A DNA stretch of 64,000 nucleotides from positions 15,504 to 79,503 of IMG/VR virus record IMGVR_UViG_3300043778_000098; one strand, 5' to 3'. A model generated the notes under the pieces. The model was not told the DNA's origin and did not search any database. It worked only from the letters and a program-made list of their open reading frames with translations. The translations under genes and the position numbers were made by a program. Positions 1-64,000 of this stretch are shown one piece after another. This stretch comes from a virus. Positions within the stretch are counted from its first letter, which is position 1; every line of letters starts with the position of its first letter.

Positions 1-2950
1 CGCCGGGCTCCGCCCGGCCCAGGCCCGCCCGGCCCAGGCCCGCAGGCCGTTCGGCGAGCTGGCGCCCCACGAGCAGCAGGCGGTGGCCCTCTACCACCGG
101 CAGATGCTCGAAGAGGGGAACGCCCCCCAGGGCAGCACCACCGGCGACTACCTGTACGAGCCCCGCCAGGAGCCCAGGGGCGACTTCATCAACCGCTACA
201 TGGACGCCGACGACGAGTTCAAGCGGGAGTACGGGCGCGGGGCGGCCGACTGGGAGGCCCACCACCAGGACACAGTGGCCCGCCACCCGATCCCCGCCTA
301 CCCGCCCGAGGGCCGGTGGCCGCTGATCGTCAGCGACGCCAACCCGAACTACATCGACGACGGCTACCACCGGATGCACTCCTACATGCGGGACGGCGCC
401 ACCGAGATCCCCACGATCAGGATGCACCCCAAGAGGGCCTCGAAGACGGCCGCCGCCGGGGACCCCGACTTTAGGGACCTCATCCCCAATTCCTGCACCC
501 AGTGCGGGAAGCCGGTGCACTACCGCCCCGGCGCCGGCAGGAACGGCACCTACCCGTGGCGGCACCGGCACCAGGCCATCGAAGACCACGCCGCCGTCCC
601 GTCCAACCCCGACGACAGGCGGCCGTCGCAGAACGCCACCTTCGGCGGCACCACCTGCCTGATGTGCCACGAGCCGGTGAAGATCAACCTGAACGCGCTG
701 GACACCGACACCGGCGGCTGGCACCACCACGACGGCATGAAGCGCGACCACCCCGCCATCCCGAAGGACGCCCGCGCCGTCTACGACGCCATCCCGGGCA
801 TCAGGGCGCAGCATGACCAGGCCCGCCAGCAGATCCGCGAGCACCTGCACCGGCAGTTCGAGCAGATGGAAGGCAGGCCGCTGCCCCGGCGCCCGAGAGG
901 CGACGAGGACCGGATGCCGCCCGACCCGTTCACGGCCAGACGCAAGAGGGCCAGGCGCCAGGCCGCCGGCCGCTTCCGCGAAGAGTTCACGCACTGCTCC
1001 AATTGCGGGGTCCCGCTGCTGGACGCCGACGACATCAGCGCCGCCGACTCGCCCGGCGACTGGTCGCACCACGGCTACCCGCACCTGTGCATGAACTGCG
1101 CCATCGGGCCGATCTCCGACGAGGGGACCATCCCCGGGACTCCCGGCAAGCCGCACCCGATCTTTCCGGGCAACAAGGGCGGCTATCACCTTCGCCCGGG
1201 GCTGGCAGGCGACCCCATGCCCACCGACCGCCTTCCCGAGAGCTACCGGAACTGGGAGCCGGGCGACGCGGTCCGGCAGTCCACGTCGAGCCGGAAGACG
1301 GCCTACGGGGAGACCCGCGTGCCGCCCCAGGTGGACACGCTGCGGATGGACGAGTGCCCCGTCTGCGGCGAGCACAACGTGTGGTCGGGCAGCCGGTGCC
1401 CGGTTTGCGGCTTCGTGGTGCCGCCCAGTGTCTTCCGCGATCCCGACACCGACAAGGCGCGGCAGGTGCGCGACCAGCTCGACGCCGACGGCGAGGTCAC
1501 CGAGGACCCGCAGGACCCCCAGGGCCAGGAAATGGGCGAGGAGGAGCAGATCGGCAGCGGCGATGACGCCGACGACCAGCTCACCCACCCGGACCAGATC
1601 GCCCCGGACGGGGTGCCGGTCGTGCAGGGCGAGGGCGGCCCGGTGCCCGGCGAGGAAGAGGGCGCGCAGGCGGGGCCGCCCCCCGAGGAAGAGGGCGAAG
1701 AGCAGGGCGAGCCCGGCGGGATCCCCGGCGACGCCGGCGAGGAGGGCGGCCCTCCCGTGGACCAGGAAGAGGAGCCAGGCGACGAGCTGGAGTGCCCCGC
1801 GTGCGGCACCACGTTCGAGACCGACGCCTACGCCCAGCCGGGCATGCCGTGCCCCGCCTGCGGCATGGCCAACCTCCACCCGATCGACGAGAGCGGCGAA
1901 GACGGGGAGTTCCCGCCCGATGACGGCGACCCTGACGGCGAGGAGGAGGAGGGCGACGGCCCCCAGAAGGATCAGGAAGACGATCCGTCCGCTCCGGGAG
2001 ACGAGAAGGAAGAGGACGAGGACATGCCAGCAAAGACAGGCGCCGCGCTCATGCAGGCCCAGGCGCGGAGGATCGCCGAGCAGTCGGCGATGATCGAGGC
2101 GCTGTCGGCCCAGCTGCGCTACCTCGCCTCGGCCGCCGGGGTCGGGCGGGAACTCGACGAGGTCGGCCGCAGGGTGATGCGGCGCCACGCCGACATCATG
2201 AACCCGGCCAGCCCGGTGCCCGACCCGCCCGAGGGGCCGCCGTCGGAGACCACCGAGCAGGCGCTGATGCCGGAGGCGATGGACGACCCGTCGCGCCCCG
2301 GCGCCACCCCGGGCGCCAACTCCCGGGTGCCGGCCGCGCAGACCACCACGGCGATCACCCCCGGCGTGGAGATGCAGACGCCCCCGGCGACCAACCTGGT
2401 CGACGTCACCGCGCCGGTCCAGGGCACCAACCCGTCGCAGGACGGCGGCGTGCCGATCGAGCAGCGCAGGATCGAGACCGATGTGCGCATTGACCCCGAC
2501 CCGCTGAAGGCGCACGGCCCCGGCATCGGCGGCCAGGGCGACAACGGCGCCGCGTTCCCGTGGATGCTGGACGCGCGGATGCCAGACCAGGGCGGCCAGC
2601 CCGGCCAGGGCCAGCGCGCGGCGTCGCTGCACTCGCAGCCGGGCGAGGCGGAATCCTCGCGGCGCACCTTCGGGGCGATCCGCCTGGCGAGGCTCCGGGT
2701 CCAGGCGGGCCTCGCCCAGGGCGACGAGCTGGCCGTAGCCGAGCGCATCGAGAGGGACGCCTCCCTGTCCACCGCGATGATCGAGCACGACATCTCCACT
2801 CTGGAGCAGGTCGGGGCTGTGGCCCGCCCCCAGGCCCCTCTCCAGCGGCAGGCGGCCCGCTCCGCCCCGTCGCTGGCGTCGGTGGGCGCGGCCAGCCAGT
2901 ACGCCCCGGCCGCCGCCGACGACCTCGACGGCTCGGACCTGTTCCTGTAG
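1..2950 (+). CDS. C-terminal part of capsid maturation protease/scaffold polyprotein (starts upstream of window)
   Basis: Frame is open from position 2. It has CxxC Zn ribbons, an acidic linker and KTA-type motifs (RKTAYGETRVPPQVDTLR), and lies upstream of the capsid genes. Confidence 0.6.
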   Translation, partial: AGLRPAQARPAQARRPFGELAPHEQQAVALYHRQMLEEGNAPQGSTTGDYLYEPRQEPRGDFINRYMDADDEFKREYGRGAADWEAHHQDTVARHPIPAYPPEGRWPLIVSDANPNYIDDGYHRMHSYMRDGATEIPTIRMHPKRASKTAAAGDPDFRDLIPNSCTQCGKPVHYRPGAGRNGTYPWRHRHQAIEDHAAVPSNPDDRRPSQNATFGGTTCLMCHEPVKINLNALDTDTGGWHHHDGMKRDHPAIPKDARAVYDAIPGIRAQHDQARQQIREHLHRQFEQMEGRPLPRRPRGDEDRMPPDPFTARRKRARRQAAGRFREEFTHCSNCGVPLLDADDISAADSPGDWSHHGYPHLCMNCAIGPISDEGTIPGTPGKPHPIFPGNKGGYHLRPGLAGDPMPTDRLPESYRNWEPGDAVRQSTSSRKTAYGETRVPPQVDTLRMDECPVCGEHNVWSGSRCPVCGFVVPPSVFRDPDTDKARQVRDQLDADGEVTEDPQDPQGQEMGEEEQIGSGDDADDQLTHPDQIAPDGVPVVQGEGGPVPGEEEGAQAGPPPEEEGEEQGEPGGIPGDAGEEGGPPVDQEEEPGDELECPACGTTFETDAYAQPGMPCPACGMANLHPIDESGEDGEFPPDDGDPDGEEEEGDGPQKDQEDDPSAPGDEKEEDEDMPAKTGAALMQAQARRIAEQSAMIEALSAQLRYLASAAGVGRELDEVGRRVMRRHADIMNPASPVPDPPEGPPSETTEQALMPEAMDDPSRPGATPGANSRVPAAQTTTAITPGVEMQTPPATNLVDVTAPVQGTNPSQDGGVPIEQRRIETDVRIDPDPLKAHGPGIGGQGDNGAAFPWMLDARMPDQGGQPGQGQRAASLHSQPGEAESSRRTFGAIRLARLRVQAGLAQGDELAVAERIERDASLSTAMIEHDISTLEQVGAVARPQAPLQRQAARSAPSLASVGAASQYAPAAADDLDGSDLFL

Positions 2951-3283
2951 ATGACCTGGACGGTGACCCTCGACGGCGGGGACCGGGAGGTGGTCCTCCC
3001 CAACGGTCTCCGCTATCAGGGCGCCGCCGAGGCGGTCCTGTCCGACCGCTGGTACGCGCAGCTGTCGGCGGCTGCCCTGGAGAGCCTGATGAGCGCCTCC
3101 TACCTCGGGGGGATCGCCTCCTACGCGGTGACGATGGCGGAGGGGGCCTCCATGGTCGTGCTCCCCGACGGGCTCCCCCACAAGGCGGGCGACCAGGTGC
3201 TGCTGTCCGACGAGCAGTACTCGCTGGTAACCCCGGCGGCGGCGGAGGCGTTCTTCAGTTCCGTAGTGACGACGGTGGCCTGA
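2951..3283 (+). CDS. Virion protein with two VVLPxGxxYxxG repeats
   Basis: Abuts the previous stop codon; internal duplication. Confidence 0.65.
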   Translation: MTWTVTLDGGDREVVLPNGLRYQGAAEAVLSDRWYAQLSAAALESLMSASYLGGIASYAVTMAEGASMVVLPDGLPHKAGDQVLLSDEQYSLVTPAAAEAFFSSVVTTVA

Positions 3284-4287
3284 TGGCGTGGCAGGTGACG
3301 GTCGAGTCCGGGCTGAAGGAGGTGGTTCTCCCCGACGGGCTCCGCTACCAGGGCGGCGATGTCGCCGTGCTGGACGACGCCCAGTACGGGTCGATGTCGG
3401 CCAACGCGGTCGCCACCCTGTTCAGCGCGGTCGAGCAGATCGGCGGGGGCGGCGGCGGCGGAGGGTCCGTCAGCAGCGTCAACGACGTCGACCCGGTAGA
3501 CGGCAACGTGACGCTAACGCCCGCCAGCATCGGGGCGGTGTCCGGCACCGGCGGCGGCAAGGAGACGATCGGCGCCCTCGGCGACGTCACCGGGACCGCG
3601 ACCGTCAGCCTGGCCGACGGCAACGTCTTCACGGCCACGATGACGGGCGGCACGACCTGGACGTTCTCGGGCGCGACCAGCGGGAAGTCGTGCTCGTTCG
3701 ACCTGCGCCTGAGCCAGGACGGCACCGGCGGCCGGGTGGCCACCTGGCCGGGCAGCGTGACCTGGGTCGGCGGGACGGCGCCGTCGCCGGACACGTCGGC
3801 GGGCGCCCTGAGCGTCTACTCCTTCGAGAGCCTGGACGGCGGGACGACATGGCTCGGCTCCCTGGTGCAGGAGCTGCCGTCGTGGGCCCTCGCGTCGGCC
3901 GCCGCCGCGATCCTCGCGCTCCTGGCGGGCGGCGTCACCCTGCCCGCCTACCTGGCCCCGGCGGTCGTCACGCTCGCACAGTCCGGCGGGTCCGTCGCGC
4001 TGGACGGGACGCTGGGCAACATCTTCCGCCTCACCCTCACGGCGTCAGGCTGGACGCTGGCCAACCCGACGGGCCTCGCCGACGGCCAGCCGGTGGAGGT
4101 CGACCTGATCCAGGGCACCGGAGGCGGCTTCACGATCAGCTACGGGTCCGCGTGGGACTTCGGGGCGGCCGGCGAGCCGACCCTGAGCGTCACGGCGGGG
4201 AAGGTCGACTACCTGATCGGCCGCTACTCCGCCGTCGCCAACGGCGGGGCGGGCGCCGTCGTCGTCTCCCCCGCGCTGGGGTACTGA
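3283..4287 (+). CDS. Virion fibre/decoration protein
   Basis: TGATG coupling; N-terminus repeats the domain of the previous gene; Gly linker followed by beta-rich domains. Confidence 0.6.
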   Translation: MAWQVTVESGLKEVVLPDGLRYQGGDVAVLDDAQYGSMSANAVATLFSAVEQIGGGGGGGGSVSSVNDVDPVDGNVTLTPASIGAVSGTGGGKETIGALGDVTGTATVSLADGNVFTATMTGGTTWTFSGATSGKSCSFDLRLSQDGTGGRVATWPGSVTWVGGTAPSPDTSAGALSVYSFESLDGGTTWLGSLVQELPSWALASAAAAILALLAGGVTLPAYLAPAVVTLAQSGGSVALDGTLGNIFRLTLTASGWTLANPTGLADGQPVEVDLIQGTGGGFTISYGSAWDFGAAGEPTLSVTAGKVDYLIGRYSAVANGGAGAVVVSPALGY

Positions 4288-4997
4288 TGGGATTCGCCCT
4301 CGTCAGCGCCGGGGAGGTCGCCTACGGCAACCCGAACTACACGGGGGAGATCGCCCCGTCGTTCGGGGCGTCCACCGGCGCAGGCCACCTGCTGGTCGCG
4401 TGCCTCTACAGCGGGTCCAGCGACGCGACCAACCCGTACACCTGCGAAGACGACACGTGGGCTCAGGTCGAGCCGAGCGACGAGTCCTACAACTGGTCTG
4501 ACATCTGGTACAAGGAGGACTGCGGGGCCGGGGAGGCGCCTCCCGTGTTCGGGCTGTCCGACTCGACCACCTCGGCCGGGATGCTCCTGGAGTTCAGCGG
4601 CGGGGCGACGGCGGGGGCGCTCGACCAGGACGGCGGCCCGGCCTCTTCCGGCGAGACGCTCTCCGCCTCGGCGGGCGGCCCTGACGGCGGCGGGGGCCGC
4701 CTGCTCGTGTTCGCCGGGGGGTGGAACGGCGGCAGCGGGGCGACGACGATCGTCAACTCCGCGACGGACTCCTCCGGGGCCAGCGTCTCCCTGACCTCGT
4801 ACAACGACCCGGACGACACCACGGGCTTCAAGTACAGCTTCTTCTGGGGCGTGTGCGGGGAGGCGGGCGGCGAGGCCGACTCCTGCTCCTCCGTCCTGGG
4901 CGTCTACTCCGGCGGCGGCTGCTCGATGGCGACGTTCAAGCCGGGCGGCGCCGGCCCGGCGGCGGTTCCCGCCCTCGCCTGGGCGGCGGTCGTATGA
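4287..4997 (+). CDS. Gly/Ser-rich beta-sandwich virion protein
   Basis: TGATG coupling; MGFALVSAGEV... Confidence 0.55.
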   Translation: MGFALVSAGEVAYGNPNYTGEIAPSFGASTGAGHLLVACLYSGSSDATNPYTCEDDTWAQVEPSDESYNWSDIWYKEDCGAGEAPPVFGLSDSTTSAGMLLEFSGGATAGALDQDGGPASSGETLSASAGGPDGGGGRLLVFAGGWNGGSGATTIVNSATDSSGASVSLTSYNDPDDTTGFKYSFFWGVCGEAGGEADSCSSVLGVYSGGGCSMATFKPGGAGPAAVPALAWAAVV

Positions 4998-6799
4998 CCC
5001 GCCAGTGGCGAACCCGCGAGGACGAGGAGACCGGGCTCGGGTGGGCGCGGCCGCTCGGCGGCGGCCTGGAGGCGCGGAGGCGCTCCGCCCGCGCCCGCGC
5101 GCTCCGGCCGCTGCCCGCGATCCGCTCGGCGGTCGCCGTCCACCTGGCGCTCGCACTGGCGCTGGCGCTGCTCGCCGCCCACGTCACGTCCGCCGCCCTG
5201 ATGACCGCGCCGGCCTCGCCGTCGGCGGTCTGCGGCTCGCCGTCGCTCGACGGCCCGTCCTCGGCGCCGGAGGGCGCGATCACCGTGGCCGCCGGGGACA
5301 ACTCGGCCCAGAGCTGGAGCGCCGAGGGGGCGACGTACTGGCTCGCGCCCGGCGTCCACACGATCGGGACCGGCCAGTACGACCAGATCCAGGCCGCCGA
5401 CGGGGTGACCATCGAGGGGGCGCCGGGCGCCGTCCTGTCCGGGCAGGGCGACAACGAGTACGCGATCGTCAGCCTAGACACCAGCGGCGCCGACACCGGC
5501 ATCACTGTCGAGTACCTGACCGTCGAGAACTTCATTCCCGGCGGCTCGGCCGGGGCGCTCAACGAGACCGGCACCCCGGGCTGGACGATCAAGTACGACA
5601 CCGTCGAGTACAACGCCCCGGGCAGCGGGATGATGCTCGGCAGCGACAACGTCATCGAGGACGACTGCCTCGTACAGAACGGCCAGTACGCGTTCAACGG
5701 GTACTCGGCCATAGACCTCTCCAGCGTCACGGGCGGGCCGAGCGATATCACGGTCAGCGATAACGAGATCGCCTATAACGACACCTGCAACTGGGAGGAC
5801 GTGCCCTCCGGGAATTTCCCGGTGACGCCGCCCTCCGCGTGCGCCGGGATTCCCCGTTACGATGGCTGCGGATGCAGCGGGGGCGGGAAATTCTGGCATG
5901 TCCTCAATTCCACGTACACCGGTAATTACGTTCTCGATAACTACAACGTCGGCGTGTGGTGGGACACCGACAACGCAGGCGAGACGGTCACCGGCGACTA
6001 TTTCCAGGGTAATTTCGCCGAGGCGGTCATCGTCGAGGTCTCCTATAACGCCTATATCAACGGCAACGACTTCGTCGACAACTCGATCGGCGCCGGCCAG
6101 GCCGACCTGACGCCCGGCTTCCCCTCGGCCACGGTCTACATCAGCGAGTCCGGGTCCGATGACCGGGGGCAGCTGGCCACAGTGGAGTACGGCACCCAGT
6201 TCGCGGTCACCGGAAATTACTTCTGGGATAACTTCGGCGGGGTCGATCTCTGGGAGAACTCCAACCGGTTCTGCGGGACCCTCTCCACCGGGGCGGACGC
6301 CGCCTGCACCCTTGACAATGACGGCTGGACGTACGCGGACTACGGGTCGGGGGCGCCGTGCAGCCAGTCCGGGAACATCTCCGGCGCGCCCTACCTGGAG
6401 GACTGCCGCTGGAAAACCCAGAATGTCGCCGTCTCCGGCAACACGTTCTACAACAATCCCTCGGACCCGGTTTACGCCGGGAGCTGCACGACCGAGAACC
6501 TGTGCGGCTATAACGGGATCTTCAGCGAGGTCGCCACCTACGCCCCGTATTCCGAGCTGCCGGATGACGATCCCGGCTATCTCGTGGCCGACAGCATCAC
6601 CTACGACCAGGACAACGAGTTCGCCGGCAACACCTACTGCGGCTCATGGGGGTTCGAGTCCCTCTTGCAGGGCAACGCGATCGCCTGGTCGGCGTGGCAG
6701 GCCTCGCCGTCGGGCCAGGACGCCGGGAGCACCATGAACGGCCCGGGCTGCGCGGCCGCCGCCCCTGCGGGCCACGTCGGCGGGCGGCGGCGCCGGTGA
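4994..6799 (+). CDS. Right-handed parallel beta-helix (pectin lyase-like) protein
   Basis: ATGA overlap; YWLAPGVH and GVWWDTDN motifs with Asn-ladder repeats; hydrophobic N-terminal segment. Confidence 0.75.
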   Translation: MTRQWRTREDEETGLGWARPLGGGLEARRRSARARALRPLPAIRSAVAVHLALALALALLAAHVTSAALMTAPASPSAVCGSPSLDGPSSAPEGAITVAAGDNSAQSWSAEGATYWLAPGVHTIGTGQYDQIQAADGVTIEGAPGAVLSGQGDNEYAIVSLDTSGADTGITVEYLTVENFIPGGSAGALNETGTPGWTIKYDTVEYNAPGSGMMLGSDNVIEDDCLVQNGQYAFNGYSAIDLSSVTGGPSDITVSDNEIAYNDTCNWEDVPSGNFPVTPPSACAGIPRYDGCGCSGGGKFWHVLNSTYTGNYVLDNYNVGVWWDTDNAGETVTGDYFQGNFAEAVIVEVSYNAYINGNDFVDNSIGAGQADLTPGFPSATVYISESGSDDRGQLATVEYGTQFAVTGNYFWDNFGGVDLWENSNRFCGTLSTGADAACTLDNDGWTYADYGSGAPCSQSGNISGAPYLEDCRWKTQNVAVSGNTFYNNPSDPVYAGSCTTENLCGYNGIFSEVATYAPYSELPDDDPGYLVADSITYDQDNEFAGNTYCGSWGFESLLQGNAIAWSAWQASPSGQDAGSTMNGPGCAAAAPAGHVGGRRRR

Positions 6800-6881
6800 T
6801 GACGCCTTTTCCCCTCTGCGCCCCAGAAGGAATAGCAGGAGGGCCTTCAGCCCAGGCTCATGAGAAAACGGAGATCTCGGA

Positions 6882-7502
6882 ATGATCCGGACTTACCTGT
6901 CTAACGACTACGTTAAGCGGACAATTCGCCCGTTGTACTCGTGGACCCAGGCGACCCCCAAGTCGTGCTTCCTCGACCCCGCGTGGACCCGCGCCGTCCC
7001 CATCTGGCCGGGCATGGGCTTCGTCCGCACCGGCGGCGACCTGGTGGCCCTCGCGGGCGCCAACAGCACCCAGATGGGCGGCAAGTCCATGACGGGCACC
7101 GCCTACTCCGGGAACGCGGGCACCACCCTGTCGGCGGCGGGCAACCTGCCGATCTACGGGCTGGGCGCCCTGTACGTCGGCGGCGACGGCATCGACGAGC
7201 TTCTCTACGCCGGCATCAACGCCTTCGCCGTGTGGGTGCTCGGCCCGGACTCGGAGTTCGAGATCCTCGCCCCCGCCTTCGACGCCACCCAGTCCTGGAC
7301 CGACCCGGCCGACGGGTCCGGCGCCGCGTTCGTCGGCGTCAGCACGGCGACCTCCAACCAGGGGATGCTCGTCCCCTGGTCGTCGAGCACGACCATCTCC
7401 GCGCCGGTCGCCCGGCTGCTGAAGGTCAACTCGGCCACCAAGCTCACCATCGGCGGCCTCAACGCCTACGACGCGGCCGAGCTGACCGCCGCCAGGGCCT
7501 GA
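6882..7502 (+). CDS. Capsid decoration/minor capsid protein
   Basis: Directly before the major capsid gene; KRTIRPLY motif; strong codon bias. Confidence 0.65.
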   Translation: MIRTYLSNDYVKRTIRPLYSWTQATPKSCFLDPAWTRAVPIWPGMGFVRTGGDLVALAGANSTQMGGKSMTGTAYSGNAGTTLSAAGNLPIYGLGALYVGGDGIDELLYAGINAFAVWVLGPDSEFEILAPAFDATQSWTDPADGSGAAFVGVSTATSNQGMLVPWSSSTTISAPVARLLKVNSATKLTIGGLNAYDAAELTAARA

Positions 7503-7536
7503 CCGGAACACGCGGGAACACAGGAAAGGGAACCAC

Positions 7537-8562
7537 ATGAACGAGCTGGCTACCGTTTCGGCCGGCGGGCAGCTGGCGCTGGCCCCCGGCGGCGGCCTGC
7601 GGCCCCGCGTGGCGTCGCGCAAGTCCGACGACTACGTCGCCCAGATCGAGGCCCGGCGGGCGCGGACCGGCGGGGTCTCGCTGACCCGCGAGGCCAAGGT
7701 CCGCAAGATGGCCCTCATCCTCTCCGACGAGATGCACGGCTTCCGCAGGCTCGGCGTCGGCATGGTCGGCCCGATCCAGCTGAAGCTGAGGTACCAGGGC
7801 ATCGTCCGCAACGTCCTGATCGAGGACCCGGTCACCCCCGGCACCCCCGTCGAGTACGACGTGTGGGACGACCTGGGCCAGGCCTACATCCTGTCCGGCA
7901 CCGAGGGCGAGGTCCGCGTCACCCCGTTCGAGGGCAAGCGGATCCCGGTGCGGTTCTTCCGCATCGCCTCCCGCCCGGCGCTGCGCAAGGAGGACCTGTT
8001 CTACCTGCGCATCAACGCGGTCGAGCAGGCCCAGGACGAGACCAAGCAGGCGATCCTCAAGCAGGAGGACGCCCGGCTGCTGGTCCTCCTCCAGGCCGCC
8101 ATCACCGACTACGCGACGCGCCCCGACCACGTGGTCACCCCCAACCACAACATCACCGAGGCGTCGGGCTACCTGACCCCGGGCTCGCTCTACAGCGCGG
8201 TCGCCATGACCGACCTGCACGAGCTGCCCAGCGCGCGGATCCTGATCAACCCGTTCGACTACCGGGACATGTTCCGCTGGGACATCAACCAGACCGGCTG
8301 GGCGTTCAAGGACCGGGTCGTCGCCGGCGAGACCATCACCAGCTTCGGCGAGTTCCAGATCCAGCGGTCGATCATCGTCCCGCAGGCCAAGATCTTCCTC
8401 GCGCCCGAGCCGAATTTCCTCGGCGTTTTCCCGATCCTATATTCGCTCGACGTAGAAGAGAACCATAATGTTGAAGCCTTCTGGAAAGGATGGGTCTTCG
8501 ATGAAATGATTGCGATGTCCATTCTAAATCCGAGGGGCCTCGCCAGCATTACGAAGAGCTGA
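7537..8562 (+). CDS. Major capsid protein
   Basis: 341 aa; GPIQLKLRYQGIVRNVLIED motif; strongest codon bias; followed by a terminator. Confidence 0.9.
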   Translation: MNELATVSAGGQLALAPGGGLRPRVASRKSDDYVAQIEARRARTGGVSLTREAKVRKMALILSDEMHGFRRLGVGMVGPIQLKLRYQGIVRNVLIEDPVTPGTPVEYDVWDDLGQAYILSGTEGEVRVTPFEGKRIPVRFFRIASRPALRKEDLFYLRINAVEQAQDETKQAILKQEDARLLVLLQAAITDYATRPDHVVTPNHNITEASGYLTPGSLYSAVAMTDLHELPSARILINPFDYRDMFRWDINQTGWAFKDRVVAGETITSFGEFQIQRSIIVPQAKIFLAPEPNFLGVFPILYSLDVEENHNVEAFWKGWVFDEMIAMSILNPRGLASITKS

Positions 8563-8581
8563 CCTGTTCAGAGCATTAAAT

Positions 8582-8618
8582 CGAACACCTCGTCTAATCG
8601 ACGGGGTGTTCGCATTTT
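8582..8618 (+). terminator. Intrinsic terminator
   Basis: cgaacacctcgtc/gacggggtgttcg stem followed by a T run. Confidence 0.75.
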
Positions 8619-8629
8619 ATTAGTGATAT

Positions 8630-9202
8630 TTACTTAATATTCGCCTGATGAGGACAGATCCCTCGGTTCCACTGCTTCCCGCAATTACAGTTGGCGCACA
8701 GCACCTGAAATCCGTCCGGGTAATTGTTATTCCGCAGCCATCGATAAGTTCGAGCCCCGGCCTGGCTATATTCAAGGCCGGTTTCTCCTGCCATCTTCCT
8801 CCGGTGCTCAGCACCGTTGTCGTCGATGTGGTCGATCGTCAGGAAGACCAGCTCCGTCTCTCCGCAGCAAGCGCAGACGCCCCCGTAGGCGTCCATGACC
8901 TGACGCTTTAGCTTCAGGAGAGACTTCCGGTTGTACTCGCTGTACTTCCCCGGGTTGGCCTGCCGCCAAGCGTCTCCGTACTGCTTCCTGACTCCAGGGT
9001 TGCGAGCGTAGTAGTTGTCGAGGTTGGCGCGGACGCTCCTGCGCCGGGTCTCCAGGTGCGCCTCGGGGTCGGTCTCGTCGGCCACCTGGTGGACGCGGGG
9101 CCGTCCTGCCCTCTTCTTCGGCCGCAGGTCACCGGTGACCTTGTCGATCGTCCAGCCGTATGGGGCCTCCGGATCGATAGGATTATCCTCAGTAGCTATC
9201 AT
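8630..9202 (-). CDS. HNH endonuclease
   Basis: CACCG...LTIDHI...LCANCN. Confidence 0.85.
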   Translation of the reverse strand: MIATEDNPIDPEAPYGWTIDKVTGDLRPKKRAGRPRVHQVADETDPEAHLETRRRSVRANLDNYYARNPGVRKQYGDAWRQANPGKYSEYNRKSLLKLKRQVMDAYGGVCACCGETELVFLTIDHIDDNGAEHRRKMAGETGLEYSQAGARTYRWLRNNNYPDGFQVLCANCNCGKQWNRGICPHQANIK

Positions 9203-9240
9203 GTAGAGAATCTTACAACTTTCCTTGGTAGGCTATCTGC

Positions 9241-9405
9241 ATGACCGAGAGCGAGAAGAAGCGCAAAGCCCGGTGCCTGTACTGCGGCACGCTCAAGCCG
9301 GTGACCAAGTCAGGCAAGATCCGCAGGCACTGGGTCATCGGCGGCCCCACCACCACGACGGCCGGCCAGCGCGTCGTATGCGGCGGGTCAGGGAGGGCGG
9401 CGTGA
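9241..9405 (+). CDS. Small Cys/His protein, leaderless
   Basis: MTESEKKRKARCLYCG...; TAGGCT-N6-ATG. Confidence 0.55.
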   Translation: MTESEKKRKARCLYCGTLKPVTKSGKIRRHWVIGGPTTTTAGQRVVCGGSGRAA

Positions 9406-9755
9406 AGATCACCGTGGACGGCATCGAGCTGAACTCGCCCGAGGAGGCCCTGTTCTACGGCCTGATGCGGCTGTGGAAGGTCCCCTGCGAGCGCGCCGAT
9501 CGCAGCCGGGCCATCTCCGTCAACGGCAGCGGCTGGTACTGCCCGGACTTCTACCTGCCGGAGCAGGACCTCTGGGCGGAGACCAAGGGCTTCGAAGAGG
9601 AGGACCACCGGCTGCGGTACGCCTGCTGGCGCATGCCCGGGAAGAAGCTGGCGGTGCTGAGGCGCGAGCAGCTCGACGTGCTCCGGGCGATCGCCCAAGG
9701 CACCCAGGCCATCGCCTATCTCGAAGACCTGGCGTGCAAGGCGGTCAGGCTATGA
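9402..9755 (+). CDS. PD-(D/E)XK nuclease-like protein
   Basis: YCPDFYLP...WAETKG; GTGA overlap. Confidence 0.7.
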   Translation: MKITVDGIELNSPEEALFYGLMRLWKVPCERADRSRAISVNGSGWYCPDFYLPEQDLWAETKGFEEEDHRLRYACWRMPGKKLAVLRREQLDVLRAIAQGTQAIAYLEDLACKAVRL

Positions 9756-10384
9756 GCGGAGAGAACTTCCCGGTTGAGTGCGCTCACGGGAACACCGGGA
9801 TATGCCGGGATTGCGGGGGCACCACCATTCCTGTCCCCTCCCTCCCCAACGGCTGGGCCGCCGACGGGCCGCGCTTCAAGGACGCCGGCAGCTACCTGTC
9901 GGCTGACGGCGAGAATCCGGAGGCCCCGTGGCCCGGGTACGGCTGGCCGCTGGGCAGCGAGTGCTGGTACTACGTGCTGCGCAGGCGGGGCCGCCGGCTG
10001 CACGCGACCGGGCTGACCGTGGAGAGCGCCGCCCGGCGGGCAGAGCAGCTGGCCCGCGAAGAAGAGGGATTACGCGCTCACGACGGCTTGGGCCTCACCA
10101 GCTCGACGACGTCCCCGCAGATCCCGCAGTCGCACGGCACCAGCGTGGCGTCCATCCACCCCGGGTTGGCCGCCAGCCATTCGGCCAGCTGCCGCCCGCT
10201 CCAGCCGGACACGTCCTGCGTCTCGTGCATCGGCCCGTGGTGGCTCACCGGGTGCGGTTCCTCTCCGCCTCATCCAGGCAGCACTCCAGGCCGATCAGGA
10301 CCTGCCGGCGCCGCAGCAGGTACAGCGGGGTGTCCGTCGGGTCCTCCCCGTCGGCCAGCATCTCCTGCGTCGTCCACTCGCTGA
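9752..10384 (+). CDS. Hypothetical protein (3' end overlaps convergent genes)
   Basis: ATGA overlap. Confidence 0.4.
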   Translation: MSGENFPVECAHGNTGICRDCGGTTIPVPSLPNGWAADGPRFKDAGSYLSADGENPEAPWPGYGWPLGSECWYYVLRRRGRRLHATGLTVESAARRAEQLAREEEGLRAHDGLGLTSSTTSPQIPQSHGTSVASIHPGLAASHSASCRPLQPDTSCVSCIGPWWLTGCGSSPPHPGSTPGRSGPAGAAAGTAGCPSGPPRRPASPASSTR

Positions 10385-10487
10385 TCCTGCGGCAGACCTC
10401 TTCTGCGAGCCTGCCCGTCCACGCCCGGGAGAGATGCTGCTCGGGGGTCAGGTCGTCGTGGCCTCGTTCCGAGCTCTCTCTGCTCAT
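10245..10487 (-). CDS. Hypothetical protein, leaderless
   Basis: TAAGAT-N7-ATG. Confidence 0.5.
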   Translation of the reverse strand: MSRESSERGHDDLTPEQHLSRAWTGRLAEEVCRRISEWTTQEMLADGEDPTDTPLYLLRRRQVLIGLECCLDEAERNRTR

Positions 10488-10492
10488 GGGCT

Positions 10493-10879
10493 TTATCTTA
10501 CGGCTTTTCTTGATACCACGATCCCCGCCGCTATCAGCCCGTCCTCCATCCGCCCCACCTGAGACCGCAGGATCGCCGTCTCGTTCGCCGCCCTCTCCCA
10601 CCGCTCCAGCAGGACCTGGGGCTTGACCCGGTTCCTCAGCCCCGGCCTGGCCAGCCACGGCAGGCCGCCCAGCTCCCGGAGGGCGTTCACGGCATTGGCC
10701 GGGTTCGTGTAGAGGGGGACGCGCCCCCCGCCGAACCGGCCCGCGCGGTTGGGCAGGTGCCTGACCACCTCGCGGATGCGCCGCTCCGCCTTGACCTGCT
10801 CGGCCTCGGCCAGGATCAGCCGCTCGCGGAGGTCCTGGAGCTGCCACAGGGCCTCGGCTGTTCCGGATGGTCGTCTCAT
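10493..10879 (-). CDS. Hypothetical protein, leaderless
   Basis: TATCAT-N6-ATG. Confidence 0.55.
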   Translation of the reverse strand: MRRPSGTAEALWQLQDLRERLILAEAEQVKAERRIREVVRHLPNRAGRFGGGRVPLYTNPANAVNALRELGGLPWLARPGLRNRVKPQVLLERWERAANETAILRSQVGRMEDGLIAAGIVVSRKAVR

Positions 10880-11092
10880 GCGGACATGATAACAGCTTTC
10901 CTTGCTAGGCTAGGCGGTCGTCGTATAGAGATTACTTACCTCCCGGCGCAAGCGCAGGGGCCGCCCCGCCGGATCGGTCGCATAGGGGCTCCGAGGGCCG
11001 CCGCGAACGGAGGACCGGCACCGCGAGCGCGGGAGTGCCACCGGCGCGAGCGAGGGGGTTCTCTATACAACGTTTCTTGATATGCTGTCTCC

Positions 11093-11425
11093 GTGAACCT
11101 CCCGGCAGGCGCGGTACTCGCCTATTCCTTCGAGCCAGAGGCCCGGTACTGGCCGGCGATCACCGCCAGGAACCCGGGGATGGTCCCCGACATATGCGTC
11201 CAGGCGGCCTACTCCGGGGACGGCTGCGAGTGGGAGTTCGTCATCGAGGACCACGGCGCCGGCGAGGTCTGCGTCTCCCGCAGCTCGGGCCGCCGGGACC
11301 TGGACCAGGCGCGCGCCCAGGCGCCCGAGCTTTTCGCGGCCCTGGCCGAAATGCGCCCCCGCACCCTCGAAGAGGTCCGGGCCGTCCTGGTCCTCGTCGG
11401 GGCCGAGGACATCACGATAAGGTAG
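11093..11425 (+). CDS. Hypothetical protein, leaderless
   Basis: TATGCT-N6-GTG. Confidence 0.55.
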   Translation: MNLPAGAVLAYSFEPEARYWPAITARNPGMVPDICVQAAYSGDGCEWEFVIEDHGAGEVCVSRSSGRRDLDQARAQAPELFAALAEMRPRTLEEVRAVLVLVGAEDITIR

Positions 11426-11456
11426 ACAATACAGCCTTTCTTGATATGCTGTTGTC

Positions 11457-11609
11457 ATGAGCCAAGCAGACGCCATGAGCGCGGCAGAATGCCTGTGCAT
11501 CCTCAACTGCCGGGACGACCCGGCCACCAGATGCTCGCTGTCCGGCGAGTGGCACGTCCACCCCGGCGAGCCGTGCCGGGTCCACCCGGCCGCCCCCGGC
11601 GACCGCTGA
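11457..11609 (+). CDS. Small Cys/His-rich protein, leaderless
   Basis: TATGCT-N6-ATG. Confidence 0.5.
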   Translation: MSQADAMSAAECLCILNCRDDPATRCSLSGEWHVHPGEPCRVHPAAPGDR

Positions 11610-11815
11610 TGGACGCCCTGATCGAGGCGCTGACCATCCTGCGCAAGTACGCCAACCCCCAGTTCCCGCTTCACTGCGAGCACGACATGCTCTACGTTGA
11701 CGTGGACCCCGCCCTCGTCTCGCCCGAGGACCTCGCCCGGCTGAGGGAGCTGTGGTTCGCCCCGGATCGCGACGACGGCAGCCTGTTCGCCTCCTCCTAC
11801 TTCGGGAGCTGCTGA
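11609..11815 (+). CDS. Hypothetical protein
   Basis: TGATG coupling; HCEHDMLYV. Confidence 0.6.
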   Translation: MDALIEALTILRKYANPQFPLHCEHDMLYVDVDPALVSPEDLARLRELWFAPDRDDGSLFASSYFGSC

Positions 11816-11816
11816 C

Positions 11817-12197
11817 ATGGCGCGCGTCCCCCTCCAGGCGTCCGACGTCCGGTCCTCCGAGGAGGGCTACTGGACGCTCGCCTCGTGCGAGCCCTACTGG
11901 GTCGTCCTGGCGGTCTTCGCCGAGGCTCCCGGGTTCCTCTTCGAGTGGACCGGGGACGGCTGGTCCGACCTCCTGTCCGACGTGATGCTGTTCGACCGCG
12001 CCGAGGCGGAGGCAGAGGTCTCGCGCCTGGGCGACCTCCCCGGCCGGACCGTCCGCAGCGCCAACTTCGCCGATTGCCTCCGGTACGACCGCCGGAGGGC
12101 CGGCTACCCCCGCCACCGCGCCGGGAGCCCGCGCCACAGCGGATCCTCCGAGGCGCTCAGGGACGTCTACCAGGCTATGGCGGACGGGGAGGCGTGA
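11817..12197 (+). CDS. Hypothetical protein
   Basis: ORF within operon. Confidence 0.5.
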   Translation: MARVPLQASDVRSSEEGYWTLASCEPYWVVLAVFAEAPGFLFEWTGDGWSDLLSDVMLFDRAEAEAEVSRLGDLPGRTVRSANFADCLRYDRRRAGYPRHRAGSPRHSGSSEALRDVYQAMADGEA

Positions 12198-12577
12198 TGG
12201 GGATCGTCATCGACAGAGACGACGAGCCGGACATCACCCTCCAGTCGCCGGGCGAGGCCCTGTTCTGGGGGCTGTGCTGGCTCCACGAGATCCCGGTGGA
12301 GCGCGCCCGGCTCGACCGGGACTCCGTGCAGTCCGGTGACGTCTGGTACTGCCCCGGCTTCCACGTCGTCGTCCCGAAGTTCCTGAACCTGTGGGTCGAG
12401 ATCGCCGACGGCGACGGGGAGGGCGTGCTGCGCCCCGCACGGGAGGCGTACCGGAAGGTCGTCGGACGGCGCCTGGTCGTGCTCTACCGCGAGGACCTGG
12501 ATAACCTGAGGGACGCAAGCCGGCAGTCCCAGTTCATCGCCAGGCTGAGGCTCCTCGACCAGCGGCGCCGGCCATGA
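12197..12577 (+). CDS. Degenerate paralog of the 9402-9755 nuclease
   Basis: SPGEALFWGL...WYCPGF...WVEIAD. Confidence 0.6.
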   Translation: MGIVIDRDDEPDITLQSPGEALFWGLCWLHEIPVERARLDRDSVQSGDVWYCPGFHVVVPKFLNLWVEIADGDGEGVLRPAREAYRKVVGRRLVVLYREDLDNLRDASRQSQFIARLRLLDQRRRP

Positions 12578-12804
12578 GAATCCCGGGCGACTGGCCGAAG
12601 GCCGGGGACCTGAAGCCCTTCGAGGGCAGCTGGGTCCGCATCGAGATCGAACACCCGGTCCTGAGAGAATGGGCCGACAACGGCATCTGGGAGGGCGTCC
12701 TCGTCAATGCGAACGCCGACTGGTGGACCTGCCTGCTGCGGCTCGACGACGGCGCGCTCAAGTTCCTGGACGTCCGCAAGACCGCAAGCTGGGAGGCCGT
12801 GTGA
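12574..12804 (+). CDS. Hypothetical protein
   Basis: ATGA overlap. Confidence 0.5.
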   Translation: MRIPGDWPKAGDLKPFEGSWVRIEIEHPVLREWADNGIWEGVLVNANADWWTCLLRLDDGALKFLDVRKTASWEAV

Positions 12805-13292
12805 TGGGGAAGGCGGCGCGGGCGAGGCGCGACCGGCGCGAGGCGGGGTCCCTCCCCGCCAGGTTCGACTTCGGCCCGCATCACCTCGTCCGCTCGACGG
12901 CCCGGTGGATCAAGGCCGAGCCGGGCACATCGGGCATCTTCGAGATCCACGAGTTCGGCGAGACCCGCGAGCGCCCGTGCCCGGAGTGCGGCGGCGAGGT
13001 GATCTACCGGTACGGGAACTGGATCTGCCCGCCGGCCGGCCCCGGCGGGGAAGAGATCAGCGGATGCGGCTGGACCACCGCCAAGGAGACGACCGGCGGC
13101 CGGGGCGCCCGGGGCATGAACAACGGGACGACCACCCTGGAAAGATGCCCGGACTGCGGCGGGAGGGTCATCTACAACGGGAACTACTTCTGCGAGAGCT
13201 GGGGCGGGCCGTGCTGGTGGGCGCTGCCGCACCCGGCCAGGAGGAGGGCCGACCGGGACCTGGCGCTGCGGCTGACCGGGAGGACCTCGTGA
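12804..13292 (+). CDS. Zn-ribbon repeat protein
   Basis: Two CPxCGGxVIYxxGNxxC repeats. Confidence 0.55.
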   Translation: MGKAARARRDRREAGSLPARFDFGPHHLVRSTARWIKAEPGTSGIFEIHEFGETRERPCPECGGEVIYRYGNWICPPAGPGGEEISGCGWTTAKETTGGRGARGMNNGTTTLERCPDCGGRVIYNGNYFCESWGGPCWWALPHPARRRADRDLALRLTGRTS

Positions 13293-13825
13293 GATTCGCC
13301 TACGCCGACCCGCCGTACATCGGGAAGTGCGGCAAGTTCTACGGCCATCACCACCCGGACGGCCGGTGCTGGGATGACATCCTGACGCACAAGACGCTCA
13401 TCGACCGGCTGGCAGACGATTACCCGGATGGCTGGGCCCTTTCGTGCGCCTCCCCTAATCTCAGGGAGATTCTCCCGCTCTGCCCGCCGGACGCCAGGAT
13501 CGCCGCGTGGGTGAAGCCCTTCTGCATTTTCAAGAAAGGCGTCCGGCCCGCTTACGCATGGGAGCCGGTCATCTTCTGCGGCGGCAGGAACAAGAACCAC
13601 CCGCCCCCCCTCAAAGGCGGCAAGCAGACGACCCCGAAAGACTTCATCGCCGAGCCCATCACGCTGCGGAAGGGGCTGACCGGCGCTAAGCCCCAGAAAT
13701 TCTGCGACTGGGTGCTGGACCTGCTCAACTTCCGGCAGGGCGACTCGGTCGACGACTTGTTCCCCGGCACCGGGGCGATGGGCGCAGCGGTGCTGAGAAG
13801 AGAGGCAACTATCATCACCTCGTGA
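13289..13825 (+). CDS. Small DNA amino-methyltransferase
   Basis: YADPPY catalytic motif followed by DDLFPGTG SAM-binding motif. Confidence 0.8.
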   Translation: MRFAYADPPYIGKCGKFYGHHHPDGRCWDDILTHKTLIDRLADDYPDGWALSCASPNLREILPLCPPDARIAAWVKPFCIFKKGVRPAYAWEPVIFCGGRNKNHPPPLKGGKQTTPKDFIAEPITLRKGLTGAKPQKFCDWVLDLLNFRQGDSVDDLFPGTGAMGAAVLRREATIITS

Positions 13826-14193
13826 GCCTCCCCTATCCCCGCTGCCACGACGACACGCCCCACGGCCCGCACCCGGAGATCAGCGGCCTCCCAGGTCAGG
13901 ACTGCCCCGGCTGGACGGCCGAGCAGAAGACGGTCCACGACCTGATCGCCGGCGTGCAGGCGTACGTGCGCGAGCACTGGAATCCGCGCGAGCCCCGTCC
14001 GGAGGGGCTGCGGGTGGAGATGCACCCGGACGTCCACCGCCTGCTGATGAGGGACCCGGACCTGTGGAACCGGCCCGAACGGGAGTCGGCCCTGGAAGAC
14101 TGGTTCCCCGTCCCGGCGAAGGTGACCACGGACGTGGCCCCGGGCAAGTGGCGGCTGGTGATCATCACCGAGGAAGTGCTGCTGGAGGGCTAG
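13822..14193 (+). CDS. Hypothetical protein
   Basis: GTGA overlap. Confidence 0.5.
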   Translation: MSLPYPRCHDDTPHGPHPEISGLPGQDCPGWTAEQKTVHDLIAGVQAYVREHWNPREPRPEGLRVEMHPDVHRLLMRDPDLWNRPERESALEDWFPVPAKVTTDVAPGKWRLVIITEEVLLEG

Positions 14194-14651
14194 CCCGCCT
14201 CGGCCGCCTTCCCCAGCTTGACGACCAGGGCCCTCAGCTCGTCGAACTCGGCGTGCTCCCGTGTGTGCTCGGCGTGGCCGCCGGGGAAGACGACGGCCGC
14301 GCACCGCTCGCAACTCAGTAGGTCGCCGCGCAGCTCGTGGCTCCCGCCGTCGAACCCGATCGTCACGCGGGCCGCGAACCGGTACCCCTCGGGAATGCCC
14401 GGCTGCTCCCGTGTCACGTAGAGGAAGAGGCTGTCCCCCTCCTGCCTGTCGACCTCCCAGCGGTACCCGTCGGGCGGCGGCATGGCAGTCGAGGCGTAGG
14501 CGATAACATCGCCCCGCAGCTGCCAGGTGAGGGGTCGGCCGCCGAACAGGCTGCCGGCCCTCCGCTCCAGTTCCTTCAGCGCGTTCGCCGTCACCCCGCC
14601 GTGGACCGGGGCGAACGCCTGCCGGGTGGCCTCGGCGCGCAGATCGTCCAT
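14190..14651 (-). CDS. Hypothetical protein, leaderless
   Basis: TATGCT-N6-ATG. Confidence 0.5.
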   Translation of the reverse strand: MDDLRAEATRQAFAPVHGGVTANALKELERRAGSLFGGRPLTWQLRGDVIAYASTAMPPPDGYRWEVDRQEGDSLFLYVTREQPGIPEGYRFAARVTIGFDGGSHELRGDLLSCERCAAVVFPGGHAEHTREHAEFDELRALVVKLGKAAEAG

Positions 14652-14746
14652 GACCGGAGCATAGGGCACAGCAGCGGCTATCGTCTGGCGCCGCGAAACT
14701 GGACATGCGTGTAGCGTGTTACGGCTTTCCTTGCTAGGCTGCTGGC

Positions 14747-15217
14747 ATGACATCAGAAGCGAAGTTCCCCGACGTGGTGGCCGCCGTGCTCGGCGCCGCC
14801 CTGAATGAAGACGGGCCGGTCCACGCCGACTACAAGCTCATCAGCAGAGCGCAAGAGGCCCTGGGCCTGGAGTTCCCGCCGACGGGCGTTTTCGCCCGCC
14901 AGGACCGGGACAAGTTCGCCGGCCAGGTCGGGCGGGCCCTCGGCAAGCTCGCCGCCGAGGGACTCCTGGTCAAGATCGGCAAGGGACACGGCAACGTCCG
15001 CTACTGGGCCCCGGCCGCCTGGGAGTCCCACCAGGAGCGGGAAGCGGAACGGGAGTCCGTCAGGGCCGCCCTCGAAGCGCGCAAGGCGGACATCACGCAG
15101 CGGATCCGCCGCCTGGACGGCAAGGCGGTTTTCTACGTCACGACGCCCAGCACGATCACGATGACCCTGGACACCGCCTCCGCCCTGCTGGACCTGGCCG
15201 AGAGGACCGGGTCATGA
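14747..15217 (+). CDS. Winged-helix-like protein, leaderless
   Basis: VGRALGKLAAEGLLVK; TAGGCT-N6-ATG. Confidence 0.5.
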   Translation: MTSEAKFPDVVAAVLGAALNEDGPVHADYKLISRAQEALGLEFPPTGVFARQDRDKFAGQVGRALGKLAAEGLLVKIGKGHGNVRYWAPAAWESHQEREAERESVRAALEARKADITQRIRRLDGKAVFYVTTPSTITMTLDTASALLDLAERTGS

Positions 15218-15735
15218 CGCCGGAGCAGACCGAGACGCCGCCCTTCCGGCTGACGGCCCGCCTGTTCACCCCCGACCGCGTCACCGTCGAGGTGGCCGAC
15301 GTCCCTCTTCCCCCTCCTGCCACCGCAGGGAAGATCAGGGTCGCCATCCCCTACCCGGCGTCCGAGCCCGCCAGGATCGTGAGCCGGGTCGTCGTGATCA
15401 ACGAGAGCACCGGGGGAGTGGCGCGCGCGTCCGTCTGGCCGAGGGTCGTGGAACCCGGCGACATGCTGACCGTCGAGTTCGGGGCGGACAACGTCTTCGG
15501 CTTCCCCGGGTTCTCGCCGGACCGCCCGGACCAAGTCCTGGCCCCGGAGCGAACCTTCACCGGGCTGGAGGACGAACGGCTCGTCAGCGCGATCACCGCC
15601 AACCTCGCCAGCCTCAACGAGATCATCGCTGAGATGACCGCCAAGGTGTCCGGCGACCCCGAGTTCATCGCCATGGTCCGCCGGACGCTGCGCGATCACT
15701 CGCACGCGCTCGGCTTCAAGTTCGAGGGAGACTGA
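15214..15735 (+). CDS. Hypothetical protein
   Basis: ATGA overlap. Confidence 0.5.
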   Translation: MTPEQTETPPFRLTARLFTPDRVTVEVADVPLPPPATAGKIRVAIPYPASEPARIVSRVVVINESTGGVARASVWPRVVEPGDMLTVEFGADNVFGFPGFSPDRPDQVLAPERTFTGLEDERLVSAITANLASLNEIIAEMTAKVSGDPEFIAMVRRTLRDHSHALGFKFEGD

Positions 15736-15737
15736 CC

Positions 15738-16178
15738 ATGACAGACTACAGGCACAAGGCGACCAAGGATCGCCAGAAGGACGTCGCCGGCCGCCTGTCT
15801 GCCGCCGCTACCATGCTGGGCGAGGCAATCTCTCTTGTGCGATCCCGGACGGCGATCCTGGAGGAGCACCTGCGAGCCGCAGGAGCAGCCGGGGTGCCCT
15901 ATGACGAGGCCGAGGCGATGGTGAAGGACCTGGGCTGGGAGGCACAGGCCATGCTGAGGAGCGCCTACCTGGACGGGTACGAGGTCACCGGCGCCGACAC
16001 CAGGATGCACTGCCTGGCGCACCGGCGCCTTGTCGAGTGGATCCCCGCCCCGGGGTGGTGGATCCACGTCAAGGAAGGCTTGCCGCTCGACGGGCTCGAC
16101 GGCAGCCCGACGGACCCCAGAGGCTGCCGGTCCATGTGGAACGCGGACGCCCCGATCACCATCACCAGGAAGGGCTAG
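15738..16178 (+). CDS. Hypothetical protein
   Basis: SD GGAG, within operon. Confidence 0.5.
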   Translation: MTDYRHKATKDRQKDVAGRLSAAATMLGEAISLVRSRTAILEEHLRAAGAAGVPYDEAEAMVKDLGWEAQAMLRSAYLDGYEVTGADTRMHCLAHRRLVEWIPAPGWWIHVKEGLPLDGLDGSPTDPRGCRSMWNADAPITITRKG

Positions 16179-16180
16179 TC

Positions 16181-16417
16181 GTGAACGAGATCGTGCCGAC
16201 GGCCGCGTCCGTAGCGAATATCTATGACCTGCGCGCGTTCCTCGACTGGCTCCACGAGGCGTGGCGCCGCGACCCTGAGATGGGGCACGGCATCGACGAC
16301 CAGATCCGCCAGCGGGTCCTGGAGCTGTGCGCCGAGGGGCACCCCGACGCGGCGCTCCTCGCCCGCGAGGTGCTGGTCACCAGCGCCTGGGACGACTGCG
16401 CGGCGTGGTCCGCATGA
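16181..16417 (+). CDS. Hypothetical protein
   Basis: Within operon. Confidence 0.45.
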   Translation: MNEIVPTAASVANIYDLRAFLDWLHEAWRRDPEMGHGIDDQIRQRVLELCAEGHPDAALLAREVLVTSAWDDCAAWSA

Positions 16418-17001
16418 CCTCGCGATCCGAAGCGCTGTGGAATCTCCTGCGGCTGCGGGTGACGCAGGTCCGGCTCATGGAGGTCCTCGTCGCCTCGCAC
16501 GGGCCCGTGAGCGGACGGGAGTTCGCCCGGAAGCTCGGCATCTCCCCGACCAGCGCGATCGCCGCGCTGAAGCGGCTGGAGAAGGCGGGGGTCGTCACCC
16601 GCGAGGCGGTCGGCAAGGCCCACCTGTGGCGGCTCGACGACACCGAGGAGGCCGTCCGCGAGTGGCGGGCCGAGCACGCCGCCGCCCGCCAGGCCAGGCT
16701 GCTGGGGCTCATCAAGGAGCACAGCGGCACCAGGCACCAGAAAGTGCTGCACTGCGCCCAGGACGTGTGGGACGAGGTCAGGGTGGCCAGCGCGCCCGCC
16801 GCGCCCCGGCGGCCCTGGGAGCCGGACCTGCGCTCCCTGACGGCCATCGAGGTCACCGTGGCCGGGCACTACGAGCCCGGGCGGTGGAAGATGATCCGTC
16901 ACGACCACTGCCTGGTGACCGGCGGCGACGAGCCGGGCCAGGCCATGCTGGTCACCCACGAGGAGTGCACCGTGCTGGGGACGAGCGAGGACGAGCCGTG
17001 A
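16414..17001 (+). CDS. HTH DNA-binding protein
   Basis: SGREFARKLGISPTSAIAALKRLEKAGVV. Confidence 0.7.
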   Translation: MTSRSEALWNLLRLRVTQVRLMEVLVASHGPVSGREFARKLGISPTSAIAALKRLEKAGVVTREAVGKAHLWRLDDTEEAVREWRAEHAAARQARLLGLIKEHSGTRHQKVLHCAQDVWDEVRVASAPAAPRRPWEPDLRSLTAIEVTVAGHYEPGRWKMIRHDHCLVTGGDEPGQAMLVTHEECTVLGTSEDEP

Positions 17002-17243
17002 AGAGCGGCGCGAGACTGCACCGGGACGGATCGGTGAGCATCGACGGCGAGGTCATCGGGCACGTCGCAGGGGAGGCCCGCGACTGGGGGTTCGTGCTAG
17101 CCGACTACCGCGATCCCGGACGGACCCCGGCCAGCGGGTGGTTCAGCAAGGCAGAGGCCGCCGAGATGTGCGCCCGCGCGCACCTGGAGACCCCTTCCCG
17201 CCGGGAACTGCGTCCTGGCGAGGCGGAGAGCGAGGACTCATGA
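16998..17243 (+). CDS. Hypothetical protein
   Basis: GTGA overlap. Confidence 0.45.
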   Translation: MKSGARLHRDGSVSIDGEVIGHVAGEARDWGFVLADYRDPGRTPASGWFSKAEAAEMCARAHLETPSRRELRPGEAESEDS

Positions 17244-17746
17244 TCAGCGAAGAGGCAGGGCGGGCGATGTCCGTCATCAACGGCATCGACTTCTGCAAGC
17301 AGGTCGAGCCGGGCTTCTGGATGAGCTGCGTGACCCGGATCGTCCTGGACCTGGACGAGGCCGGGCACCAGGACCGGGTCCGGGAGATCAGGGAGACGCT
17401 CTACCGGCTCTGGCAGGGCCTGCCCGACAAGGCGGGGATGACCAGGTGCAACCGGTGCGAGGTGCTGCCGGGCACCGTCCCTGTTCGCTCGATCTGCGGC
17501 GAGTGCGACGACGTGATGCTCTGCCAGTCCTGCTACGAGCGGCACGCCCGCGAGGTGTTCGACAAGGGACGGGAGCAGGACGCCGCGCTGGCTGGGGAGG
17601 CGCTGCTGAGGTTCGAGGCCGCCGCCGAGGTCGTGACCGAGGTAGCGGTGCGGAACATGGCCGCCGGGCCGCCGCTGAGCCTGAACGAGTTCCTCGCGGG
17701 CGACCCGCCCGGCCACGGCTACTGGGAGGCGGGGGATGAACCGTGA
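17240..17746 (+). CDS. Zn-finger-like hypothetical protein
   Basis: Three CxxC pairs. Confidence 0.5.
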   Translation: MISEEAGRAMSVINGIDFCKQVEPGFWMSCVTRIVLDLDEAGHQDRVREIRETLYRLWQGLPDKAGMTRCNRCEVLPGTVPVRSICGECDDVMLCQSCYERHAREVFDKGREQDAALAGEALLRFEAAAEVVTEVAVRNMAAGPPLSLNEFLAGDPPGHGYWEAGDEP

Positions 17747-17961
17747 CCCTGGCGTACATCTCGGGCGAGGGGGAATCGTACCTGCCGCTGTGGGTCGTGA
17801 TCCCGATGATCGCGGTTATCGTGATCATTGTCGGGATCGGGCTCTGGGCGACCATGTGCGAGCTGAACCCCGATCCGGGATGGCGCGCCCGGGCGGCGGA
17901 GATCCGCCGCCTGGAGCAGGAGCGGAGGCTGAGGGAGCTTAGGGATGCCGCCGGCGAGTGA
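17743..17961 (+). CDS. Small membrane protein
   Basis: One hydrophobic helix. Confidence 0.5.
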   Translation: MTLAYISGEGESYLPLWVVIPMIAVIVIIVGIGLWATMCELNPDPGWRARAAEIRRLEQERRLRELRDAAGE

Positions 17962-18187
17962 CTTCGGGTTCGACTCCGTGACGGCCCTGTACGAGCGGAT
18001 CTGCGAGCGCCGCCGCCGGGAGAAGTACAGGATCCCCTCGGTCACCTGCCCGGTCTGCGGCCGGACCAGCTGGAACCCGGGCGACGTCCGCGAGGGGTAC
18101 TGCGGGAACTGCCATGACTGGACGAGTGCCCGTTCTGGGCCGTCCGGGCCTGATAATGACCGTTTAGGACCAGAATCACTCACATGA
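17945..18187 (+). CDS. Small Zn-ribbon protein
   Basis: CPVCGRTS...YCGNCHDW. Confidence 0.55.
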   Translation: MPPASDFGFDSVTALYERICERRRREKYRIPSVTCPVCGRTSWNPGDVREGYCGNCHDWTSARSGPSGPDNDRLGPESLT

Positions 18188-18225
18188 TGGGTTCTGTCCC
18201 CGTACCGGGAGGCTAGGATGCGGCC

Positions 18226-18417
18226 ATGAGCATCGACAGCGAGAACGGCGCCTGGCGCAAGTCCACCCACAGCGCCGCAGGCAACTGCGTCGAGGCCGGG
18301 AGCCGGCCCGGGACGGTCGGCGTCCGCGACACCAAGGAGGCGGCCCTCGGGGCGGCCCGGACGGTGCTGGAGTTCACCCCCGCCGCCTGGTCCGCCTTCC
18401 TCGGCCGCCTGGCCTGA
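18226..18417 (+). CDS. DUF397 family protein
   Basis: WRKSTHS...NCVEA...VGVRDTK...FTPAAWSAF. Confidence 0.85.
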   Translation: MSIDSENGAWRKSTHSAAGNCVEAGSRPGTVGVRDTKEAALGAARTVLEFTPAAWSAFLGRLA

Positions 18418-18429
18418 CAGATCCGGAAT

Positions 18430-18464
18430 AGCGAAGAGCCCCGTCCTGGGACGGGGCTCTTCGC
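18430..18464. terminator. Terminator-like hairpin
   Basis: gcgaagagccccgtc/gacggggctcttcgc. Confidence 0.65.
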
Positions 18465-18485
18465 CGTCACGCTAGGATCGCCGCC

Positions 18486-18737
18486 ATGGACGGTGAAACA
18501 GTCAGGTCTCCCGGTGAAGTGATCGTCTCGGCCCTGAAGCTGGCACGGGAGCGGGTGACCAGTGACGACCCGGAGGCCAAGGAGCGCAGGCGCGAGGCGC
18601 TGGCCGACATGGTGATCCGCGTGCAGATGCACGGCGCCCTGAACCAGGTGCCCCGGCCCACGGCCGGGGAGCTGAGGGAGATCCTCGGGGACCCTGACGA
18701 CGGGGATTTGCGCAGGGCGCTCGAAGCGTGGGGATGA
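18486..18737 (+). CDS. Hypothetical protein, leaderless
   Basis: TAGGAT-N7-ATG. Confidence 0.5.
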   Translation: MDGETVRSPGEVIVSALKLARERVTSDDPEAKERRREALADMVIRVQMHGALNQVPRPTAGELREILGDPDDGDLRRALEAWG

Positions 18738-18796
18738 TCGTGCGCCCCGCCCAGGGCCACTTAGGGCGGGGCGCATTACCGGTATTATTGCCAGTT

Positions 18797-19033
18797 ATGG
18801 ACGCAAACGGAAGCCCCGAGTCACATTCAGTGCCCGAATCACCTCGATGGGTGAAGTCATCCCTGTCGTTCGCCAACAACAACTGCGTCGAGGTGGCCGA
18901 TTTGAGCGGGGGCGAGATCGGCGTCCGCAACAGCCGCGAGCCCGGCGGCCCGGTCCTCCGCTTCACCCCCGCCGAGTGGGTCGCGTTCGTCGGCGGCGTC
19001 CGCAACGGCGAGTTCGACCGCTTCGGGGCCTAG
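18797..19033 (+). CDS. DUF397 family protein
   Basis: WVKSSLS...NCVEVA...IGVRNS...GPVLRFTPAEWVAF. Confidence 0.85.
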   Translation: MDANGSPESHSVPESPRWVKSSLSFANNNCVEVADLSGGEIGVRNSREPGGPVLRFTPAEWVAFVGGVRNGEFDRFGA

Positions 19034-19458
19034 CAGCCCACGGCGTTCTGGTTGGCCATCGCCGTGCCGGCGCCGGACCACTTGAAGTACCAGCCGGCCG
19101 GCAGCCGGAACGAGTAGACCTGGCCCAGGGTCGCGGTCGACGACGCGGCCAGGGTGACCGCGCTGGCGGCGCTGGTGAGTCCCATGGCGAGGCTCGTCGC
19201 GGTGCCCGCCGTGGTGACCTCCAGGTAGACCATGTAGTCCCGTGAGGTGTCCGCTAGCTGAGTGGCGGTGCCGCTGACCGACCCGATCGACTCGATGACC
19301 GGGGCGTCGGCGCCGGTGTCGGTCGCGGGCCCGGCGCCCTCCAGCGCCTCGACTGCCGACTCCAGGGCGGCCAGCGCGTCCGAGATCGTGTTGTGGTCCG
19401 CGATGTGGCCGGTCTGGCCCGGCGCCCTGGTGTCGGGCGGCGGCGTCGGCATCGTCAT
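19030..19458 (-). CDS. Virion protein
   Basis: N-terminus shared with 30148-30474. Confidence 0.55.
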   Translation of the reverse strand: MTMPTPPPDTRAPGQTGHIADHNTISDALAALESAVEALEGAGPATDTGADAPVIESIGSVSGTATQLADTSRDYMVYLEVTTAGTATSLAMGLTSAASAVTLAASSTATLGQVYSFRLPAGWYFKWSGAGTAMANQNAVGC

Positions 19459-19486
19459 AGCGCTCCCTCTCTCCCTGCTTCCGGGC

Positions 19487-21571
19487 TCAGGCGCCGCCGA
19501 GGGAGGCGGACGGCTGGAGGCGCCCCGAGGTCGCCGGGGGCGGCTCCTCGCCGGGGATGAGCGGCCCGTTGGCCTGCTCCAGCCACGCGTAGTCGGCCGG
19601 GATCCTGGTGTAGACGCCCAGAGCGCTCTCCAGCTCGCCGCGCGACGGCGGGATGAGGTAGGCGACCGACGCCCTCGGGTCCTCCAGGGTGGCGTTCGAC
19701 AGGTTGTAGCTGATCGCGGCCGACTGCTGCCACGGCGACCCGAACCCGGTGCGCAGCGTCGTCCTGGCCGGGACCGCCAGCTGGTAGCGGCGCCCGTCGG
19801 ACCGGAACGCGTAGTCGAGGGTGTTCACCCGGAAGTCCGGGGTCGACTGGATCTGCACCGACCCGGTGCTGACGACGCCCTTGGCGCTGCGCTGCTGGTT
19901 CTGGTCGGTGTCGGTCAGGATGGCCGGGCGCACCAGAATGGCGCGGACGCCGGGCACCTGCGCGGGGGCGGCGGCGATCAGCTGGGTGCCGTAGCACAGC
20001 GGGCAGCGGTACTGGGCGCCCTGCCCGTAGGCGGCGCTGATCTGGGCCTGGGCGGAGGCCCCGGAGTCCGGCTGGGCGGGGTTCTCGGCGATCACCGCCT
20101 GCGGGTAGTAGCACCGGGTGCACCGCTGCGCCAGCCCGAGGCCGATGTCCTCGGGCCGCCACATGAGGGCGAAGACCGTCAGCTCCCCGTACTGCCAGAG
20201 CGCCTGGGCGTGCCGCTGCCGCTCCTGGCTGATCGCGAACCGCTGCACGTCCCGCTGCCAGGCCGGCTGGGGCCGCCCCGGGCGGAGCGGCAGCGGCCGG
20301 CCTGGGCGCGTCTCCGGCGCGATCGCGATGACGGGCGCCGAGGACAGCGCGGCACGCACCGTGACGACCCCGGTCGGGGCGGCGGACAGGGCGGCGGCCG
20401 AGGCCAAGGCGATCCTCGGCAGCTTCGTGCTCCTGGCGGCGGCCGTGAGCGACGCGGCGGCGGACAGGGCGGCCCTCCCCGCGCGGGAGGCCTTCGCGGC
20501 GGCCGACAGGGAGGCGGCGGCGTGCAGCCGCGCCCCCGGCTCGGCGGCCCCCGCCCCGGTCAGCGCGGCGGCGGCGGCCAGATGCCCCGTTCCGGCCGCC
20601 CAGCGGGTCCCGTGGGCGGCTGCGGCGGCCGAGGCCGACAGGTGAGCCGCGCCCGCCGCCAGGCGGCCTCCTGCGGCCCTCAGGGACGGTTCCGCCGCCA
20701 GGGGGGCGGCGGCCCGCCGCAGGACCACCGCCCCGCCCGTGAGGCGCGGCGCGGCGGCCAGGGAGGAGGCCCCGTGGACCGTCCGCCGGCCGGCCGCCGC
20801 CAGCGAGCCCGGCGCGTGCAGCGACGCCGCAGCCTTCTCGGCGACCGACCCGATCGCCCCGAGGGCCGCCCCGGCGGCCAGGTGCGCGGCCGAGGCGACC
20901 GGCGACGCGTACAGGACGGCGGGGGCTGACAGCGCGGCTGACGGGCGCTGGGTGACCAGGGGGGCCGGGGTCATGGCGGGCGCCGCCGCGAGCGCGGCCG
21001 ACGCCTCGTCGGTGACGCGGGAGATCGCCTGGAGGCTCGCCGGGGCCGACAGGGCGGCAGCGCCGGGGGCGAAGTAGGCGCCCGACGCGGTCAGCCGGGT
21101 GCCCGCCGACAGGGCGGCGGTCCCGGCGCGGCCCGGGGCGATGAGCAGGGCCCCCGCCGACAGGTGGGCGGACGACGCCGAGGTGCTCACTGTCAGGGAC
21201 GTCCCGGCCGAGAGGACGGCGACCGCGTGCTCCGTGCTCTTCGCGCCCGCCGTCAGGGTCGCGGCGGCGGACATCGTGGGGACGGCCACCGAGGTCGACA
21301 GGACCGGGTCGGCGCTCAGCGCCGCCTGGGCGTTCTTGATGACGCGCCCGCCGACGGTCAGCCTGGGCCCGGCCGCCAGGAGGGTGGCGGTCCCCGTGAC
21401 GGCCAGGGCGGCCGAGGCGGAGAGCGCGGCAGTCCCCTTCTGCACCTCTGCCGCGCTGGCCCCCAGGCGCCCCGGCGCCGAGAGCGCCGACCCGGCGGCA
21501 GCCGAGCGGACGGCCGCCGCGTGCAGGACCGCCGAGGCGGCGAGGGCGGCGGCGCCGTTCTGGGTCGGCAC
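19487..21571 (-). CDS. Structural protein: AALSA repeats plus a C-terminal neck/connector-like domain
   Basis: More than 20 Ala-rich repeats, then a globular domain with CxxC motifs. Confidence 0.55.
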   Translation of the reverse strand: MPTQNGAAALAASAVLHAAAVRSAAAGSALSAPGRLGASAAEVQKGTAALSASAALAVTGTATLLAAGPRLTVGGRVIKNAQAALSADPVLSTSVAVPTMSAAATLTAGAKSTEHAVAVLSAGTSLTVSTSASSAHLSAGALLIAPGRAGTAALSAGTRLTASGAYFAPGAAALSAPASLQAISRVTDEASAALAAAPAMTPAPLVTQRPSAALSAPAVLYASPVASAAHLAAGAALGAIGSVAEKAAASLHAPGSLAAAGRRTVHGASSLAAAPRLTGGAVVLRRAAAPLAAEPSLRAAGGRLAAGAAHLSASAAAAAHGTRWAAGTGHLAAAAALTGAGAAEPGARLHAAASLSAAAKASRAGRAALSAAASLTAAARSTKLPRIALASAAALSAAPTGVVTVRAALSSAPVIAIAPETRPGRPLPLRPGRPQPAWQRDVQRFAISQERQRHAQALWQYGELTVFALMWRPEDIGLGLAQRCTRCYYPQAVIAENPAQPDSGASAQAQISAAYGQGAQYRCPLCYGTQLIAAAPAQVPGVRAILVRPAILTDTDQNQQRSAKGVVSTGSVQIQSTPDFRVNTLDYAFRSDGRRYQLAVPARTTLRTGFGSPWQQSAAISYNLSNATLEDPRASVAYLIPPSRGELESALGVYTRIPADYAWLEQANGPLIPGEEPPPATSGRLQPSASLGGA

Positions 21572-21574
21572 AGG

Positions 21575-21973
21575 CTACTCCGGGTCGGCGGGGTCCCGCG
21601 CGGGGGCCAGCGGGTGGTCCTCCCCCGTGTGGTGGCGGTACAGGTCAGCGACTATCGCGTTGGTCTTCTCGGCCATGACGGCCCGCAGCTCGGCGGCCCT
21701 CGTCTGCTTCCGCTGGTGCTTGACCAGGGTGAGCGTCCCGCCGGCGGCGATGCACGCGCCGATGTCGGAGGTGACGTTGGTGTAGTTCCCGCCGATCAGC
21801 TCCGACTTGGCGGAGACGTCCACCCCGAGCAGCGGCAGGACGATCAGGTAGAACCCGAGGGCCATCAGCCAGATGACGTGCGCGTGGCTGGCCAGGACCC
21901 GTGGGACGTACCCGAGGGCGCTCTCCAGGCGGTTCGGGCTCTCGGCCGCGCCCGGCACGCTGATGTCCGTCAT
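21575..21973 (-). CDS. Membrane protein
   Basis: SD GGAGG; hydrophobic segments. Confidence 0.55.
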   Translation of the reverse strand: MTDISVPGAAESPNRLESALGYVPRVLASHAHVIWLMALGFYLIVLPLLGVDVSAKSELIGGNYTNVTSDIGACIAAGGTLTLVKHQRKQTRAAELRAVMAEKTNAIVADLYRHHTGEDHPLAPARDPADPE

Positions 21974-22143
21974 GCTCTTCCCTCCGCAGGCGTCACGCCT
22001 TCCGGGGGCAAAGCGAGACCCCGCCGACGGGGGCGCGGCGGGGTCCGGGTCGGCTCCTGCGGCCACGGGGGCAGGCCGCTGATCTAAAGAACAGGGAGCC
22101 GCTGATAACAATACAGCAGGGAGCGCCGGAAACCGGGAAAATT

Positions 22144-22536
22144 TTACTGCCGGGCCGGCCGTGTTCTCGTCGCCAGGGGATAGGAGGCCGATTTTTCCGT
22201 CCGGGAGGGCAGGGCCCCGAAGTCGAGATTCCCGTCCTCGCCGAAGGTCACGCGGTACCGGCCGGGCAGCACGGGGGGCTCGCTCATGGCGAGCAGCGCC
22301 CTGTTCACCGGGCAGTCGAACAGACCGCCCTGGAGGCGCTCTCGCAGCGGGTGGAGGATCGAGAACCCGTCCCCGTCGATCTGCACGATGTCCGCGCCGA
22401 CGTCCCCGTCGAGGATCTCCTGCGCCGCCGTCGGCCTCGGGCAGGCCTGGCCGAGGCAGCGGACAAGCCCCGACGGCATGAGGTGCAGCTTCCGCTCCCG
22501 GCACATCGGGCACGGGGCCTGCATGTCCGCGATCAT
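22144..22536 (-). CDS. Cys-rich hypothetical protein
   Basis: ORF with CPMC motif. Confidence 0.5.
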   Translation of the reverse strand: MIADMQAPCPMCRERKLHLMPSGLVRCLGQACPRPTAAQEILDGDVGADIVQIDGDGFSILHPLRERLQGGLFDCPVNRALLAMSEPPVLPGRYRVTFGEDGNLDFGALPSRTEKSASYPLATRTRPARQ

Positions 22537-22682
22537 CGCTTAGTGAACCTTCCTTTCCCGGAGATGAAGACACCCGAGGCAGCTGCACGTGCAGGGCTTG
22601 GGGTAGCAGGCTTCCCAGTCGTGGCCGCCCCATCGCTCCGGGCCGATAACCTGCGCGATTTTTCCAGCGGGGACGGGCGGCG

Positions 22683-22979
22683 TCACTTGATCATCCCCGT
22701 CATCCTCCAGATGGCCCAGGCGGCCCGATCGCAGCGGACCCCGCACAGCCACGTGCAGAGGCGGTCGACCCGGCGCCGGGCGCGCAGCCTGATCCTGGTC
22801 CCCAGCGGGAGCGGGAGGCGCCGCCGGGCCTTGCCGTCGGGGTGCACCCACAGGACCGGCCGGTCAAGAGCCCTCTCAAGACGCCGCCGGAAATCTTCGG
22901 CCTGCTCCGAGGTCAGGCCTTTTTCCGGCGGGAGGATCTCGGTCACACATCCCCTGTCGTACTTGCCGTCGGTTCCCAT
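22683..22979 (-). CDS. Hypothetical protein, leaderless
   Basis: TAGAAT-cccggt-ATG. Confidence 0.5.
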   Translation of the reverse strand: MGTDGKYDRGCVTEILPPEKGLTSEQAEDFRRRLERALDRPVLWVHPDGKARRRLPLPLGTRIRLRARRRVDRLCTWLCGVRCDRAAWAIWRMTGMIK

Positions 22980-22992
22980 ACCGGGATTCTAG

Positions 22993-23250
22993 CTAACGTC
23001 GGCCGTCTTTGGTCATCTTGCCGGTGAGGATCCACCGCTGCGCGGGCGGGAGCATGAGGACGGCCCCCATGATCACAAGGGTCACGGTCGCGCCCGCGAC
23101 TGCGATCAGAGCGCTGACGAGCTGCTCCGCGTGAAGTCCGGCCGCCGCCAGATGACCGATCAACAAAGCGCTCAGCACCACGAAGAGGAACGCGACGAGG
23201 CGCTGCACCCTGCCGGGCGCGGCCTCCTTGACCAGATCCGTCAGCTTCAT
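22993..23250 (-). CDS. Two-TM membrane protein, leaderless
   Basis: TAGGAT-cccggt-ATG. Confidence 0.55.
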   Translation of the reverse strand: MKLTDLVKEAAPGRVQRLVAFLFVVLSALLIGHLAAAGLHAEQLVSALIAVAGATVTLVIMGAVLMLPPAQRWILTGKMTKDGRR

Positions 23251-23259
23251 ACCGGGATC

Positions 23260-23664
23260 CTAGCTAAACTCGCCGAGCAGCACCCGCATGATCGTCTCGC
23301 GGGTCAGCCACCCGCTCTCCTTGCCCGAGTAGAGCCGACTTCGGCGCTCGGCCTCCTCGGGCGGCAGCGGCCGGATGAACGAGCCGAGGTACCCGAGCAG
23401 TTCGAGGTCGGCCATGCCGTGGGCGTAGGCGCACCCGCCGTCCTGGCAGGCGTGATCGTCGCCAGTGGGCCAGTAGATCAGCGGGGTGCCATGGACGGGG
23501 CAGGTGCACCTCTCGTCACACCGATGCGGTTTGCCTGGCAGCGCCCTCCTCTTGCGCTCCGACGGCAGCATCGTCGGCAGCGGTGGAGGCGGGGATTCCT
23601 CCATGAGGTAGAGGCCGGCTATATCGTCCATGTCGGACCACTTAGGCTCGTCCGGAGTGCTCAT
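23260..23664 (-). CDS. Hypothetical protein
   Basis: ATGA overlap with the HNH gene. Confidence 0.5.
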   Translation of the reverse strand: MSTPDEPKWSDMDDIAGLYLMEESPPPPLPTMLPSERKRRALPGKPHRCDERCTCPVHGTPLIYWPTGDDHACQDGGCAYAHGMADLELLGYLGSFIRPLPPEEAERRSRLYSGKESGWLTRETIMRVLLGEFS

Positions 23665-24704
23665 GTCTTCCTTCTGACGTTAACGTTCTTCGACTGGTTG
23701 CACCCGAAGTGCGCTAGCTGGGCGTTCTCCAGGGAATGAGCGCCTCCACGGGCGACCGGGATGATGTGGTCGATGCTTTTGGACATGAGGTTGATCTTTC
23801 CAGTACCACGATCGCGATAGGGAAGGTCAGGATCGATCGGCACGAGGCAGAGCTGGCAGATACCGCTGTCGCGCCCCCAGATGAATTTCCTGTCCCTCTT
23901 GGAACTAAAAGTCCGAGGAGCGCGAACCCTGGCCTCAGGTCCGTCGGCCCACCGCTTTCCCGAGAGAACATCAGCCAGCCACCGCCGGTTGACATTGTAT
24001 TTCTTCGCTAGCGCAGTCTGCATTCCGTAGCGTCGCCCGGCTTCCTCGTATTCGGCGCGCACCATGTCGACGAACTGCCGGGTGGCCGTTGAAGCGTGAT
24101 GGCGCTCGCCGCGCCCCGGGCCGGTAGCCCTGCCTTTGGCCCTCATGTCGGCCGTGTTGCCTGCGGGGGTGTCCTTGAACCAGTGGCTCTCGTTGCAGCA
24201 CGGCGGGTTGTCGCAGCGATGGCAGACCATCGTCTCCTGCGTCATCTTGTCGTCCGGGTGGATCTGGTCCCAGGCCCATCGCTGCGCCCGGACCGTGACG
24301 TACTTCCCGTCCTGCGAGAAGGTGAGGATCGGGTAGCCGTCAGCGTCCCTGCCCTCTGTCCACGGGTGGCAGGCGTCTGCCCCGCTGCTGCGGTCGACTC
24401 GCGCTTCGTATTTCTCCCACGGGGAGTTTGAGCCGTCGCGGGGCTTGACGCGCCAGTGGGCCAGATTCTGGCACGACCTCAGGCCGCAGGTGTTGCGCAG
24501 CCCGTACCCGGCGGGGACGGGGCCGCGCGAGTTCCGCCACGCCCAGGCGTGCGCTCCGCCCTCTCGATGTCTGCCGTCGTCGTCAGTCCAGGAGAACTGG
24601 GCGTTGCCGTACTTGTCGATTTTCCCGCTCCAGCCGGTGCAGCCGTCGTCCTGGGGGACCAGCTTCTCCTCGTACCTTTGCCAAGGTTTCTTGCTAGTGC
24701 TCAT
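23661..24704 (-). CDS. Multi-domain HNH endonuclease
   Basis: Two His-Cys/HNH_3-like repeats (HRCDNPPCCN) and a C-terminal DHIIP...AHFGCN motif. Confidence 0.85.
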   Translation of the reverse strand: MSTSKKPWQRYEEKLVPQDDGCTGWSGKIDKYGNAQFSWTDDDGRHREGGAHAWAWRNSRGPVPAGYGLRNTCGLRSCQNLAHWRVKPRDGSNSPWEKYEARVDRSSGADACHPWTEGRDADGYPILTFSQDGKYVTVRAQRWAWDQIHPDDKMTQETMVCHRCDNPPCCNESHWFKDTPAGNTADMRAKGRATGPGRGERHHASTATRQFVDMVRAEYEEAGRRYGMQTALAKKYNVNRRWLADVLSGKRWADGPEARVRAPRTFSSKRDRKFIWGRDSGICQLCLVPIDPDLPYRDRGTGKINLMSKSIDHIIPVARGGAHSLENAQLAHFGCNQSKNVNVRRKT

Positions 24705-24822
24705 GGCTCGAACTGTAGCAGAAGTTGGAGCATGAATCGAAGCGTAAAATCCAAATGCCCCACCAGATACAACTGGTGAGGCATCGGATGATGGTACTAG
24801 ATATATGCTCTGACCTGGGGTT

Positions 24823-25722
24823 TTAGTACCAGCGAGCCCACATGCGGGGCCGTGCGGCCACAGATCCGGCGATACGCGTCGGAGCGTAGTTTCCGTAGGT
24901 TCCGCCGCTGACCAGAACTCTCGGGCTGCCGTTCATGATGTGGCGGATCTTGAAGACGTCCAGCAGGCCCTTCAGCTCGGCCGTCTCGTCCTTCACCACC
25001 TCGCGCCACCGGTCGGCGTAGTCGCGGCGGTCCATCCTGGCCACCGGCGGCCCCGCGAACTGCGGCTGCTCGGTGTAGGAGCGGATCAGCTGCTTGACGC
25101 ACTCGACGTAGGCGTAGCTGGCCAGCAGGCCGCCCCAGAACTGGATCGGGTACTGCGGGCCGCCGTTGCCGTCGAGGGTGTAGGAGGACCACGGCTGGGC
25201 GGCGGCGTTGATCTTCTGGAGGGCGATCCCCATCATCTGGGCGGCCCGGCCCCGGCTCCAGTGCGACTGGAAGTAGGCCTGGAGGTTGGGCCCTCCCCCG
25301 GCCGAGTCGAACAGGTCGGCGAACCGCACCCACACCTGGGAGTTGAGGAAGTCCTGCATCTCCGGCGGCAGCGCGTCGTAGTGCGGGTTGGCCGGGCCGA
25401 TCTCCAGGTAGGAGGCGTACTGCTGCGGCTGGCCGCCGACCGCGTACGACCAATCGAGCTGCGCGTAGCCGGGGGTCTGCGTGTCGGCGCTGGTCGGGGT
25501 GATGACGTAGACGCCCGCCTGCTGCCGCGCGGCCGTCAGCTCGTCCACGAGGGCGACGGTGCCGTCCGGGTTGTCCATGAAGAGGCGCCCGGTGACCGAC
25601 TGGCCGTCCGGGTCGCCCGGCTGGCCGCCGATGTAGACCGCCAGCGTCAGCGGCGGCGCGGAGAACTGGGACACGTAGGCGCGCTCGGTCCAGTCGACCA
25701 GGCCCGGGTCGGGGATCGTCAT
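24823..25722 (-). CDS. Head-tail adaptor-like structural protein
   Basis: Structural operon position and codon bias. Confidence 0.5.
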   Translation of the reverse strand: MTIPDPGLVDWTERAYVSQFSAPPLTLAVYIGGQPGDPDGQSVTGRLFMDNPDGTVALVDELTAARQQAGVYVITPTSADTQTPGYAQLDWSYAVGGQPQQYASYLEIGPANPHYDALPPEMQDFLNSQVWVRFADLFDSAGGGPNLQAYFQSHWSRGRAAQMMGIALQKINAAAQPWSSYTLDGNGGPQYPIQFWGGLLASYAYVECVKQLIRSYTEQPQFAGPPVARMDRRDYADRWREVVKDETAELKGLLDVFKIRHIMNGSPRVLVSGGTYGNYAPTRIAGSVAARPRMWARWY

Positions 25723-25723
25723 G

Positions 25724-26380
25724 TCAGAGGCTGTTCCCGCTGGCGTACAGGGAGACCATCGCGATGACCTTCACCCCGATCAGCGTGAGCGGCGTGTTGT
25801 AGACGGAGCCCACCTGCACCTTCACGCCGACCTTGTGCTGCCCGGCGGAGACGCTGGGGATCACCGTCATCGAGTAGGCGTTCGCTCCGGTGCTGGCCCC
25901 GGTGTCGCCGAGGTTGCCGGTGAAGCGGATCTGCTCGCGGTACCCCATGTACTGCTCCACGCCGTCGAACGCGATCGACTGGTAGGCGTCCTGCGTCTTG
26001 GTGTTGGACCAGTTGTAGGTCGCCGTCAGGAAGATCGACAGCGCTGACGGGCGCGGGGTGGTGAACGTCAGGATGTTGAAGACGCCCGACGAGCCGGGGT
26101 TGCACGCCACGTCCAGGTAGGTGCCGCCCGCGAAGACGGGCGCGGAGTCCCGCAGGTCCGCCCAGGCGGTGCCGGTCCAGTACGAGAGCTGCTTGAGGTC
26201 GGTCATGAAGATCAGCCGCCCCGCCTGGGCGGTCCCCCAGGACGGGCGGCTGACCGACGTGCAGATGAACGCCCCGGGGCTGGCGTCCAGGATCCCCCAG
26301 TTCGCCACGAAGTCGCTCAGCTCGAACGGGTCGCTCAGCTGGTTGAGCTTCAGCCCCAGGACGGTCGAGTAGGTGGCCAC
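25724..26380 (-). CDS. Virion protein
   Basis: Beta-rich; within operon. Confidence 0.55.
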   Translation of the reverse strand: MATYSTVLGLKLNQLSDPFELSDFVANWGILDASPGAFICTSVSRPSWGTAQAGRLIFMTDLKQLSYWTGTAWADLRDSAPVFAGGTYLDVACNPGSSGVFNILTFTTPRPSALSIFLTATYNWSNTKTQDAYQSIAFDGVEQYMGYREQIRFTGNLGDTGASTGANAYSMTVIPSVSAGQHKVGVKVQVGSVYNTPLTLIGVKVIAMVSLYASGNSL

Positions 26381-26383
26381 CGG

Positions 26384-28720
26384 CTAGCCGCCCAGCCCGG
26401 TGCCGCTTTTAATTGTGCCGTCGGGCTTGTAGATCGGGTTGATCGTGTTGGCCGGGTCGAGGGAGCCGGTCCCGACGTTGATCGACCCCTCGCTGCCCGG
26501 CTGCGCCTCGTTGTAGTTCAGCGGCACCACGTAGGCCGAGTAGGCGCTGAACGGGCCGAGGCCGAGCTGGTTGCCCGCCGCGACCTTGAACCGGTACCCC
26601 TGGGTGTAGGGGGTGCTCCCCGACGGCGTGTAGATGACCGGGTCGTTCGGCAGGATCCCCTGGGTGAAGACCGCCGACACCGACGACGGGTCGGCCCCGT
26701 ACCAGTACTCGGCGATGATCGTGTCGCCGGACTCGGCGTTGACCGACCCCTCGGCGAGCAGGATCTCGTAGGTCACCCACGGGCCGATGCCGGTCGCGGT
26801 GATCGTGTAGTCGTACCCGTACTCCAGGACCAGCCCGTCGGCCTGGAGGGGGTCCGCCTCGCCGCCGGCGATCTCGCCGCTTGTCAGGATCGACTGCTGC
26901 GAGGAGGTGACGTCCTTGACGACGACCTGGTGCTTCGGGGTGAGGATCCCGGACTGGGACAGGACCGGCGCCGTGGTGTCAGCCGTCGGGGCGTGCGCGC
27001 CCGAGGAGGTGGGCGGCGCCGTCAGGGTCAGCCCGGTGCCGATCGCCGTCGGCGAGCCCAGGGCCTGCTGCCGGGTGAAGGTGCTGCCCCCGGCCTGGGT
27101 CACGTAGGCGTACCAGTGGGTGGCCCCCGCCTCGGCGGCGGGCGACGGGATGGTGATCGTCGAGGTCGACCCCGTGGTGGTGACGGGCCCATTGGCCGAG
27201 GCGACAGTCTCGCCGTTGCCGCCGACGTAGGTCACCTTGACGCCGTAGGTGCCGGCCAGGACGGTGCCGCCGGTGGTGGCGGTGGTCGGGGACGGGGCCC
27301 CGGGCGCGGCCAGGGCCGCCGCCAGCAGGACGAGGGTGTCGGCCTGGTAGGTCGGCTGGCCGACGCTCGCCCCGCCCGAGGGGGACGGCTGCCCGTAGTC
27401 GACCGGCTGGCCGGTGGCGGGCACGTACATCGTCCCCAGGTCCTGGCACTGGAGCAGGTAGTACTGGACCGGGACGAGGCCCGACGGGGGCGTCCAGGTG
27501 ATCTTCGCGCCCCGGTTGACGGCCGTCGCGGAGGTGATCGACGGGGCGCCGGGCACCGAGGCGGGCGGGTTGGAGTCCCAGTAGGTGGCGTCGCCGTAGC
27601 TGTAGGCGGCGCTGACGTTGTTCCCGGCGGTGAAGTTGGTGCCGGTCTCCAGCTCGACGTAGGCGACGGTGGTGGGGCCGTTCCCGGCCGTCGTCACCGT
27701 GTAGTCGGTGCCGAGCACCAGGGTCCCGCTGGTGGTGGTGTCGGTCAGCACCAGGGTGGAGGGGACCACGCCCTGCTGGCTGAGGTAGTACGGCGTCGAT
27801 GCCTGCGCGGCGGCGAACGCGTCGGTCTGCGAGGCCAGGGAGGTGGGCTCGGCGGGCGCCCCGATGTAGCTGGTGTCCACCGTCTGCGCCGCGTACGAGG
27901 CGTCGGTCTGGAGCGGGTTCGCGTTGACGGCGTTGCCGAGGATGTCGGTGAGCGTCGTGTCCTTGACGCCCGCCGCCACCCCGGCCGACGGGGCCCGGTA
28001 GCCGGGCGGCGAGGAGTACATGGACGGCACCAGGTCGGAGCCGCCGGCGATGGTGGTGTCGAGGGTGCCGGAGTAGTCGTTGGCCGACGGGGCGAAGTCC
28101 TCCGGCAGCCCCCCGCCGTACACCGGGTTGGTGTCGGGGGCGCCCGACGGCCACCCGAACGCGCCGGGCTCGACCTCCGTGACCGCGTACTCCGAGCCGG
28201 GGGCGCCGGTCTCCGAGCTGGACTGGGCGCCCATCGCCGGGTCGGTGAGGGACCCGCCCGCCGCCTGCTCGCCGAGCCCGGCGACAGTGGACCCGGTGGT
28301 CGCCTGGTCGGACGCCTCGAAGGCGGTGCCCGCCGGGGCGGCGCCGCCCTCGCCCTGGAACTCGCCGAAGTTGTAGCTGGTGTCGGGGACGGTGCCGTAC
28401 CGGTAGGTGACCTTGCAGGTGTCCCCGTTGGAGGAGACCGAGCTGCCCGAGACGCGGGTGACCGAGTACGTCCACGTCTCCGGCTTGCTCCCCGAGGAGG
28501 TCAGCGTGTAGTCGGTGCCCAGGACCAGCGCGTGGCCGCTGGTGGAGTCGTAGACCGTGATGACGTCCGCCGTCGGGGACGCCCCTGCGGTCTCCGCCGA
28601 CGGGTAGGAGACGATCCCGGTCCTGCTGAGCGCGGCCGGGGCGGCCGAGATCGTGATGGTGTCGGTCTGCTCGACGACGCTTTCGAGCGGGACTCCGTAG
28701 AAGTCGGGGGGTGTGGTCAT
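26384..28720 (-). CDS. Virion protein with FN3/Ig-like domains
   Basis: LGTDYT repeats; ITWTPP; YRFKVAAGN..GLGPFS. Confidence 0.65.
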   Translation of the reverse strand: MTTPPDFYGVPLESVVEQTDTITISAAPAALSRTGIVSYPSAETAGASPTADVITVYDSTSGHALVLGTDYTLTSSGSKPETWTYSVTRVSGSSVSSNGDTCKVTYRYGTVPDTSYNFGEFQGEGGAAPAGTAFEASDQATTGSTVAGLGEQAAGGSLTDPAMGAQSSSETGAPGSEYAVTEVEPGAFGWPSGAPDTNPVYGGGLPEDFAPSANDYSGTLDTTIAGGSDLVPSMYSSPPGYRAPSAGVAAGVKDTTLTDILGNAVNANPLQTDASYAAQTVDTSYIGAPAEPTSLASQTDAFAAAQASTPYYLSQQGVVPSTLVLTDTTTSGTLVLGTDYTVTTAGNGPTTVAYVELETGTNFTAGNNVSAAYSYGDATYWDSNPPASVPGAPSITSATAVNRGAKITWTPPSGLVPVQYYLLQCQDLGTMYVPATGQPVDYGQPSPSGGASVGQPTYQADTLVLLAAALAAPGAPSPTTATTGGTVLAGTYGVKVTYVGGNGETVASANGPVTTTGSTSTITIPSPAAEAGATHWYAYVTQAGGSTFTRQQALGSPTAIGTGLTLTAPPTSSGAHAPTADTTAPVLSQSGILTPKHQVVVKDVTSSQQSILTSGEIAGGEADPLQADGLVLEYGYDYTITATGIGPWVTYEILLAEGSVNAESGDTIIAEYWYGADPSSVSAVFTQGILPNDPVIYTPSGSTPYTQGYRFKVAAGNQLGLGPFSAYSAYVVPLNYNEAQPGSEGSINVGTGSLDPANTINPIYKPDGTIKSGTGLGG

Positions 28721-29142
28721 CCTGCGCTCCGGTCAGTGCTGTCTTCGACCGTCGTCATCGGGCCGATGCTGGACGCGTGGTTCTGCCAGGAGGCGGTGTG
28801 GTCGCGCGTGCGGATCTCGCCGCTGGCGGCGTCCAGCTCCATCCCCGCCTCTTCCAGGGCGCGCCTGGCCCGGCCGGCGGCCTCCGTCACCCGGCGCTTG
28901 TCGTCGTCCGGGTCGCCCCGGTTGACGGTGAGCCCGGGGCTGGTCTGCACGACGTTCGGGCTCACTTCCTCGTCCTGCGGGTCCATCGCCCGCAGCGCCC
29001 AGGCCAGGTCGGTGGCCCGTGCGAACGAGAACGCGTTGGTGACCCCGGTCAGGGCGGTGTGCGGGGCCCCGGGCCCGGCGGTGTCGGTGGTGTCGTACGT
29101 GCCGGTCATCAGGGCCGGGTCGGGGACTCGCCGCAGGCTCAC
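28717..29142 (-). CDS. Structural-region protein
   Basis: Overlap coupling. Confidence 0.55.
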   Translation of the reverse strand: MSLRRVPDPALMTGTYDTTDTAGPGAPHTALTGVTNAFSFARATDLAWALRAMDPQDEEVSPNVVQTSPGLTVNRGDPDDDKRRVTEAAGRARRALEEAGMELDAASGEIRTRDHTASWQNHASSIGPMTTVEDSTDRSAG

Positions 29143-29354
29143 TCGTCTCTCCCGATCTTATTCTCGATCGCCATGACGGCCGCGCGGGCGTACCGGATGA
29201 CGCCGAGGCGGCGCTCCTCCGGGAAATCCGGGGGGAGGTTGATCCCCAGGTAGACGTCGACCCGCGAGCCCGAGGTGACGACCCGGCAGCCAGTGTGGTC
29301 GCTCGTCACCGTCTGCTCGACCATCCCCTCTCGCTCGACCGTCACGGTGTTCAC
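29139..29354 (-). CDS. Hypothetical protein
   Basis: Within operon. Confidence 0.45.
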   Translation of the reverse strand: MNTVTVEREGMVEQTVTSDHTGCRVVTSGSRVDVYLGINLPPDFPEERRLGVIRYARAAVMAIENKIGRDE

Positions 29355-29355
29355 G

Positions 29356-29577
29356 TCAGCCTGCGCCCAGTTCTTCCGCGATCTCCCGCGCCGCTTTCGC
29401 GGCTGCCGCCCTGAGGCTCTCGACGACCTCTGGTTCGACGCCCGGCGGCAGCTGCACCGATACGGTGATGCACGCGTCGGCCTTCGCCTCCGTCACCACG
29501 ACGCTGCACGTCACCAGGTCACCGGTGAGACGGCTCTTCACTTCCCCGATTTCCTCGGGGGCCATCGTCCCTGCCAT
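29356..29577 (-). CDS. Hypothetical protein
   Basis: TGATG coupling. Confidence 0.45.
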   Translation of the reverse strand: MAGTMAPEEIGEVKSRLTGDLVTCSVVVTEAKADACITVSVQLPPGVEPEVVESLRAAAAKAAREIAEELGAG

Positions 29578-30113
29578 CAGAACCCGCTCTCCTCGAAGAC
29601 CCAGGGGCCGTCGCCGCGCTTGACGCACCGGTCCGACATCTGCCGGTGCCGGTCGCACAGCGGCGGCCGGGCGGCGGCGTCCTTCGCCTTCAGCGGCACC
29701 TGCTCGCCGCAGGGCGAGTCCTCGCGGGAGCCCGGCCCGATGCAGACGACGACCAGGATGTCGTCCTCGCTGGGGGAGTCGATCACCTCGCGGGCGGCGG
29801 TCTCCTGCGCCCTCATCCGGTCCCGGAAGGCGCTGGTCTGGCGGCTCATCGCCTGGACGACGACCGGGTGGTCCTCGCCCTCGATGACCTTCAGGACCCC
29901 CTTGCGGAGCGCCTGCTGGAACGAGATGGTGCGCAGCAGGGCGTCCGGGATGGGCTGGACGTCGTTCCCGTCGGGGTCGTCCTTCCCGGCGAAGATAGTC
30001 TCGTAGTTGCGCTTGGCGTCGGCGGCGATGACGGTCGGCCCGGCCATCTGGTTCTGGCACATGACGGCCAGGGCGTCGCCGGGTGTGGGTGATGCGGCAT
30101 CCATGATGGTCAC
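29577..30113 (-). CDS. Structural-region protein with C-terminal Zn site
   Basis: SD AGGAGG. Confidence 0.55.
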   Translation of the reverse strand: MTIMDAASPTPGDALAVMCQNQMAGPTVIAADAKRNYETIFAGKDDPDGNDVQPIPDALLRTISFQQALRKGVLKVIEGEDHPVVVQAMSRQTSAFRDRMRAQETAAREVIDSPSEDDILVVVCIGPGSREDSPCGEQVPLKAKDAAARPPLCDRHRQMSDRCVKRGDGPWVFEESGF

Positions 30114-30147
30114 GTTTGATCCTCCTAAGCCTTCCGTGGCGCGGCGG

Positions 30148-30474
30148 TCAGCCCAGCACGAGCCACGCCACCGTGGAGGCGTCGGTGGCCGAGGAGGAGG
30201 CGATGGTGAAGCCGCCGCCGGGGCTGACGGACGGCACCGACAGGTGGCCGAGGGTCCCCGACGGGGTCATGCGGGACACCAGGACGGGCGACCCCGAGGT
30301 CACCGACGCGGCGCTCACGCTGACGCTGCCGCCGGACAGGGTCGCCTTCCCCCACTGCACGGAGGGCAGGGCGTCCAGCTGGGCGGCCATCGCGGTCAGG
30401 ACGTCGGAGATGGCGTTGTGCGCGGCCACGTGGCCGGTCTGGCCGGGGGCGGCGTTGTCAGGCGGGATGGTCAC
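30148..30474 (-). CDS. Virion protein
   Basis: SD AGGAGG; N-terminus shared with 19030-19458. Confidence 0.55.
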   Translation of the reverse strand: MTIPPDNAAPGQTGHVAAHNAISDVLTAMAAQLDALPSVQWGKATLSGGSVSVSAASVTSGSPVLVSRMTPSGTLGHLSVPSVSPGGGFTIASSSATDASTVAWLVLG

Positions 30475-30528
30475 GGGTCGCCTCCTCACCGCTTCCGGGG
30501 GGAGGCCTCAACGGCGGGAACATCAGGG

Positions 30529-30602
30529 CGGGGCTGGCCAGATTCGAACTGGCGACAACCCGCTTAGGAGGCGGGTGCTCTATCCGGCTGAGCTACAGCT
30601 CC
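30529..30602 (-). tRNA. tRNA-Arg(CCT)
   Basis: cccgc-ctCCTaa-gcggg. Confidence 0.9.
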
Positions 30603-30603
30603 A

Positions 30604-30678
30604 TGGAGGCGGTAACCAGAGTCGAACTGGTGTGACGCGCTTTGCAGGCGCGGGCCTGGGCCGCTCGGCCATACCGCC
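30604..30678 (-). tRNA. tRNA-Cys(GCA)
   Basis: cgcgc-ctGCAaa-gcgcg; encoded CCA. Confidence 0.9.
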
Positions 30679-30890
30679 GGGTAACTGGGCGCCTCCCCGT
30701 CCTATCCGCCGGGCGGTGCCCGGTTCTCCCTTCGTCCGGCCGTTCATGGTTCGGGGACTGGTCAGGGGGCTGTTGTAACCGGGTTTGGATCCCCGGCGAC
30801 CTGGGAGGCGCAACCGCCCAGGCTACTCTCGGCAGGAGGCCGGCAGGGGGCTTAGCCCGAAGGCGGTGTAAGCCTGCTCGCCTGCCGGCC

Positions 30891-30965
30891 TGGCGTCCCC
30901 AACAGGACTCGAACCTGTGCGCGCGGCTCCGGAGGCCGCAGCTCTATCCGCTGAGCTATGAGGAC
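30891..30965 (-). tRNA. tRNA-Arg(CCG)
   Basis: gcggc-ctCCGga-gccgc. Confidence 0.9.
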
Positions 30966-31045
30966 CCGGCATAGCCAGGCAGGGACCGCGCAGACTCCAG
31001 GAGACCCTGCGGGCGGCGGGCGCCATTTAGTTCCCTGCCCGGCCG

Positions 31046-31126
31046 AGGCGGCACCAGGTGTCGAGCCTGGTCTGTCGGAGACAACGGTTTTACGGACCGC
31101 CGGGCGTGCCGCCGCCCACTACCGCC
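31046..31126 (-). tRNA. Atypical tRNA-Tyr(GTA)
   Basis: gcggt-ccGTAaa-accgt; variable arm; altered T loop; U73. Confidence 0.6.
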
Positions 31127-31233
31127 ATGTAGACGATGAGCACACCGGGCGCGAGGCCGGCGATCTCCAGCTCCGCGAGAGCGTTAAATCCGGCTGCGCT
31201 GGCGTGCTGCGTATTGCACTATGCTCACCGCCG

Positions 31234-31306
31234 AGGGTCGCACGGGATTCGAACCCGTCAATAACGGCCTCACAAACCGCTGCCTCAGCCACTTGGCTCG
31301 CGACCC
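31234..31306 (-). tRNA. tRNA-His(GTG)
   Basis: gcggt-ttGTGag-gccgt. Confidence 0.8.
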
Positions 31307-31308
31307 GG

Positions 31309-31380
31309 TGCCCGATGGGGGACTCGAACCCCCGGCATCCTCGGTGTGGGCGAGGCGCTCTCCCGCTGAGCTAACCGGAC
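31309..31380 (-). tRNA. tRNA-Val(CAC)
   Basis: cctcg-ccCACac-cgagg. Confidence 0.85.
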
Positions 31381-31490
31381 ATGGGGCAGGGAAAGGGACT
31401 ACTCGGCCGGCCTCGCCTTTCGTCCCCGGGCGTTCCTTCCCGACGGCTGACCACGTGTTTCGGCACGCTCCGGCCTTACTCCCTGCCTTG

Positions 31491-31562
31491 TGCGCCCGGA
31501 GGGAATCGAACCCCCACACACGGTTCCGTAGACCGCAGCTCTATCCGTTGAGCTACGGGCGC
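31491..31562 (-). tRNA. tRNA-Arg(ACG)
   Basis: gcggt-ctACGga-accgt. Confidence 0.9.
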
Positions 31563-31597
31563 GTACTGGGGCGGCCCGGCTGCGCAGCCGGGCCGCT

Positions 31598-31675
31598 AAG
31601 GGCAGGCGGGACTCGAACCCGCATGCGTGGTCTGACATACCGCGCGTCAACGTCTGCCGATTTCGCCACTACCCT
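31598..31675 (-). ncRNA. tRNA-like RNA with Leu-type D arm and ambiguous anticodon (GTC?)
   Basis: Acceptor stem and canonical T arm present; irregular middle section. Confidence 0.55.
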
Positions 31676-31679
31676 CCCG

Positions 31680-31751
31680 TGGGCGTACCTGGATTTGAAC
31701 CAGGGACCTCTTCCGTGTCGGGGAAACGCGCTTCCGCTGCGCCACACGCCC
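31680..31751 (-). tRNA. tRNA-Val(GAC)
   Basis: tttcc-ccGACac-ggaag. Confidence 0.85.
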
Positions 31752-31930
31752 ATCGATCGCCGCCTGTTCAGTCTCAGGTCCGTCCCGTGGGATGCGAGCC
31801 CCGGTTGCGCCGGGGAGTCGCGGCGATCATGCCCGGGGATTCGGAGAACCTTGTCCCGGATCGATCCAGGAACGCGCCGCCCGGTCGGCGCATATGCAGG
31901 ACTCTAGCAACAAAAGCTGTCTTCGTCCAG

Positions 31931-32006
31931 CGGTCGAGACGGGATTCGAACCCGCGATGCCCTCCTTGACGGGGAGGTGGGGACGGCCAGGCTCCCCTAC
32001 ACGACC
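31931..32006 (-). tRNA. tRNA-Asp(GTC)
   Basis: cctcc-ccGTCaa-ggagg. Confidence 0.85.
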
Positions 32007-32094
32007 ATTGACGCCGATATTTCGGGTCCCCGGTTTCCCGTGCTATCGGAGCACGGGACCTGAGGCCGCGTTCTTCGCCTCGGCGCGGGCGAAG

Positions 32095-32166
32095 CTCCGG
32101 AGTTCAGACTCGAACTGAAAACCCTCCGCTTAACGGGCGGACGCTCTGCCATTGAGCTACACCGGA
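32095..32166 (-). tRNA. tRNA-Asn(GTT)
   Basis: tccgc-ccGTTaa-gcgga. Confidence 0.85.
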
Positions 32167-32341
32167 TCGCCCCCTCTCGCGGCCCCGCAGCGAGGGGGAG
32201 GCTGCGCTCAGGCGCCGGAGTGACGGCTCCGGCCGGGCCTTCCCTTTCGAGGCGTCGGCAGGGTGGGCCGACTGGAACCTCCCGCTGGCGAACAAGACCC
32301 AATACGACCCGGGCGTAAAGGAGCCAGCCGGGAATGCCTCG

Positions 32342-32409
32342 CGGACGAGGCGGGACTCGAACCCGCCGGCTCCCCGAGGGGTCTCGGTTGCGCCCGTGCC
32401 TACTCGCCT
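32342..32409 (-). ncRNA. tRNA-like RNA with 4-nt anticodon loop
   Basis: Intact T arm and acceptor stem; ccgag-accc-ctcgg. Confidence 0.5.
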
Positions 32410-32410
32410 T

Positions 32411-32487
32411 TGGTGGCGGGGGCAGGATTCGAACCTGCGTTCTTCGGATTATGAGTCCGACGAGCTACCGAACTGCTCCACCCCGCG
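32411..32487 (-). tRNA. Initiator tRNA-fMet(CAT)
   Basis: CGCGGGG 5' end; C1:A72 mismatch; encoded CCA. Confidence 0.9.
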
Positions 32488-32519
32488 CCGCCAGCCCAGC
32501 CTAGCATCGTCTGGCTCTG

Positions 32520-32592
32520 CTCCCCCAGCGAGATTCGAACTCGCGCCCTCGCCTTGAAGGGGCGGTGACCTGGGCCGCTAGTCAATGGGGGC
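32520..32592 (-). tRNA. tRNA-Glu(TTC)
   Basis: ccgcc-ccTTCaa-ggcga. Confidence 0.8.
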
Positions 32593-32671
32593 GGGCTGCT
32601 CACCGGGAGGGCGGATGCCACAGACTGTGCTCGCACCCCCTGGCCAGGGAGCCCCTCCCGGTGAGCAGACG

Positions 32672-32746
32672 TAGCCCCGACCGGCTTCGAACCGGCGTCG
32701 CCGCCTTGAGAGGGCGGTGTCCTGAGCCTGACTAGACGACAGGGCC
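32672..32746 (-). tRNA. tRNA-Glu(CTC)
   Basis: ccgcc-ctCTCaa-ggcgg. Confidence 0.9.
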
Positions 32747-32833
32747 GTGGTCCGGCGGCTTGACCGACCGCACGGGGAGGGCCCGGGGCTAGCACCCGGG
32801 TCCACGGAGCCCGTCTTAAGTGGGCCAGTCTCG

Positions 32834-32908
32834 CGCGCCGAGAGGGATTCGAACCCCCAGCACAGGGCTTAGAAGACCCTGGGTCTGTCCGATTGACTGT
32901 ACCGGCGC
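32834..32908 (-). tRNA. tRNA-Arg(TCT)
   Basis: agggt-ctTCTaa-gccct. Confidence 0.8.
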
Positions 32909-32911
32909 TCA

Positions 32912-33035
32912 GTTCGGTGCTGGTGTGCTGCTACGCCGAAGGCCTCAGGTCTTTCACCCGGCGTCGGATTCGGCCGGCCCCTATCGCCACTCCTTAGAGG
33001 ATGGCTGCCTTTAAGCCAACCTTCCAGCACCGGAC
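32912..33035 (-). ncRNA. ncRNA mimicking 23S rRNA H43-H44 (L11-binding domain)
   Basis: GCUGGAAGGUUGGCUUAAAGGCAGCCAUCCUCUAAGGAGUG...CGUAGCAGCACACCAGC, closed by a 12-bp stem. Confidence 0.75.
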
Positions 33036-33241
33036 GGGCCGCCCGGATCCCCGGCCGTCCGCTCACAGGTTAGCAGCGCTGCCCTCTGGGCTACCGGCGC
33101 CTGTCATCCCACCACCGGAGGGCGGGGAACCTGAACGCCAGTCTGCACCCCCACTCGCCGCGAGCGTGCCATTCGCCGCCCTCCCGGAGGGGGATCTGGT
33201 CCAGGGCCTCGTCCAGCAGCCAGAGCGCGATGCGCATGCTG

Positions 33242-33313
33242 TGCCTCCCCTGGGACTCGAACCCAGAATCCACGGATTAAAGGTCCGCTGCATTGTCATT
33301 GTGCTAGAGAGGC
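33242..33313 (-). tRNA. tRNA-Lys(TTT)
   Basis: gcgga-ccTTTaa-tccgt. Confidence 0.8.
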
Positions 33314-33316
33314 AGG

Positions 33317-33390
33317 TAGCGGTAAAGGGAATCGAACCCCTGGCCTCTCGAATTATGAGTTCGGCGCTCTGCCATCTGAGCTATACCGCC
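33317..33390 (-). tRNA. tRNA-Met(CAT), elongator (or Ile2)
   Basis: ccgaa-ctCATaa-ttcga. Confidence 0.8.
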
Positions 33391-33483
33391 GCGAATGGCC
33401 CTCGGACGTCCCTCGCAGCACCCCGGGCCGGGGCCCGGACCGCCGACCTGCCCGTCCGGTCGTACCCTCGCCCGACGGCCAAG

Positions 33484-33557
33484 TGGGCAACCATGGAGTT
33501 GAACCATGCGGCTAACCGCTTATCAGACGGTCCCCTTCACCGGTTGGGTAGCTGCCC
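33484..33557 (-). tRNA. tRNA-Ile(GAT)
   Basis: accgt-ctGATaa-gcggt. Confidence 0.8.
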
Positions 33558-33589
33558 TTATCGTTTCGCCCGGTACGCCGGGCGGTGAG

Positions 33590-33679
33590 CAGAGGGAGTG
33601 GGTCTCGAACCCACACGGGAGTTACCCCTGACCGCTTTCGAGGCGGCTGCCGGTAGGCCGAAGCTCGGCTTATCCCTCC
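33590..33679 (-). tRNA. tRNA-Ser(CGA)
   Basis: gccgc-ctCGAaa-gcggt; long variable arm. Confidence 0.8.
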
Positions 33680-33683
33680 AGGG

Positions 33684-33746
33684 TGGAACGTACGGGAGTC
33701 GGACCCGCCTTGCGCGCGCTGCACTGAGTCCGGTGCAATACGGCCC
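33684..33746 (-). ncRNA. Mini tRNA-like RNA lacking an anticodon arm
   Basis: Acceptor, D-like and T-like stems only. Confidence 0.45.
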
Positions 33747-34016
33747 ATGAGTGAAAACGACGAGATCAGGATGACCCTCACCGTCCGGGGGACCCGCGCG
33801 CCGCGCCTGGCCGCGCAGGCGGTCGTCAACCACGCGAAGCGCTCGCTGTTCCTGGTCGACGCGAAGCCCGGGGAGTTCGCCGCCGAGATCGAGATCTCCG
33901 TGGCGGGCGCCCCGTCGGAGCGCTCCCGGATCGACGAGCACGGGACCTGGCAGAGGGAGCGGGATTCGAACCCGCGAGGACCGGAGCCCCACGTCATTAG
34001 CGGTGACGCGCCATAG
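33747..34016 (+). CDS. Hypothetical protein antisense to the tRNA array
   Basis: Coding-like codon bias; 3' end overlaps tRNA-Ser(GCT). Confidence 0.45.
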   Translation: MSENDEIRMTLTVRGTRAPRLAAQAVVNHAKRSLFLVDAKPGEFAAEIEISVAGAPSERSRIDEHGTWQRERDSNPRGPEPHVISGDAP

Positions 34017-34036
34017 GCCAGCTAGGCGACCCCTCC
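33948..34036 (-). tRNA. tRNA-Ser(GCT)
   Basis: cgtca-ccGCTaa-tgacg; encoded CCA. Confidence 0.85.
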
Positions 34037-34141
34037 ATGACGCTGCTCCCCCGAGACGCCATTCACGGGGTGCGAGATGACCGGAAGCATCCTGGCGTCG
34101 GAGCCCGTTCACTCGGGGCCGTCGCAGCGCTGGCGGCCTTG

Positions 34142-34224
34142 TGGGCGAGGAGGGACTCGAACCCTCACGTCCTCGCGGACACCGGCACCTGAGGCCGGCG
34201 CGTATGCCGTTTCGCCACACGCCC
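34142..34224 (-). tRNA. tRNA-Leu(CAG)
   Basis: ccggc-ctCAGgt-gccgg. Confidence 0.9.
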
Positions 34225-34286
34225 ATCGCCCCGGCCGAGGCCGGGGATGCCGCACGGCGGCGCCTCCCGTGGGCGCTGCGGCAGGG

Positions 34287-34358
34287 AGCGGACAACGGGA
34301 CTCGAACCCGCGACGTCGTGCCTGGGAAGCACGTGCTCTGCCACTGAGCTACGTCCGC
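34287..34358 (-). tRNA. tRNA-Gly(CCC)
   Basis: cgtgc-ttCCCag-gcacg. Confidence 0.9.
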
Positions 34359-34418
34359 ATGCTCGGGCGCCCCTAGGAACGCTTACCCCGCGAGGGGGTG
34401 GCCGCCGAGCCGGCGCGG

Positions 34419-34492
34419 AGCGGCTGAGGGGACTCGAACCCCCGACCTAGACGTTGGCAACGTCTCGCGCTAGCCAGCTGCGCCACAACCGC
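34419..34492 (-). tRNA. tRNA-Gly(GCC)
   Basis: agacg-ttGCCaa-cgtct. Confidence 0.9.
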
Positions 34493-34493
34493 G

Positions 34494-34566
34494 AGCCCCA
34501 TTACGGAATCGAACCGTAGACCTCGGCCCTACCATGGCCGCGCTCTGCCGACTGAGCTAAAAGGGC
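34494..34566 (-). tRNA. tRNA-Thr(GGT)
   Basis: cggcc-atGGTag-ggccg. Confidence 0.9.
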
Positions 34567-34576
34567 GTGGATCCCG

Positions 34577-34647
34577 CTCCGGGAGCAGGGGTCGAACCTA
34601 CGTGACAGCCACCAAAGGGCTGCGTCCTGCCATTAGACGATCCCGGA
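34577..34647 (-). tRNA. tRNA-Gln(TTG)
   Basis: cagcc-ctTTGgt-ggctg. Confidence 0.85.
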
Positions 34648-34651
34648 CCGG

Positions 34652-34725
34652 AGCCGCCTGCCGGTTTCGAACCGGCGGCCTTCCGCTTACAAGGCGGTCG
34701 CTACTGCCATCTGAGCTAAGGCGGC
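34652..34725 (-). tRNA. tRNA-Thr(TGT)
   Basis: accgc-ctTGTaa-gcgga. Confidence 0.85.
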
Positions 34726-34729
34726 GAAA

Positions 34730-34893
34730 TGGAGCCGGGCCGGGGGCCTTGGCCGTACGCACCACGCGAAAGGTGCCCCCAACCGGATCGGACGGGCGTC
34801 CCCGCTACCCGCTTCCGGCGTCGCGCTCGCCCAACATCACGGGAGGCGCTCTATGCCAGGAGAATTCAGGCACCTTGAGCTACGGGAGGCTCC
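34730..34893 (-). ncRNA. About 160-nt structured RNA with tRNA-like 5' part
   Basis: ggagcc/ggctcc closing stem; TAGCTC...GAGC D stem with an inserted hairpin. Confidence 0.4.
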
Positions 34894-34933
34894 TGATCCC
34901 CCCGGCGGGCAGCCCAGGCCCGCATCTCCTCCC

Positions 34934-35021
34934 TGGTGTCCGAGACGGGACTTGAACCCGCACGCCCCTCGCGGGGCACCAGCACCTCAAGCTGGGGCGT
35001 CTGCCATTCCGCCACTCAGAC
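34934..35021 (-). tRNA. tRNA-Leu(GAG)
   Basis: ccagc-ttGAGgt-gctgg; encoded CCA. Confidence 0.9.
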
Positions 35022-35109
35022 GTAACCCGGCGCACCACCTCGCGACCAAGGCCCGCGACATGCATGCGCCGGAAGGGAACCCAGACGAAGCCGGCCTCTG
35101 GTTCCCGTG

Positions 35110-35182
35110 AGCCCCGAAACGGATTCGAACCGGTGACCTGCGCATTACGGGTGCGCCGCTCTTCCGACTGAGCTACCGGGGC
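35110..35182 (-). tRNA. tRNA-Thr(CGT)
   Basis: gcgca-ccCGTaa-tgcgc. Confidence 0.85.
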
Positions 35183-35231
35183 GGGAGGCTAACGTGGCGC
35201 TGGACTGCGCCTGAAGTCGCGTTAGCCGAAG

Positions 35232-35306
35232 CTGGGGTACCTGGGATCGAACCAGGGAACTCCGGGGCCAGAACCCGGCGACTTTGCCAACGTCATCCAT
35301 ACCCCA
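35232..35306 (-). tRNA. tRNA-Gln(CTG)
   Basis: ccggg-ttCTGgc-cccgg. Confidence 0.8.
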
Positions 35307-35311
35307 TTGAG

Positions 35312-35389
35312 TGGGCGAGGCAGGATTTGAACCCGCAACCCAACCCGTTTTGAGCGGGCCAGCTCTGCCGATATTGGACTCACTCGCCC
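35312..35389 (-). tRNA. tRNA-Leu(CAA) with short variable region
   Basis: gcccg-ctCAAaa-cgggt. Confidence 0.75.
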
Positions 35390-35423
35390 GTGCTCTACCT
35401 GACTCTGCCGAACTTTACTGGCG

Positions 35424-35496
35424 TGCGCCGCGAGGGACTTGAACCCCCAACTCCCGACTTAAGAGGACGGTACTCTGCCAATTGAGTTACCGGCGC
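35424..35496 (-). tRNA. tRNA-Lys(CTT)
   Basis: ccgtc-ctCTTaa-gtcgg. Confidence 0.85.
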
Positions 35497-35497
35497 G

Positions 35498-35571
35498 TGG
35501 AGCGGATGACCGGAATCGGACCGGCGTGGCCAGCTTGGAAGGCTGGTGCTCTGCCACTGAGCCACATCCGC
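35498..35571 (-). tRNA. tRNA-Gly(TCC)
   Basis: ccagc-ctTCCaa-gctgg; encoded CCA. Confidence 0.85.
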
Positions 35572-35855
35572 ATTAGCCTCCGGGGTCCTCGTCAGAGGCT
35601 CCTGGGCCGTCTTTGCGTGACGGCAGGTGGCGTGGCCGAGGCCGCCCGGAGGCGCCTTCCCGCCAGGCCCTTTACCACCAGGGGGAATCGAACCCATGGG
35701 GCCTGACTTGCGGGGTAGCGCTACCCCGCCGCGCGGCCCCGGGGACCGAACCCGGCCTTTCCCTCAGCGAGGAGGTAATCGGGCCCACCAGGGCGGCCGA
35801 TCGCCCCCGGGCCGCGTACCACGGGGGCGCCAGGCGGCGCCGTACGCCGCCGCCG

Positions 35856-35929
35856 TGGTCATGCCCTGGATCGAACAGGAGACCTGCCGCTTTTCAGGCG
35901 ACCGCTCGTTCCGACTGAGCTACATGACC
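35856..35929 (-). tRNA. tRNA-Phe(GAA)
   Basis: gtcgc-ctGAAaa-gcggc. Confidence 0.85.
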
Positions 35930-35993
35930 ATGACGAGGACCCCCGGCAGGGCGTGGCTCTTTCTGCCGCCGCACTTAGGCCATTGAGGTCCAG

Positions 35994-36108
35994 TGGCAAG
36001 GAGGGGGTCGAACCCTCGCTCGGATCAATTCGCCCGGTTCCGTGCCGCCCTCAACGGGCGGTGGTGCCGGGCAGCTTATCACCAGTGCACGCCGCACACC
36101 GCTTGCCG
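35994..36108 (-). ncRNA. tRNA-like RNA with greatly extended anticodon arm
   Basis: ggcaag/cttgcc acceptor stem; T arm; interrupted hairpin of about 65 nt. Confidence 0.55.
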
Positions 36109-36159
36109 CACACAGATAGCTGGCCTGTGCTCCAGCAGACCGCCGGCCGGACGGTCTCG

Positions 36160-36233
36160 TCGGGAAGGCCGGATTCGAACCGACGGCCTCTCGCACCCGA
36201 AGCGAGCGCGCTACCAAGCTGCGCCACTCCCCG
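36160..36233 (-). tRNA. tRNA-Pro(CGG)
   Basis: ctcgc-ttCGGgt-gcgag. Confidence 0.9.
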
Positions 36234-36236
36234 ATC

Positions 36237-36374
36237 GGGGTGCTCTTCCGCTGAGCTACCGTTGGCTTCCGCCGCCGGGCAGGATTCGAACCTGCGACCT
36301 CCCCTTGGCCAAGCTCTGTCCGCTGAGTTACCGGGCATAACCCCGGGCAGGATTCGAACCTGCGACCTCTGGCC
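36237..36374 (-). ncRNA. Two tandem circularly permuted tRNA-like units (YrlA-like topology)
   Basis: Each unit reads stem, T arm, loop-closed acceptor stem, D arm, stem. Confidence 0.65.
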
Positions 36375-36376
36375 GG

Positions 36377-36450
36377 TCGGAGTACCTGGACTTGAACCAG
36401 GGACCTCACGCTCCCCGAGCGTGCGCGCTGCCAACCTGCGCCATACTCCG
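36377..36450 (-). tRNA. tRNA-Pro(GGG)
   Basis: cacgc-tcGGGga-gcgtg. Confidence 0.85.
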
Positions 36451-36556
36451 GTGCGGCGCCGGGGTCGTGTCGCGATCACGCCCCGGGCACCTGCGCGATT
36501 CCGCCGGTCCAGCCGGTTTTCGCCTCGTCGCGCTATCGATACGCGGCCACTGCGTC

Positions 36557-36622
36557 TCCGGTTACCCCGAATCGAACGGGGGGCACCCCTTTCGAGGGCG
36601 CTGGTGGCCAGCCCTACCCGGA
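36557..36622 (-). ncRNA. Short tRNA-like RNA
   Basis: Acceptor stem; 3-nt D loop; ccccg-ttcgatt-cgggg T arm. Confidence 0.45.
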
Positions 36623-36637
36623 GCCGTGCGCCGAACG

Positions 36638-36710
36638 TCGGGGTGGCCGGTCTCGAACCGGCGACCTCCAGGTCCCAAACCTGGCGCGCTGCCAACTGCG
36701 CTACGCCCCG
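36638..36710 (-). tRNA. tRNA-Pro(TGG)
   Basis: ccagg-ttTGGga-cctgg. Confidence 0.9.
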
Positions 36711-36803
36711 TGGAGTGGTGAGTTGCTCCGGCCCGGGCGCTCGGATTCGCGCCGGGTGATGCCGGTTGCCTTGCGCCAGGCTGCCGTGCCTCGGCTCACC
36801 ACG

Positions 36804-36877
36804 TGGAGAAGATCGGATTCGAACCGACGACGCCCCGGTTGCGGGCCGGGTGCTCTACCAGACTGAGCTACATCCCC
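36804..36877 (-). tRNA. tRNA-Ala(CGC)
   Basis: cccgg-ccCGCaa-ccggg. Confidence 0.85.
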
Positions 36878-37129
36878 ATGACGCCAATGTGCCTGCGGTG
36901 CCCGCCGCTATCGGGACGGGCCGCGCTCCCCTACGGTTTACGAAAGCCTCCCGGCCACCGCAGGCACGGCGCTTGCCACTCGGACGCGGCCGATCCCGCG
37001 TCGCCGGGCGCTTATGTCCGGGGTACCCTCCCGGTCCGGGACAACCAGAAGCCGCAGGCACGATGTTCCACTAGCCTGCCGTCCCCGCTCCGCCGGGATC
37101 ATCTACGTTTCGCCCGGCTTATCCCAAAG

Positions 37130-37202
37130 TGGAGCCTAGGAGATTTGAACTCCTGACCTTCTGCATGCCATGCAGACGCGCTACCAGCTGCGCCAAGACC
37201 CC
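37130..37202 (-). tRNA. tRNA-Ala(GGC)
   Basis: tctgc-atGGCat-gcaga. Confidence 0.9.
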
Positions 37203-37598
37203 ATTGGCGGGCCCGCCCCTCCCGCGTACCGGGTAGGACGGGCCCGGCCTCCCGTCCCCCTCCGGCCGGCTGGCCCCCGATGCGAACAGGGGCGCGGCGA
37301 CACGATGGAGGAAGACGGAAGACTGTCTCCGTCGGCTCTGCGGCGTGGACCGGTTCATCCCACGGCGAGCCGGGGAAGTTCGTGCCGCACGAGCATGCAG
37401 AGCCGACGGAAGATCAAGCTGGCACGGTGCCCGGTACAGGAACGCCTTGCGGTGTCCCCAGCCTTTAGCGGCTGCTGCTCCCCGGGAGTAGCTGCATTGT
37501 CTTTCACCGTGCCTGCGGCGGGTTGGCTTCCCGCCGCGATGTTCCCGCTATTGAGGTTTCACGTAGCAGGCGCCGAGGCGCCGGGCCCGTAGGGCTTG

Positions 37599-37671
37599 CA
37601 GGGACGGAGGGACTCGAACCCCCGGCACGCAGGTTTGGAATCTGCTGTTCTGGCCTCTGAACTACGCCCCT
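37599..37671 (-). tRNA. tRNA-Trp(CCA)
   Basis: gcaga-ttCCAaa-cctgc. Confidence 0.85.
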
Positions 37672-37917
37672 ATGTGAAGTTGTCGGGTAAACGAAGGGAG
37701 CCGCCTGCGGTTTCCCGCCTGCGGCTCCCGGAGTGAGTCTGTCGTCTCTTACTCCCGGAACCGCCTGCGGCACGGCTGGCGCTTCCCGGCGCCCAGGATC
37801 GCGAAGGAGGGTATGCCTGAGGCGCTGGCCTCATGCCGTCCATCGGTCCTGCGCGCGTACCTGGTCACGGTTCCTGCTTCAACGATGTCCGCCTGCCGGG
37901 GATCCGGCTGGCATGGG

Positions 37918-38193
37918 TCAAACATAGCATCCGGGCGTGCGGGGTCGCAACGGATTTACAGGTTTTCTTGCTAACATCTGCGGGCCGTCCCTCTCGCCTA
38001 GCAGCCTGTCCACCTCCGACTTGCGGAAACGCCGGTGCCCTCCGGGGGTCCGGGTGGAGCCGATCCGCCCGGCCGCCGCCCATCGGGTCACGGTCTTGGG
38101 GTCCACCCTGAAGATCGCCGCCACCTCGGCGGAAGTGTAGAGAAGGTCGCCCTCGTCTCCCCGGACCGGGAGGGAAGGCGGGTTATAGGCCAT
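37918..38193 (-). CDS. bldC: BldC-family MerR-like DNA-binding protein
   Basis: LYTSAEVAAIFRVDPKTVTRWAAAGRIGSTRTPGGHRRF matches the BldC signature; SD AAGGAG. Confidence 0.85.
   Translation of the reverse strand: MAYNPPSLPVRGDEGDLLYTSAEVAAIFRVDPKTVTRWAAAGRIGSTRTPGGHRRFRKSEVDRLLGERDGPQMLARKPVNPLRPRTPGCYV
37921..37950 (-). promoter_or_regulatory. Housekeeping-sigma-like promoter for the tRNA array
   Basis: TTGCGA-N18-TATGTT with TG extension. Confidence 0.5.
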
Positions 38194-38284
38194 GAGCGCT
38201 CCTTACAGTGACATGCGGGAATCCCCTGGTCACGAGGGCTCAAAGTTGCTGACCAGGGTGAATGTCACCTTAACGGATCGCTGG

Positions 38285-38790
38285 CCAGTGCGAATCGAGG
38301 CCGCGCCAGTGCGGTCGAAGTGCGCTTCAAAGTGCGGAACACATGATCGATAAACCTCGATTGCCAGGGACAGTGCGGAAGTGCGCATGAAAACGCCCGA
38401 TTTCCCGAAAAGGATCAGGCGAAGGACGAGCGGTCATATACCGGGCAAACTACGCGAATCGGTCATCGCGAGGGAACCGGCCGCGTAGTGACTGATAGTA
38501 ATCTCATACTCACAAGTAACCGGCGGGGTCACCCGCGTAGCGATTTCGGCCAGTTTTAAGTGCACTTGCGCACTGTCCCTGCGTATAGGGCTTTTTCGAG
38601 TGGCAGTTCCGCACTTTGATCCGCACTGGGATGCGCACTCCGTCAGTGCGATCCGCACTGGGCCCGCGTATAGAGCTACCCCCTCCACTACATAAGTACT
38701 TATTAATTATTATTTTTAGAAAAATTAAGTTAGATAGTTAGGTTTTAAGGTTTATAAGTGCACTGCCTCGAAACCTATTTCCATCAATGT
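38285..38790. other. Candidate replication origin (iterons plus AT-rich tract)
   Basis: About 12 AGTGCG/CGCACT hexamers, then a roughly 65-bp near-pure AT tract at 38690-38757. Confidence 0.5.
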
Positions 38791-38852
38791 TACTGGTTGG
38801 TAGTCTACTGCCGAGTAACCTAGCGCGCGCAGAGGCACGCCCGGGAAGGGTC

Positions 38853-39479
38853 ATGGCGGCCCTCACCGAGACGCAGGAGATGACGATCTCCGCCCACCCC
38901 GACCGCCTCGTCATGCTGGTGGACGGCCTTCGCGGCCCCCGTGCCCGGCTGCTGGCCAACTACGCGGTCCGGGAGGCCAGGCGGGTGATGCCTAAGCTGA
39001 GCGGCGCCTCGGCCAGCCGCCTGTTTCCCCTCTACGGCAGCGGCTACTTCGGGATCGGCTGGCAGGACAGCTACGTCTGGTTCCAGGAGCAGGGCATCCG
39101 GGCGTTCACCATGTGGAGCCTGAAGGGCAAGACGATCCCGATGTGGGTCGACGACCCGACCGGCACCGAGCGGGAGAGGAACCCGAGGGCGCAGACCAGG
39201 GTCACCCTGTCGGGCAAGGTCCAGGTGCTGATCTTCCGCAAGGCGACCGCCCCGGGGGCGCCTGGCCGGATCGGGAAGCGGGAGACCGGGCGGCCCTGGA
39301 CCACCCCCGGGCGGCGGCCGGGGGCGATCGCCCGTGGCAACGTCGGGGTGAAGTGGCGCCATCCCGGCCTGGCCCCCCGCAGGTTCCTCAATCACGCCAT
39401 GGGGGCGGCGGCCCGCTGGGGCGGGATCGAGCCGGAGCGCATCTACGCGGCCGACCGCACGTGGAGGGCCAGGTTTTGA
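38853..39479 (+). CDS. Tail completion/neck-region protein
   Basis: First gene of the tail operon. Confidence 0.55.
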   Translation: MAALTETQEMTISAHPDRLVMLVDGLRGPRARLLANYAVREARRVMPKLSGASASRLFPLYGSGYFGIGWQDSYVWFQEQGIRAFTMWSLKGKTIPMWVDDPTGTERERNPRAQTRVTLSGKVQVLIFRKATAPGAPGRIGKRETGRPWTTPGRRPGAIARGNVGVKWRHPGLAPRRFLNHAMGAAARWGGIEPERIYAADRTWRARF

Positions 39480-39585
39480 CGGTACTCCAGCGGGGCGACC
39501 CCGCCGCTTGAGACTAGCGCCCGAAGGCGCCCGGCGGGGGCGCCCGGCACCGGCCTGCTGCCCCTGATCGTACCCCGGAAGGGTC

Positions 39586-40215
39586 GTGACCGGGTTCCTC
39601 CGCACGATCAAGACGACTGCCGTGCAGGCGGTCCAGCAGTCGTTCGAGATCAGCTACCCGGCTCCCGACCCCGAGGGCGGCGCCAAGGCCCCGTTCGTGT
39701 CGGTCGAGTACCCGGTGGAGGAGGCGCAGTACCCGGCGATCTGGGTGGACTACGAGGGCGCCGAGCTGCGGACGGTGGGGATCGCCTACACCGAGACGGA
39801 CGCCAGCGGGGCCGCCTACGCCCGGTGGCGGTTCGCCGGGCACGTCGCGTTCACGATCGTCGCCTTGTCCTCCAACGAGCGGGACCTGGTGTACGACCAG
39901 CTGCTGGGCCTGACCGCGTTCGCCGCCCAGTCGGAGTTCCCGTCGCGGTTCCGCCAGGTGGTGGAGGCCGCCCCGCTGGTCGCCTCGGTGTGGTCGTTCG
40001 ACGCGGTGGAGGACCGCCCGTCCTCGGCCGCGATGGGCACGCCGTGGGGCACCCTGGACGTCGTCTACGAGAGCGGGTTCGCCGTCCAGGTGATCGGCGA
40101 GTTCGTCAGCGACCCGTACAGCCAGGCCCTGGTGAGCCTCGCCGAGATCCAGGTGGTTGCCACGGCGGAGGGCTTCCCGGACGACACCTCGGTCATCGAC
40201 GTCACCGGCGGCTAG
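39586..40215 (+). CDS. Tail terminator-like protein
   Basis: VEYP...YPAIWVDY; located before the sheath gene. Confidence 0.55.
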   Translation: MTGFLRTIKTTAVQAVQQSFEISYPAPDPEGGAKAPFVSVEYPVEEAQYPAIWVDYEGAELRTVGIAYTETDASGAAYARWRFAGHVAFTIVALSSNERDLVYDQLLGLTAFAAQSEFPSRFRQVVEAAPLVASVWSFDAVEDRPSSAAMGTPWGTLDVVYESGFAVQVIGEFVSDPYSQALVSLAEIQVVATAEGFPDDTSVIDVTGG

Positions 40216-40255
40216 CAGCGTTGTCGGATACAGCTTTCCTTGGTATTGTTCGTTC

Positions 40256-40459
40256 ATGCCATACACGACCGTGAACGAGCAGTACGTGGACCTCGGCACC
40301 GACGGCGACCCGGAGTGCGGCGAGTCCGTCCTGGCCGATGCCGTGGACCTGGCCTCCGACCAGGGCCAGGTCACCTTCCTGCTCGACGAGCGCGGCAGGC
40401 GGATCGCCGCCGTCGTCCCTGTCGAGTTCGCCGAGCGGGCCCTGGCGCTGGAGGGCTAG
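40256..40459 (+). CDS. Phd/YefM-like small protein, leaderless
   Basis: TFLLDERGRRIAAVVPVE; TATTGT-N6-ATG. Confidence 0.55.
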   Translation: MPYTTVNEQYVDLGTDGDPECGESVLADAVDLASDQGQVTFLLDERGRRIAAVVPVEFAERALALEG

Positions 40460-40523
40460 CCAGAGTCTTACCCCCGCCTGCTGGCGGCGCCCCCGGAAGG
40501 ATTGACCGGAGGGATGCCAGCGC

Positions 40524-42062
40524 ATGACGATTCCGTCTTTCACGTCCTACCAGCAGCCGGGCGTCTACGTTCAGGACGTCTCGACGCCGATCGTCACGAC
40601 GCCGCTGGTGCCGTCGCAGACCCTGACGCTGGTCGGCCTGGCGCAGGGGTACCGCACGGCCGTCCAGTCGCTGCTGCTGTACTACGCCACCGCGACCCCG
40701 CTGACCTACATGGGCGTCTTCACCACCGAGCAGAGCGGGCCGCCCGTCATCGCCGCCCCGGTGGTCACCACCCTGGCCGGCACCGTCCTGACGGCGGGCA
40801 TCGACTACACGCTCTCCACCGTGGCGGACCCCTCGGGCAACCCCGGCCTGGCGGTGACGAGCATCAGCCGGGTGAGCACCAGCTCCAACGTCTCCGACGG
40901 CCAGCAGGTGCAGGTCGTCTACAACTACGCCGACGCGGGGTACTTCCTGCCGCAGGTATTCACCGACTCCCAGTCGGTGATCAACGCCTACGGGCAGCCG
41001 TTCCTCTCGACGGCGCCCGCCTCCCCGACGGCCTCCCAGGTCGCCAACCCGCTGTCGGCGGCGGCCCAGGTGGCGTTCACCAACGGGGCGACCACGCTGG
41101 TCTGCGTGGCGCTCAACCCGGCCGACGGGACGCTCACCGAGCAGCTCAACTCGGCCTACGCCAAGATCGCCACCAACCCGGCCTGCACGATCGTCGTCCC
41201 GGCGCTCACCGACTCGCTGACCCCGGAGTCGGGCACGGCGGCGGCCTACGCCCAGGAGCTGGCGCAGGCGCTGAGCGCCGCCATGTGGGCGGCCTACAAC
41301 GACGGCTTCCCCCGCGTCGGGTTCTTCGGCCTGCCCGTCAACTACAGCGAGTCGAGCCTGCCGGTGCCGTCGCTGGCCAGCAGCATCGCGAGCCGCAGGC
41401 TGGTGCTCGCCTACCCCGAGATCGCCCTGCTCTACAACAGCGCCGCCAACCAGACCTTCCAGGCGTCGGGCCAGTACCTGGCGGCGGCGCTCGGCGCCCG
41501 CCTGTCGTCGCTGCCGGTCGACACCGGCCTGACGAGCCAGGTGCTGAGCGGGTTCGCCGGGCTCCCGGCGGCCGAGACGGCGGCGATGACCAACGCGTTC
41601 ATGAACTCCCTGGCCAGCGCCGGGGTGGCGGTCTGCTACGTCAACTACCAGGGGGCGCTGGTCTGCCGCCAGGGCCTCACCACCGACATGAGCGCCCTGA
41701 ACTACCAGGAGGTCTCGATCGTCCGGCAGTCGGACGCGCTGCTGACGGCGGTGAGCCAGGGCCTCCAGGCCAGCGGCCTGATCGGCTCGCCGATCACCGG
41801 CAGCACGGTCAGCGCGGTGCAGGAGGCCGTCCTCGGGATCCTGGAGGCGGCGGTCTCCAACGGGGTCATCGTCAGCTACACGAACCTGACGGTGACGCAG
41901 CAGAGCTACCCGGGCGGTTCGCCCACGGTCATCTCGGTCACGTACTCGTACCTGCCCGCGCTGCCGCTGAACTTCATCACGGTGCAGCAGAGCGTCGACC
42001 TGTCGACCGGCCTGGTCGCCTCCACGACGTCCACCCAGAACGCGAGCGGCACGGGGACCTAG
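40524..42062 (+). CDS. Tail sheath protein
   Basis: YQQPGVYV N-terminus; YLPALPLNFI C-terminus. Confidence 0.9.
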   Translation: MTIPSFTSYQQPGVYVQDVSTPIVTTPLVPSQTLTLVGLAQGYRTAVQSLLLYYATATPLTYMGVFTTEQSGPPVIAAPVVTTLAGTVLTAGIDYTLSTVADPSGNPGLAVTSISRVSTSSNVSDGQQVQVVYNYADAGYFLPQVFTDSQSVINAYGQPFLSTAPASPTASQVANPLSAAAQVAFTNGATTLVCVALNPADGTLTEQLNSAYAKIATNPACTIVVPALTDSLTPESGTAAAYAQELAQALSAAMWAAYNDGFPRVGFFGLPVNYSESSLPVPSLASSIASRRLVLAYPEIALLYNSAANQTFQASGQYLAAALGARLSSLPVDTGLTSQVLSGFAGLPAAETAAMTNAFMNSLASAGVAVCYVNYQGALVCRQGLTTDMSALNYQEVSIVRQSDALLTAVSQGLQASGLIGSPITGSTVSAVQEAVLGILEAAVSNGVIVSYTNLTVTQQSYPGGSPTVISVTYSYLPALPLNFITVQQSVDLSTGLVASTTSTQNASGTGT

Positions 42063-42811
42063 CTAGGCGACCTGGAGGCTCGGCGCGGAATTGTCTTCCC
42101 CTTGATGGCGCTTCCGTTCCGGGCCTTCACGACGGGAGGGGCGATCTGGTTGAGGTGCTTCCAGGTCCGCCCCGTGATTGCCCACCGGAGGACGGTCTCG
42201 CTGACCACGCCGCCGAGAGTTTGGTGCACCTCCCATGTCATTTTGCCGTCGCGGGCCAGCCTGCGCGCCTCGATGACGAGTTCATCCGTCAGCTTGGCCT
42301 GGGCGTTCTTCGCGCCGTTCTGCTGACGCGTCCGGCTTCTGCCTCTCAGCGACTTGTCCCTCATGTTCTCGGCGTGAGTTCCGTCGTACAGGTGCTTTGG
42401 TCTTGAGCAGGGAGGATTATCGCAGTGGTGGTTCCCCTGGTTCGCGGGGAGACAGCCGTCTGTGAGGAACATCGCCACGACGCTGGATGCGGATACCGTG
42501 CTCTGCTCCGTCCTCGGGTGGTTCCAACGGAACGATCCGTAGTTGTCCGGCTCCGGGCTTCTTGCTCCCCGCCATTCCCAGCATGAGTCTTCGTCGTCGG
42601 TGATCCCCACTTTGGCCCAGAAGCGGAACTCCAGGTCGTCCAGGTCCAGAGGGCACTCTGACCGAAGTCTGTCCCTAGTCTCCTTGGCCCTTACTCGAAG
42701 CTCTCTGAGCTGTTTCCACAGATCGGTGATCTGGTCTTCGATTTCTTCTAGCTCTCCGAGCCCCGGAAGCCATGAGGCAAGCATTCGCAGCTGTTCATCG
42801 GTGTACGCCAT
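42059..42811 (-). CDS. HNH endonuclease, leaderless
   Basis: RFWAKV...CWEWRG...HHCDNPPCSRPKHLYDGTHAEN; TATACT-N6-ATG. Confidence 0.9.
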   Translation of the reverse strand: MAYTDEQLRMLASWLPGLGELEEIEDQITDLWKQLRELRVRAKETRDRLRSECPLDLDDLEFRFWAKVGITDDEDSCWEWRGARSPEPDNYGSFRWNHPRTEQSTVSASSVVAMFLTDGCLPANQGNHHCDNPPCSRPKHLYDGTHAENMRDKSLRGRSRTRQQNGAKNAQAKLTDELVIEARRLARDGKMTWEVHQTLGGVVSETVLRWAITGRTWKHLNQIAPPVVKARNGSAIKGKTIPRRASRSPS

Positions 42812-42826
42812 GAGAACAGTATAGCC

Positions 42827-42852
42827 GTCATAACACTGGCTCGTGTTATGAC
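42827..42852. repeat. Perfect 10-bp inverted repeat
   Basis: gtcataacac-N6-gtgttatgac just before the tube gene RBS. Confidence 0.7.
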
Positions 42853-42873
42853 ATCAGGAGGTGAGATTTCTAA

Positions 42874-43419
42874 ATGGCCACGACAAAAGCACGCGTCGTG
42901 GGCTCTTTAGGAGCCTAGTCTGGTTATACAGTTCTATCGTACAACGCATCTCCCATTGCCTACTGCGAGGGGTGGGAAGATAGTGGTCAGAGAGCTTTTT
43001 CGGACGTAGGACAGCCCTACCAGTTCATCCAGCCCATTGGTGCCGAACACCCGGTCGAGATCGCGACCTCCCGCGTGATCTCGGGCGGCACCATCATGAT
43101 CACCATCCGGGAGCTGTGGTCGCAGCCGGTGTGGTGGCAGATGGCGGGCCTGGCCGGGACGTGGAACATGGTGGACATCTTCAACGCCCTGGCCGCCAAC
43201 CCGAACTACGTCACGGCGAGCATGATCATCAAGCCGCCCGGGACGGAGAGCAAGCCGTCGATGTGGCGCGGCAAGGTCTACCAGAACGTCACCGTGGTCG
43301 ACATCAACGACGGCGAGACAGTGACGGTGGGCGCGCTCGCCGTCACCAAGGGCATCACCGTCGCGTACACGCATTACCTGCCGCTTAATTCAAATCAGTA
43401 CGCGACGGCATCAGGATGA
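42874..43419 (+). CDS. Tail tube protein, interrupted by an in-frame TAG (recoding predicted)
   Basis: SD AGGAGG then MATTKARVVGS-LGA*-SGYTVLSYN...QPIGAEHPVEIAT...RELW; position after the sheath gene. Confidence 0.8.
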
Positions 43420-43502
43420 CCTTTATTAGCTAGGAACCTTGCATTCGTTTATCACAATGACATATATTCCCCTCTGTCGGGAAAAGCCCGCAGAGGAGGA
43501 TC

Positions 43503-43862
43503 ATGGCCCAGAAAGTGCAGTTTGAGTTGATCAGCGACCTGGCGCTGGCCCAGGACCCGGAGAGCAGGGCCCCAGCCGCCCGCACCGTCAGCTTCTCCAT
43601 CGACGGGGAGTCCTACGAAATCGACCTCAGCGAGGGGGAGGCCCAGGAGCTGGAGGAGAAGCTCGCCCCCTACATGATCGCCGGGCGCAGGAGGGGGCGG
43701 GCCGGGGGCACGCGGGCCAGGACCGCGCTGAAGGCCGCGAGGAAGTCCGTGGACACCGTGGCGGTGCGCGACTGGGCGCGCGAGAACGGCATCGAGGTCA
43801 AGGACCGGGGCCGGGTGCCCGCCGACGTGGTGGCCAGGTACGAGGCCGCGCAGCGCGCCTAG
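43503..43862 (+). CDS. lsr2: Lsr2 nucleoid-associated protein
   Basis: MAQKV...TVSFSIDGESYEIDLS...VRDWARENGIEVKDRGRVPA. Confidence 0.95.
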   Translation: MAQKVQFELISDLALAQDPESRAPAARTVSFSIDGESYEIDLSEGEAQELEEKLAPYMIAGRRRGRAGGTRARTALKAARKSVDTVAVRDWARENGIEVKDRGRVPADVVARYEAAQRA

Positions 43863-43915
43863 CCCTGCCGCTCCCCCGGGAAGGTAAGGACACCAAGCCT
43901 TCCCGAGGAGCAGCC

Positions 43916-44233
43916 TTGACCACTCCGCCCGCCCCCACCGTTACCGTCAGCGCCGACCAGGCCAGCTACGCGGTCGGCGACGCCATCACCGTGACCGTGG
44001 ACTACACGGACCCGGGCAACCCGGGCACCACCCTGACCGTTACCGCGACGGTCACCAACTCGGACGGCACTACCTCGTCCGGCACCGCCGAGGTCCAGGT
44101 GGGCGCCACCCCCGCCGTCGCCCTCCCCGTCGCCGTCACCGACTCCTTCGGCGACGTCTACACGCAGTCCTCGAACACCCCGGGCACCGCCGTCTTCACC
44201 TCCACGGTCGGCCCGATCCCCGCCGGGGCGTGA
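43916..44233 (+). CDS. Small Ig-like virion protein
   Basis: SD GAGGAG plus TTG start; Thr/Val-rich. Confidence 0.55.
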   Translation: MTTPPAPTVTVSADQASYAVGDAITVTVDYTDPGNPGTTLTVTATVTNSDGTTSSGTAEVQVGATPAVALPVAVTDSFGDVYTQSSNTPGTAVFTSTVGPIPAGA

Positions 44234-44397
44234 TCCTCCAGATCGACGTCACCGTCACCGGGCCCGGCTGGGTCGCCGCCGGGTCCGTGGCGGTCGACGT
44301 CACCGACCCGGCGGCCCAGGCGGAGAGGCCCCTGGACGAGAACGCCCGGATGAGGGACCGCTCGCGCCAGCAGCGGTGGGGGGTGAACAGGGCGTGA
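44230..44397 (+). CDS. Small hypothetical protein
   Basis: GTGA overlaps at both ends. Confidence 0.4.
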   Translation: MILQIDVTVTGPGWVAAGSVAVDVTDPAAQAERPLDENARMRDRSRQQRWGVNRA

Positions 44398-44534
44398 ACG
44401 TAGTGGTCAAGGCCAAGGTCGAGGCGGACGGCTCCGTCGTCTGCGATATCGACTGCGACGGCCAGAAGGCCGTCGTCGCCTTCGCGGGCGGCGACGTCAC
44501 CCTGACCGTTCCCGAATCGGGCGGCGGCCGGTGA
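44394..44534 (+). CDS. Small hypothetical protein
   Basis: GTGA overlaps at both ends. Confidence 0.4.
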   Translation: MNVVVKAKVEADGSVVCDIDCDGQKAVVAFAGGDVTLTVPESGGGR

Positions 44535-45070
44535 CGATTCCCTCAGACGAGGGCCTTCCCGACGAGGCTTCCCCTGCGGGGACGAGCGGCACCGGCGACA
44601 ACCCGTGGGTGCTGCACGTTGACGACTTCGACGACGCGAACTGGCGCGTCGACCTCACCGGGCTGCTCGCCCTCGGCTGCCTGTCCGGCTGGTTCGACTG
44701 GTGCGGCCACCGCATCGCGATCAGGACACTCACCACGGACGAGGAGCTGATCGTCGCCCAGCTCATCCGCGAGTACGAGGGCGGCCTCGGCTCGGCCAAG
44801 GCGTACGCCACGGCCGTGGCCGGCATCTGCGTCGAGTCGATCGACCACCAGCCGATGCCCGTGCCCCTCGGCGAGCACCCGAACAAGCCCTACCAGTGGG
44901 CCCTTCAGCGCTTCAACTACGCCCGGCGCTGGTACCCGCCGACGATCGACGCCATCTTCGACGCCTACCTCCAGATGGAGATCAGGCAGAAGGCGGTGAT
45001 CACTGGACTGGGAAAAGCGTCCTCCCAGGGGGAGAGTGCGACCCCTGGGTTGAGCGCCAGCTCCGGGTAG
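44531..45070 (+). CDS. Tail assembly chaperone (G)
   Basis: Before the tape measure gene; IRTLTTDEEL; slippery GGGAAAA near the end. Confidence 0.75.
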   Translation: MTIPSDEGLPDEASPAGTSGTGDNPWVLHVDDFDDANWRVDLTGLLALGCLSGWFDWCGHRIAIRTLTTDEELIVAQLIREYEGGLGSAKAYATAVAGICVESIDHQPMPVPLGEHPNKPYQWALQRFNYARRWYPPTIDAIFDAYLQMEIRQKAVITGLGKASSQGESATPGLSASSG

Positions 45071-45447
45071 CCGAGCGCGGCGGCCTCTTGGCCGGCTCGT
45101 TCCGGTCGCCGGTCGCGGTCCTCGCGCTGGAGATCCTGCACTTCCTCGACGGCGTGGCCGAGAGCCGGCGGCGCCGCGACATGGCGCTGTCGGCGGCCGT
45201 CTTCTCCGGCGCGATCACGGCGGCGGCCGCGTGGCCGGACTTCTTCGCCGGGGACGGCGGGGACTCGGGCGCCTTCCCGTCCAGGGACGCCGACATGACG
45301 GAGTTCGAGCTGGAGGAGGCCACGCCGGAGTCCTTCGCGGCCGACCTGGACGCGATCCTGGCCGCGAACAGGCGGGTCACGGTGCGAGAGGCGGAGGCTC
45401 CCGTCTTCCGGCCGCCGGGATATATCCCGCATCCCGAGTGGACCTGA
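45010..45447 (+). CDS. Tail assembly chaperone -1 frameshift extension (GT)
   Basis: G GGA AAA at 45010-45016 leads into the open -1 frame. Confidence 0.7.
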   Translation, partial: GKSVLPGGECDPWVERQLRVAERGGLLAGSFRSPVAVLALEILHFLDGVAESRRRRDMALSAAVFSGAITAAAAWPDFFAGDGGDSGAFPSRDADMTEFELEEATPESFAADLDAILAANRRVTVREAEAPVFRPPGYIPHPEWT

Positions 45448-45550
45448 GGGAAATCTCCCGATCGCCGTGGGGCCGGCGCCCTCCCGGCACCTATAAGCCG
45501 TTCGGCGGCGCATCTAAAATTCCCGCCACGGAAGCCGTGGGAGGAAGCTC

Positions 45551-47662
45551 ATGACGATTCCGTGGCCCGGCGGCCCCGACAGCTCGGTCAACGGGCCGGA
45601 CTCCAGCGCGCAGATCGCCCAGGGCCTCCAGGTGGTGGTCCGCCAGCTCTCGACTCTCAACCAGTCGATCGCGGCCCAGACCGCGCAGATCACCCGGACG
45701 ATGAACGCCCAGTCCCGCTACCAGGTGGGCAGCCATGGCAGCGGGGTGAGCAACACCCCGCAGATGAACCCGCAGATCGTCGCCAATGTGCAGGCGGCAG
45801 GCGGCCAGCTGGGGCCCGGCGGGACGGGGCAGACGACCCCGATGGGGGCGCTGTCGTCCCTCCAGGGCATGCAGTCCTACCTGCTCCAGCAGCTCGGCCA
45901 GTGGATCGCCGGGGTCCCCCTCTACCAGCCGACGGTCCCCGGCGGCGCCCCCGGAGGCCCCGTCGCCGGCGGCGGCCCGGGAGGCGGTCCCGCCGGGGGA
46001 GGAGGCGGAGGTGGCGGCGGCGGCGCGGGGGGAGGAGCAGGGGGCGGTGGCGGCGCGGGGGGAGGAGCAGGGGGCGGTGGCGGCGGCGGCGGAGGAGGCG
46101 GCGGGGGTCCTCTCCTGCCCACAGGAGGGCTCGGCGGCGCGGTGCTCGGGGGCGCCATGGGCGGCAGGATCCCCACGGGCGCGGCGGCCCGCAGCATCCA
46201 GGTCCTCCAGAACGTCGGCGCCCAGGTCGCCTCGGGCGGCGGCGGCAGCCTGACCGGGATAGTCGGCAGCGCGCTGCGCGCCATCCCCGGCGTCGGGCTC
46301 CTCATGGACGCGGCCAACGCCGGGACGAACTTCTACCTGGGCCAGCGGGAGGCCGGGCGCGTCTACCAGAGCGTCGAGGGCGGCAGCAACCTCGACGCCC
46401 AGACCGAGCGGCTGCACGAGGCCGCCTACCAGGCCAGCATGTACGGCCTGATGCCGCAGGGGGCCGCCGCCCAGGCGTTCGGGGCCGTCACCGCCCTCGG
46501 CTACAACCAGGCCGCCGCCGGAGAGGGCCAGCAGCCGCAGAACCGGCAGAGCGCCCTCAACTTCATCTACGGCAACTACACCAAGACGGGGATGGACACC
46601 TCGCAGAGCGAGCAGATCCTCCAGACCGCCTCGGGCAACGCCCAGGTCAACCTCACCCAGCTCTCGCAGGCGCTGAACGCCTTGTCGGCGGCGGCCGGGG
46701 AGGCGGGCGCCAACGCCGACGTCGCCCGGCAGCAGTTCAACTCCTACTTCGCCTCGGCCCTCGGCCAGGGCGCCGGGAACGGGTCGACGACCCTGGCGGC
46801 GGGGATCTCCAGCATGCAGGCCAGCATGGGCAAGGAGTTCTCGGGGGTGAACTTCTCCGGCGAGCTGTCCCAGCAGCGCCAGTACCTGCTGAGCGGGATG
46901 TCCGGCCAGACTCCGGCCCAGCTCCAGTACATGCAGCGGAACGACCCGCAGCAGTACCTGAGGATGCTGTCGGGCCAGAACATGCAGTTCCTCACCTCCG
47001 GGGGGCTGATGACGCCGCAGATGACGGCGTCCCTCAACAGCCTCATCGCGAAGGCCGGGGGCGCCAAGGCCGTCGCCGGCAACCCCGGGGTGCGCGACCA
47101 GATCGCCACCCAGTTCCTGAACGCCAATCAGGTCAGCGGGAACATCAACGAGAACCTGTGGGCCCAGGAGATCTCCGCCCTCACCGGCGTCAGCATGAGC
47201 CCCAGCCAGGCGTTCCAGTGGATCGTCAGCCAGAGCGCGGGGGACAACGAGGCGTCCCACAACGCGGCGCTGCCCAACACGGGCACGGTCGCGGCCCCGG
47301 CGGCGAAGAAGAAGACCGCCTCTGCGGTCGTTTCGGCCGCAGTCAAGGCGTCGGCGGCGAAGAAGGCCGCCTCCGCGACGGGAAGCGGCCTGACCGGCGA
47401 GCTGGACTCGATTTTCGGCTGGACGCCGCCGCAGCCCGTCAACGCCGGGTCGACTGCGGCGGGGGAGGCGGCTGCCAAGGCCAAGGCCGCCGTGAAGTCC
47501 GCCCCGGCCGCAGCCCAGGCCGCCGTCTCGGCGGCGAAGGTGACCGTCGACCTGACCCCGCAGGCCGCCCAGCTGCTGAAGATGCTGCCGTCGAACAGCG
47601 ACGAGGCCGCCGCCACGTCCTCGGTGCCCGCCAACCCGTACGTGAACCAGGCGAGCCGCTAG
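45551..47662 (+). CDS. Tape measure protein (short)
   Basis: Follows the chaperones; Ala/Gly/Gln-rich helical sequence. Confidence 0.65.
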   Translation: MTIPWPGGPDSSVNGPDSSAQIAQGLQVVVRQLSTLNQSIAAQTAQITRTMNAQSRYQVGSHGSGVSNTPQMNPQIVANVQAAGGQLGPGGTGQTTPMGALSSLQGMQSYLLQQLGQWIAGVPLYQPTVPGGAPGGPVAGGGPGGGPAGGGGGGGGGGAGGGAGGGGGAGGGAGGGGGGGGGGGGGPLLPTGGLGGAVLGGAMGGRIPTGAAARSIQVLQNVGAQVASGGGGSLTGIVGSALRAIPGVGLLMDAANAGTNFYLGQREAGRVYQSVEGGSNLDAQTERLHEAAYQASMYGLMPQGAAAQAFGAVTALGYNQAAAGEGQQPQNRQSALNFIYGNYTKTGMDTSQSEQILQTASGNAQVNLTQLSQALNALSAAAGEAGANADVARQQFNSYFASALGQGAGNGSTTLAAGISSMQASMGKEFSGVNFSGELSQQRQYLLSGMSGQTPAQLQYMQRNDPQQYLRMLSGQNMQFLTSGGLMTPQMTASLNSLIAKAGGAKAVAGNPGVRDQIATQFLNANQVSGNINENLWAQEISALTGVSMSPSQAFQWIVSQSAGDNEASHNAALPNTGTVAAPAAKKKTASAVVSAAVKASAAKKAASATGSGLTGELDSIFGWTPPQPVNAGSTAAGEAAAKAKAAVKSAPAAAQAAVSAAKVTVDLTPQAAQLLKMLPSNSDEAAATSSVPANPYVNQASR

Positions 47663-47874
47663 CTCGCGCGCCTGAGGAAGTACCGGGAGCCGCTGCGCCC
47701 GCCTGGGAGGCTGAACGTCTCTGTGTAGCCGGCGTACTCGATCTCCACTGCATCTCGGCCGAGAATCCTCGCCACGCGTCCGGGCCACTCGGGACCGGGC
47801 ATTCCGGGAGCCCCGTTCTCGTCCATGACCCTCACTTCGGCGCCGATGCTCGAAGGCTCGTCAGGGCTGCTCAT
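47659..47874 (-). CDS. Hypothetical protein (moron)
   Basis: Reverse-strand insert. Confidence 0.45.
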   Translation of the reverse strand: MSSPDEPSSIGAEVRVMDENGAPGMPGPEWPGRVARILGRDAVEIEYAGYTETFSLPGGRSGSRYFLRRAS

Positions 47875-48283
47875 CGGCGCCCCTCTCGGCGCCGATCACG
47901 CTTTCGCTCAGCCGGGCGTCCTCGCGCCGGTTATGGTCGCGCAGGGCGACGTGGCCCGCCTCCATGGCGGCGCCCTCGGCGAAATGGACGAGGAGCCGCT
48001 CCTGCGGGGTCAGCGTGCTCATCCACGCCCGGTACTCCCGGATCCGGCGGGCGAGGAACACCCCGAGGGCCGTGCCCGCCGGGATGATCATGAGGGCGAG
48101 CGAGGCCCAGAGCAGGTTGAACCCCACGGCTCCCGCCGACGGGTCGCCGTAGGGGGAGTAGCGGAGCAGCTTGTCGATCGCGCTGGGGAGGATGCACGCC
48201 CCGGCCATCGCCGAAACGGACCCGGCGATGACGCCCCAGCTGAACGACTCCCTGGGCCCGGATGCGCGGCGTCTTGTCATCAT
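47861..48283 (-). CDS. Two-TM membrane protein (moron), leaderless
   Basis: TATTAT-N6-ATG. Confidence 0.55.
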   Translation of the reverse strand: MMTRRRASGPRESFSWGVIAGSVSAMAGACILPSAIDKLLRYSPYGDPSAGAVGFNLLWASLALMIIPAGTALGVFLARRIREYRAWMSTLTPQERLLVHFAEGAAMEAGHVALRDHNRREDARLSESVIGAERGADEQP

Positions 48284-48363
48284 GATCCGATAATACAGCT
48301 TTTCTTGTTAAAATCTACGCCGACCCGCCCCGGGAAGAAAAGAGAGCCGATCAGGGAGGGTCA

Positions 48364-48975
48364 TTGGGAACCGCCACCCTCGGGTACCCGGGAGGGCCCT
48401 CGATCGCCTTCCGGATCGATCCCGACAGCATCGACTGGCAGTGGGACGTCCTGACCAACGTGGTGGAGACGATCGGCGGCCGGGTCATCCAGGTCATCGG
48501 CGCGCGGCTGGCCGACATGACAGTCCAGGGCAGCCTCGGCCAGGACCACGCGGACCCGTCGGGCGGCCAGAGCTGGCAGCTCGCCGAGCGGTTCCTCGCG
48601 ACGGTCACCGCGATCATGGAGGCCCAGTCGGCCGACGCCAACCAGCAGGCCCAGATGCACCCCCCGGCCGTCTTCGCCTACCCGCCCAGAGGGTGGCGCT
48701 TCAACGTCTACGTCAAGAGCCTCACCGACCCCGACGGGGACGCGTCCGTGATCCTCAAGCCCGGCAAGGCCAACCAGCGGTACCAGCTGGGCCTGTTCAT
48801 CGTCCAGGACGGCAGCCCCGCGCTGGTCACCGCCGGGACCACCAACGGGGTGCTCAGCCAGAAGGCCAACGACGCGATCGCCGCGTACATGGCCCGCATC
48901 TCCGACGGGATCGGCTGGCACTACACCGCCTACACCGGCCTCGGCACCGGCACCTTCACCCCCGGAAAGACCTGA
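48364..48975 (+). CDS. Baseplate/tube-initiator-like protein
   Basis: FRIDPDSIDW...ETIGGRVIQV; SD GGAGG plus TTG start. Confidence 0.6.
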   Translation: MGTATLGYPGGPSIAFRIDPDSIDWQWDVLTNVVETIGGRVIQVIGARLADMTVQGSLGQDHADPSGGQSWQLAERFLATVTAIMEAQSADANQQAQMHPPAVFAYPPRGWRFNVYVKSLTDPDGDASVILKPGKANQRYQLGLFIVQDGSPALVTAGTTNGVLSQKANDAIAAYMARISDGIGWHYTAYTGLGTGTFTPGKT

Positions 48976-49002
48976 GCCCGGAAGCAGGGAGGAGGCGATC
49001 GG

Positions 49003-49245
49003 ATGGCCGTGACGGACCGGCCCGCGTGGGGGGCGGACGTGCCGATATCGATGCCCGTGCCGGTCAGCGAGCCGGTGATGGTCCCCATGTTCGGGTTCGG
49101 GATGACCCAGTACCGCCTGGTGCCCGACATGACCAGCGCCGAGTACGAGGACCTGGCCGTGCCCGTCTACGCCCCCGACTCGCCGCAGGGGGCCGAGGTG
49201 GCGGGCGACGCGGGCATCGACGCGACCGGGAGGTTCGGTGGGTAG
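49003..49245 (+). CDS. Small tail-region protein
   Basis: SD GGAGG. Confidence 0.5.
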   Translation: MAVTDRPAWGADVPISMPVPVSEPVMVPMFGFGMTQYRLVPDMTSAEYEDLAVPVYAPDSPQGAEVAGDAGIDATGRFGG

Positions 49246-49870
49246 GGCCGGGCTCAACGGCCGCCTCGCCTACACCGACGGCAAGACCACCTACACCTAC
49301 CGGGTGCGGGTCGGGGACGTCGGCCACGGGGTCCAGATGGTCGCCGTCGAGGACCAGGGGCGCACCACCCGCGCCTACTACCCGCACAAGACGGCCAACT
49401 CCCGCTTCAGCGTCCAGGTGCTGCTGAAGGACTGGGACGAGCGCTCCGACTTCACGAGCTGGCTCGCGGGCTACGCCCAGTGGGCGCTCGACCCGAACGC
49501 CGCCCGCACCGTCTTCCCGTTCATGTCGGTGAGCGTCCCGGTCCGGGACTTCGCGCAGCGCGGGATCCCGCTGTCCGGCTTCGAGTGGGGCGCCCACACC
49601 GGGATGATGGCCTTCACCCCGATCATCACCTTCGAGGCGGGCCTGTCCCCGGGGCAGCCGAATGCGAACATCAGCGTCAGCTCGGTCGTCAACCAGTGGA
49701 GCGCCTTCGGCTCCGACCCGGCGATCAGGTACTTCTACCCGTTCGGCACCCAGCTCGCGGCCTCCCAGGTCCCGCAGGACTACGGCGTGGTGGTGCCCGC
49801 CAGCCCGACGGCGCCCCCGGCCGCCCCCAGGAACGTCACCGGCCCGCTGGGCTCAGATGTGAGCGGATGA
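49238..49870 (+). CDS. Baseplate protein
   Basis: Within operon. Confidence 0.55.
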   Translation: MGRAGLNGRLAYTDGKTTYTYRVRVGDVGHGVQMVAVEDQGRTTRAYYPHKTANSRFSVQVLLKDWDERSDFTSWLAGYAQWALDPNAARTVFPFMSVSVPVRDFAQRGIPLSGFEWGAHTGMMAFTPIITFEAGLSPGQPNANISVSSVVNQWSAFGSDPAIRYFYPFGTQLAASQVPQDYGVVVPASPTAPPAAPRNVTGPLGSDVSG

Positions 49871-49876
49871 TCGGCC

Positions 49877-52471
49877 TTGTCTGTTTTCATGTACGCTCCG
49901 GGCGTTAAAATCTACATTTCTACGCAGAATAACGGAATTATCGACGTAAGCGACGACGTCACCCTGGGCACCCTGGTCCGCCGCAGCGACGGCGTGAGCA
50001 CATTCTCCTTCACGCTCCAGAACCCGTTCCGGAAGTACGCGGGCGTCCTCACGCCCAACGACCGCATCATCGTGATGATGAAGCGCATCTCCTGGCTGCG
50101 CGTCTTCACCGGCTACCTCAACTCGGTGCCCCTGGTCACCGCGTGGCCGTCCTCGGTCCAGATCACCGCCTCCTGCTCCCTGAAGCGGCTCCAGTACTGG
50201 TTCTGGGACCCCGGCCTGGAAGCCTCGCAGAACCTGGTCGCCCAGGCGATGTCGAGCGCCTCCAACCCCGACGACGGCGGCGTGTCGGCGGCCATCATCG
50301 CGCTCCTCCAGAACGTGGTGGGCTGGCCGTCGAGCAAGATCCACATCGCCGGGATCCCGCAGGGATGGTCGACCTGGGCCTACAAGATCGCCTCGGCGGT
50401 CCAGGCGGACACCGCGCAGGCGGACGCGCTCGCCCAGCAGTTCTACGCGGGGCTCGGCGCCGGCGGGGTCGTCGGCGGGATGACCGGCGGGGGGACCACC
50501 GTCCCGGCCGGGGCGCTGAAGGCGGGGACCTACGCCGGGCAGAAGCTGACCGCCGCCCAGTGCCAGATGGCGACGCTCTTCTACAACATCGCCATGCAGA
50601 TGGGCGGGAGCACCAGGGACGCCACCGTCGGGATCATGGCGGGCTACCAGGAGAGCCGCCTCCAGAACCTGGACTATGGCACCGGCACCTCCCTCGGGGT
50701 CCTCCAGCAGGAGGCGAACGCCGGCTGGGGGACCGCCGCGCAGCGGCTCAACCCGACGAGCGCCATCACCGCCTTCTACGGCGTCCTCCTGGCGATGTCC
50801 AACCGGAACTCGCTGACCCTCGACCAGGAGGCCCAGACGGTCCAGCGCAGCTCCTACCCGGCCGCGTACGCCCAGTGGGAGACGATGGCGCAGGCCGTCG
50901 TCGCCGTCATGGCGGCCCCCAACGCGTCGTCCCTGTCGGGGTCGGGCGGCTTCTCCGGCGTCCAGGCCAACGCCAAGGCGGGGAAGGCCAACTGCACGCA
51001 GCTCCTCGGGGTCGCCCTCGGCCTGGTCGAGTCCCAGCAGATCCCCTACCTGGAGAGCGCCACCCTCGACTCGGCCCCCAACGTCGCCCAGCCCACCTAC
51101 CTGGACTGCTCCAGCTTCACCCAGTGGGTCATGTACCACACCGTCGGCAGCCTCAACGGGATGCCGCGCACCAGCGAGGAGCAGAGCGCCTGGTGCCAGT
51201 CGGCCGGGACTATCATCGACGCGCAGAGCGGGCTCAACATCCCCGGCGCGCTGATGTTCATCGGCCCGCCCGGCGCGGCCACCCACGTGGAGGTCAGCTG
51301 CGGGACCGGGAGCGCCACCGTCGGGGCGCACCACACCGGGACTTACGCCGGGGTCGTCTCCGGCGCCCCGCAGAGCAACGCCAACCCCGGCGGCTGGACG
51401 TGCGCCGGCCTCCCGCCGGGCATCGACTACTCGGCCTACAAGGGCCTGGCGGCGGCCTACAAGCAGGTCCCATCGGGCGGCGTCCTGTCTTCCGGGGGCA
51501 ACATCCCGATTGCCGGGCAGGGCCTCCAGGTCGACCCCTCCTCGGCCGAGCCCTGGTACAACCCGAACGACAAGTTCGACTCGCTGTTCGGCCCGAGCCC
51601 CTGGTTCCCGACCTTCGACGCCGACGCCGCCGCGATCGCCAACGTCTTCACCGGCCCCCGGGCGCTACTCAACGACCAGCCGCTCCTGCCCTACCTGAAG
51701 AACCTGTTCGTCAGCTCGATGCGGAGCTACTGCTCGGCCCCCAACGGCGACCTGATCGCCTGGTTCCCCGACTTCTACGGCATCTGGGGGACCGCCGCGA
51801 TCATGCGGGTCGAGCCGATCGAGCTTCAGGACTTCACCGTCTACTGGGACGACACGAGCCTGGTCACCCACCAGTACGTCATCGCGCCGCCCGCCCAGCA
51901 GATCGACCTGGGCAGCGGCCAGACCACGGGCATCACCATCTCCTCCACCGGCCAGACGGTGCCCATCGACGTGCTCTACGCGATGACCACCGACGGCATC
52001 GCCTCGATCGACGTCCCCGCGATCATGTACGCGCTGTTCGGGCTGGAGCCGACCACGGCGCAGGCCCAGAAGTTCATCAACTACATCTACAACCGCTTCG
52101 GCGCACGGCCCGACCTGGAGCAGCTGCCCGGGATCGTCGGCCCGCAGGGCGAGTTCTTCGCCGCCCTGATGCTGTTCATGAGGTCCTGGGCCTACCAGTA
52201 CAACTCCGACGTGCCGCTGACCTTCATGCCGGAGCTGTGGCCCGGGATGCTCCTCCAGATCCCCGCATTCGGGTTCCAGGCCTACTGCACCACCGTCACC
52301 CACAGCTTCCAGATGGGCCAGGGCGGCTACTTCAACACCACGGTCAACATCGCGGCGCCCGCCCGGCTGCCGGGCAACGACAACAACTCCGGCGGCCAGC
52401 TCATCGGCCTGCCCGTCGCCGGGGGCCTCACCAGCGGCACCAACCTGCCCGTCCCCGGCCAGGCGTCCTGA
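49877..52471 (+). CDS. Baseplate hub with peptidoglycan hydrolase domains (lysozyme-like plus NlpC/P60)
   Basis: QESRLQNL...SLGVLQQ...VQRS; LDCSSFTQW...MPRTS...THV. Confidence 0.8.
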   Translation: MSVFMYAPGVKIYISTQNNGIIDVSDDVTLGTLVRRSDGVSTFSFTLQNPFRKYAGVLTPNDRIIVMMKRISWLRVFTGYLNSVPLVTAWPSSVQITASCSLKRLQYWFWDPGLEASQNLVAQAMSSASNPDDGGVSAAIIALLQNVVGWPSSKIHIAGIPQGWSTWAYKIASAVQADTAQADALAQQFYAGLGAGGVVGGMTGGGTTVPAGALKAGTYAGQKLTAAQCQMATLFYNIAMQMGGSTRDATVGIMAGYQESRLQNLDYGTGTSLGVLQQEANAGWGTAAQRLNPTSAITAFYGVLLAMSNRNSLTLDQEAQTVQRSSYPAAYAQWETMAQAVVAVMAAPNASSLSGSGGFSGVQANAKAGKANCTQLLGVALGLVESQQIPYLESATLDSAPNVAQPTYLDCSSFTQWVMYHTVGSLNGMPRTSEEQSAWCQSAGTIIDAQSGLNIPGALMFIGPPGAATHVEVSCGTGSATVGAHHTGTYAGVVSGAPQSNANPGGWTCAGLPPGIDYSAYKGLAAAYKQVPSGGVLSSGGNIPIAGQGLQVDPSSAEPWYNPNDKFDSLFGPSPWFPTFDADAAAIANVFTGPRALLNDQPLLPYLKNLFVSSMRSYCSAPNGDLIAWFPDFYGIWGTAAIMRVEPIELQDFTVYWDDTSLVTHQYVIAPPAQQIDLGSGQTTGITISSTGQTVPIDVLYAMTTDGIASIDVPAIMYALFGLEPTTAQAQKFINYIYNRFGARPDLEQLPGIVGPQGEFFAALMLFMRSWAYQYNSDVPLTFMPELWPGMLLQIPAFGFQAYCTTVTHSFQMGQGGYFNTTVNIAAPARLPGNDNNSGGQLIGLPVAGGLTSGTNLPVPGQAS

Positions 52472-54222
52472 TGGGGGCTCCCCGCCGGGGACTCAACCCG
52501 ACGACCAACTCCGTCGGGTTCACCGCCAAGCTCGTCACCGTCCGGTCCGTCAGCGCCGACGGGGCGACGGCCGTCGTCGTGGACCGGCAGAACACCCAGA
52601 CGCAGGTCCCGATGCTCGTCCAGCGGAGCAAGGGCCCCCTGCCCGCCCCGGGCGACGCCTGGCTCATCTCGCAGGACCTCGGCATGTGGAGCTTCGCCGC
52701 GTTCGTCGGGACCTCCGGCTCCGACTTCGCCGGAGGCGGCCAGGCAGGCAGCCAGGTGACGATCGGGCCGGACCCGCCGCTCTCCCCCGTCGCGGGCGAC
52801 ATCTGGCTGGACTCCTCCGACGGCAACCAGGTCAGCTCCTGGGACGGCGCCGCCTGGGTCCCCGCCCAGTTCGGCGCGGCGGCCCTCGCCCCGGCCTCGG
52901 TCACCGCCGCGCAGATGGCCCTGGCCACCATCACCAGTAGGCAGATCGCCGCCGATGCCGGGATCCTCGCCTCCCAGGTGGCGTTCACCGCCGCGCAGAT
53001 CGGCGGCTCCCGCGTCTTCACCGGCACCTCCCAGCCGGCGGGCATGCAGCCCGGCGACCTCTGGTTCAACGCCGCGAGCGGCAACATGGTCAGCGTCTGG
53101 ACGGGCGGCGGGTGGGACCCGCTGCTGTTCTCCGCGCCCGCCATCCTAGAAGGAAGCCTGACCGGCGCGCAGCTTTCGGAAGAAGCGTCGATCGCGGCCT
53201 CCCAGGTGAACTTCACCTCAAGCGACATCGGCGGGATCACCGTCACGATCTCGGCCAGCGAGCCGGCCGGCCCGGCCGAGGGCGACCTCTGGTACGACTC
53301 CGAGAACGGCTACGTCCTGGAGCAGTGGAACGGCAGCGAGTGGGCCGTCTACCAGTACGGCACCCAGGCGATCGCGGCGCGGTCCGTCACCGCCGAGCTG
53401 ATCGCCGCCAACACCATCACGACCGCCGAGCTGGCGGCCGGGCTCGTCTACGCCGGGATCATCGACGGCACCATCGTCGAGGCGGCCACCTTCATCGGCT
53501 CGGTGTTCGAGGGCACCGACTTCGTCCTCAATACGGCGGGCGCCTTCTGGTACGACGGGTCCGGGAACCTGATCCTGTCGATCGCCCCTGCGTCCACCTC
53601 GACGGACGGCCTCGGCCACACCGTCTACGGCGGCGGCCTCGCCGCCTACAGCTCCACCACCGCCGGCGTGTCAGTGCAGCTCGGGGCGCTGGGGCTGTAC
53701 TTCGAGGACGTCCCGGCCGGGATCGCCACGGCCTTCAACATGGTGGGCGGCCAGCTGGTCGTCTCCGGCACCGGCATGGGGCAGTCCACGGTGACGTTCG
53801 CGATCCCGATCACCGCGACCGGGGGCACGGCCTCCTCCCCCACCAAGATCACCACAGACACGTGGCACACTCCGGGCAGCCTCCCGACAGGATGGTCCGG
53901 CACCCTCCGGTACAAGCTCATGCCCGACAACACGGTCATGGTCCACTGCCAGTGCGCCATCGGGACCTCGGCGGCGACCGGCACGATCACGCTATTCTCC
54001 GGACTGACGTCCGCTTATCAGCCATCTGTGGCAGCGCATGGTCCGGTGGGCTACTTCTCTAATGGAGGCACGACCGCCGCCGAGGCTATTGCTAATGCCA
54101 ATATGCGCTGGTCAGTGAACACAGGCGCGAGCTGGTCCATTGAGCTTCTGGGAATGACCGGCGGAGCTGCCGGCTCTGGGGTAACTGAAATCTCCTTTGT
54201 TGCAATCTACCCGCTCGACTAG
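52471..54222 (+). CDS. Spike/tail fibre protein
   Basis: TGATG coupling; three GD(I/L)W repeats. Confidence 0.65.
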   Translation: MGAPRRGLNPTTNSVGFTAKLVTVRSVSADGATAVVVDRQNTQTQVPMLVQRSKGPLPAPGDAWLISQDLGMWSFAAFVGTSGSDFAGGGQAGSQVTIGPDPPLSPVAGDIWLDSSDGNQVSSWDGAAWVPAQFGAAALAPASVTAAQMALATITSRQIAADAGILASQVAFTAAQIGGSRVFTGTSQPAGMQPGDLWFNAASGNMVSVWTGGGWDPLLFSAPAILEGSLTGAQLSEEASIAASQVNFTSSDIGGITVTISASEPAGPAEGDLWYDSENGYVLEQWNGSEWAVYQYGTQAIAARSVTAELIAANTITTAELAAGLVYAGIIDGTIVEAATFIGSVFEGTDFVLNTAGAFWYDGSGNLILSIAPASTSTDGLGHTVYGGGLAAYSSTTAGVSVQLGALGLYFEDVPAGIATAFNMVGGQLVVSGTGMGQSTVTFAIPITATGGTASSPTKITTDTWHTPGSLPTGWSGTLRYKLMPDNTVMVHCQCAIGTSAATGTITLFSGLTSAYQPSVAAHGPVGYFSNGGTTAAEAIANANMRWSVNTGASWSIELLGMTGGAAGSGVTEISFVAIYPLD

Positions 54223-54254
54223 GTAATAATATTGAGACGCCATTCGGAGTATCG

Positions 54255-54482
54255 GTGTACTTTAACACGCCGGGCACCTATGGAACTTTCGACCAGACGA
54301 CATTTGAGGCGGACCTCGCCGCATCGATCACAGCTATCTGCCAGCTTCAGGCAGATGCACTGGGGCAGACGCTCGCCGAAGTGCAGACGGGCATCACTGT
54401 TACGCGTCAATGGGGGTGGAGTAACGGTTCTGGAGGTAGCGCAGGTTACTCGGACACCATGACCTACCCGCCCGCCGAGTGA
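54255..54482 (+). CDS. Small protein (possible fibre chaperone); start uncertain
   Basis: Lower-GC ORF after the fibre gene. Confidence 0.4.
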   Translation: MYFNTPGTYGTFDQTTFEADLAASITAICQLQADALGQTLAEVQTGITVTRQWGWSNGSGGSAGYSDTMTYPPAE

Positions 54483-54576
54483 TAACGATGCCTCCTAGGA
54501 CGCAGAAGAACCAGGCACCCTAGGACGCACGGCGGACACTCCCCCGGAAGGATATGAGGGAGGCGAGAGCGAACCG

Positions 54577-55011
54577 GTGAAAGATCTCCAGCTCGTCGGG
54601 GGGGACCTGCTGTCCTCCGGGCGCGGCTTCGCCACCGTGACCGGCGCCGACTACGTCCGACAGCGCGTCGCCACCGCCCTGTCGGAGCCCTACGGCAGCG
54701 ACCCGTTCCACCCGACCTGGGGGTCGGCGCTGCCGGGCTACCTCGGCTCCCCCCAGGGCCCGGAGACCCAGGCTCTCGTCGCGGCCGAGGCGTCCCGCGT
54801 CCTCGCGGCCCTCATCGCCGCCCAGCAGCTCATCGTCACCTCCAGCGCGATGACCGGGACCCGCAGCCAGCTGGCGGCGGCGGACGTCATCGCCGCCGTG
54901 AACAGCGTCACGGCCTCGGCGGGCTCCCGGCCCGACGCGATCGCCGTGGCGGTCTCCCTCACCACCCAGGGCGGGCAGCTCGTCGAGGTGTCGCGAACGG
55001 TGAGCGGCTGA
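54577..55011 (+). CDS. Baseplate wedge gp25-like protein
   Basis: EPYGSDPFHPTWGS. Confidence 0.75.
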   Translation: MKDLQLVGGDLLSSGRGFATVTGADYVRQRVATALSEPYGSDPFHPTWGSALPGYLGSPQGPETQALVAAEASRVLAALIAAQQLIVTSSAMTGTRSQLAAADVIAAVNSVTASAGSRPDAIAVAVSLTTQGGQLVEVSRTVSG

Positions 55012-56831
55012 TGGCCAGCGCCTCCGACATCTCCTCGGCGATGGCCGCCGTCCTGGCCGCCAGCGAGCCCGACCTGGACACTTCCGTAGGCTCGGTGACC
55101 AGGAAGATCATCGACGCCGTGGCGGCGAGCATCGCCTCCGCCACCCTGGACAGCCAAATGCTCGCCTACCAGTACGACGTGAACGCGATGACCGGCGCCG
55201 CGCTCGACGCGTTCGTCCAGCAGTTCGGCATGACCCGCTACCCGGCCCTGCGGTCCACCGGCGTCGTCACCTTCACGCGGGGCACCGCCACCGACGTGGT
55301 GACCATCCCCGTCGGGGCCCAGGTGGGCAGCGTCGACGGAAGCGTCGTCGCCCAGACCCTGACGGCGGCCGTCCTCAACCCGGCCGCCCTGTCGGCGTCG
55401 GTGCCAGTCCAGTCGGTGACCGCCGGGCCCGGCGGCAACGCCCCGGCCGGGGCCATGACGCAGATCCTCACCCCGGTCTCCGAGATCACGTCCGTCACCA
55501 ACGTCAACGCCCTGTCCGGAGGGGCCAACCAGGAGACGGACACCCAGCTTCAGGCCCGGTTTTCCGCCAGCGCCTTCAAGAACATGGCCGGGACCAGCCA
55601 GATGTTCCTCGGCATCGCGACCAACGACCCGGACTGCACGGCGGCCAACGTCCTCGACGGCGCCACCCGGTTCCGCGAGCAGCTCCAGATCGCCAGCGGC
55701 CAGGCGGTCAGCACGGTCTCCGGCGCCCAGTACGTCTACGCCTACGGCGAGGTGGTCGGCCAGGACATCGACAACGGCGACGTCGCCGCCCCCGGCGTCC
55801 AGTACACCTGGGACTACGAGGCCGTCCCGCCCTCCGTCGTCGTGATCGACAGCAGCTACTTCCCCGCAGGCCAGCTGATCGACGTCAGCTACCTCTACAT
55901 GGACGAGTTCTCCCGCAACGACCCCGCGTCCGGGATCTACAGCCGGGTCGACGTCTGGTGCGCCGGGTCCCGCCCCACCGCCGCCGCCGCCACGGTCAAG
56001 TACACGAGCGCGACCACCTTCTCCTCGTCCGCCGAGTCGGACTGGTACGCCGGGGACTTCGTCCGCCCTGACGGCGCCCAGCCGGCGCCGGGGAACGTCT
56101 ACATCGCGCTGCCCTACGGGCCGATCCTGACCCTCCCGCCGACGATGACGCTCGACGGCGTGACCTACGGCCTGGCCAGCCCCCAGTACCCGCTGGGGAC
56201 CGTCTCGGGCGGCGTCACCTACGCCTACCAGATCATCCACCGCACCGGCGCCTACGGCTGGAGCCCCTACTCCGACTTCGGGATCGAGTGGCTCGCCTCG
56301 GCGCAGCCGCCCAGCGGGGTCCCGGTCACCGTCAGCGAGGACTACACCTACAACGACGTCCCCTACGCCATCCAGCAGAACCTGGAGAACTGGCGGCTGG
56401 CCGGGACCGACGTCCAGGCCCACCAGGGCATCGTGGTCTCGCTCCAGTTCAGCCTCGCGATCGTCTACGACCCGTCGGTCACCCAGTCGGTCACGCAGGC
56501 CGCCGTCAGCGCCTCGCTCCATGCCTACCTGTCGCAGCTCGGCTTCAGCTCGCGGATCTACCCCAGCTCCGTCATCCAGGCGGTGGAGGGCACCCCGGGG
56601 GTCCTGGCGTCGCGGTTCCTCACCGGAGCCGACTACCCCGACTGGTCCCCGTCCGCGCCCGACGACTTCGACGTCGGCATCCAGCAGGTCTACGACGGGG
56701 TGGTGGTGGCCAGCTACGTCGACTCCAGCGGGAACCCGGTCGACGTCTCCTTCGGGGCGGCCCAGCTGCCCAGCTTCGGCGGCGCCGTGCTGGTGACCAA
56801 GGCCAACAACACCATAGGAGCTTTTGCGTAG
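55011..56831 (+). CDS. Baseplate J-like protein
   Basis: STGVVTFTR...GPGGN...GGANQETDTQLQAR. Confidence 0.85.
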   Translation: MASASDISSAMAAVLAASEPDLDTSVGSVTRKIIDAVAASIASATLDSQMLAYQYDVNAMTGAALDAFVQQFGMTRYPALRSTGVVTFTRGTATDVVTIPVGAQVGSVDGSVVAQTLTAAVLNPAALSASVPVQSVTAGPGGNAPAGAMTQILTPVSEITSVTNVNALSGGANQETDTQLQARFSASAFKNMAGTSQMFLGIATNDPDCTAANVLDGATRFREQLQIASGQAVSTVSGAQYVYAYGEVVGQDIDNGDVAAPGVQYTWDYEAVPPSVVVIDSSYFPAGQLIDVSYLYMDEFSRNDPASGIYSRVDVWCAGSRPTAAAATVKYTSATTFSSSAESDWYAGDFVRPDGAQPAPGNVYIALPYGPILTLPPTMTLDGVTYGLASPQYPLGTVSGGVTYAYQIIHRTGAYGWSPYSDFGIEWLASAQPPSGVPVTVSEDYTYNDVPYAIQQNLENWRLAGTDVQAHQGIVVSLQFSLAIVYDPSVTQSVTQAAVSASLHAYLSQLGFSSRIYPSSVIQAVEGTPGVLASRFLTGADYPDWSPSAPDDFDVGIQQVYDGVVVASYVDSSGNPVDVSFGAAQLPSFGGAVLVTKANNTIGAFA

Positions 56832-56844
56832 GAAGGGAGGGCAG

Positions 56845-58224
56845 ATGCCCCAGACAGTCAGCGACCCGGGCGCCACCACGGGGATCATCACCAACGGCGG
56901 CACGGACCTATTCTCTTACCCCAACGTCCAGCAGCCGTCGATCCTCGGCCTCCAGACCCCCGCCACCCAGCCGCTGCCGCCCGGCACCGACTCGGCCACC
57001 AACCTGCTGCTGCCCGGCCAGCAGGTCGCCGCCCAGCTCGTCAACTTCCCGTCGAACGTCTACGACACGGCCCCCACGTCGCTGCTGTACCACTTCATGG
57101 CCGCCCTCCTGGGCGACGCCGGGACCGGGCAGCTCCGCAAGCGGCAGATGGTCGCCCGCCTCCAGCAGGCGGTCAGCTCCACCCAGTTCTACGACCTCGA
57201 CAGCTTCTACGGCGCGCTGTTCGGGGCGCAGCGGGGCCCCTCGGGGGCCCTCCCGGCCAACCCGGCCACCGGCCTGCCGACGTCCCCCTACACCGATCTG
57301 GCGAGCCCGGACGGCTGGGACGAGGTGCTCGCGGCCGACGCCGTCTTCCGCGAGCGGGTCATCCAGCTGGCGCGGGCCATCACCCTCGGCGGGACCGTCC
57401 CCGGGCTGCGGGCGCTCGCCGAGGCGGTCACCGGCGTCACCTGCCAGGTCTGGGAGACCTGGCGGGTCATCGACAACGCCTCCGGCCCGTCGCCCGGCTA
57501 CAACACCTGGCAGCAGACCGAGACGTCCTACCCGCTGTGGTCAGACGTCCCCGGGCCGCTGACCTGGCAGGGCGTCGAGGGGTACGTCACCTTCGCCGGG
57601 TTCAACGCCAACGGCGTCCCGAGCGAGATCGTCATCCAGCCGAGGAAGTCCTACCCGTCCACCCTCGCAGGGCAGCGACAGCAGGGCGCCGACATGTTCG
57701 GGGTCCTGTCGGTGGTGGAGGCCCTCAAGCCCGCCGCGTCGCTGGTGAGCGTCAGCCCGCAGGGCATCCAGTCGCTGGTCCCGCTGCCGATCGCGGCGGC
57801 GTGGGCCGACTCGGAGAACCAGGAGATCGTGCAGGTGGTGACGCCCAACGCGCCCGCCACGGCCGCCTACGCCCCGATCGTGAACTCCTACCAGGGCGCC
57901 AACGCCGAGCAGCTCCCCCCAGGCTCGTACATCCAGGCCGCCCCTGTGATGTCGCGGACCTCCACCGGCCAGTTCACGTCGGCCGGCGACGTCACCTCGG
58001 TCACCGCCCAGGCCGTGATCGGCAGCGGCCCAAACGGCGCGGTCGTCACCGACGGGCAGGACTTCCAGACGGTCGCGTTCGGCGGCTCGTCGTACTTCCA
58101 GTACCTGCCGGCCCTCGGCGTGATGCCGCCCGCCAAGGCAGCGACCGCCCGGTCGGCGTCGCCCGTCGCGGTCCGCTGCGCGCCCTACTCCGGCCCCCGC
58201 TCCCCGGTGATGACGAGCACATGA
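56845..58224 (+). CDS. Baseplate wedge/tail protein
   Basis: SD GGAGG; follows the J-like gene. Confidence 0.65.
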   Translation: MPQTVSDPGATTGIITNGGTDLFSYPNVQQPSILGLQTPATQPLPPGTDSATNLLLPGQQVAAQLVNFPSNVYDTAPTSLLYHFMAALLGDAGTGQLRKRQMVARLQQAVSSTQFYDLDSFYGALFGAQRGPSGALPANPATGLPTSPYTDLASPDGWDEVLAADAVFRERVIQLARAITLGGTVPGLRALAEAVTGVTCQVWETWRVIDNASGPSPGYNTWQQTETSYPLWSDVPGPLTWQGVEGYVTFAGFNANGVPSEIVIQPRKSYPSTLAGQRQQGADMFGVLSVVEALKPAASLVSVSPQGIQSLVPLPIAAAWADSENQEIVQVVTPNAPATAAYAPIVNSYQGANAEQLPPGSYIQAAPVMSRTSTGQFTSAGDVTSVTAQAVIGSGPNGAVVTDGQDFQTVAFGGSSYFQYLPALGVMPPAKAATARSASPVAVRCAPYSGPRSPVMTST

Positions 58225-61200
58225 CGACGCCCGGCAGCGTCCAGTTCCCGGGCACGTTCCCGACGCCCGCCGTGGCGCCCGTCTACATCGACGGCATCCC
58301 GGCGCCGCTGGCGTCCCCGCCTGTCACCCAGCAGTCCTCGCAGGATTTCTGGTCGTCTCAGCCGCGCCACTCCTACGACCAGACGGCCGAGGAGCTGACG
58401 ATCTCCCTCGGCCAGACCCGGACCGTCAACTACATCACCCTTGACCTCCCGCACTTCCCGCACACCGCCTGGTTCTGGTGGTGGGACGGGACCCAGTGGG
58501 AGCCGCTCCTGACCCCCACCGGGGCGCCGCTGGCCATCATCACGGCCGGGTCGGTGCCCGCGATCGTGGACAACCCGGCGGCGCTCAACGCGGGGCTGAA
58601 CCCCTACCACTACGGCGCCGGCCACTGGGTGCACTACGACGAGCAGGTCGCCCAGGTATCGACCAACAAGCTGCTGCTGCACATGGTGCGCACGCCGGCC
58701 CCCGGGCAGCAGGTGCCCGTCACCCCCGCCGGGGCGGCCTCCCCCTACCCGCTCGGCGTGCGCAACCTCGACTTCGGGCTCCGGATCATGACGGCCGCCG
58801 ACGTCCCGCCCGCCCAGCGGGACCCCGAGATCGTCACCCAGCGGCAGCCGTTCACGACCGGCACCGACGTCAACGGCTCCCCCGTCCAGGTCGCCGTCCG
58901 CGAGAACCGGGCCTGCGACCTGCTGGCGGGGTCCACCTGGCGGTGCGCCCCGCAGCCGTCGGCCTCCTCGGTCGCCAGCCTCTACCTCGACTCCCGCGAC
59001 GCCAGCGGGAACCCCCAGCTAGTCAGCGCGTTCGCCCTCCAGCCGGTCACCTCCGGCGTCCGGTTCAACCTCTACTGGTCGGCCGAGCCGCCGCCCGCCG
59101 GGACCGTCTTCGAGGCACTCGACGACCCGCTCGCCCAGGGGCTGCTCAGCGCCGAGGGGACGCAGCCGCCGGTTCCCGCCGCCCAGGGCGTCGTCTTCGG
59201 CCAGCAGCCGGGCTGGCTCGACCTGTCCAACCAGGCCTCCGGCATCGGCTTCTCCGAGCCCTGGTGGATGGGCATCGAGGTCATGCCGACGTTCACCGAC
59301 GAGGACCCGACGACCTACATGATCGCCGACGCCGGCATCTTCCAGATCTCCTGCACGCAGGGCGCCTGGACCGTCACCCTGCCCGACCCGGCCAGCCCGT
59401 CGCCGTACCCGTCGGGCGCGGTCCTCGGGGAGTGGGAGCTGACGTTCAGCCCGGGCGACCGGATCCAGTTCGTCGCCGGGTACGACGGCGCGCGCGCGTT
59501 CGCCTGGACCCCGGCGGGCGCCCTGTTCCAGATCCCGGCGACGCCCCTGGCCCAGGCGGAGATCATCAGGTTCGGCGGGGCCCAGGACGTCGACCCCGAC
59601 GAGGAGGTGCTCGGCGGGTACTTCACGCTCACCGGCTTCATCCTCAAGCAGGAGCAGGCGCAGTTGGCCGAGGGGGTGCCATCCGACTTCGAGTTTTTCG
59701 CGGCGGGGGCTTCGGCCTACGTCTCCCCGGCGCTGCCGCCCCCCGGGGCGGCACTCCAGGCTGAGGAGACCGACACCACCCAGAACGCGGTGGCCCGCTT
59801 CGACCCGTCGTTCGTGCTCGGGTCTGTCTGCCCGTGGGGCTTCATCGGCGGTCTCGGCTCCTCCTACGAGTCGTGCTCGTGGACCATGGTCCCGCGCAGC
59901 TACGTCCTGTCGCAGGGGTACGTCGAGTTCGACCCGGTGCTGGCTGCGGCCTGGAAGTTCGAGTTCACCGCCCTCCAGCCGGAGACCTACGAGTACCTGG
60001 CGCCGGTCGTCCAGACGGCGCAGGTGTTCCCCGCCGCCGCGCAGCCGACCCCGGCCCAGCTCAACCCGACCTCCCCGGCTGCGCTCGACGCCGGCCTCAC
60101 CGTCACGCAGGCGATGGCCCCGGCGATCACCTTTGACGACGCGCCGCCCGCTAACCCGGCTCCCCCGGCCGCCGGGACCGTGCTGCCCACCGAGGCGCTG
60201 TACGCGCCCGACCTGACGGCGGCGTCCCAGCTGGCGGCGGCCGGCGGCGCGCTCTACAGCTTCCAGCCGTGGCAGGCGCCCCAGGCGATCCCCGCGTCGG
60301 CCTCCGGGCCGGCCTCCTACGCCGAGGTATCGGTCTCCAACGCCCAGCGGGTCGGCTACTTCGTCGCCCTCTCCGGCATCTCGATGTACGCCTCCGACTA
60401 CAGCGCCGCCGACGACACGGCCCAGTACACCGAGAGCTTCGCCACCGATTCGGGCGTCAGCGTGTCATCCCTCGCGCCGGGCGGCTGGGCCTTCCAGCCG
60501 GGGGCGGGCCTCGTCACGCCCGCGAACCTCTCGCCGGAGGGGGCCACGGTGCAAAGCCAGGTGCTCAACTCGGCCCACGCCGTCACCGGCGTCCAGTTCG
60601 CCACCGTCCAGTCCCCGCCGACGCAGCTGCTGGCCGACCCCGACTTCTCCCAGCCCGGCTTCCCCGGCTGGGGCCCCGTCGGCGACGCCCTCCCGCTTGC
60701 CCTGTCGGCGGCCTCGGCCCAGTTGGGGACCATGGCCCAGGTGACGAGGGGCAGCGCGCCGAACCCGGCGGCCGAGCAGCCGTCCAGCTGGTCCTACCTG
60801 GATTCCGGCTACCCCACCTGGCAGGCCCTGGAGACGGCCTTCCCCGCCTGGCTCGACTTCGGCGCCCTGCCGGCCGCCTCCTCCATAGGCGGGATCGCGT
60901 ACACCGACGCACCTGTGGCTACCTCCCCGGGCGGCCGGGCCTACGCGGCGGCACGGGTCTTCTCGCCGACGGCGCTCACCGCCCCTCTCGTTCTCCAGCT
61001 GCTCGACGGAGCAACCGGGACGGTGCTGGCCGAGGCCGAGCAGGCCGTGGCGGGCGGCACCGTCACCGAGTGGTTCGCCGGGTTCACCCTGGGATCGGGG
61101 GAGGCGTCCGCGAATACCTGGCAGGACGTCGAGTCCCTGTACCCCGACTGGTCGGCGGCCTCCGGATCCGGCGACTGGGAGCAGATGGACACCTCGATCG

Positions 61201-62708
61201 TGCCGCTCGGCGCGACGGTCACCGCCCAGCTCATCCAGCAGGTTTCCACAGGCGATAGCTGGGCTGTGGACAACATCAGCGTCTTCGACGACGCGATCGT
61301 CTGGCAGTTCAGCAACGACGGCGGCGCCACCTGGTACGACGCCTACGACGTCCGCAACGACCCGCGCGGCGCCGTCCTGTTCGCGCCCCCCGGCCAGGGC
61401 CAGGGCACCCAGCTCATGTGGCAGGCCTCGGGCTACCAGCCGGGCCTCGCGATCAGCTCCGTCACGATCCGCCCCTGGTACGTGACCTGGCCGAGGGGGA
61501 TCCCCCCGCGCCCCGCCGGGATCGGCCACGGGCCCAACCTGGCGCCGCTCGACCAGTACCCGCCGATCGAGGACGACCCGCGCTGGCAGATGTCCTCGGG
61601 CCCGGTGCCCGACGACTGGTTCTTCGCGGTCCGCCAGGCTCTCGGAGTCGCCGCCCCGCCCAGCGATTTCCCGGCCGGGACCCCGCAGGCGGGCGGCGCC
61701 TATTCCCGGCGCACCATCACCTGGGAGCCGCCCGCCCCGCCGGCGGGCGAGGCCCAGACCTGGAGCGACGTCTACACCGACACCTACACCGGCCTCTATG
61801 CGCCAGCCGACGGCGGGGACGTCTACACCGACAGCTATAACGACAACTACCCCGACGACTACCCGGCGACCACGGGCGCCGTCTGGAGCGGCGCGGGCGC
61901 CCTGTCCTCCGCCGCAGCCCTCTCGGCTGCGGCCGTGATCGTCCCCCTCCCCGTGTTCGGCGTCGGCGTCGACCTCGGCCCCGTCGCCGCGTCCGACCCG
62001 TCGGTGGCCGCGTGGGCCACCGTGTCGGCCGCCGCAGTGCCGGCCCGCAGGATCGCCCTCGGCAACCAGATCCCCGACACTCTCGGCTCCTCCCCGGCGG
62101 CGGGCGACGCGGGCGCGCGGCGCGTGCTGTTCGACTTCCAGCCCGACGCGACGACCACCCCCGCCCAGCTCACCGCCTTCCTCGCCAGCTGCGCGGCCGG
62201 CGGCCTGGAGGCATCGGTGTCGATCTGGGCCGGGGCCGACGCGGCCTTCGCCAACCCGCAGGACTGGCTGGACCTGGTGGCCGCCTACGCCCCGAGCATC
62301 CGCCTCAACGGGTACCGGCACGTCCTGACGGTCTCCAGCGCCGCCGCCGGCTCCGGCTGGCTGGCCGCCTGGTACCCGGGCGACGACCTGGTGGACGTCA
62401 TCGCCCCCACGTTCTGGTGCCAGGGCCCTGCCCCGGGCACCGGCGCCCCCAACCTGGCCGCCGCCGCCGCGTTCGCCGACCTGCACGGCAAGCCGCTCGG
62501 CCTGGCCGGGTTCGGCGCCGACCACGTGGCCTACACCGCTGCGCAGAGCATCGCCTTCATCGCCTACGTCCAGGAGACGTTCGCCGCCCGGAAGGCGGCC
62601 GTCATCCCCGGCTACGACCTGATCTGGCTCGGCACCGGGAACTACTCGATCGTCACCGCCCCGGCCGCCGTGCTAGCGGCCTGGCAGGCCATGGCCGAAG
62701 CCCTGTAA
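58221..62708 (+). CDS. Large baseplate/tail protein with C-terminal GH26-like domain
   Basis: ATGA overlap; WYPGDDLVDVIA...HGKPLGLAGFG. Confidence 0.7.
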   Translation: MTTPGSVQFPGTFPTPAVAPVYIDGIPAPLASPPVTQQSSQDFWSSQPRHSYDQTAEELTISLGQTRTVNYITLDLPHFPHTAWFWWWDGTQWEPLLTPTGAPLAIITAGSVPAIVDNPAALNAGLNPYHYGAGHWVHYDEQVAQVSTNKLLLHMVRTPAPGQQVPVTPAGAASPYPLGVRNLDFGLRIMTAADVPPAQRDPEIVTQRQPFTTGTDVNGSPVQVAVRENRACDLLAGSTWRCAPQPSASSVASLYLDSRDASGNPQLVSAFALQPVTSGVRFNLYWSAEPPPAGTVFEALDDPLAQGLLSAEGTQPPVPAAQGVVFGQQPGWLDLSNQASGIGFSEPWWMGIEVMPTFTDEDPTTYMIADAGIFQISCTQGAWTVTLPDPASPSPYPSGAVLGEWELTFSPGDRIQFVAGYDGARAFAWTPAGALFQIPATPLAQAEIIRFGGAQDVDPDEEVLGGYFTLTGFILKQEQAQLAEGVPSDFEFFAAGASAYVSPALPPPGAALQAEETDTTQNAVARFDPSFVLGSVCPWGFIGGLGSSYESCSWTMVPRSYVLSQGYVEFDPVLAAAWKFEFTALQPETYEYLAPVVQTAQVFPAAAQPTPAQLNPTSPAALDAGLTVTQAMAPAITFDDAPPANPAPPAAGTVLPTEALYAPDLTAASQLAAAGGALYSFQPWQAPQAIPASASGPASYAEVSVSNAQRVGYFVALSGISMYASDYSAADDTAQYTESFATDSGVSVSSLAPGGWAFQPGAGLVTPANLSPEGATVQSQVLNSAHAVTGVQFATVQSPPTQLLADPDFSQPGFPGWGPVGDALPLALSAASAQLGTMAQVTRGSAPNPAAEQPSSWSYLDSGYPTWQALETAFPAWLDFGALPAASSIGGIAYTDAPVATSPGGRAYAAARVFSPTALTAPLVLQLLDGATGTVLAEAEQAVAGGTVTEWFAGFTLGSGEASANTWQDVESLYPDWSAASGSGDWEQMDTSIVPLGATVTAQLIQQVSTGDSWAVDNISVFDDAIVWQFSNDGGATWYDAYDVRNDPRGAVLFAPPGQGQGTQLMWQASGYQPGLAISSVTIRPWYVTWPRGIPPRPAGIGHGPNLAPLDQYPPIEDDPRWQMSSGPVPDDWFFAVRQALGVAAPPSDFPAGTPQAGGAYSRRTITWEPPAPPAGEAQTWSDVYTDTYTGLYAPADGGDVYTDSYNDNYPDDYPATTGAVWSGAGALSSAAALSAAAVIVPLPVFGVGVDLGPVAASDPSVAAWATVSAAAVPARRIALGNQIPDTLGSSPAAGDAGARRVLFDFQPDATTTPAQLTAFLASCAAGGLEASVSIWAGADAAFANPQDWLDLVAAYAPSIRLNGYRHVLTVSSAAAGSGWLAAWYPGDDLVDVIAPTFWCQGPAPGTGAPNLAAAAAFADLHGKPLGLAGFGADHVAYTAAQSIAFIAYVQETFAARKAAVIPGYDLIWLGTGNYSIVTAPAAVLAAWQAMAEAL

Positions 62709-62718
62709 GGAGGCAGTC

Positions 62719-64000
62719 ATCCGAGCCCATTTTTGGTCCACGGTGACCGACGGCACCGGGGCCCTGCTCCCGGGCACCGCGATCGCCGTGCTCGTCAACG
62801 AGACCGACACCCTCGTCGGGGTCCCCGTCTACTCCGACGGCACCACTTCGAATCTGCTGTCCAACCCGTGGATTACCACTGACGGGACAGTCGATTTCTA
62901 CCTCGACTCCCCGCAGCGGGTCGACCTCCAGGTCACGCCGCCCGGGCAGAGCGCCGTCCTGTGGTCCGACGTGGACGTCCAGGTGTCCGCGCTGACGACG
63001 GTGGACCTGGTGTTCGCCTCCGGCGGGTCCTCCTCCACCGCCGTCGGGAACGACGCGTCCGCCGCAGGCTCGTCCGCCGCCGCCTTCGGCGATACCTCGT
63101 CGGCCGCCGGGAACGACTCCTTCGCGGGCGGCCAGTCGGCCTCGGCATCGGGCCCCGCCTCCACCGCGCTCGGCCAGGACGCGGCTGCCTCGGCCCAGTC
63201 CTCGACCGCCGTCGGCCAGGGCGCCACGGCCGCCGGGACGTCGTCGGTGGCGCTCGGCACGGCCGCGTCCGCTTCGGCGGCCGACGCCACGGCGCTCGGC
63301 GTGGGGGCCACGGCGGGGGGGACCGGGGCCACCGCGATCGGCGAGGGGGCCAGCGCCTCCGGGACCAACTCGACGGCCGTCGGCGCCGGCGCCACCGCCA
63401 CGGGAAACAACCAGGTGGTCCTCGGCGGGCCCGGGAGCACCGTCGTCGTCCCCGGCACCCTGGACGCGGCCTCGGCGATCGCCTTCTACGGCATGTTCGG
63501 AAACGGCCAGGGCGGCGCCGTCACCCTCGACGGGACGACCTCCTGGCCGGGGCTGTCGCTGTCCGGGTCGGCCTACACGATGCAGGAGGGGTTCCTCACC
63601 GGCGGCCCGTCCTCGCTGACTGTCGACTCGGGGGTCACCCTCGACACCGCCGGGCTCCCCCTGCTGGTGGACGGCCCGCTGGTGAACAACGGGACGATCG
63701 CCAACACCGGGCCGGCCGGGTCCGGGTCTTCCCCCGGCGGCTTCGCCGGGAACATCATGTACGCCGCCTTCGAGGGCGCCGCCGCCGGCGTCAACGCCGG
63801 TTCGGCCGCCTCCGCCGCCGGGTCGACCGCAGCCGGGGCGGGAGGCGCAGGGGGCGCCAGCCCGGCCAAGGGGTCGGGGGGCGCCGGGGGCACGGTCGCC
63901 TCCTCGTCAGGGACGGCGGCCTGGCGCGTCCCGTACGCCGCGATGGCCGGGGTGGCGGCCTGGGGCGGGGCCGCCGCCGTGCTCGGCGGCGGGGCCGGGG
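62719..64000 (+). CDS. Tail fibre with YadA-like head repeats (runs off window; probable ATC start)
   Basis: SD AAGGAGG-N5-ATC; (M)RAHFWSTVTD...; STA(V/L)GxxAxAxG repeats. Confidence 0.65.
   Translation, partial: MRAHFWSTVTDGTGALLPGTAIAVLVNETDTLVGVPVYSDGTTSNLLSNPWITTDGTVDFYLDSPQRVDLQVTPPGQSAVLWSDVDVQVSALTTVDLVFASGGSSSTAVGNDASAAGSSAAAFGDTSSAAGNDSFAGGQSASASGPASTALGQDAAASAQSSTAVGQGATAAGTSSVALGTAASASAADATALGVGATAGGTGATAIGEGASASGTNSTAVGAGATATGNNQVVLGGPGSTVVVPGTLDAASAIAFYGMFGNGQGGAVTLDGTTSWPGLSLSGSAYTMQEGFLTGGPSSLTVDSGVTLDTAGLPLLVDGPLVNNGTIANTGPAGSGSSPGGFAGNIMYAAFEGAAAGVNAGSAASAAGSTAAGAGGAGGASPAKGSGGAGGTVASSSGTAAWRVPYAAMAGVAAWGGAAAVLGGGAG

What the first reader, a model, noticed from the sequence alone, without database searches (positions are those of the whole stretch)
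32912..33035. Phage ncRNA mimicking the 23S rRNA L11/thiostrepton-binding domain
Seen (minus strand): GUCCGGU-GCUGGAAGGUUGGCUUAAAGGCAGCCAUCCUCUAAGGAGUG-[about 52-nt branched insert]-CGUAGCAGCACACCAGC-ACCGAAC. Known (from memory): actinobacterial 23S 1051-1108 reads GCCAGGAGGUUGGCUUAGAAGCAGCCACCCUUGAAAGAGUGCGUAAUAGCUCACUGGU. The loops are retained, and the closing helix has compensatory changes (GCCAG/CUGGU to GCUGG/CCAGC). This points to selection on structure rather than a decaying rRNA fragment. Inference: it is co-transcribed with the tRNAs and could act as a decoy that titrates L11 (needed for RelA activation), L10 or thiopeptide antibiotics, or baits rRNA-targeting defence toxins.
Basis: partly seen in the sequence, partly recalled or inferred. 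Interest (0 to 1): 0.9.

Follow-up and report, generated by a model that had tools for sequence, protein, structure and literature searches.

The report
Phage RNA copying ribosome's uL11-binding centre
An uncultured soil phage of actinobacteria carries, among its 39 tRNA genes, a 124-base non-coding RNA that copies the part of 23S ribosomal RNA that binds protein uL11 and meets the translation GTPases; it belongs to a large phage RNA family I could not find described, and it probably works off the ribosome as an imitation of that site.

Summary
Window 33035-32912 (minus strand) reproduces helices 43/44 of 23S rRNA (E. coli 1051-1108), with a 52-nt branch inserted in H44, 3 nt upstream of tRNA-Arg(UCU).

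It is one member of a large family: at least 150 distinct copies were seen here in uncultured phages, cultured phages (Pseudomonas pf16, Xanthomonas XacN1, Serratia BF) and genome assemblies. The helices covary strongly, the loops are nearly fixed and the inserts vary from 58 to 356 nt. Rfam 15 and the searchable literature hold no such family. Other agents of this scan met the same family on other DNA (at least 61 genomes).

New for this copy:
- It is a recent acquisition. Four close relatives have tRNA-Lys and tRNA-Arg 3-8 nt apart where this phage has a 332-nt block.
- 12 of 12 complete clade genomes tested lack the RNA. The three clade copies sit in three different array slots.
- None of 50 carrier contigs encodes uL11.
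- This phage alone also encodes uL10 and a full-length bL12, the proteins that sit on this rRNA domain. That link did not generalise.

Function is inferred: most likely an off-ribosome replica that binds host uL11 and diverts something that recognises this site. Expression and binding are untested.

The parts
32912..33035 (-).
   Evidence: 92.9 bits with model R1; Rfam LSU local alignment to H43/H44
33024..33035 (-). 5' strand of the closing helix (equivalent of the top of H42, E. coli 1044-1055); pairs with 32912-32923
   Evidence: all pairs Watson-Crick except one C.A; family covariation at 1049-1055/1104-1110
32998..33022 (-). H43 stem and its 9-nt loop (1057-1081), with A1067 at 33012. This copy has A at 1068 (33011) and G at 1070 (33009) instead of the usual G and A
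   Evidence: 1058:1080 paired in 52/52 with 4 pair types; A1068 in 10/73 and G1070 in 13/73 family members
32989..32997 (-). The 1082-1086 turn (C1082-G1086 pair) and the 5' strand of H44 (G1087 A1088 G1089 U1090)
   Evidence: 1082:1086 covaries in the family (UA 24, CG 20, AU 4)
32937..32988 (-). 52-nt insert between 1090 and 1091: a branch on a 3-bp basal helix (GGC/GCC), ending in the linker UUCG (family consensus UUUG)
   Evidence: the basal helix covaries among compact copies; inserts of 58-356 nt elsewhere
32924..32936 (-). Upper H44 with its loop (G-C1092 GUAGCA G1099-C1100, A1095 at 32932), the family-specific A1101, C1102 and A1103
   Evidence: A1101 in every family copy seen, against U in the two true 23S hits (L061, L072)
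32912..32923 (-). 3' strand of the closing helix (1104-1115)
32833..32908 (-). tRNA-Arg(UCU), 3 nt downstream of the element. Its 5' processing by RNase P would set the element's 3' end (inferred)
32909..33240 (-). 332-nt block between tRNA-Lys(UUU) and tRNA-Arg(UCU) that is absent from close relatives; it contains the element
   Evidence: in G006, G007, G008 and G009 the two tRNAs are 3-8 nt apart
33032..33060 (-). GC-rich hairpin directly upstream; it overlaps the outermost 4 nt of the closing helix and so competes with it
   Evidence: seen through a chance miRNA-model alignment
33086..33100 (-). 15-nt remnant of a tRNA-Arg 5' end (GCGCCGGUAGCCCAG); its first 9 nt repeat the start of the intact tRNA-Arg
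   Evidence: comparison with the tRNA-Arg of relatives
33087..33236 (-). 49-codon ORF with high GC3 inside the inserted block; coding status unknown
   Evidence: Read; not tested further
33241..33313 (-). tRNA-Lys(UUU), upstream boundary of the inserted block
30526..37671 (-). Array of 39 tRNA genes, all on the minus strand, that hosts the element

Best explanation
The element is a stand-alone RNA that folds like the GTPase-associated centre (GAC) of 23S rRNA: the top of H42, H43 and H44.

Proposed mechanism, step by step:
1. It is transcribed with the tRNA array and cut out by the tRNA-processing enzymes (inferred).
2. It works away from the ribosome as a replica of that site. Its first and most probable ligand is the host's own uL11, because the isolated 58-nt domain is the known high-affinity uL11 site and carrier phages do not bring a uL11 of their own.
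3. The resulting RNA or RNA-uL11 particle would divert something that normally recognises the ribosomal GAC. That could be uL11 itself, which is needed for RelA activation, or a factor or defence effector aimed at this site.

What is shown: the fold-level mimicry, the family, the tRNA context, and the status of this copy as a recently acquired accessory. What is inferred: expression, processing, uL11 binding and the downstream effect.
For: Sequence and structure:
- Verbatim match and Rfam LSU alignment to H43/H44.
- Single strong hit with family model R1, 92.9 bits.
- Family covariation: 1051:1108 uses GC 18, AU 18, UA 17, CG 8; 1058:1080 is paired in 52/52 with four pair types; the GAC-specific 1082:1086 pair covaries (UA 24, CG 20, AU 4); G/A1056.A1103 is never Watson-Crick, as in rRNA.
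- 93.6% of cells are paired against 75.5% shuffled, and slid registers give 25-51%.
- A compensatory G1062-C1076 to A-U change appears in copies found through the 3' half alone.

Discrete RNA in tRNA arrays:
- 38 of 73 copies have a tRNA within 500 nt, all 38 on the same strand, and many are 0-6 nt away. Here the gap is 3 nt.
- Complete copies lie in unannotated gaps of cultured phages pf16, XacN1 and Serratia BF.

Host ligand:
- 0 of 50 carrier contigs (19 at least 90% complete) encode a uL11 domain, while the control hit 14 of 14 genomes.
- The spread over phages of many bacterial phyla calls for a universal ligand.

Accessory, fast-turnover character, like phage tRNAs that counter tRNA-targeting defences (PMC10264068, PMC11555353):
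- Absent from 12 of 12 complete clade genomes.
- Empty Lys-Arg junction in four relatives.
- Three different array slots in the three clade carriers.
Against: - No transcript evidence: no RNA run holds this DNA.
- No binding data of any kind.
- Thermodynamics alone does not favour the GAC fold for this GC-rich copy: -39.7 kcal/mol constrained against -54.1 for a competing fold that pairs 1058-1066 with the insert, and the z-score against shuffles is only -0.91.
- The insert sits inside H44, and this copy has G1068A and A1070G in the H43 loop. Either could change protein recognition.
- An upstream GC hairpin competes with the outer closing stem.
- A1067 is G in several family members.
- The element is dispensable for close relatives, so any benefit is conditional.
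Confidence: 0.5

Rival explanations
1. Decoy substrate or bait for agents that attack the ribosomal GAC. These could be ADP-ribosyltransferase toxins of the Tre23 type, which modify H44 at 1095-1098, other rRNA-directed defence effectors, or thiopeptides. The free RNA, with or without uL11, would absorb them and spare the ribosomes.
For: - Tre23 ADP-ribosylates H44 of the GAC at 1095-1098 (PMC8661411), so such toxins exist.
- Both GAC loops are kept in the family.
- The patchy, recently gained distribution and the placement in tRNA arrays resemble counter-defence cargo (PMC10264068, PMC11555353).
- A few members add a sarcin-ricin-like motif in the insert: L110 has AGUACGAGAGGAGC, and 2-3 of 73 copies in all.
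Against: - No anti-phage system aimed at the GAC is known to me or was found in the literature searches.
- A decoy must compete with tens of thousands of ribosomes.
- The family occurs in phages of Gram-negative hosts that thiopeptides do not enter well, and A1067 is G in some copies.
- This copy carries no SRL-like motif.
Confidence: 0.2
2. In this particular phage the RNA is the base of a phage-made 'mini-stalk'. Phage uL10 and bL12, plus host uL11, would assemble on it off the ribosome, and the bL12 C-terminal domains would capture translational GTPases or sensors. Alternatively, the RNA would buffer the phage stalk proteins before they replace the host's on ribosomes.
For: - The same contig encodes uL10 (PF00466, 48.3 bits against a cut-off of 22.8) and a full-length bL12 (TIGR00855, 115.2 bits against a cut-off of 84.4), at contig 2448-3283 beside the portal-like gene.
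- Both are absent from 23 relatives (for bL12). uL10 is found in 1 of 50 carriers, namely this one.
- uL10 binds exactly this rRNA region in ribosomes (established knowledge).
- Complex prediction of uL10 with two bL12 N-terminal domains gave weak support: score 0.34, best control 0.01, partner pLDDT at least 61, runs agreeing in at least 71% of contacts. In calibration the mark was reached by 51 of 78 solved complexes and 2 of 108 mismatched pairs, but passes at or below 0.60 are more often wrong than right unless likely beforehand. This is also a textbook pair, so the pass may come from memory.
Against: - It is a single-genome co-occurrence.
- The other two clade carriers lack bL12.
- Only 4 of 50 carriers have bL12 over the cut-off.
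- Only 1 of 15 other bL12-encoding phage contigs has the RNA.
- The five contigs with full-length bL12 relatives have no uL10.
- The RNA replaces H42, where most uL10 contacts lie, with a plain stem.
- The genes lie 45 kb apart.
- No L10-leader-like RNA precedes rplJ.
Confidence: 0.12
3. A cis-acting element of the array: a folding, spacing or stability module that aids processing of neighbouring tRNAs, or a protective 3' structure for the small upstream ORF, with the rRNA likeness being secondary.
For: - It abuts tRNAs by a few nucleotides in many phages.
- Here it follows a 49-codon ORF and precedes tRNA-Arg by 3 nt.
Against: - A generic spacer would not need near-invariant GAC loops together with covariation of the GAC-specific 1082:1086 pair.
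- 35 of 73 copies have no tRNA within 500 nt.
- XacN1 and Serratia BF carry it between protein genes.
- Relatives process the same Lys-Arg pair without it.
Confidence: 0.08
4. A non-functional captured fragment of host 23S rDNA that hitch-hikes in tRNA arrays.
For: - It was gained by insertion together with tRNA fragments.
- It is dispensable in relatives.
Against: - Helices covary while loops stay fixed across at least 150 copies in unrelated phages.
- Shared derived features are absent from rRNA: A1101, the UUUG linker and the insert at 1090/1091.
- No flanking 23S sequence is present.
Confidence: 0.03

Closest known systems
GTPase-associated centre of bacterial 23S rRNA (top of H42, H43, H44; E. 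coli 1051-1108; the 58-nt uL11- and thiostrepton-binding domain)
   Same: - Same helices in the same order.
- Same H43 loop except for two bases, and an H44 loop of the same GUA..A type.
- U1060 and A1088, G1071 and C1072, the 1082:1086 pair and the purine1056.A1103 mismatch are all kept.
- Rfam's LSU models align it there.
   Different: - Free-standing, about 124 nt, and not part of a 2.9-kb rRNA.
- A 52-nt branch sits between 1090 and 1091, with a UUYG linker.
- U1090-A1101 is Watson-Crick, whereas rRNA has U at 1101.
- H42 is replaced by a plain stem.
- It lies in a phage tRNA array.
Ribosomal-protein mRNA leaders that mimic rRNA sites (for example the L10 leader, Rfam RF00557, bound by L10(L12)4)
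   Same: An RNA outside the ribosome that imitates an r-protein binding site on rRNA. This phage does encode uL10-bL12.
   Different: - Those leaders are cis-regulatory parts of r-protein mRNAs, and they imitate the H42 site of uL10, not H43/H44.
- No Rfam leader family matches here, either at the element or upstream of the phage rplJ.
- The element lies among tRNAs, 45 kb from rplJ.
Phage-encoded tRNAs that replace or outcompete tRNAs targeted by host defences (PMC10264068, PMC11555353)
   Same: - Same genomic niche, inside tRNA arrays.
- Same patchy gain and loss.
- Also a copy of a host translation RNA.
   Different: A tRNA copy can work in translation. A 124-nt rRNA domain cannot replace its counterpart inside a ribosome, so it can only bind or absorb ligands.
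Protein-sponging decoy RNAs (6S RNA mimicking an open promoter; CsrB/RsmZ sponges)
   Same: The proposed logic is the same: an abundant small RNA imitates the natural nucleic-acid ligand of a cellular protein and titrates it.
   Different: Different fold, different target and different origin. No sponge of a ribosomal protein or of the GAC is known to me.

Membership tests
23S rRNA GAC domain (E. coli 1051-1108) | Closing helix 1051-1055/1104-1108 followed by the purine1056.A1103 mismatch | tested here: met
   All five pairs are Watson-Crick and A1056.A1103 is present. In the family these pairs covary and 1056.1103 is never a standard pair.
23S rRNA GAC domain (E. coli 1051-1108) | H43 stem with the loop UUAGAAGCA (1065-1073), including A1067 | tested here: met
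   The stem is intact. The loop reads UUAAAGGCA: A1067 is kept, with G1068A and A1070G. The same variant occurs in 8 other viral contigs.
23S rRNA GAC domain (E. coli 1051-1108) | Bases of the tertiary fold: U1060/A1088, G1071, C1072, the 1082:1086 pair, and G1091-C1100 and C1092-G1099 | tested here: met
   All are present, and 1082:1086 covaries in the family. The three-dimensional fold itself was not tested.
23S rRNA GAC domain (E. coli 1051-1108) | Continuous H44 hairpin, embedded in a complete 23S rRNA | tested here: not met
   A 52-nt insert lies between 1090 and 1091, and there is no flanking LSU sequence. The Rfam score of 20.3 is below the gathering score of 50.
23S rRNA GAC domain (E. 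coli 1051-1108) | Binds uL11 (and thiostrepton) | not testable with these tools
   No RNA-protein prediction or assay is available here.
   92.9 bits, E about 5e-22. Note that this copy was one of the 12 seed sequences. Non-seed members score 50-107 bits.
   A1101, U1090, the insert and the basal helix GGC/GCC are present. The linker is UUCG, which has C where 66 of 73 copies have U.
   The genome is a myovirus. The element is 3 nt from tRNA-Arg within a 39-tRNA array. In the family, 38 of 38 nearby tRNAs are on the same strand.
L10 leader / r-protein leader mimics (Rfam) | Match to the Rfam family model; location in the 5' UTR of rplJ | tested here: not met
   No such match at E up to 10, either at the element or upstream of the phage rplJ.
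tRNA, tmRNA and other Rfam 15 families | Match at or near the gathering score | tested here: not met
   Only the weak LSU match overlaps the element. Scans of 13 and 15 family loci found only tRNA, tmRNA and the LSU GAC block.

The most novel reading that the evidence does not exclude
This phage builds its own off-ribosome stalk particle: the GAC-mimic RNA as base, its own uL10 and bL12 on it, and host uL11. The particle would use the bL12 C-terminal domains to capture or pre-load translational GTPases, or to bait sensors that watch the stalk. It would be the first virus-encoded ribosomal sub-assembly made of both RNA and protein.
Probability: 0.12. Interest if true: 0.95.

Novelty: categorically new. 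Interest (0 to 1): 0.85.

Why it matters
Viruses are known to carry tRNAs, tmRNA and a few ribosomal proteins, but not pieces of ribosomal RNA.

A widespread, selected, stand-alone copy of the ribosome's factor-binding and uL11 site would be a new class of viral RNA. It would also be a new way of interfering with translation control, the stringent response or translation-directed immunity.

It is directly testable. Cultured carriers exist (Pseudomonas phage pf16, Xanthomonas phage XacN1, Serratia phage BF), and the ligand candidates are standard reagents.

This window adds three things:
- an actinobacteriophage member;
- clear evidence that the RNA moves as a small cassette into tRNA arrays;
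- the only genome seen so far in which the RNA coexists with phage-encoded uL10 and bL12.

Tried and rejected
1. Expression. No RNA holder is listed for this DNA. The runs laid were DNA contigs only.
2. Unbridged run contigs. In runs X2 and X4 the two flanks lie on separate contigs whose loose ends overlap and read as a tRNA-Arg 5' part. No contig bridges the gap, so this was not counted. The empty site was shown instead on bridged clade genomes.
3. Thermodynamic support. The MFE z-score is -0.91, and the unconstrained fold is not the GAC fold. Thermodynamics therefore gives no support for this copy.
4. Inserts as copies of other 23S segments. My recalled likeness of 'GUGCGAAAUGCU' to E. coli around 1190 is not supported, because Rfam LSU models hit only the GAC block. 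An SRL-like motif occurs in only 2-3 of 73 inserts and not here.
5. Phage-encoded partner proteins. uL11 was found in 0 of 50 carriers. TROVE/Ro60 was over the cut-off in 4 of 50, bL12 in 4 of 50 and uL10 in 1 of 50. Of 15 other bL12-encoding phage contigs, 1 has the RNA. There is no general association.
6. It was not found at E up to 10.
7. Nearest cultured relatives. Myrna and RedWattleHog have no copy, so no laboratory actinophage with the element was found.
8. Close relatives of the phage uL10 in viral contigs. None were found.
The metagenomic contigs with the closest bL12 (61-89% identity) could therefore not be inspected.
10. Sigma-70 and terminator scan of the array. It found no minus-strand signal, but this is uninformative for an actinophage.
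11. First attempts to build the model failed on calibration time and on a MAFFT end misalignment. Both were solved by trimming.

Full report
**1. What is there**

The window is part of a 79.5-kb IMG/VR viral contig with about 70% GC, estimated about 50% complete. All 39 of its tRNA genes lie on the minus strand at 30526-37671.

In E. coli numbering the parts are:
- a 12-nt strand (33035-33024) that pairs with 32923-32912;
- A1056;
- H43 with its 9-nt loop (33022-32998);
- the C1082-G1086 turn;
- GAGU (1087-1090);
- a 52-nt insert (32988-32937);
- G-C1092 GUAGCA G1099-C1100, A1101, C1102 and A1103.

Three nucleotides later tRNA-Arg begins.

Rfam 15 has no family for the element. The only overlapping match is a sub-threshold local alignment of the LSU rRNA models to precisely the H43/H44 block (20.3 bits, E=4.5e-4 for the stretch searched), with about 60 nt in place of the 8-nt H44 loop.

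**2. It is a member of a large family**

- A 17-nt pattern over the H43 loop hit more than 118 viral contigs. After removing chance hits in coding DNA and two true 23S fragments, 73 distinct full elements remained. Their inserts run from 58 to 356 nt at the same place.
- A scan anchored on the 3' half alone found roughly 40 further members with natural variants of the H43 loop: 1061 as U, A, G or C; 1065 as U or C; and A1067G in about seven.
- The family-specific 3' signature occurs in 88 bacterial and archaeal assembly contigs. Eighty of these loci were searched with the model, giving 42 matches in about 39 of them. Most are MAG contigs, with a few isolates such as Flintibacter muris.
- Complete copies lie in unannotated gaps of cultured phages: Pseudomonas pf16 (between tRNA-Asn and tRNA-Pro), Xanthomonas XacN1 and Serratia BF.
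- Blastn also points to the other Rak2-like giant phages, Aeromonas 4_4572 and Paenibacillus Pd_22F. These were not checked with the model.

**3. Selection on structure**

In columns that my search patterns did not fix:
- the closing helix uses all four Watson-Crick pairs (1051:1108 is GC 18, AU 18, UA 17, CG 8);
- 1058:1080 is paired in 52 of 52 copies with four pair types;
- the 1082:1086 pair, a hallmark of the GAC fold, switches between U-A, C-G and A-U;
- 1056.1103 is always a purine-A mismatch, as in rRNA.

On a model-based alignment of 79 distinct sequences:
- 93.6% of cells pair, against 75.5% after shuffling;
- there are 279 double-change cells, against 90;
- 0 of 500 shuffles reach the observed values;
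- sliding the 3' partners by 1-3 columns drops pairing to 25-51%.

Copies ascertained through the 3' half show G1062-C1076 changed to A-U.

The family also shares derived features that rRNA lacks:
- A1101 opposite U1090;
- the insert between 1090 and 1091, on a covarying basal helix;
- a UUUG linker before G-C1092.

A decaying rRNA fragment is therefore excluded.

**4. The phage and its host**

The genome encodes a major head protein, a tail sheath and a baseplate wedge protein. Its nearest cultured relatives are Gordonia phages RedWattleHog and Stormageddon and the cluster C mycobacteriophages, at about 59% capsid identity.

The phage's bL12 is closest to proteins of Actinomycetota at 53-58% identity, and the DNA is found in soil metagenomes. 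The host is therefore most likely a soil actinobacterium.

**5. This copy is a recent, movable acquisition (new here)**

A clade of uncultured relatives has 80-98% capsid identity to this phage.
- Of the 20 larger contigs searched, 12 are complete genomes. Only one contig, an incomplete one (G012), has the RNA, whether judged by the model or by a loose 15-nt core pattern.
- A further complete relative, G001, is also a carrier. That makes three carriers in the clade, counting this window.
- The three copies lie in three different slots of a largely syntenic array: Lys(UUU)/Arg(UCU) here, Pro(CGG)/Phe(GAA) in G012, and tRNA(CAU)/Ile in G001. Their inserts and closing stems differ.

In four relatives (G006, G007, G008, G009), tRNA-Lys(UUU) and tRNA-Arg(UCU) are 3-8 nt apart. 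The window has 332 nt there, containing:
- a 49-codon ORF;
- a 15-nt remnant of a tRNA-Arg 5' end;
- a GC hairpin;
- the element.

The G012 copy is likewise preceded by what looks like a tRNA 3' half.

The most similar element, with the same closing stem and a similar proximal insert, is L046, which lies in a phage unrelated by capsid.

The RNA therefore behaves like the tRNA genes around it: a small cassette that is gained, lost and exchanged.

**6. Possible partners**

- None of 50 carrier contigs encodes a uL11 domain, while the control hit 14 of 14 genomes. If uL11 is bound, it is the host's.
- TROVE/Ro60 is over the cut-off in 4 of 50 carriers.
- bL12 is over the cut-off in 4 of 50 carriers, one of which is this very contig.

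Contig positions 2448-2909 encode a divergent uL10 (PF00466, 48.3 bits; NCBIfam L10 at 66.9 bits, below the equivalog cut-off). Positions 2906-3283 encode a full-length 125-aa bL12 (TIGR00855, 115.2 bits). Both sit directly before a portal-like gene, 12 kb upstream of the window.

No other carrier has uL10, and none of 23 relatives has bL12. Mizuno et al. 2019 (PMC6375957) list bL12 as the second most common viral ribosomal protein but mention uL10 only as a stalk component.

I tested whether the link is general, and it is not:
- only 1 of 15 other bL12-encoding phage contigs has the RNA;
- the five with full-length bL12 relatives have no uL10;
- no close uL10 relative exists in the viral collection.

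A complex prediction for uL10 with two bL12 N-terminal domains gave weak support: score 0.34, best control 0.01, partner pLDDT at least 61, and runs agreeing in at least 71% of contacts. In calibration the mark was reached by 51 of 78 solved complexes and 2 of 108 mismatched pairs. This is a textbook pair, so the pass may come from memory.

No L10-leader RNA precedes rplJ.

The RNA, uL10 and bL12 trio is thus a striking but single co-occurrence.

**7. Mechanism**

Shown:
- a GAC-like, selected fold;
- a stand-alone format;
- the tRNA-array context;
- accessory status.

From established knowledge:
- The isolated 1051-1108 domain binds uL11 tightly and also binds thiostrepton.
- Oligonucleotide mimics of this domain and of the sarcin-ricin loop bind EF-G in vitro (Munishkin and Wool 1997, from memory).
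- uL11 is needed for RelA activation.
- uL10 binds mainly H42, which the element replaces by a plain stem.

Inferred: the RNA is released by RNase P and other tRNA-processing enzymes. It then binds host uL11 and acts as a replica of the stalk base that diverts a ligand of that site.

I give this general reading 0.5. The nature of what is diverted is open:
- uL11 itself and the stringent response;
- GAC-directed toxins such as Tre23 (PMC8661411);
- translational GTPases.

The fast gain and loss, and the company of tRNAs now known to counter tRNA-directed defences (PMC10264068, PMC11555353), lean towards a conditional, conflict-related benefit.

Caveats for this copy:
- two loop substitutions (A1068, G1070);
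- a competing, more stable predicted fold;
- a competing upstream hairpin;
- no expression data.

**8. Novelty**

No Rfam 15 family matches, and three full-text searches for such an RNA found no paper describing it.

Other agents of this scan reported the same family on other DNA: 74 notes in at least 61 genomes. Two first-reader notes on this genome flagged the rplJ-rplL genes and proposed a 'stalk module'. I reached the stalk genes independently and tested the proposed link.

The family is, as far as I can tell, an undescribed kind of viral RNA.

Noticed in passing
L399:2448-3283 (same contig, about 12 kb before the window start): A phage-borne rplJ-rplL pair lies directly upstream of a portal-like 760-aa ORF. 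It consists of a divergent uL10 and a full-length bL12. The uL10 appears to be very rare in viruses: it is found in 1 of 50 carriers, with no close relative in IMG/VR.
   Followed up: yes
window 33087-33236 (-): A 49-codon ORF with very high GC3 lies inside the 332-nt block inserted between tRNA-Lys and tRNA-Arg. Its stop codon overlaps a 15-nt remnant of a tRNA-Arg 5' end. Its coding status is unknown.
   Followed up: partly
window 33032-33060 (-): A strong GC hairpin lies immediately 5' of the element and overlaps its outermost four closing-helix bases. It could be a processing or stability signal, or a competitor of the closing stem.
   Followed up: no
window 35730-35830 (-): ARAGORN calls a 101-nt tRNA-Gln(CUG) that Rfam's tRNA model did not report at the gathering score. 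It may be an intron-bearing, degenerate or false tRNA.
   Followed up: no
window 23661-24704 (-): An HNH endonuclease gene (PF01844) lies a few kb from the tRNA array. Homing endonucleases have been linked to amplification of anti-defence tRNA loci in other phages (PMC13096335).
   Followed up: no
L110, L045 (inserts of other family members): Two long-insert members carry a sarcin-ricin-loop-like motif (AGUACGAGAGGAGC in L110, AGUACGGGAGGAAA in L045). Many inserts share other modules, such as GGUAAGG in 27 of 73 and GCACCCCGUAA, whose meaning is unknown.
   Followed up: partly
L125 (Xanthomonas phage XacN1, AP018399 150358-150589): In XacN1 the element lies directly downstream of a gene annotated as 2'-5' RNA ligase, not beside tRNAs.
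   Followed up: no
L035, L044, L090, L099: Several carrier phages have a tmRNA gene within a few kb of the element, so tRNAs, tmRNA and the GAC mimic form one translation-RNA island.
   Followed up: no
L344, L366 (genome contigs): Model-confirmed copies occur on short contigs binned into archaeal MAGs (Methanosarcinales, Thermoplasmatales). These may be mis-binned phage DNA or archaeal-virus copies.
   Followed up: no

Follow-up and report, generated by a model that had tools for sequence, protein, structure and literature searches.

A UUA-led 15-nt gap in the tail tube gene of an uncultured actinophage: probable ribosome hopping and a proposed mobile endonuclease cassette

The tail tube gene of an uncultured, high-GC soil actinophage is interrupted by 15 nt that begin with a TTA codon and are missing from uninterrupted homologues. 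The gene lies in IMG/VR record IMGVR_UViG_3300043778_000098, of which a stretch of 64,000 nt (the window) was analyzed. We consider it probable that ribosomes hop over this gap, and that the gap is part of a mobile endonuclease cassette. Eleven related phages possess gaps of the same design, 2–16 nt in length, and hopping is therefore the most likely way in which the gene is expressed. Because inserted DNA and a recoded tract adjoin the gaps, the gap is best read as a piece of such a cassette and not as a switch. Programmed translational bypassing is among the rarest recoding events, and gene 60 of T4 is its best-studied phage case. Bypassing triggered by UUA has so far been founded on three terminase genes, to which a tail tube gene would now be added. 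Annotation pipelines will call such genes broken, and spotting TTA-led gaps would rescue essential genes in metagenomic actinophages.

The tail tube gene and its gap

The gap divides the tube gene into two coding segments (Table 1). The peptide of segment 1 is kept in relatives (MATTQARVVGS...), which also have a GGAGG-type Shine-Dalgarno (SD) sequence at an equal distance from the tube start. Segment 2 matches PHROG 2756, a virion structural protein (E = 8.5e-28), and the tube protein is 31–35% identical to the 'tail tube protein' gp112 of Rhodococcus phage E3 and to the homologues of Finch and Catera. The order of sheath and neighboring genes is that of Rhodococcus phages E3 and Finch and Mycobacterium phage Catera. 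Near-identical phage records were not found in the GenBank phage collection. The original prediction for this locus had described an SD sequence, the codon series GTG GGC TCT / TTA GGA GCC TAG TCT / GGT TAT with identical take-off and landing TCT codons, the TTA, an internal AGGAG, the TAG, an otherwise open frame and a hairpin, and every one of these is present where it had been placed. Initiation 3′ of the TAG was considered and rejected: no in-frame ATG, GTG or TTG occurs before 43075, and a start there would cost 52 conserved residues.

Table 1. Features of the tail tube locus in the window, followed by the gaps at the five sites of related tube genes. Gaps are in square brackets, between the take-off codon and the codon that follows the gap.
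Feature	Position	Strand	Description or basis
Tail sheath gene, immediately 5′ of the inserted cassette	40524–42062	+	PHROG 2839 tail sheath, E = 1.2e-52
Insert of ~830 bp, sheath stop to tube start	42043–42873		Global alignment against the empty allele L018
Free-standing HNH homing-endonuclease gene, 250 aa, divergent from tube	42059–42811	-	PHROG matches
Perfect 8-bp inverted repeat CATAACAC-N6-GTGTTATG	42829–42850		Read from the sequence; endonuclease-tube intergenic region
SD sequence AGGAGG of tube gene	42856–42861	+	Read from the sequence
Tail tube gene	42874–43419	+	ATG 42874, TGA 43417–43419; frame open throughout apart from the TAG of the gap
Tube coding segment 1	42874–42906	+	Translation: ATG plus 10 codons, MATTKARVVGS, the last being take-off TCT (42904–42906)
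Predicted 6-bp hairpin GGCUCU/GGAGCC, loop UUA	42901–42915	+	Minimum-free-energy fold; take-off codon in 5′ arm
15-nt coding gap TTA GGA GCC TAG TCT	42907–42921	+	TTA 42907–42909, TAG 42916–42918, landing TCT 42919–42921
SD-like AGGAG	42909–42913	+	Five nt 5′ of landing TCT
Synonymously recoded, AT-enriched tract beside the gap	42919–43008	+	Comparison with L018
Tube coding segment 2	42922–43419	+	Translation: GGT onward, GYTVLSYN... to the TGA stop
S/G site			Gaps of 15 nt (window) and 16 nt (L023)
L023 gap			S/G site, homologous to the gap of the window; 16 nt TTAGGACCCATAATCC, landing TCC
Y/T site			TAT[TTAC]ACC
W/E site			TGG[TTAATTGT], TGG[TTAATTGG], TGG[TTACCTGG], TGG[TTAATGC], each then GAG
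Q/F site			CAG[TTACTTAG], CAG[TTAGGCAG], each then TTC
F/I site			TTT[TT]ATC

The gap is real DNA. An assembly error, raised as a possible cause from the outset, is ruled out by an independent assembly and by two further soil studies. The Logan contig of the probable source run spans 42600–43191 with 0 differences and 0 gaps. Contigs X2 and X6, from the two other soil studies and ~95% identical, span the gap with no indel, and their sole change within it, 42921 T>C, makes TCC of the landing TCT. Alignment also confirmed what had been proposed with regard to related N-termini, namely that the 15 nt are an exact insertion and that the spliced reading is RVVGSGYTV: 58 of 70 related tube genes are uninterrupted and read in this way, and the 15 nt of the window are absent from all fetched relatives (13 from IMG/VR and 80 from metagenomes).

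The gap might instead be removed before translation, either by excision or editing of the RNA or through a sub-population of gap-less DNA. Some room for this is left by the sole metatranscriptome contig, X20 of a relative, which covers 43018–43200, downstream of the gap, and so stops short of it. However, the DNA contigs from three studies hold the gapped form only, with no gap-less variants among them, although contigs can hide rare variants. We know of no mechanism that removes segments of 2–16 nt from bacterial or phage mRNA, and to our knowledge group I or II introns or other Rfam features are not to be expected in so short inserts. Such removal is very unlikely.

Selection has acted on the gene as a coding sequence. 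In X2 and X6 the changes to either side of the gap are nearly all third-position or synonymous, including TCG>AGC (Ser to Ser). Compared with L018, an ungapped relative whose tube protein is 98% identical, segment 1 has 7 nt differences in 30 nt with the same peptide except for the start codon (TTG in L018), and segment 2 has ~65 nt differences in 501 nt with 3 amino-acid differences. Both coding segments of the tube gene are thus under purifying selection. This bears on the view that the gene is simply broken, be it a misassembly, a pseudogene or a locus with an intact second copy elsewhere, and that its likeness to a bypass site is coincidental. The contig is only ~50% complete, which leaves room for a second tube copy in this genome. 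In each of the relatives with complete genomes, G001, G002 and G003, the tube gene is single and split by a gap. Apart from these single split copies, the reproduction of the gap in independent assemblies and studies, the synonymous flanking changes and the 14 gaps that all combine a TTA with a cognate or near-cognate landing codon speak against a broken gene, and we give this view virtually no weight.

The local RNA structure is less telling. The fold z-score is -1.0 for the 47-nt stretch around the hairpin of the window and -2.0 for L023, which has an 8-bp hairpin in a shifted register; both are modest and not significant. Folding of the L017 gap region gives no structure, and hairpin plus internal SD are not general across the gap series. 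Because the z-scores are insignificant and L017 is unstructured, a general role for RNA structure is not claimed.

Gaps of one design in related tube genes

The non-redundant set of 70 related tube genes contains, besides the uninterrupted ones, 12 gapped genes including that of the window. These 12 hold 14 gaps, which represent 10 alleles at 5 sites and are 2, 4, 7, 8, 15 or 16 nt long; two gaps within one tube gene occur in L058 and L064. A zero-frame TTA stands right after the take-off codon in 14/14 gaps, 10/10 alleles and 5/5 sites. Of the 10 alleles, 5 have a landing codon identical to the take-off codon, 2 have a synonymous one that the same tRNA reads, and the other 3 have one that shares 2/3 positions with it. 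With the gaps taken out, 12/12 genes read on for at least 150 codons without a stop. The TTA after take-off, the cognate or near-cognate landing codon and the intact junction peptide are the only features common to the 14 gaps. The contig is 70% GC, TTA occupies 133 of ~79,500 trinucleotide positions on its + strand, and in-frame TTA is nearly absent from its coding frames; among the uninterrupted tube genes of the high-GC clade there is none. Such a recurrence of TTA goes far beyond chance. The UUA-triggered hop from TCT to TCT that the original prediction had put forward, with ...RVVGS-GYTV... as its product, is strongly supported by this comparison of 14 gaps in 12 tube genes.

The series also bears on other ways of decoding the gap. 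For the window, whose 15 nt are in frame, one readthrough event would suffice: UUA would be decoded as Leu and TAG by a suppressor or near-cognate tRNA, and L-G-A-x-S would be added after Ser11. However, a suppressor tRNA is absent among the 39 tRNAs of the contig, the homologous 16-nt gap of L023 shifts the frame, and other gaps have 2, 4, 7 or 8 nt. Besides, GSG(Y/F)T at the junction varies little or not at all among relatives down to ~30% identity, including the homologues of Rhodococcus and Mycobacterium phages. Readthrough is extremely improbable in our view. Programmed +1 or -1 frameshifting was rejected as well, since the gap of the window is in frame with a TAG while those of 2, 4, 7, 8 and 16 nt need different shifts. 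The gap lengths cover all three residue classes modulo 3; with lengths of 2, 4, 7, 8, 15 and 16 nt, therefore, no single frameshift or readthrough event accounts for the series, and a hop at UUA fits all of its members. The 3-nt direct repeat could alternatively be a microhomology scar of insertion, a view that counts against the hop.

In the tube protein tree, gapped and ungapped genes are intermingled. Resolution is poor within the gap-bearing clade, where branches are too short for counting independent gains.

Inserted endonuclease DNA and recoded flanks

Directly upstream of the tube gene lies an HNH homing endonuclease gene, which the original prediction had missed. Its ORF matches the PHROG endonuclease and HNH endonuclease families 1872, 826 and 59 (E = 1.8e-17 to 1.2e-13) and has weak, sub-threshold matches to Pfam HNH_3 and zf-His_Me_endon. 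PHROGs were needed here because Pfam is sub-threshold on the HNH domain of the endonuclease and gave no match for tube or sheath. The spacing between sheath and tube is 815 nt in the window and 27 nt in L018. The intergenic region between endonuclease and tube gene measures 62 nt, and its inverted repeat is a possible operator or hairpin. In L023, the relative with a gap at the same S/G site, a 64% identical homologue of the endonuclease occupies the equal location.

Such inserted DNA between sheath and tube accompanies the gaps throughout. It was found in 12/12 gapped genes and in 7/54 ungapped genes with known junction (Fisher p = 1e-8, a value that ignores phylogenetic non-independence). 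The insert contains an HNH homing endonuclease gene or a recognizable remnant of one in 9/12 gapped genes. The gapped lineages L043, L064 and the L071 group have an insert without intact endonuclease, that of L064 holding an AP2-domain remnant only and that of L071 repeat-like sequence. The endonuclease family tracks the site of the gap, the window type going with S/G, the L012 type with W/E, and HNH-AP2 with Q/F and Y/T.

The tube sequence next to the gap is altered as well. Within the recoded tract, the DNA is 63–83% identical to that of L018 and the protein is identical, with a GC content of 40–60% compared with 60–73% in L018. In the window, GC3 is 0.56 in the first 50 tube codons and 0.97 in the next 100. 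Across tube genes, the first 50 codons have a GC3 of 0.70 where DNA is inserted and of 0.86 where it is not (p = 2.6e-6). The tract is likely to be a co-conversion or immunity tract.

Gaps of this kind were also sought genome-wide, by GC3-frame and landing-codon scans. The sole candidate to hold up, at G001:89757, lies in another gene, with CAA[TTAGCAA]TAC behind an HNH-AP2 ORF; the ortholog in the window is uninterrupted. Putative further candidates were found in G003, at 37905 (GAG[TTAGGAG]CTG) and at 139301. The same scans found no second gap in the contig of the window. Plus-strand candidates at 6893 of the window and at 43796 and 82713 of G001 were discarded as out-of-frame TTAs at ordinary gene starts, and a minus-strand candidate at 5778 of the window was judged to be an antisense shadow ORF, with GC1<GC2 and overlapping a long plus-strand ORF.

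These findings weigh on the question of why the gap exists. According to the original prediction, it is an inverted, bldA-dependent switch on tail assembly. In such a regulatory device, charged tRNA-Leu(UAA) would tune tube synthesis in a bldA-like manner, with much tube made when this tRNA is scarce and an abortive 14-mer when it is abundant, and tail assembly would sense the development of the host. A switch also needs the hop and differs from the cassette solely in the reason for the gap. UUA is indeed the trigger in all gaps, and tRNA-Leu(UAA) was found neither among the 39 tRNAs of the contig nor among the 40 of G001 and the 2 of G003. The same idea has been proposed for the terminase of phiHau3, as related in a later paper (Smith 2013, via PMC10732093). 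However, the gaps occur solely with inserted endonuclease-type DNA, and most close relatives, including L018, are gap-less. The gaps are at five different sites and in other genes too, which repeated selfish insertion fits better than a tuned switch does. The proposed Streptomyces setting fared no better, since a scan of bacterial genomes for the host or prophages found no relative of the tube gene, and Streptomyces as the host is unsupported. We regard the switch as unlikely, and there is no need of it for explaining the gap.

A proposed course of the hop and origin of the gap

What follows is read from the sequences; that ribosomes hop, how efficiently they do so and that the gap confers immunity are inferred from these. 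Initiation at the ATG would yield MATTKARVVGS, after which peptidyl-tRNA-Ser would sit on UCU in the P site while UUA occupies the A site. No codon is rarer than UUA in this 70% GC actinophage, and the phage and its relatives lack a matching tRNA, so that its decoding would be slow; scarcity of tRNA-Leu(UAA) in the host is assumed here from GC content and codon usage. During the pause the peptidyl-tRNA would unpair, the mRNA would slide by 15 nt, and re-pairing would take place at the second UCU. Decoding would restart at GGU and produce the conserved ...RVVGS-GYTV... tube protein, with VVGSGYTVLSYNASPIAYCEGWEDSGQR as the expected tryptic junction peptide. Ribosomes that decode UUA would make a dead-end peptide of 14 residues because they then reach the in-frame TAG. 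The tube protein is required in hundreds of copies per virion, and therefore the hop would need high efficiency unless losses were tolerable. Hopping might be favored by translation genes of the phage itself, such as a tRNA set without Leu-UAA.

As to its origin, the gap would not have evolved as a regulator. It would be one part of a three-part mobile cassette, the others being the HNH gene and the recoding of the first ~30 tube codons. If T4 mobA and gene 60 are a guide, gap and recoding probably destroy the target of the endonuclease in the tube gene. A genome that carries the cassette would then be immune, while gap-less alleles would be cut and converted.

Whether this extends beyond the present locus is close to an even call, slightly on the doubtful side: endonuclease cassettes of soil high-GC actinophages may routinely carry a UUA-led gap as their immunity half, by which the carrier is protected and the intact allele is cut. 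If so, the gaps would form a series of natural alleles from which the rules of short-range hopping could be read, namely that the A site holds a slow UUA and that a codon for re-pairing is available, and hopping would be efficient enough for one of the most abundant virion proteins. The link with HNH genes and recoded flanks offers an evolutionary reason for such gaps, the immunity of a selfish cassette.

Comparison with known bypass systems

Hungry-codon or short-hop bypassing in E. coli reporters was reportedly described by Weiss et al. in 1987 and by Gallant and Lindsley in 1998. It resembles the present case in that a slow codon occupies the A site and the tRNA re-pairs at a matching codon a few nt downstream, and its overlapping hops recall the TTT-TTA +2 case found here. 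Those hops were engineered or starvation-induced and of low efficiency, whereas the gaps described here are fixed in natural essential genes. The mitochondrial byp elements of Magnusiomyces capitatus are said to have been found by Lang et al. in 2014. They too are many short mobile inserts in essential genes, skipped by ribosomes between matching take-off and landing codons. Unlike the gaps of the actinophages, they are GC-rich, 27–55 nt long and confined to a yeast mitochondrion, without a UUA trigger or an endonuclease partner.

A close likeness is to the phage terminase genes of Streptomyces, a precedent that the original prediction had named and that does exist (phiHau3; PMC10732093). The large terminase gene of phiHau3 has two 10-nt UUA-led gaps, and the prophages StrepC.1 and of S. 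catenulae have the like, the latter with 7 nt (Smith et al. 2013; Antonov et al. 2023, PMC10732093). In all, 4 sites were found in 3/100 terminase genes. Bypassing in phiHau3 gave a full-length product in S. coelicolor, and the junction peptide was detected by mass spectrometry in E. coli, with UAA replacing UUA (PMC10732093). The window and the 14 tube gaps share with this type a zero-frame UUA directly 3′ of take-off and a short non-coding block that is missing in homologues and whose removal restores a conserved protein. They also share a landing codon that can pair with the take-off tRNA (TCT to TCT, and TCC in X2, X6 and L023) and a junction too conserved for extra residues. For both, proposals include a landing codon, a hairpin close by and an internal SD, two gaps per gene are possible (here in L058 and L064), and the setting is that of high-GC actinophages. 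The present case differs in the gene, a tail tube gene with a very high copy need and not a terminase gene, and in the phages, which are uncultured soil myoviruses of ~147–166 kb distantly related to the Bxz1 and E3 types. The gaps here vary from 2 to 16 nt, that of the window being in frame with an internal TAG, and form a larger series of putative bypass sites, with 14 gaps at 5 sites. The link to a homing endonuclease and a recoded tract is likewise particular to the present gaps; PMC10732093 makes no mention of it, and the word 'homing' occurs there 0 times.

That link is familiar from T4. According to a preprint, the 50-nt bypass gap of gene 60 lies in the mobA cassette and shields from nicking by MobA (bioRxiv 10.1101/2022.08.31.505936, citing Bonocora 2011). 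In both phages a free-standing HNH gene adjoins an essential gene that is interrupted by non-coding nucleotides. Both have matching take-off and landing codons, a hairpin that includes the former and an SD-like element 5′ of the latter. The flank next to the element is divergent in both, by recoding in the present case, and the endonuclease is linked to the gap, here by an ORF 62 nt upstream whose family tracks the gap site. On the other hand, the gap has 15 nt and not 50 and shares no sequence homology with that of T4, and the trigger would be the rare sense codon UUA in place of a stop codon and a nascent-peptide signal. The endonuclease is encoded upstream on the opposite strand and does not split the gene, and protection from cleavage is suggested by co-occurrence and the recoded tract. 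The gap of the window thus resembles the T4 element in its working but is not a member of the T4 type. If the proposed immunity function is true, T4 gene 60/mobA and phiHau3 would be joined in one widespread class of mobile elements, and the endonuclease genes and recoded flanks would connect the T4 and Streptomyces paradigms, which have so far been treated separately.

An exact insertion in the tail tube gene

The window comes from an IMG/VR viral contig of 79.5 kb (GC 70%, completeness estimate ~50%). Its tube frame is translated as MATTKARVVGS-LGA*-SGYTV..., with TAG at 42916-18, and the original prediction, that ribosomes bypass a UUA-led gap here, was built on sequence features which were all found: TCT at 42904 and 42919, TTA at 42907, AGGAG at 42909-13, the in-frame TAG, and a GGCUCU/GGAGCC hairpin with UUA as the loop. 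The post-gap protein matches PHROG 2756 (E = 8.5e-28) and shares 31-35% identity with the product of the gene next after sheath in Rhodococcus phages E3 and Finch and Mycobacterium phage Catera; the E3 homologue, gp112, is annotated as tail tube protein. Restart 3' of the TAG was rejected, as there is no usable start codon before 43075. Between the divergent genes, an inverted repeat may serve as operator or form a hairpin in the RNA; variants in X2 and X6, ~95% identical contigs from two other soil studies, alter only its loop base 42837.

Features of the window
Feature	Position	Strand	Description
tRNA gene cluster	30526-37671	minus	39 genes, 19 amino acids covered
Tail sheath gene	40524-42062	+	PHROG 2839, E = 1.2e-52
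ORF between sheath and tube genes	42059-42811	minus	HNH endonuclease-type PHROG matches
Perfect 8-bp inverted repeat	42829-42850		CATAACAC-N6-GTGTTATG; 62-nt region between divergent endonuclease and tube genes
Tube gene	ATG 42874, open to 43419	+	AGGAGG site 5' of start
Lsr2 homologue, phage-encoded	43503-43862		Directly 3' of tube gene; dimerisation and DNA-binding domains, E = 2e-17 and 1e-14

Relatives at 13 IMG/VR and 80 metagenome loci (proteins 30-98% identical) were compared. As predicted, the interruption is an exact 15-nt insertion: uninterrupted relatives read ...RVVGSGYTV..., with the Ser and Gly codons adjoining. Only two insertions set the window apart from its closest relative, L018 (tube protein 98% identical): the 15 nt, and ~830 bp between sheath stop and tube start (42043-42873). 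A Logan contig from the probable source run matches 42600-43191 with 0 differences, and X2 and X6 cross the gap without indel; an assembly artefact is thus ruled out. Within the gap, X2 and X6 differ at 42921 only, where the landing codon TCT becomes TCC. On its 3' side their changes are nearly all at third positions, and one, TCG>AGC (Ser-to-Ser), needs three substitutions. Purifying selection thus acts on the gene both 5' and 3' of the gap, which has been kept through ~5% divergence.

TTA-led gaps in related genes

Tblastn frame analysis of all loci, followed by inspection, gave 70 non-redundant tube genes, 12 of them gapped. There are 14 gaps in total, with two each in L058 and L064.

Gaps in related tube genes (gap in brackets between take-off and following codon; sites named by the amino acids at the junction)
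Site	Locus	Sequence	Length	Landing codon
S-G	window	TCT[TTAGGAGCCTAGTCT]GGT	15 nt	TCT, identical
S-G	L023	TCT[TTAGGACCCATAATCC]GGT	16 nt	TCC, synonymous
Y-T	L058, L064	TAT[TTAC]ACC	4 nt	TAC, synonymous
W-E	L010, L031	TGG[TTAATTGT]GAG	8 nt	TGT, 2 of 3
W-E	L025	TGG[TTAATTGG]GAG	8 nt	TGG, identical
W-E	L011	TGG[TTACCTGG]GAG	8 nt	TGG, identical
W-E	L012	TGG[TTAATGC]GAG	7 nt	TGC, 2 of 3
Q-F	L017	CAG[TTACTTAG]TTC	8 nt	TAG, 2 of 3
Q-F	L058	CAG[TTAGGCAG]TTC	8 nt	CAG, identical
F-I	L043, L064, L070-L075 group	TTT[TT]ATC	2 nt	TTT, identical (overlapping)

The zero-frame codon directly 3' of take-off is TTA in 14/14 gaps, and the first 133 codons of uninterrupted high-GC-clade tube genes have no in-frame TTA. 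With the gaps taken out, each of the 12 gapped genes has an open frame of 150 codons or more. Gap lengths cover all three residue classes modulo 3, and homologous gaps at one site vary in length (15 vs 16 nt; 7 vs 8 nt). No single frameshift or stop-codon readthrough serves all of them; a hop from take-off to landing codon would account for every gap, and this part of the original prediction is well supported by comparison of the series. The junction GSG(Y/F)T is (near-)invariant, even among homologues from Rhodococcus and Mycobacterium phages; five added residues are unlikely to be tolerated there.

Three related genomes, each scored 100% complete (G001, 161.7 kb; G002, 166.5 kb; G003, 146.9 kb; terminal repeats in G001 and G003, G002 classed as linear), have one tube gene apiece, the split one. 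The window's own genome could hold a second copy in its missing half.

Another gap led by TTA, CAA[TTAGCAA]TAC, is found in G001 (G001:C1:89757; L102:9757), ~55 codons from the start of a 757-aa tail or baseplate-region gene whose window ortholog (~55005-56831) is uninterrupted. Directly upstream is an HNH-AP2 ORF (L102:9039-9443, minus strand), so the architecture of endonuclease and TTA gap recurs in a second gene. Further candidate TTA-led gaps, e.g. GAG[TTAGGAG]CTG, are seen at G003:C1:37905 (L108:17905) and G003:C1:139301, where the GC3 coding frame moves +1 after TTA.

A probable homing-endonuclease cassette

The ORF upstream of the tube gene, overlooked in the original prediction, matches PHROG endonuclease and HNH endonuclease families (the three strongest have E values from 1.8e-17 to 1.2e-13). 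Loci were scored as having inserted DNA when sheath and tube lay >250 nt apart or when the tube gene had an endonuclease match directly upstream. In the non-redundant set such DNA accompanies gapped tube genes in 12 cases and is missing from 0, against 7 with and 47 without among ungapped genes, leaving out four more ungapped genes whose sheath-tube junction is not known. The Fisher p is 1e-8, a figure inflated by relatedness; the number of independent gains cannot be read from the tree. The endonuclease family follows the gap site across loci: window-type HNH at S-G (the window; L023 at 64% identity), L012-type HNH-HTH at W-E (L010, L012, L025, L031 and a remnant in L011), and HNH-AP2 at Q-F and Y-T (L017, L058; AP2 remnant in L064).

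The coding sequence next to the gap is also altered. Over the first 90 nt 3' of the window gap, identity to L018 falls to 63-83%, with identical protein and AT-enriched codons, and GC3 of the window tube gene is 0.56 in the first 50 codons vs 0.97 in the next 100. Across loci, first-50-codon GC3 is 0.70 with insertion vs 0.86 without (p = 2.6e-6). Synonymous recoding thus looks to be a third component of the cassette, and we infer that the gap gives the carrier immunity from the endonuclease.

In L071:600-1470, L027:850-1470 and L032:500-1470, the sheath-tube insertion is 625-974 nt of GC-rich DNA, with several open frames whose peptides are repeat-like, and no recognisable endonuclease; L071 has the TTT[TT]ATC gap, and L027 and L032 are ungapped. 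L010:840-2100, between sheath and tube, has its HNH gene and two extra minus-strand ORFs: the product of one is similar to HIT-family or GalT-type proteins (HLHVHLVPR motif), and the other encodes a conserved ...YN(H/S)PGTARRYH(I/V)VRD... protein, with a remnant in L043 (L043:1109-1375). The related tube gene L086:1471-2925 (metagenome contig OEPS010000346.1) has a ~320-aa in-frame insertion between ...NYMNC and CTIVDISD..., with a LAGLIDADG-like motif (LGYLYGWLAGYFATDGHM) and the end ...LTGN/C. It has no Rfam match and resembles an intein that contains a domain of the homing-endonuclease kind. The tube gene seems to be a hot spot of selfish-element insertion.

UUA decoding and the host

The contig's confident coding frames contain almost no in-frame TTA. 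Among the contig's 39 tRNA genes, the Leu anticodons are CAG, GAG and CAA only, with neither tRNA-Leu(UAA) nor Leu(UAG), and there is no suppressor tRNA; one tRNA-Gln(CTG), called at 35730-35830, is longer than usual at 101 nt. G001 encodes 40 tRNAs, whose Leu anticodons are again these three, and G003 encodes two. These phages carry rare-codon tRNAs for AGA, AGG, AAA and UUG, and G001 also for AUA, with none for UUA. The host is likely a high-GC actinobacterium, given the 70% GC, the Lsr2 gene, and relatives infecting Mycobacterium, Rhodococcus and Gordonia. The search found no tube relatives in bacterial genomes by which to name the host; from established codon usage, UUA is presumed to be slow in it. 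The Streptomyces bldA developmental switch originally proposed is unsupported; a selfish endonuclease cassette is the better-supported reason for the gap.

Comparison with known bypass systems

UUA-led gaps are known in 3 of 100 terminase genes, those of phiHau3 (two gaps of 10 nt) and of two prophages (one gap of 7 nt) (PMC10732093). Full-length product was obtained in S. coelicolor, and a junction peptide was found by mass spectrometry in E. coli with UAA substituted for UUA; homing endonucleases are nowhere mentioned in that paper (PMC10732093). The literature search found no paper connecting UUA gaps with homing endonucleases. The window element has the sequence features that define the phiHau3 type. 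In T4, the gap of gene 60 is reported to be carried along with mobA and to shield its carrier from MobA nicking (bioRxiv 10.1101/2022.08.31.505936, citing Bonocora 2011). With a different trigger, a different length and no homology, the window element is not a member of the T4 cassette, but it would work alike, by the same cassette logic.
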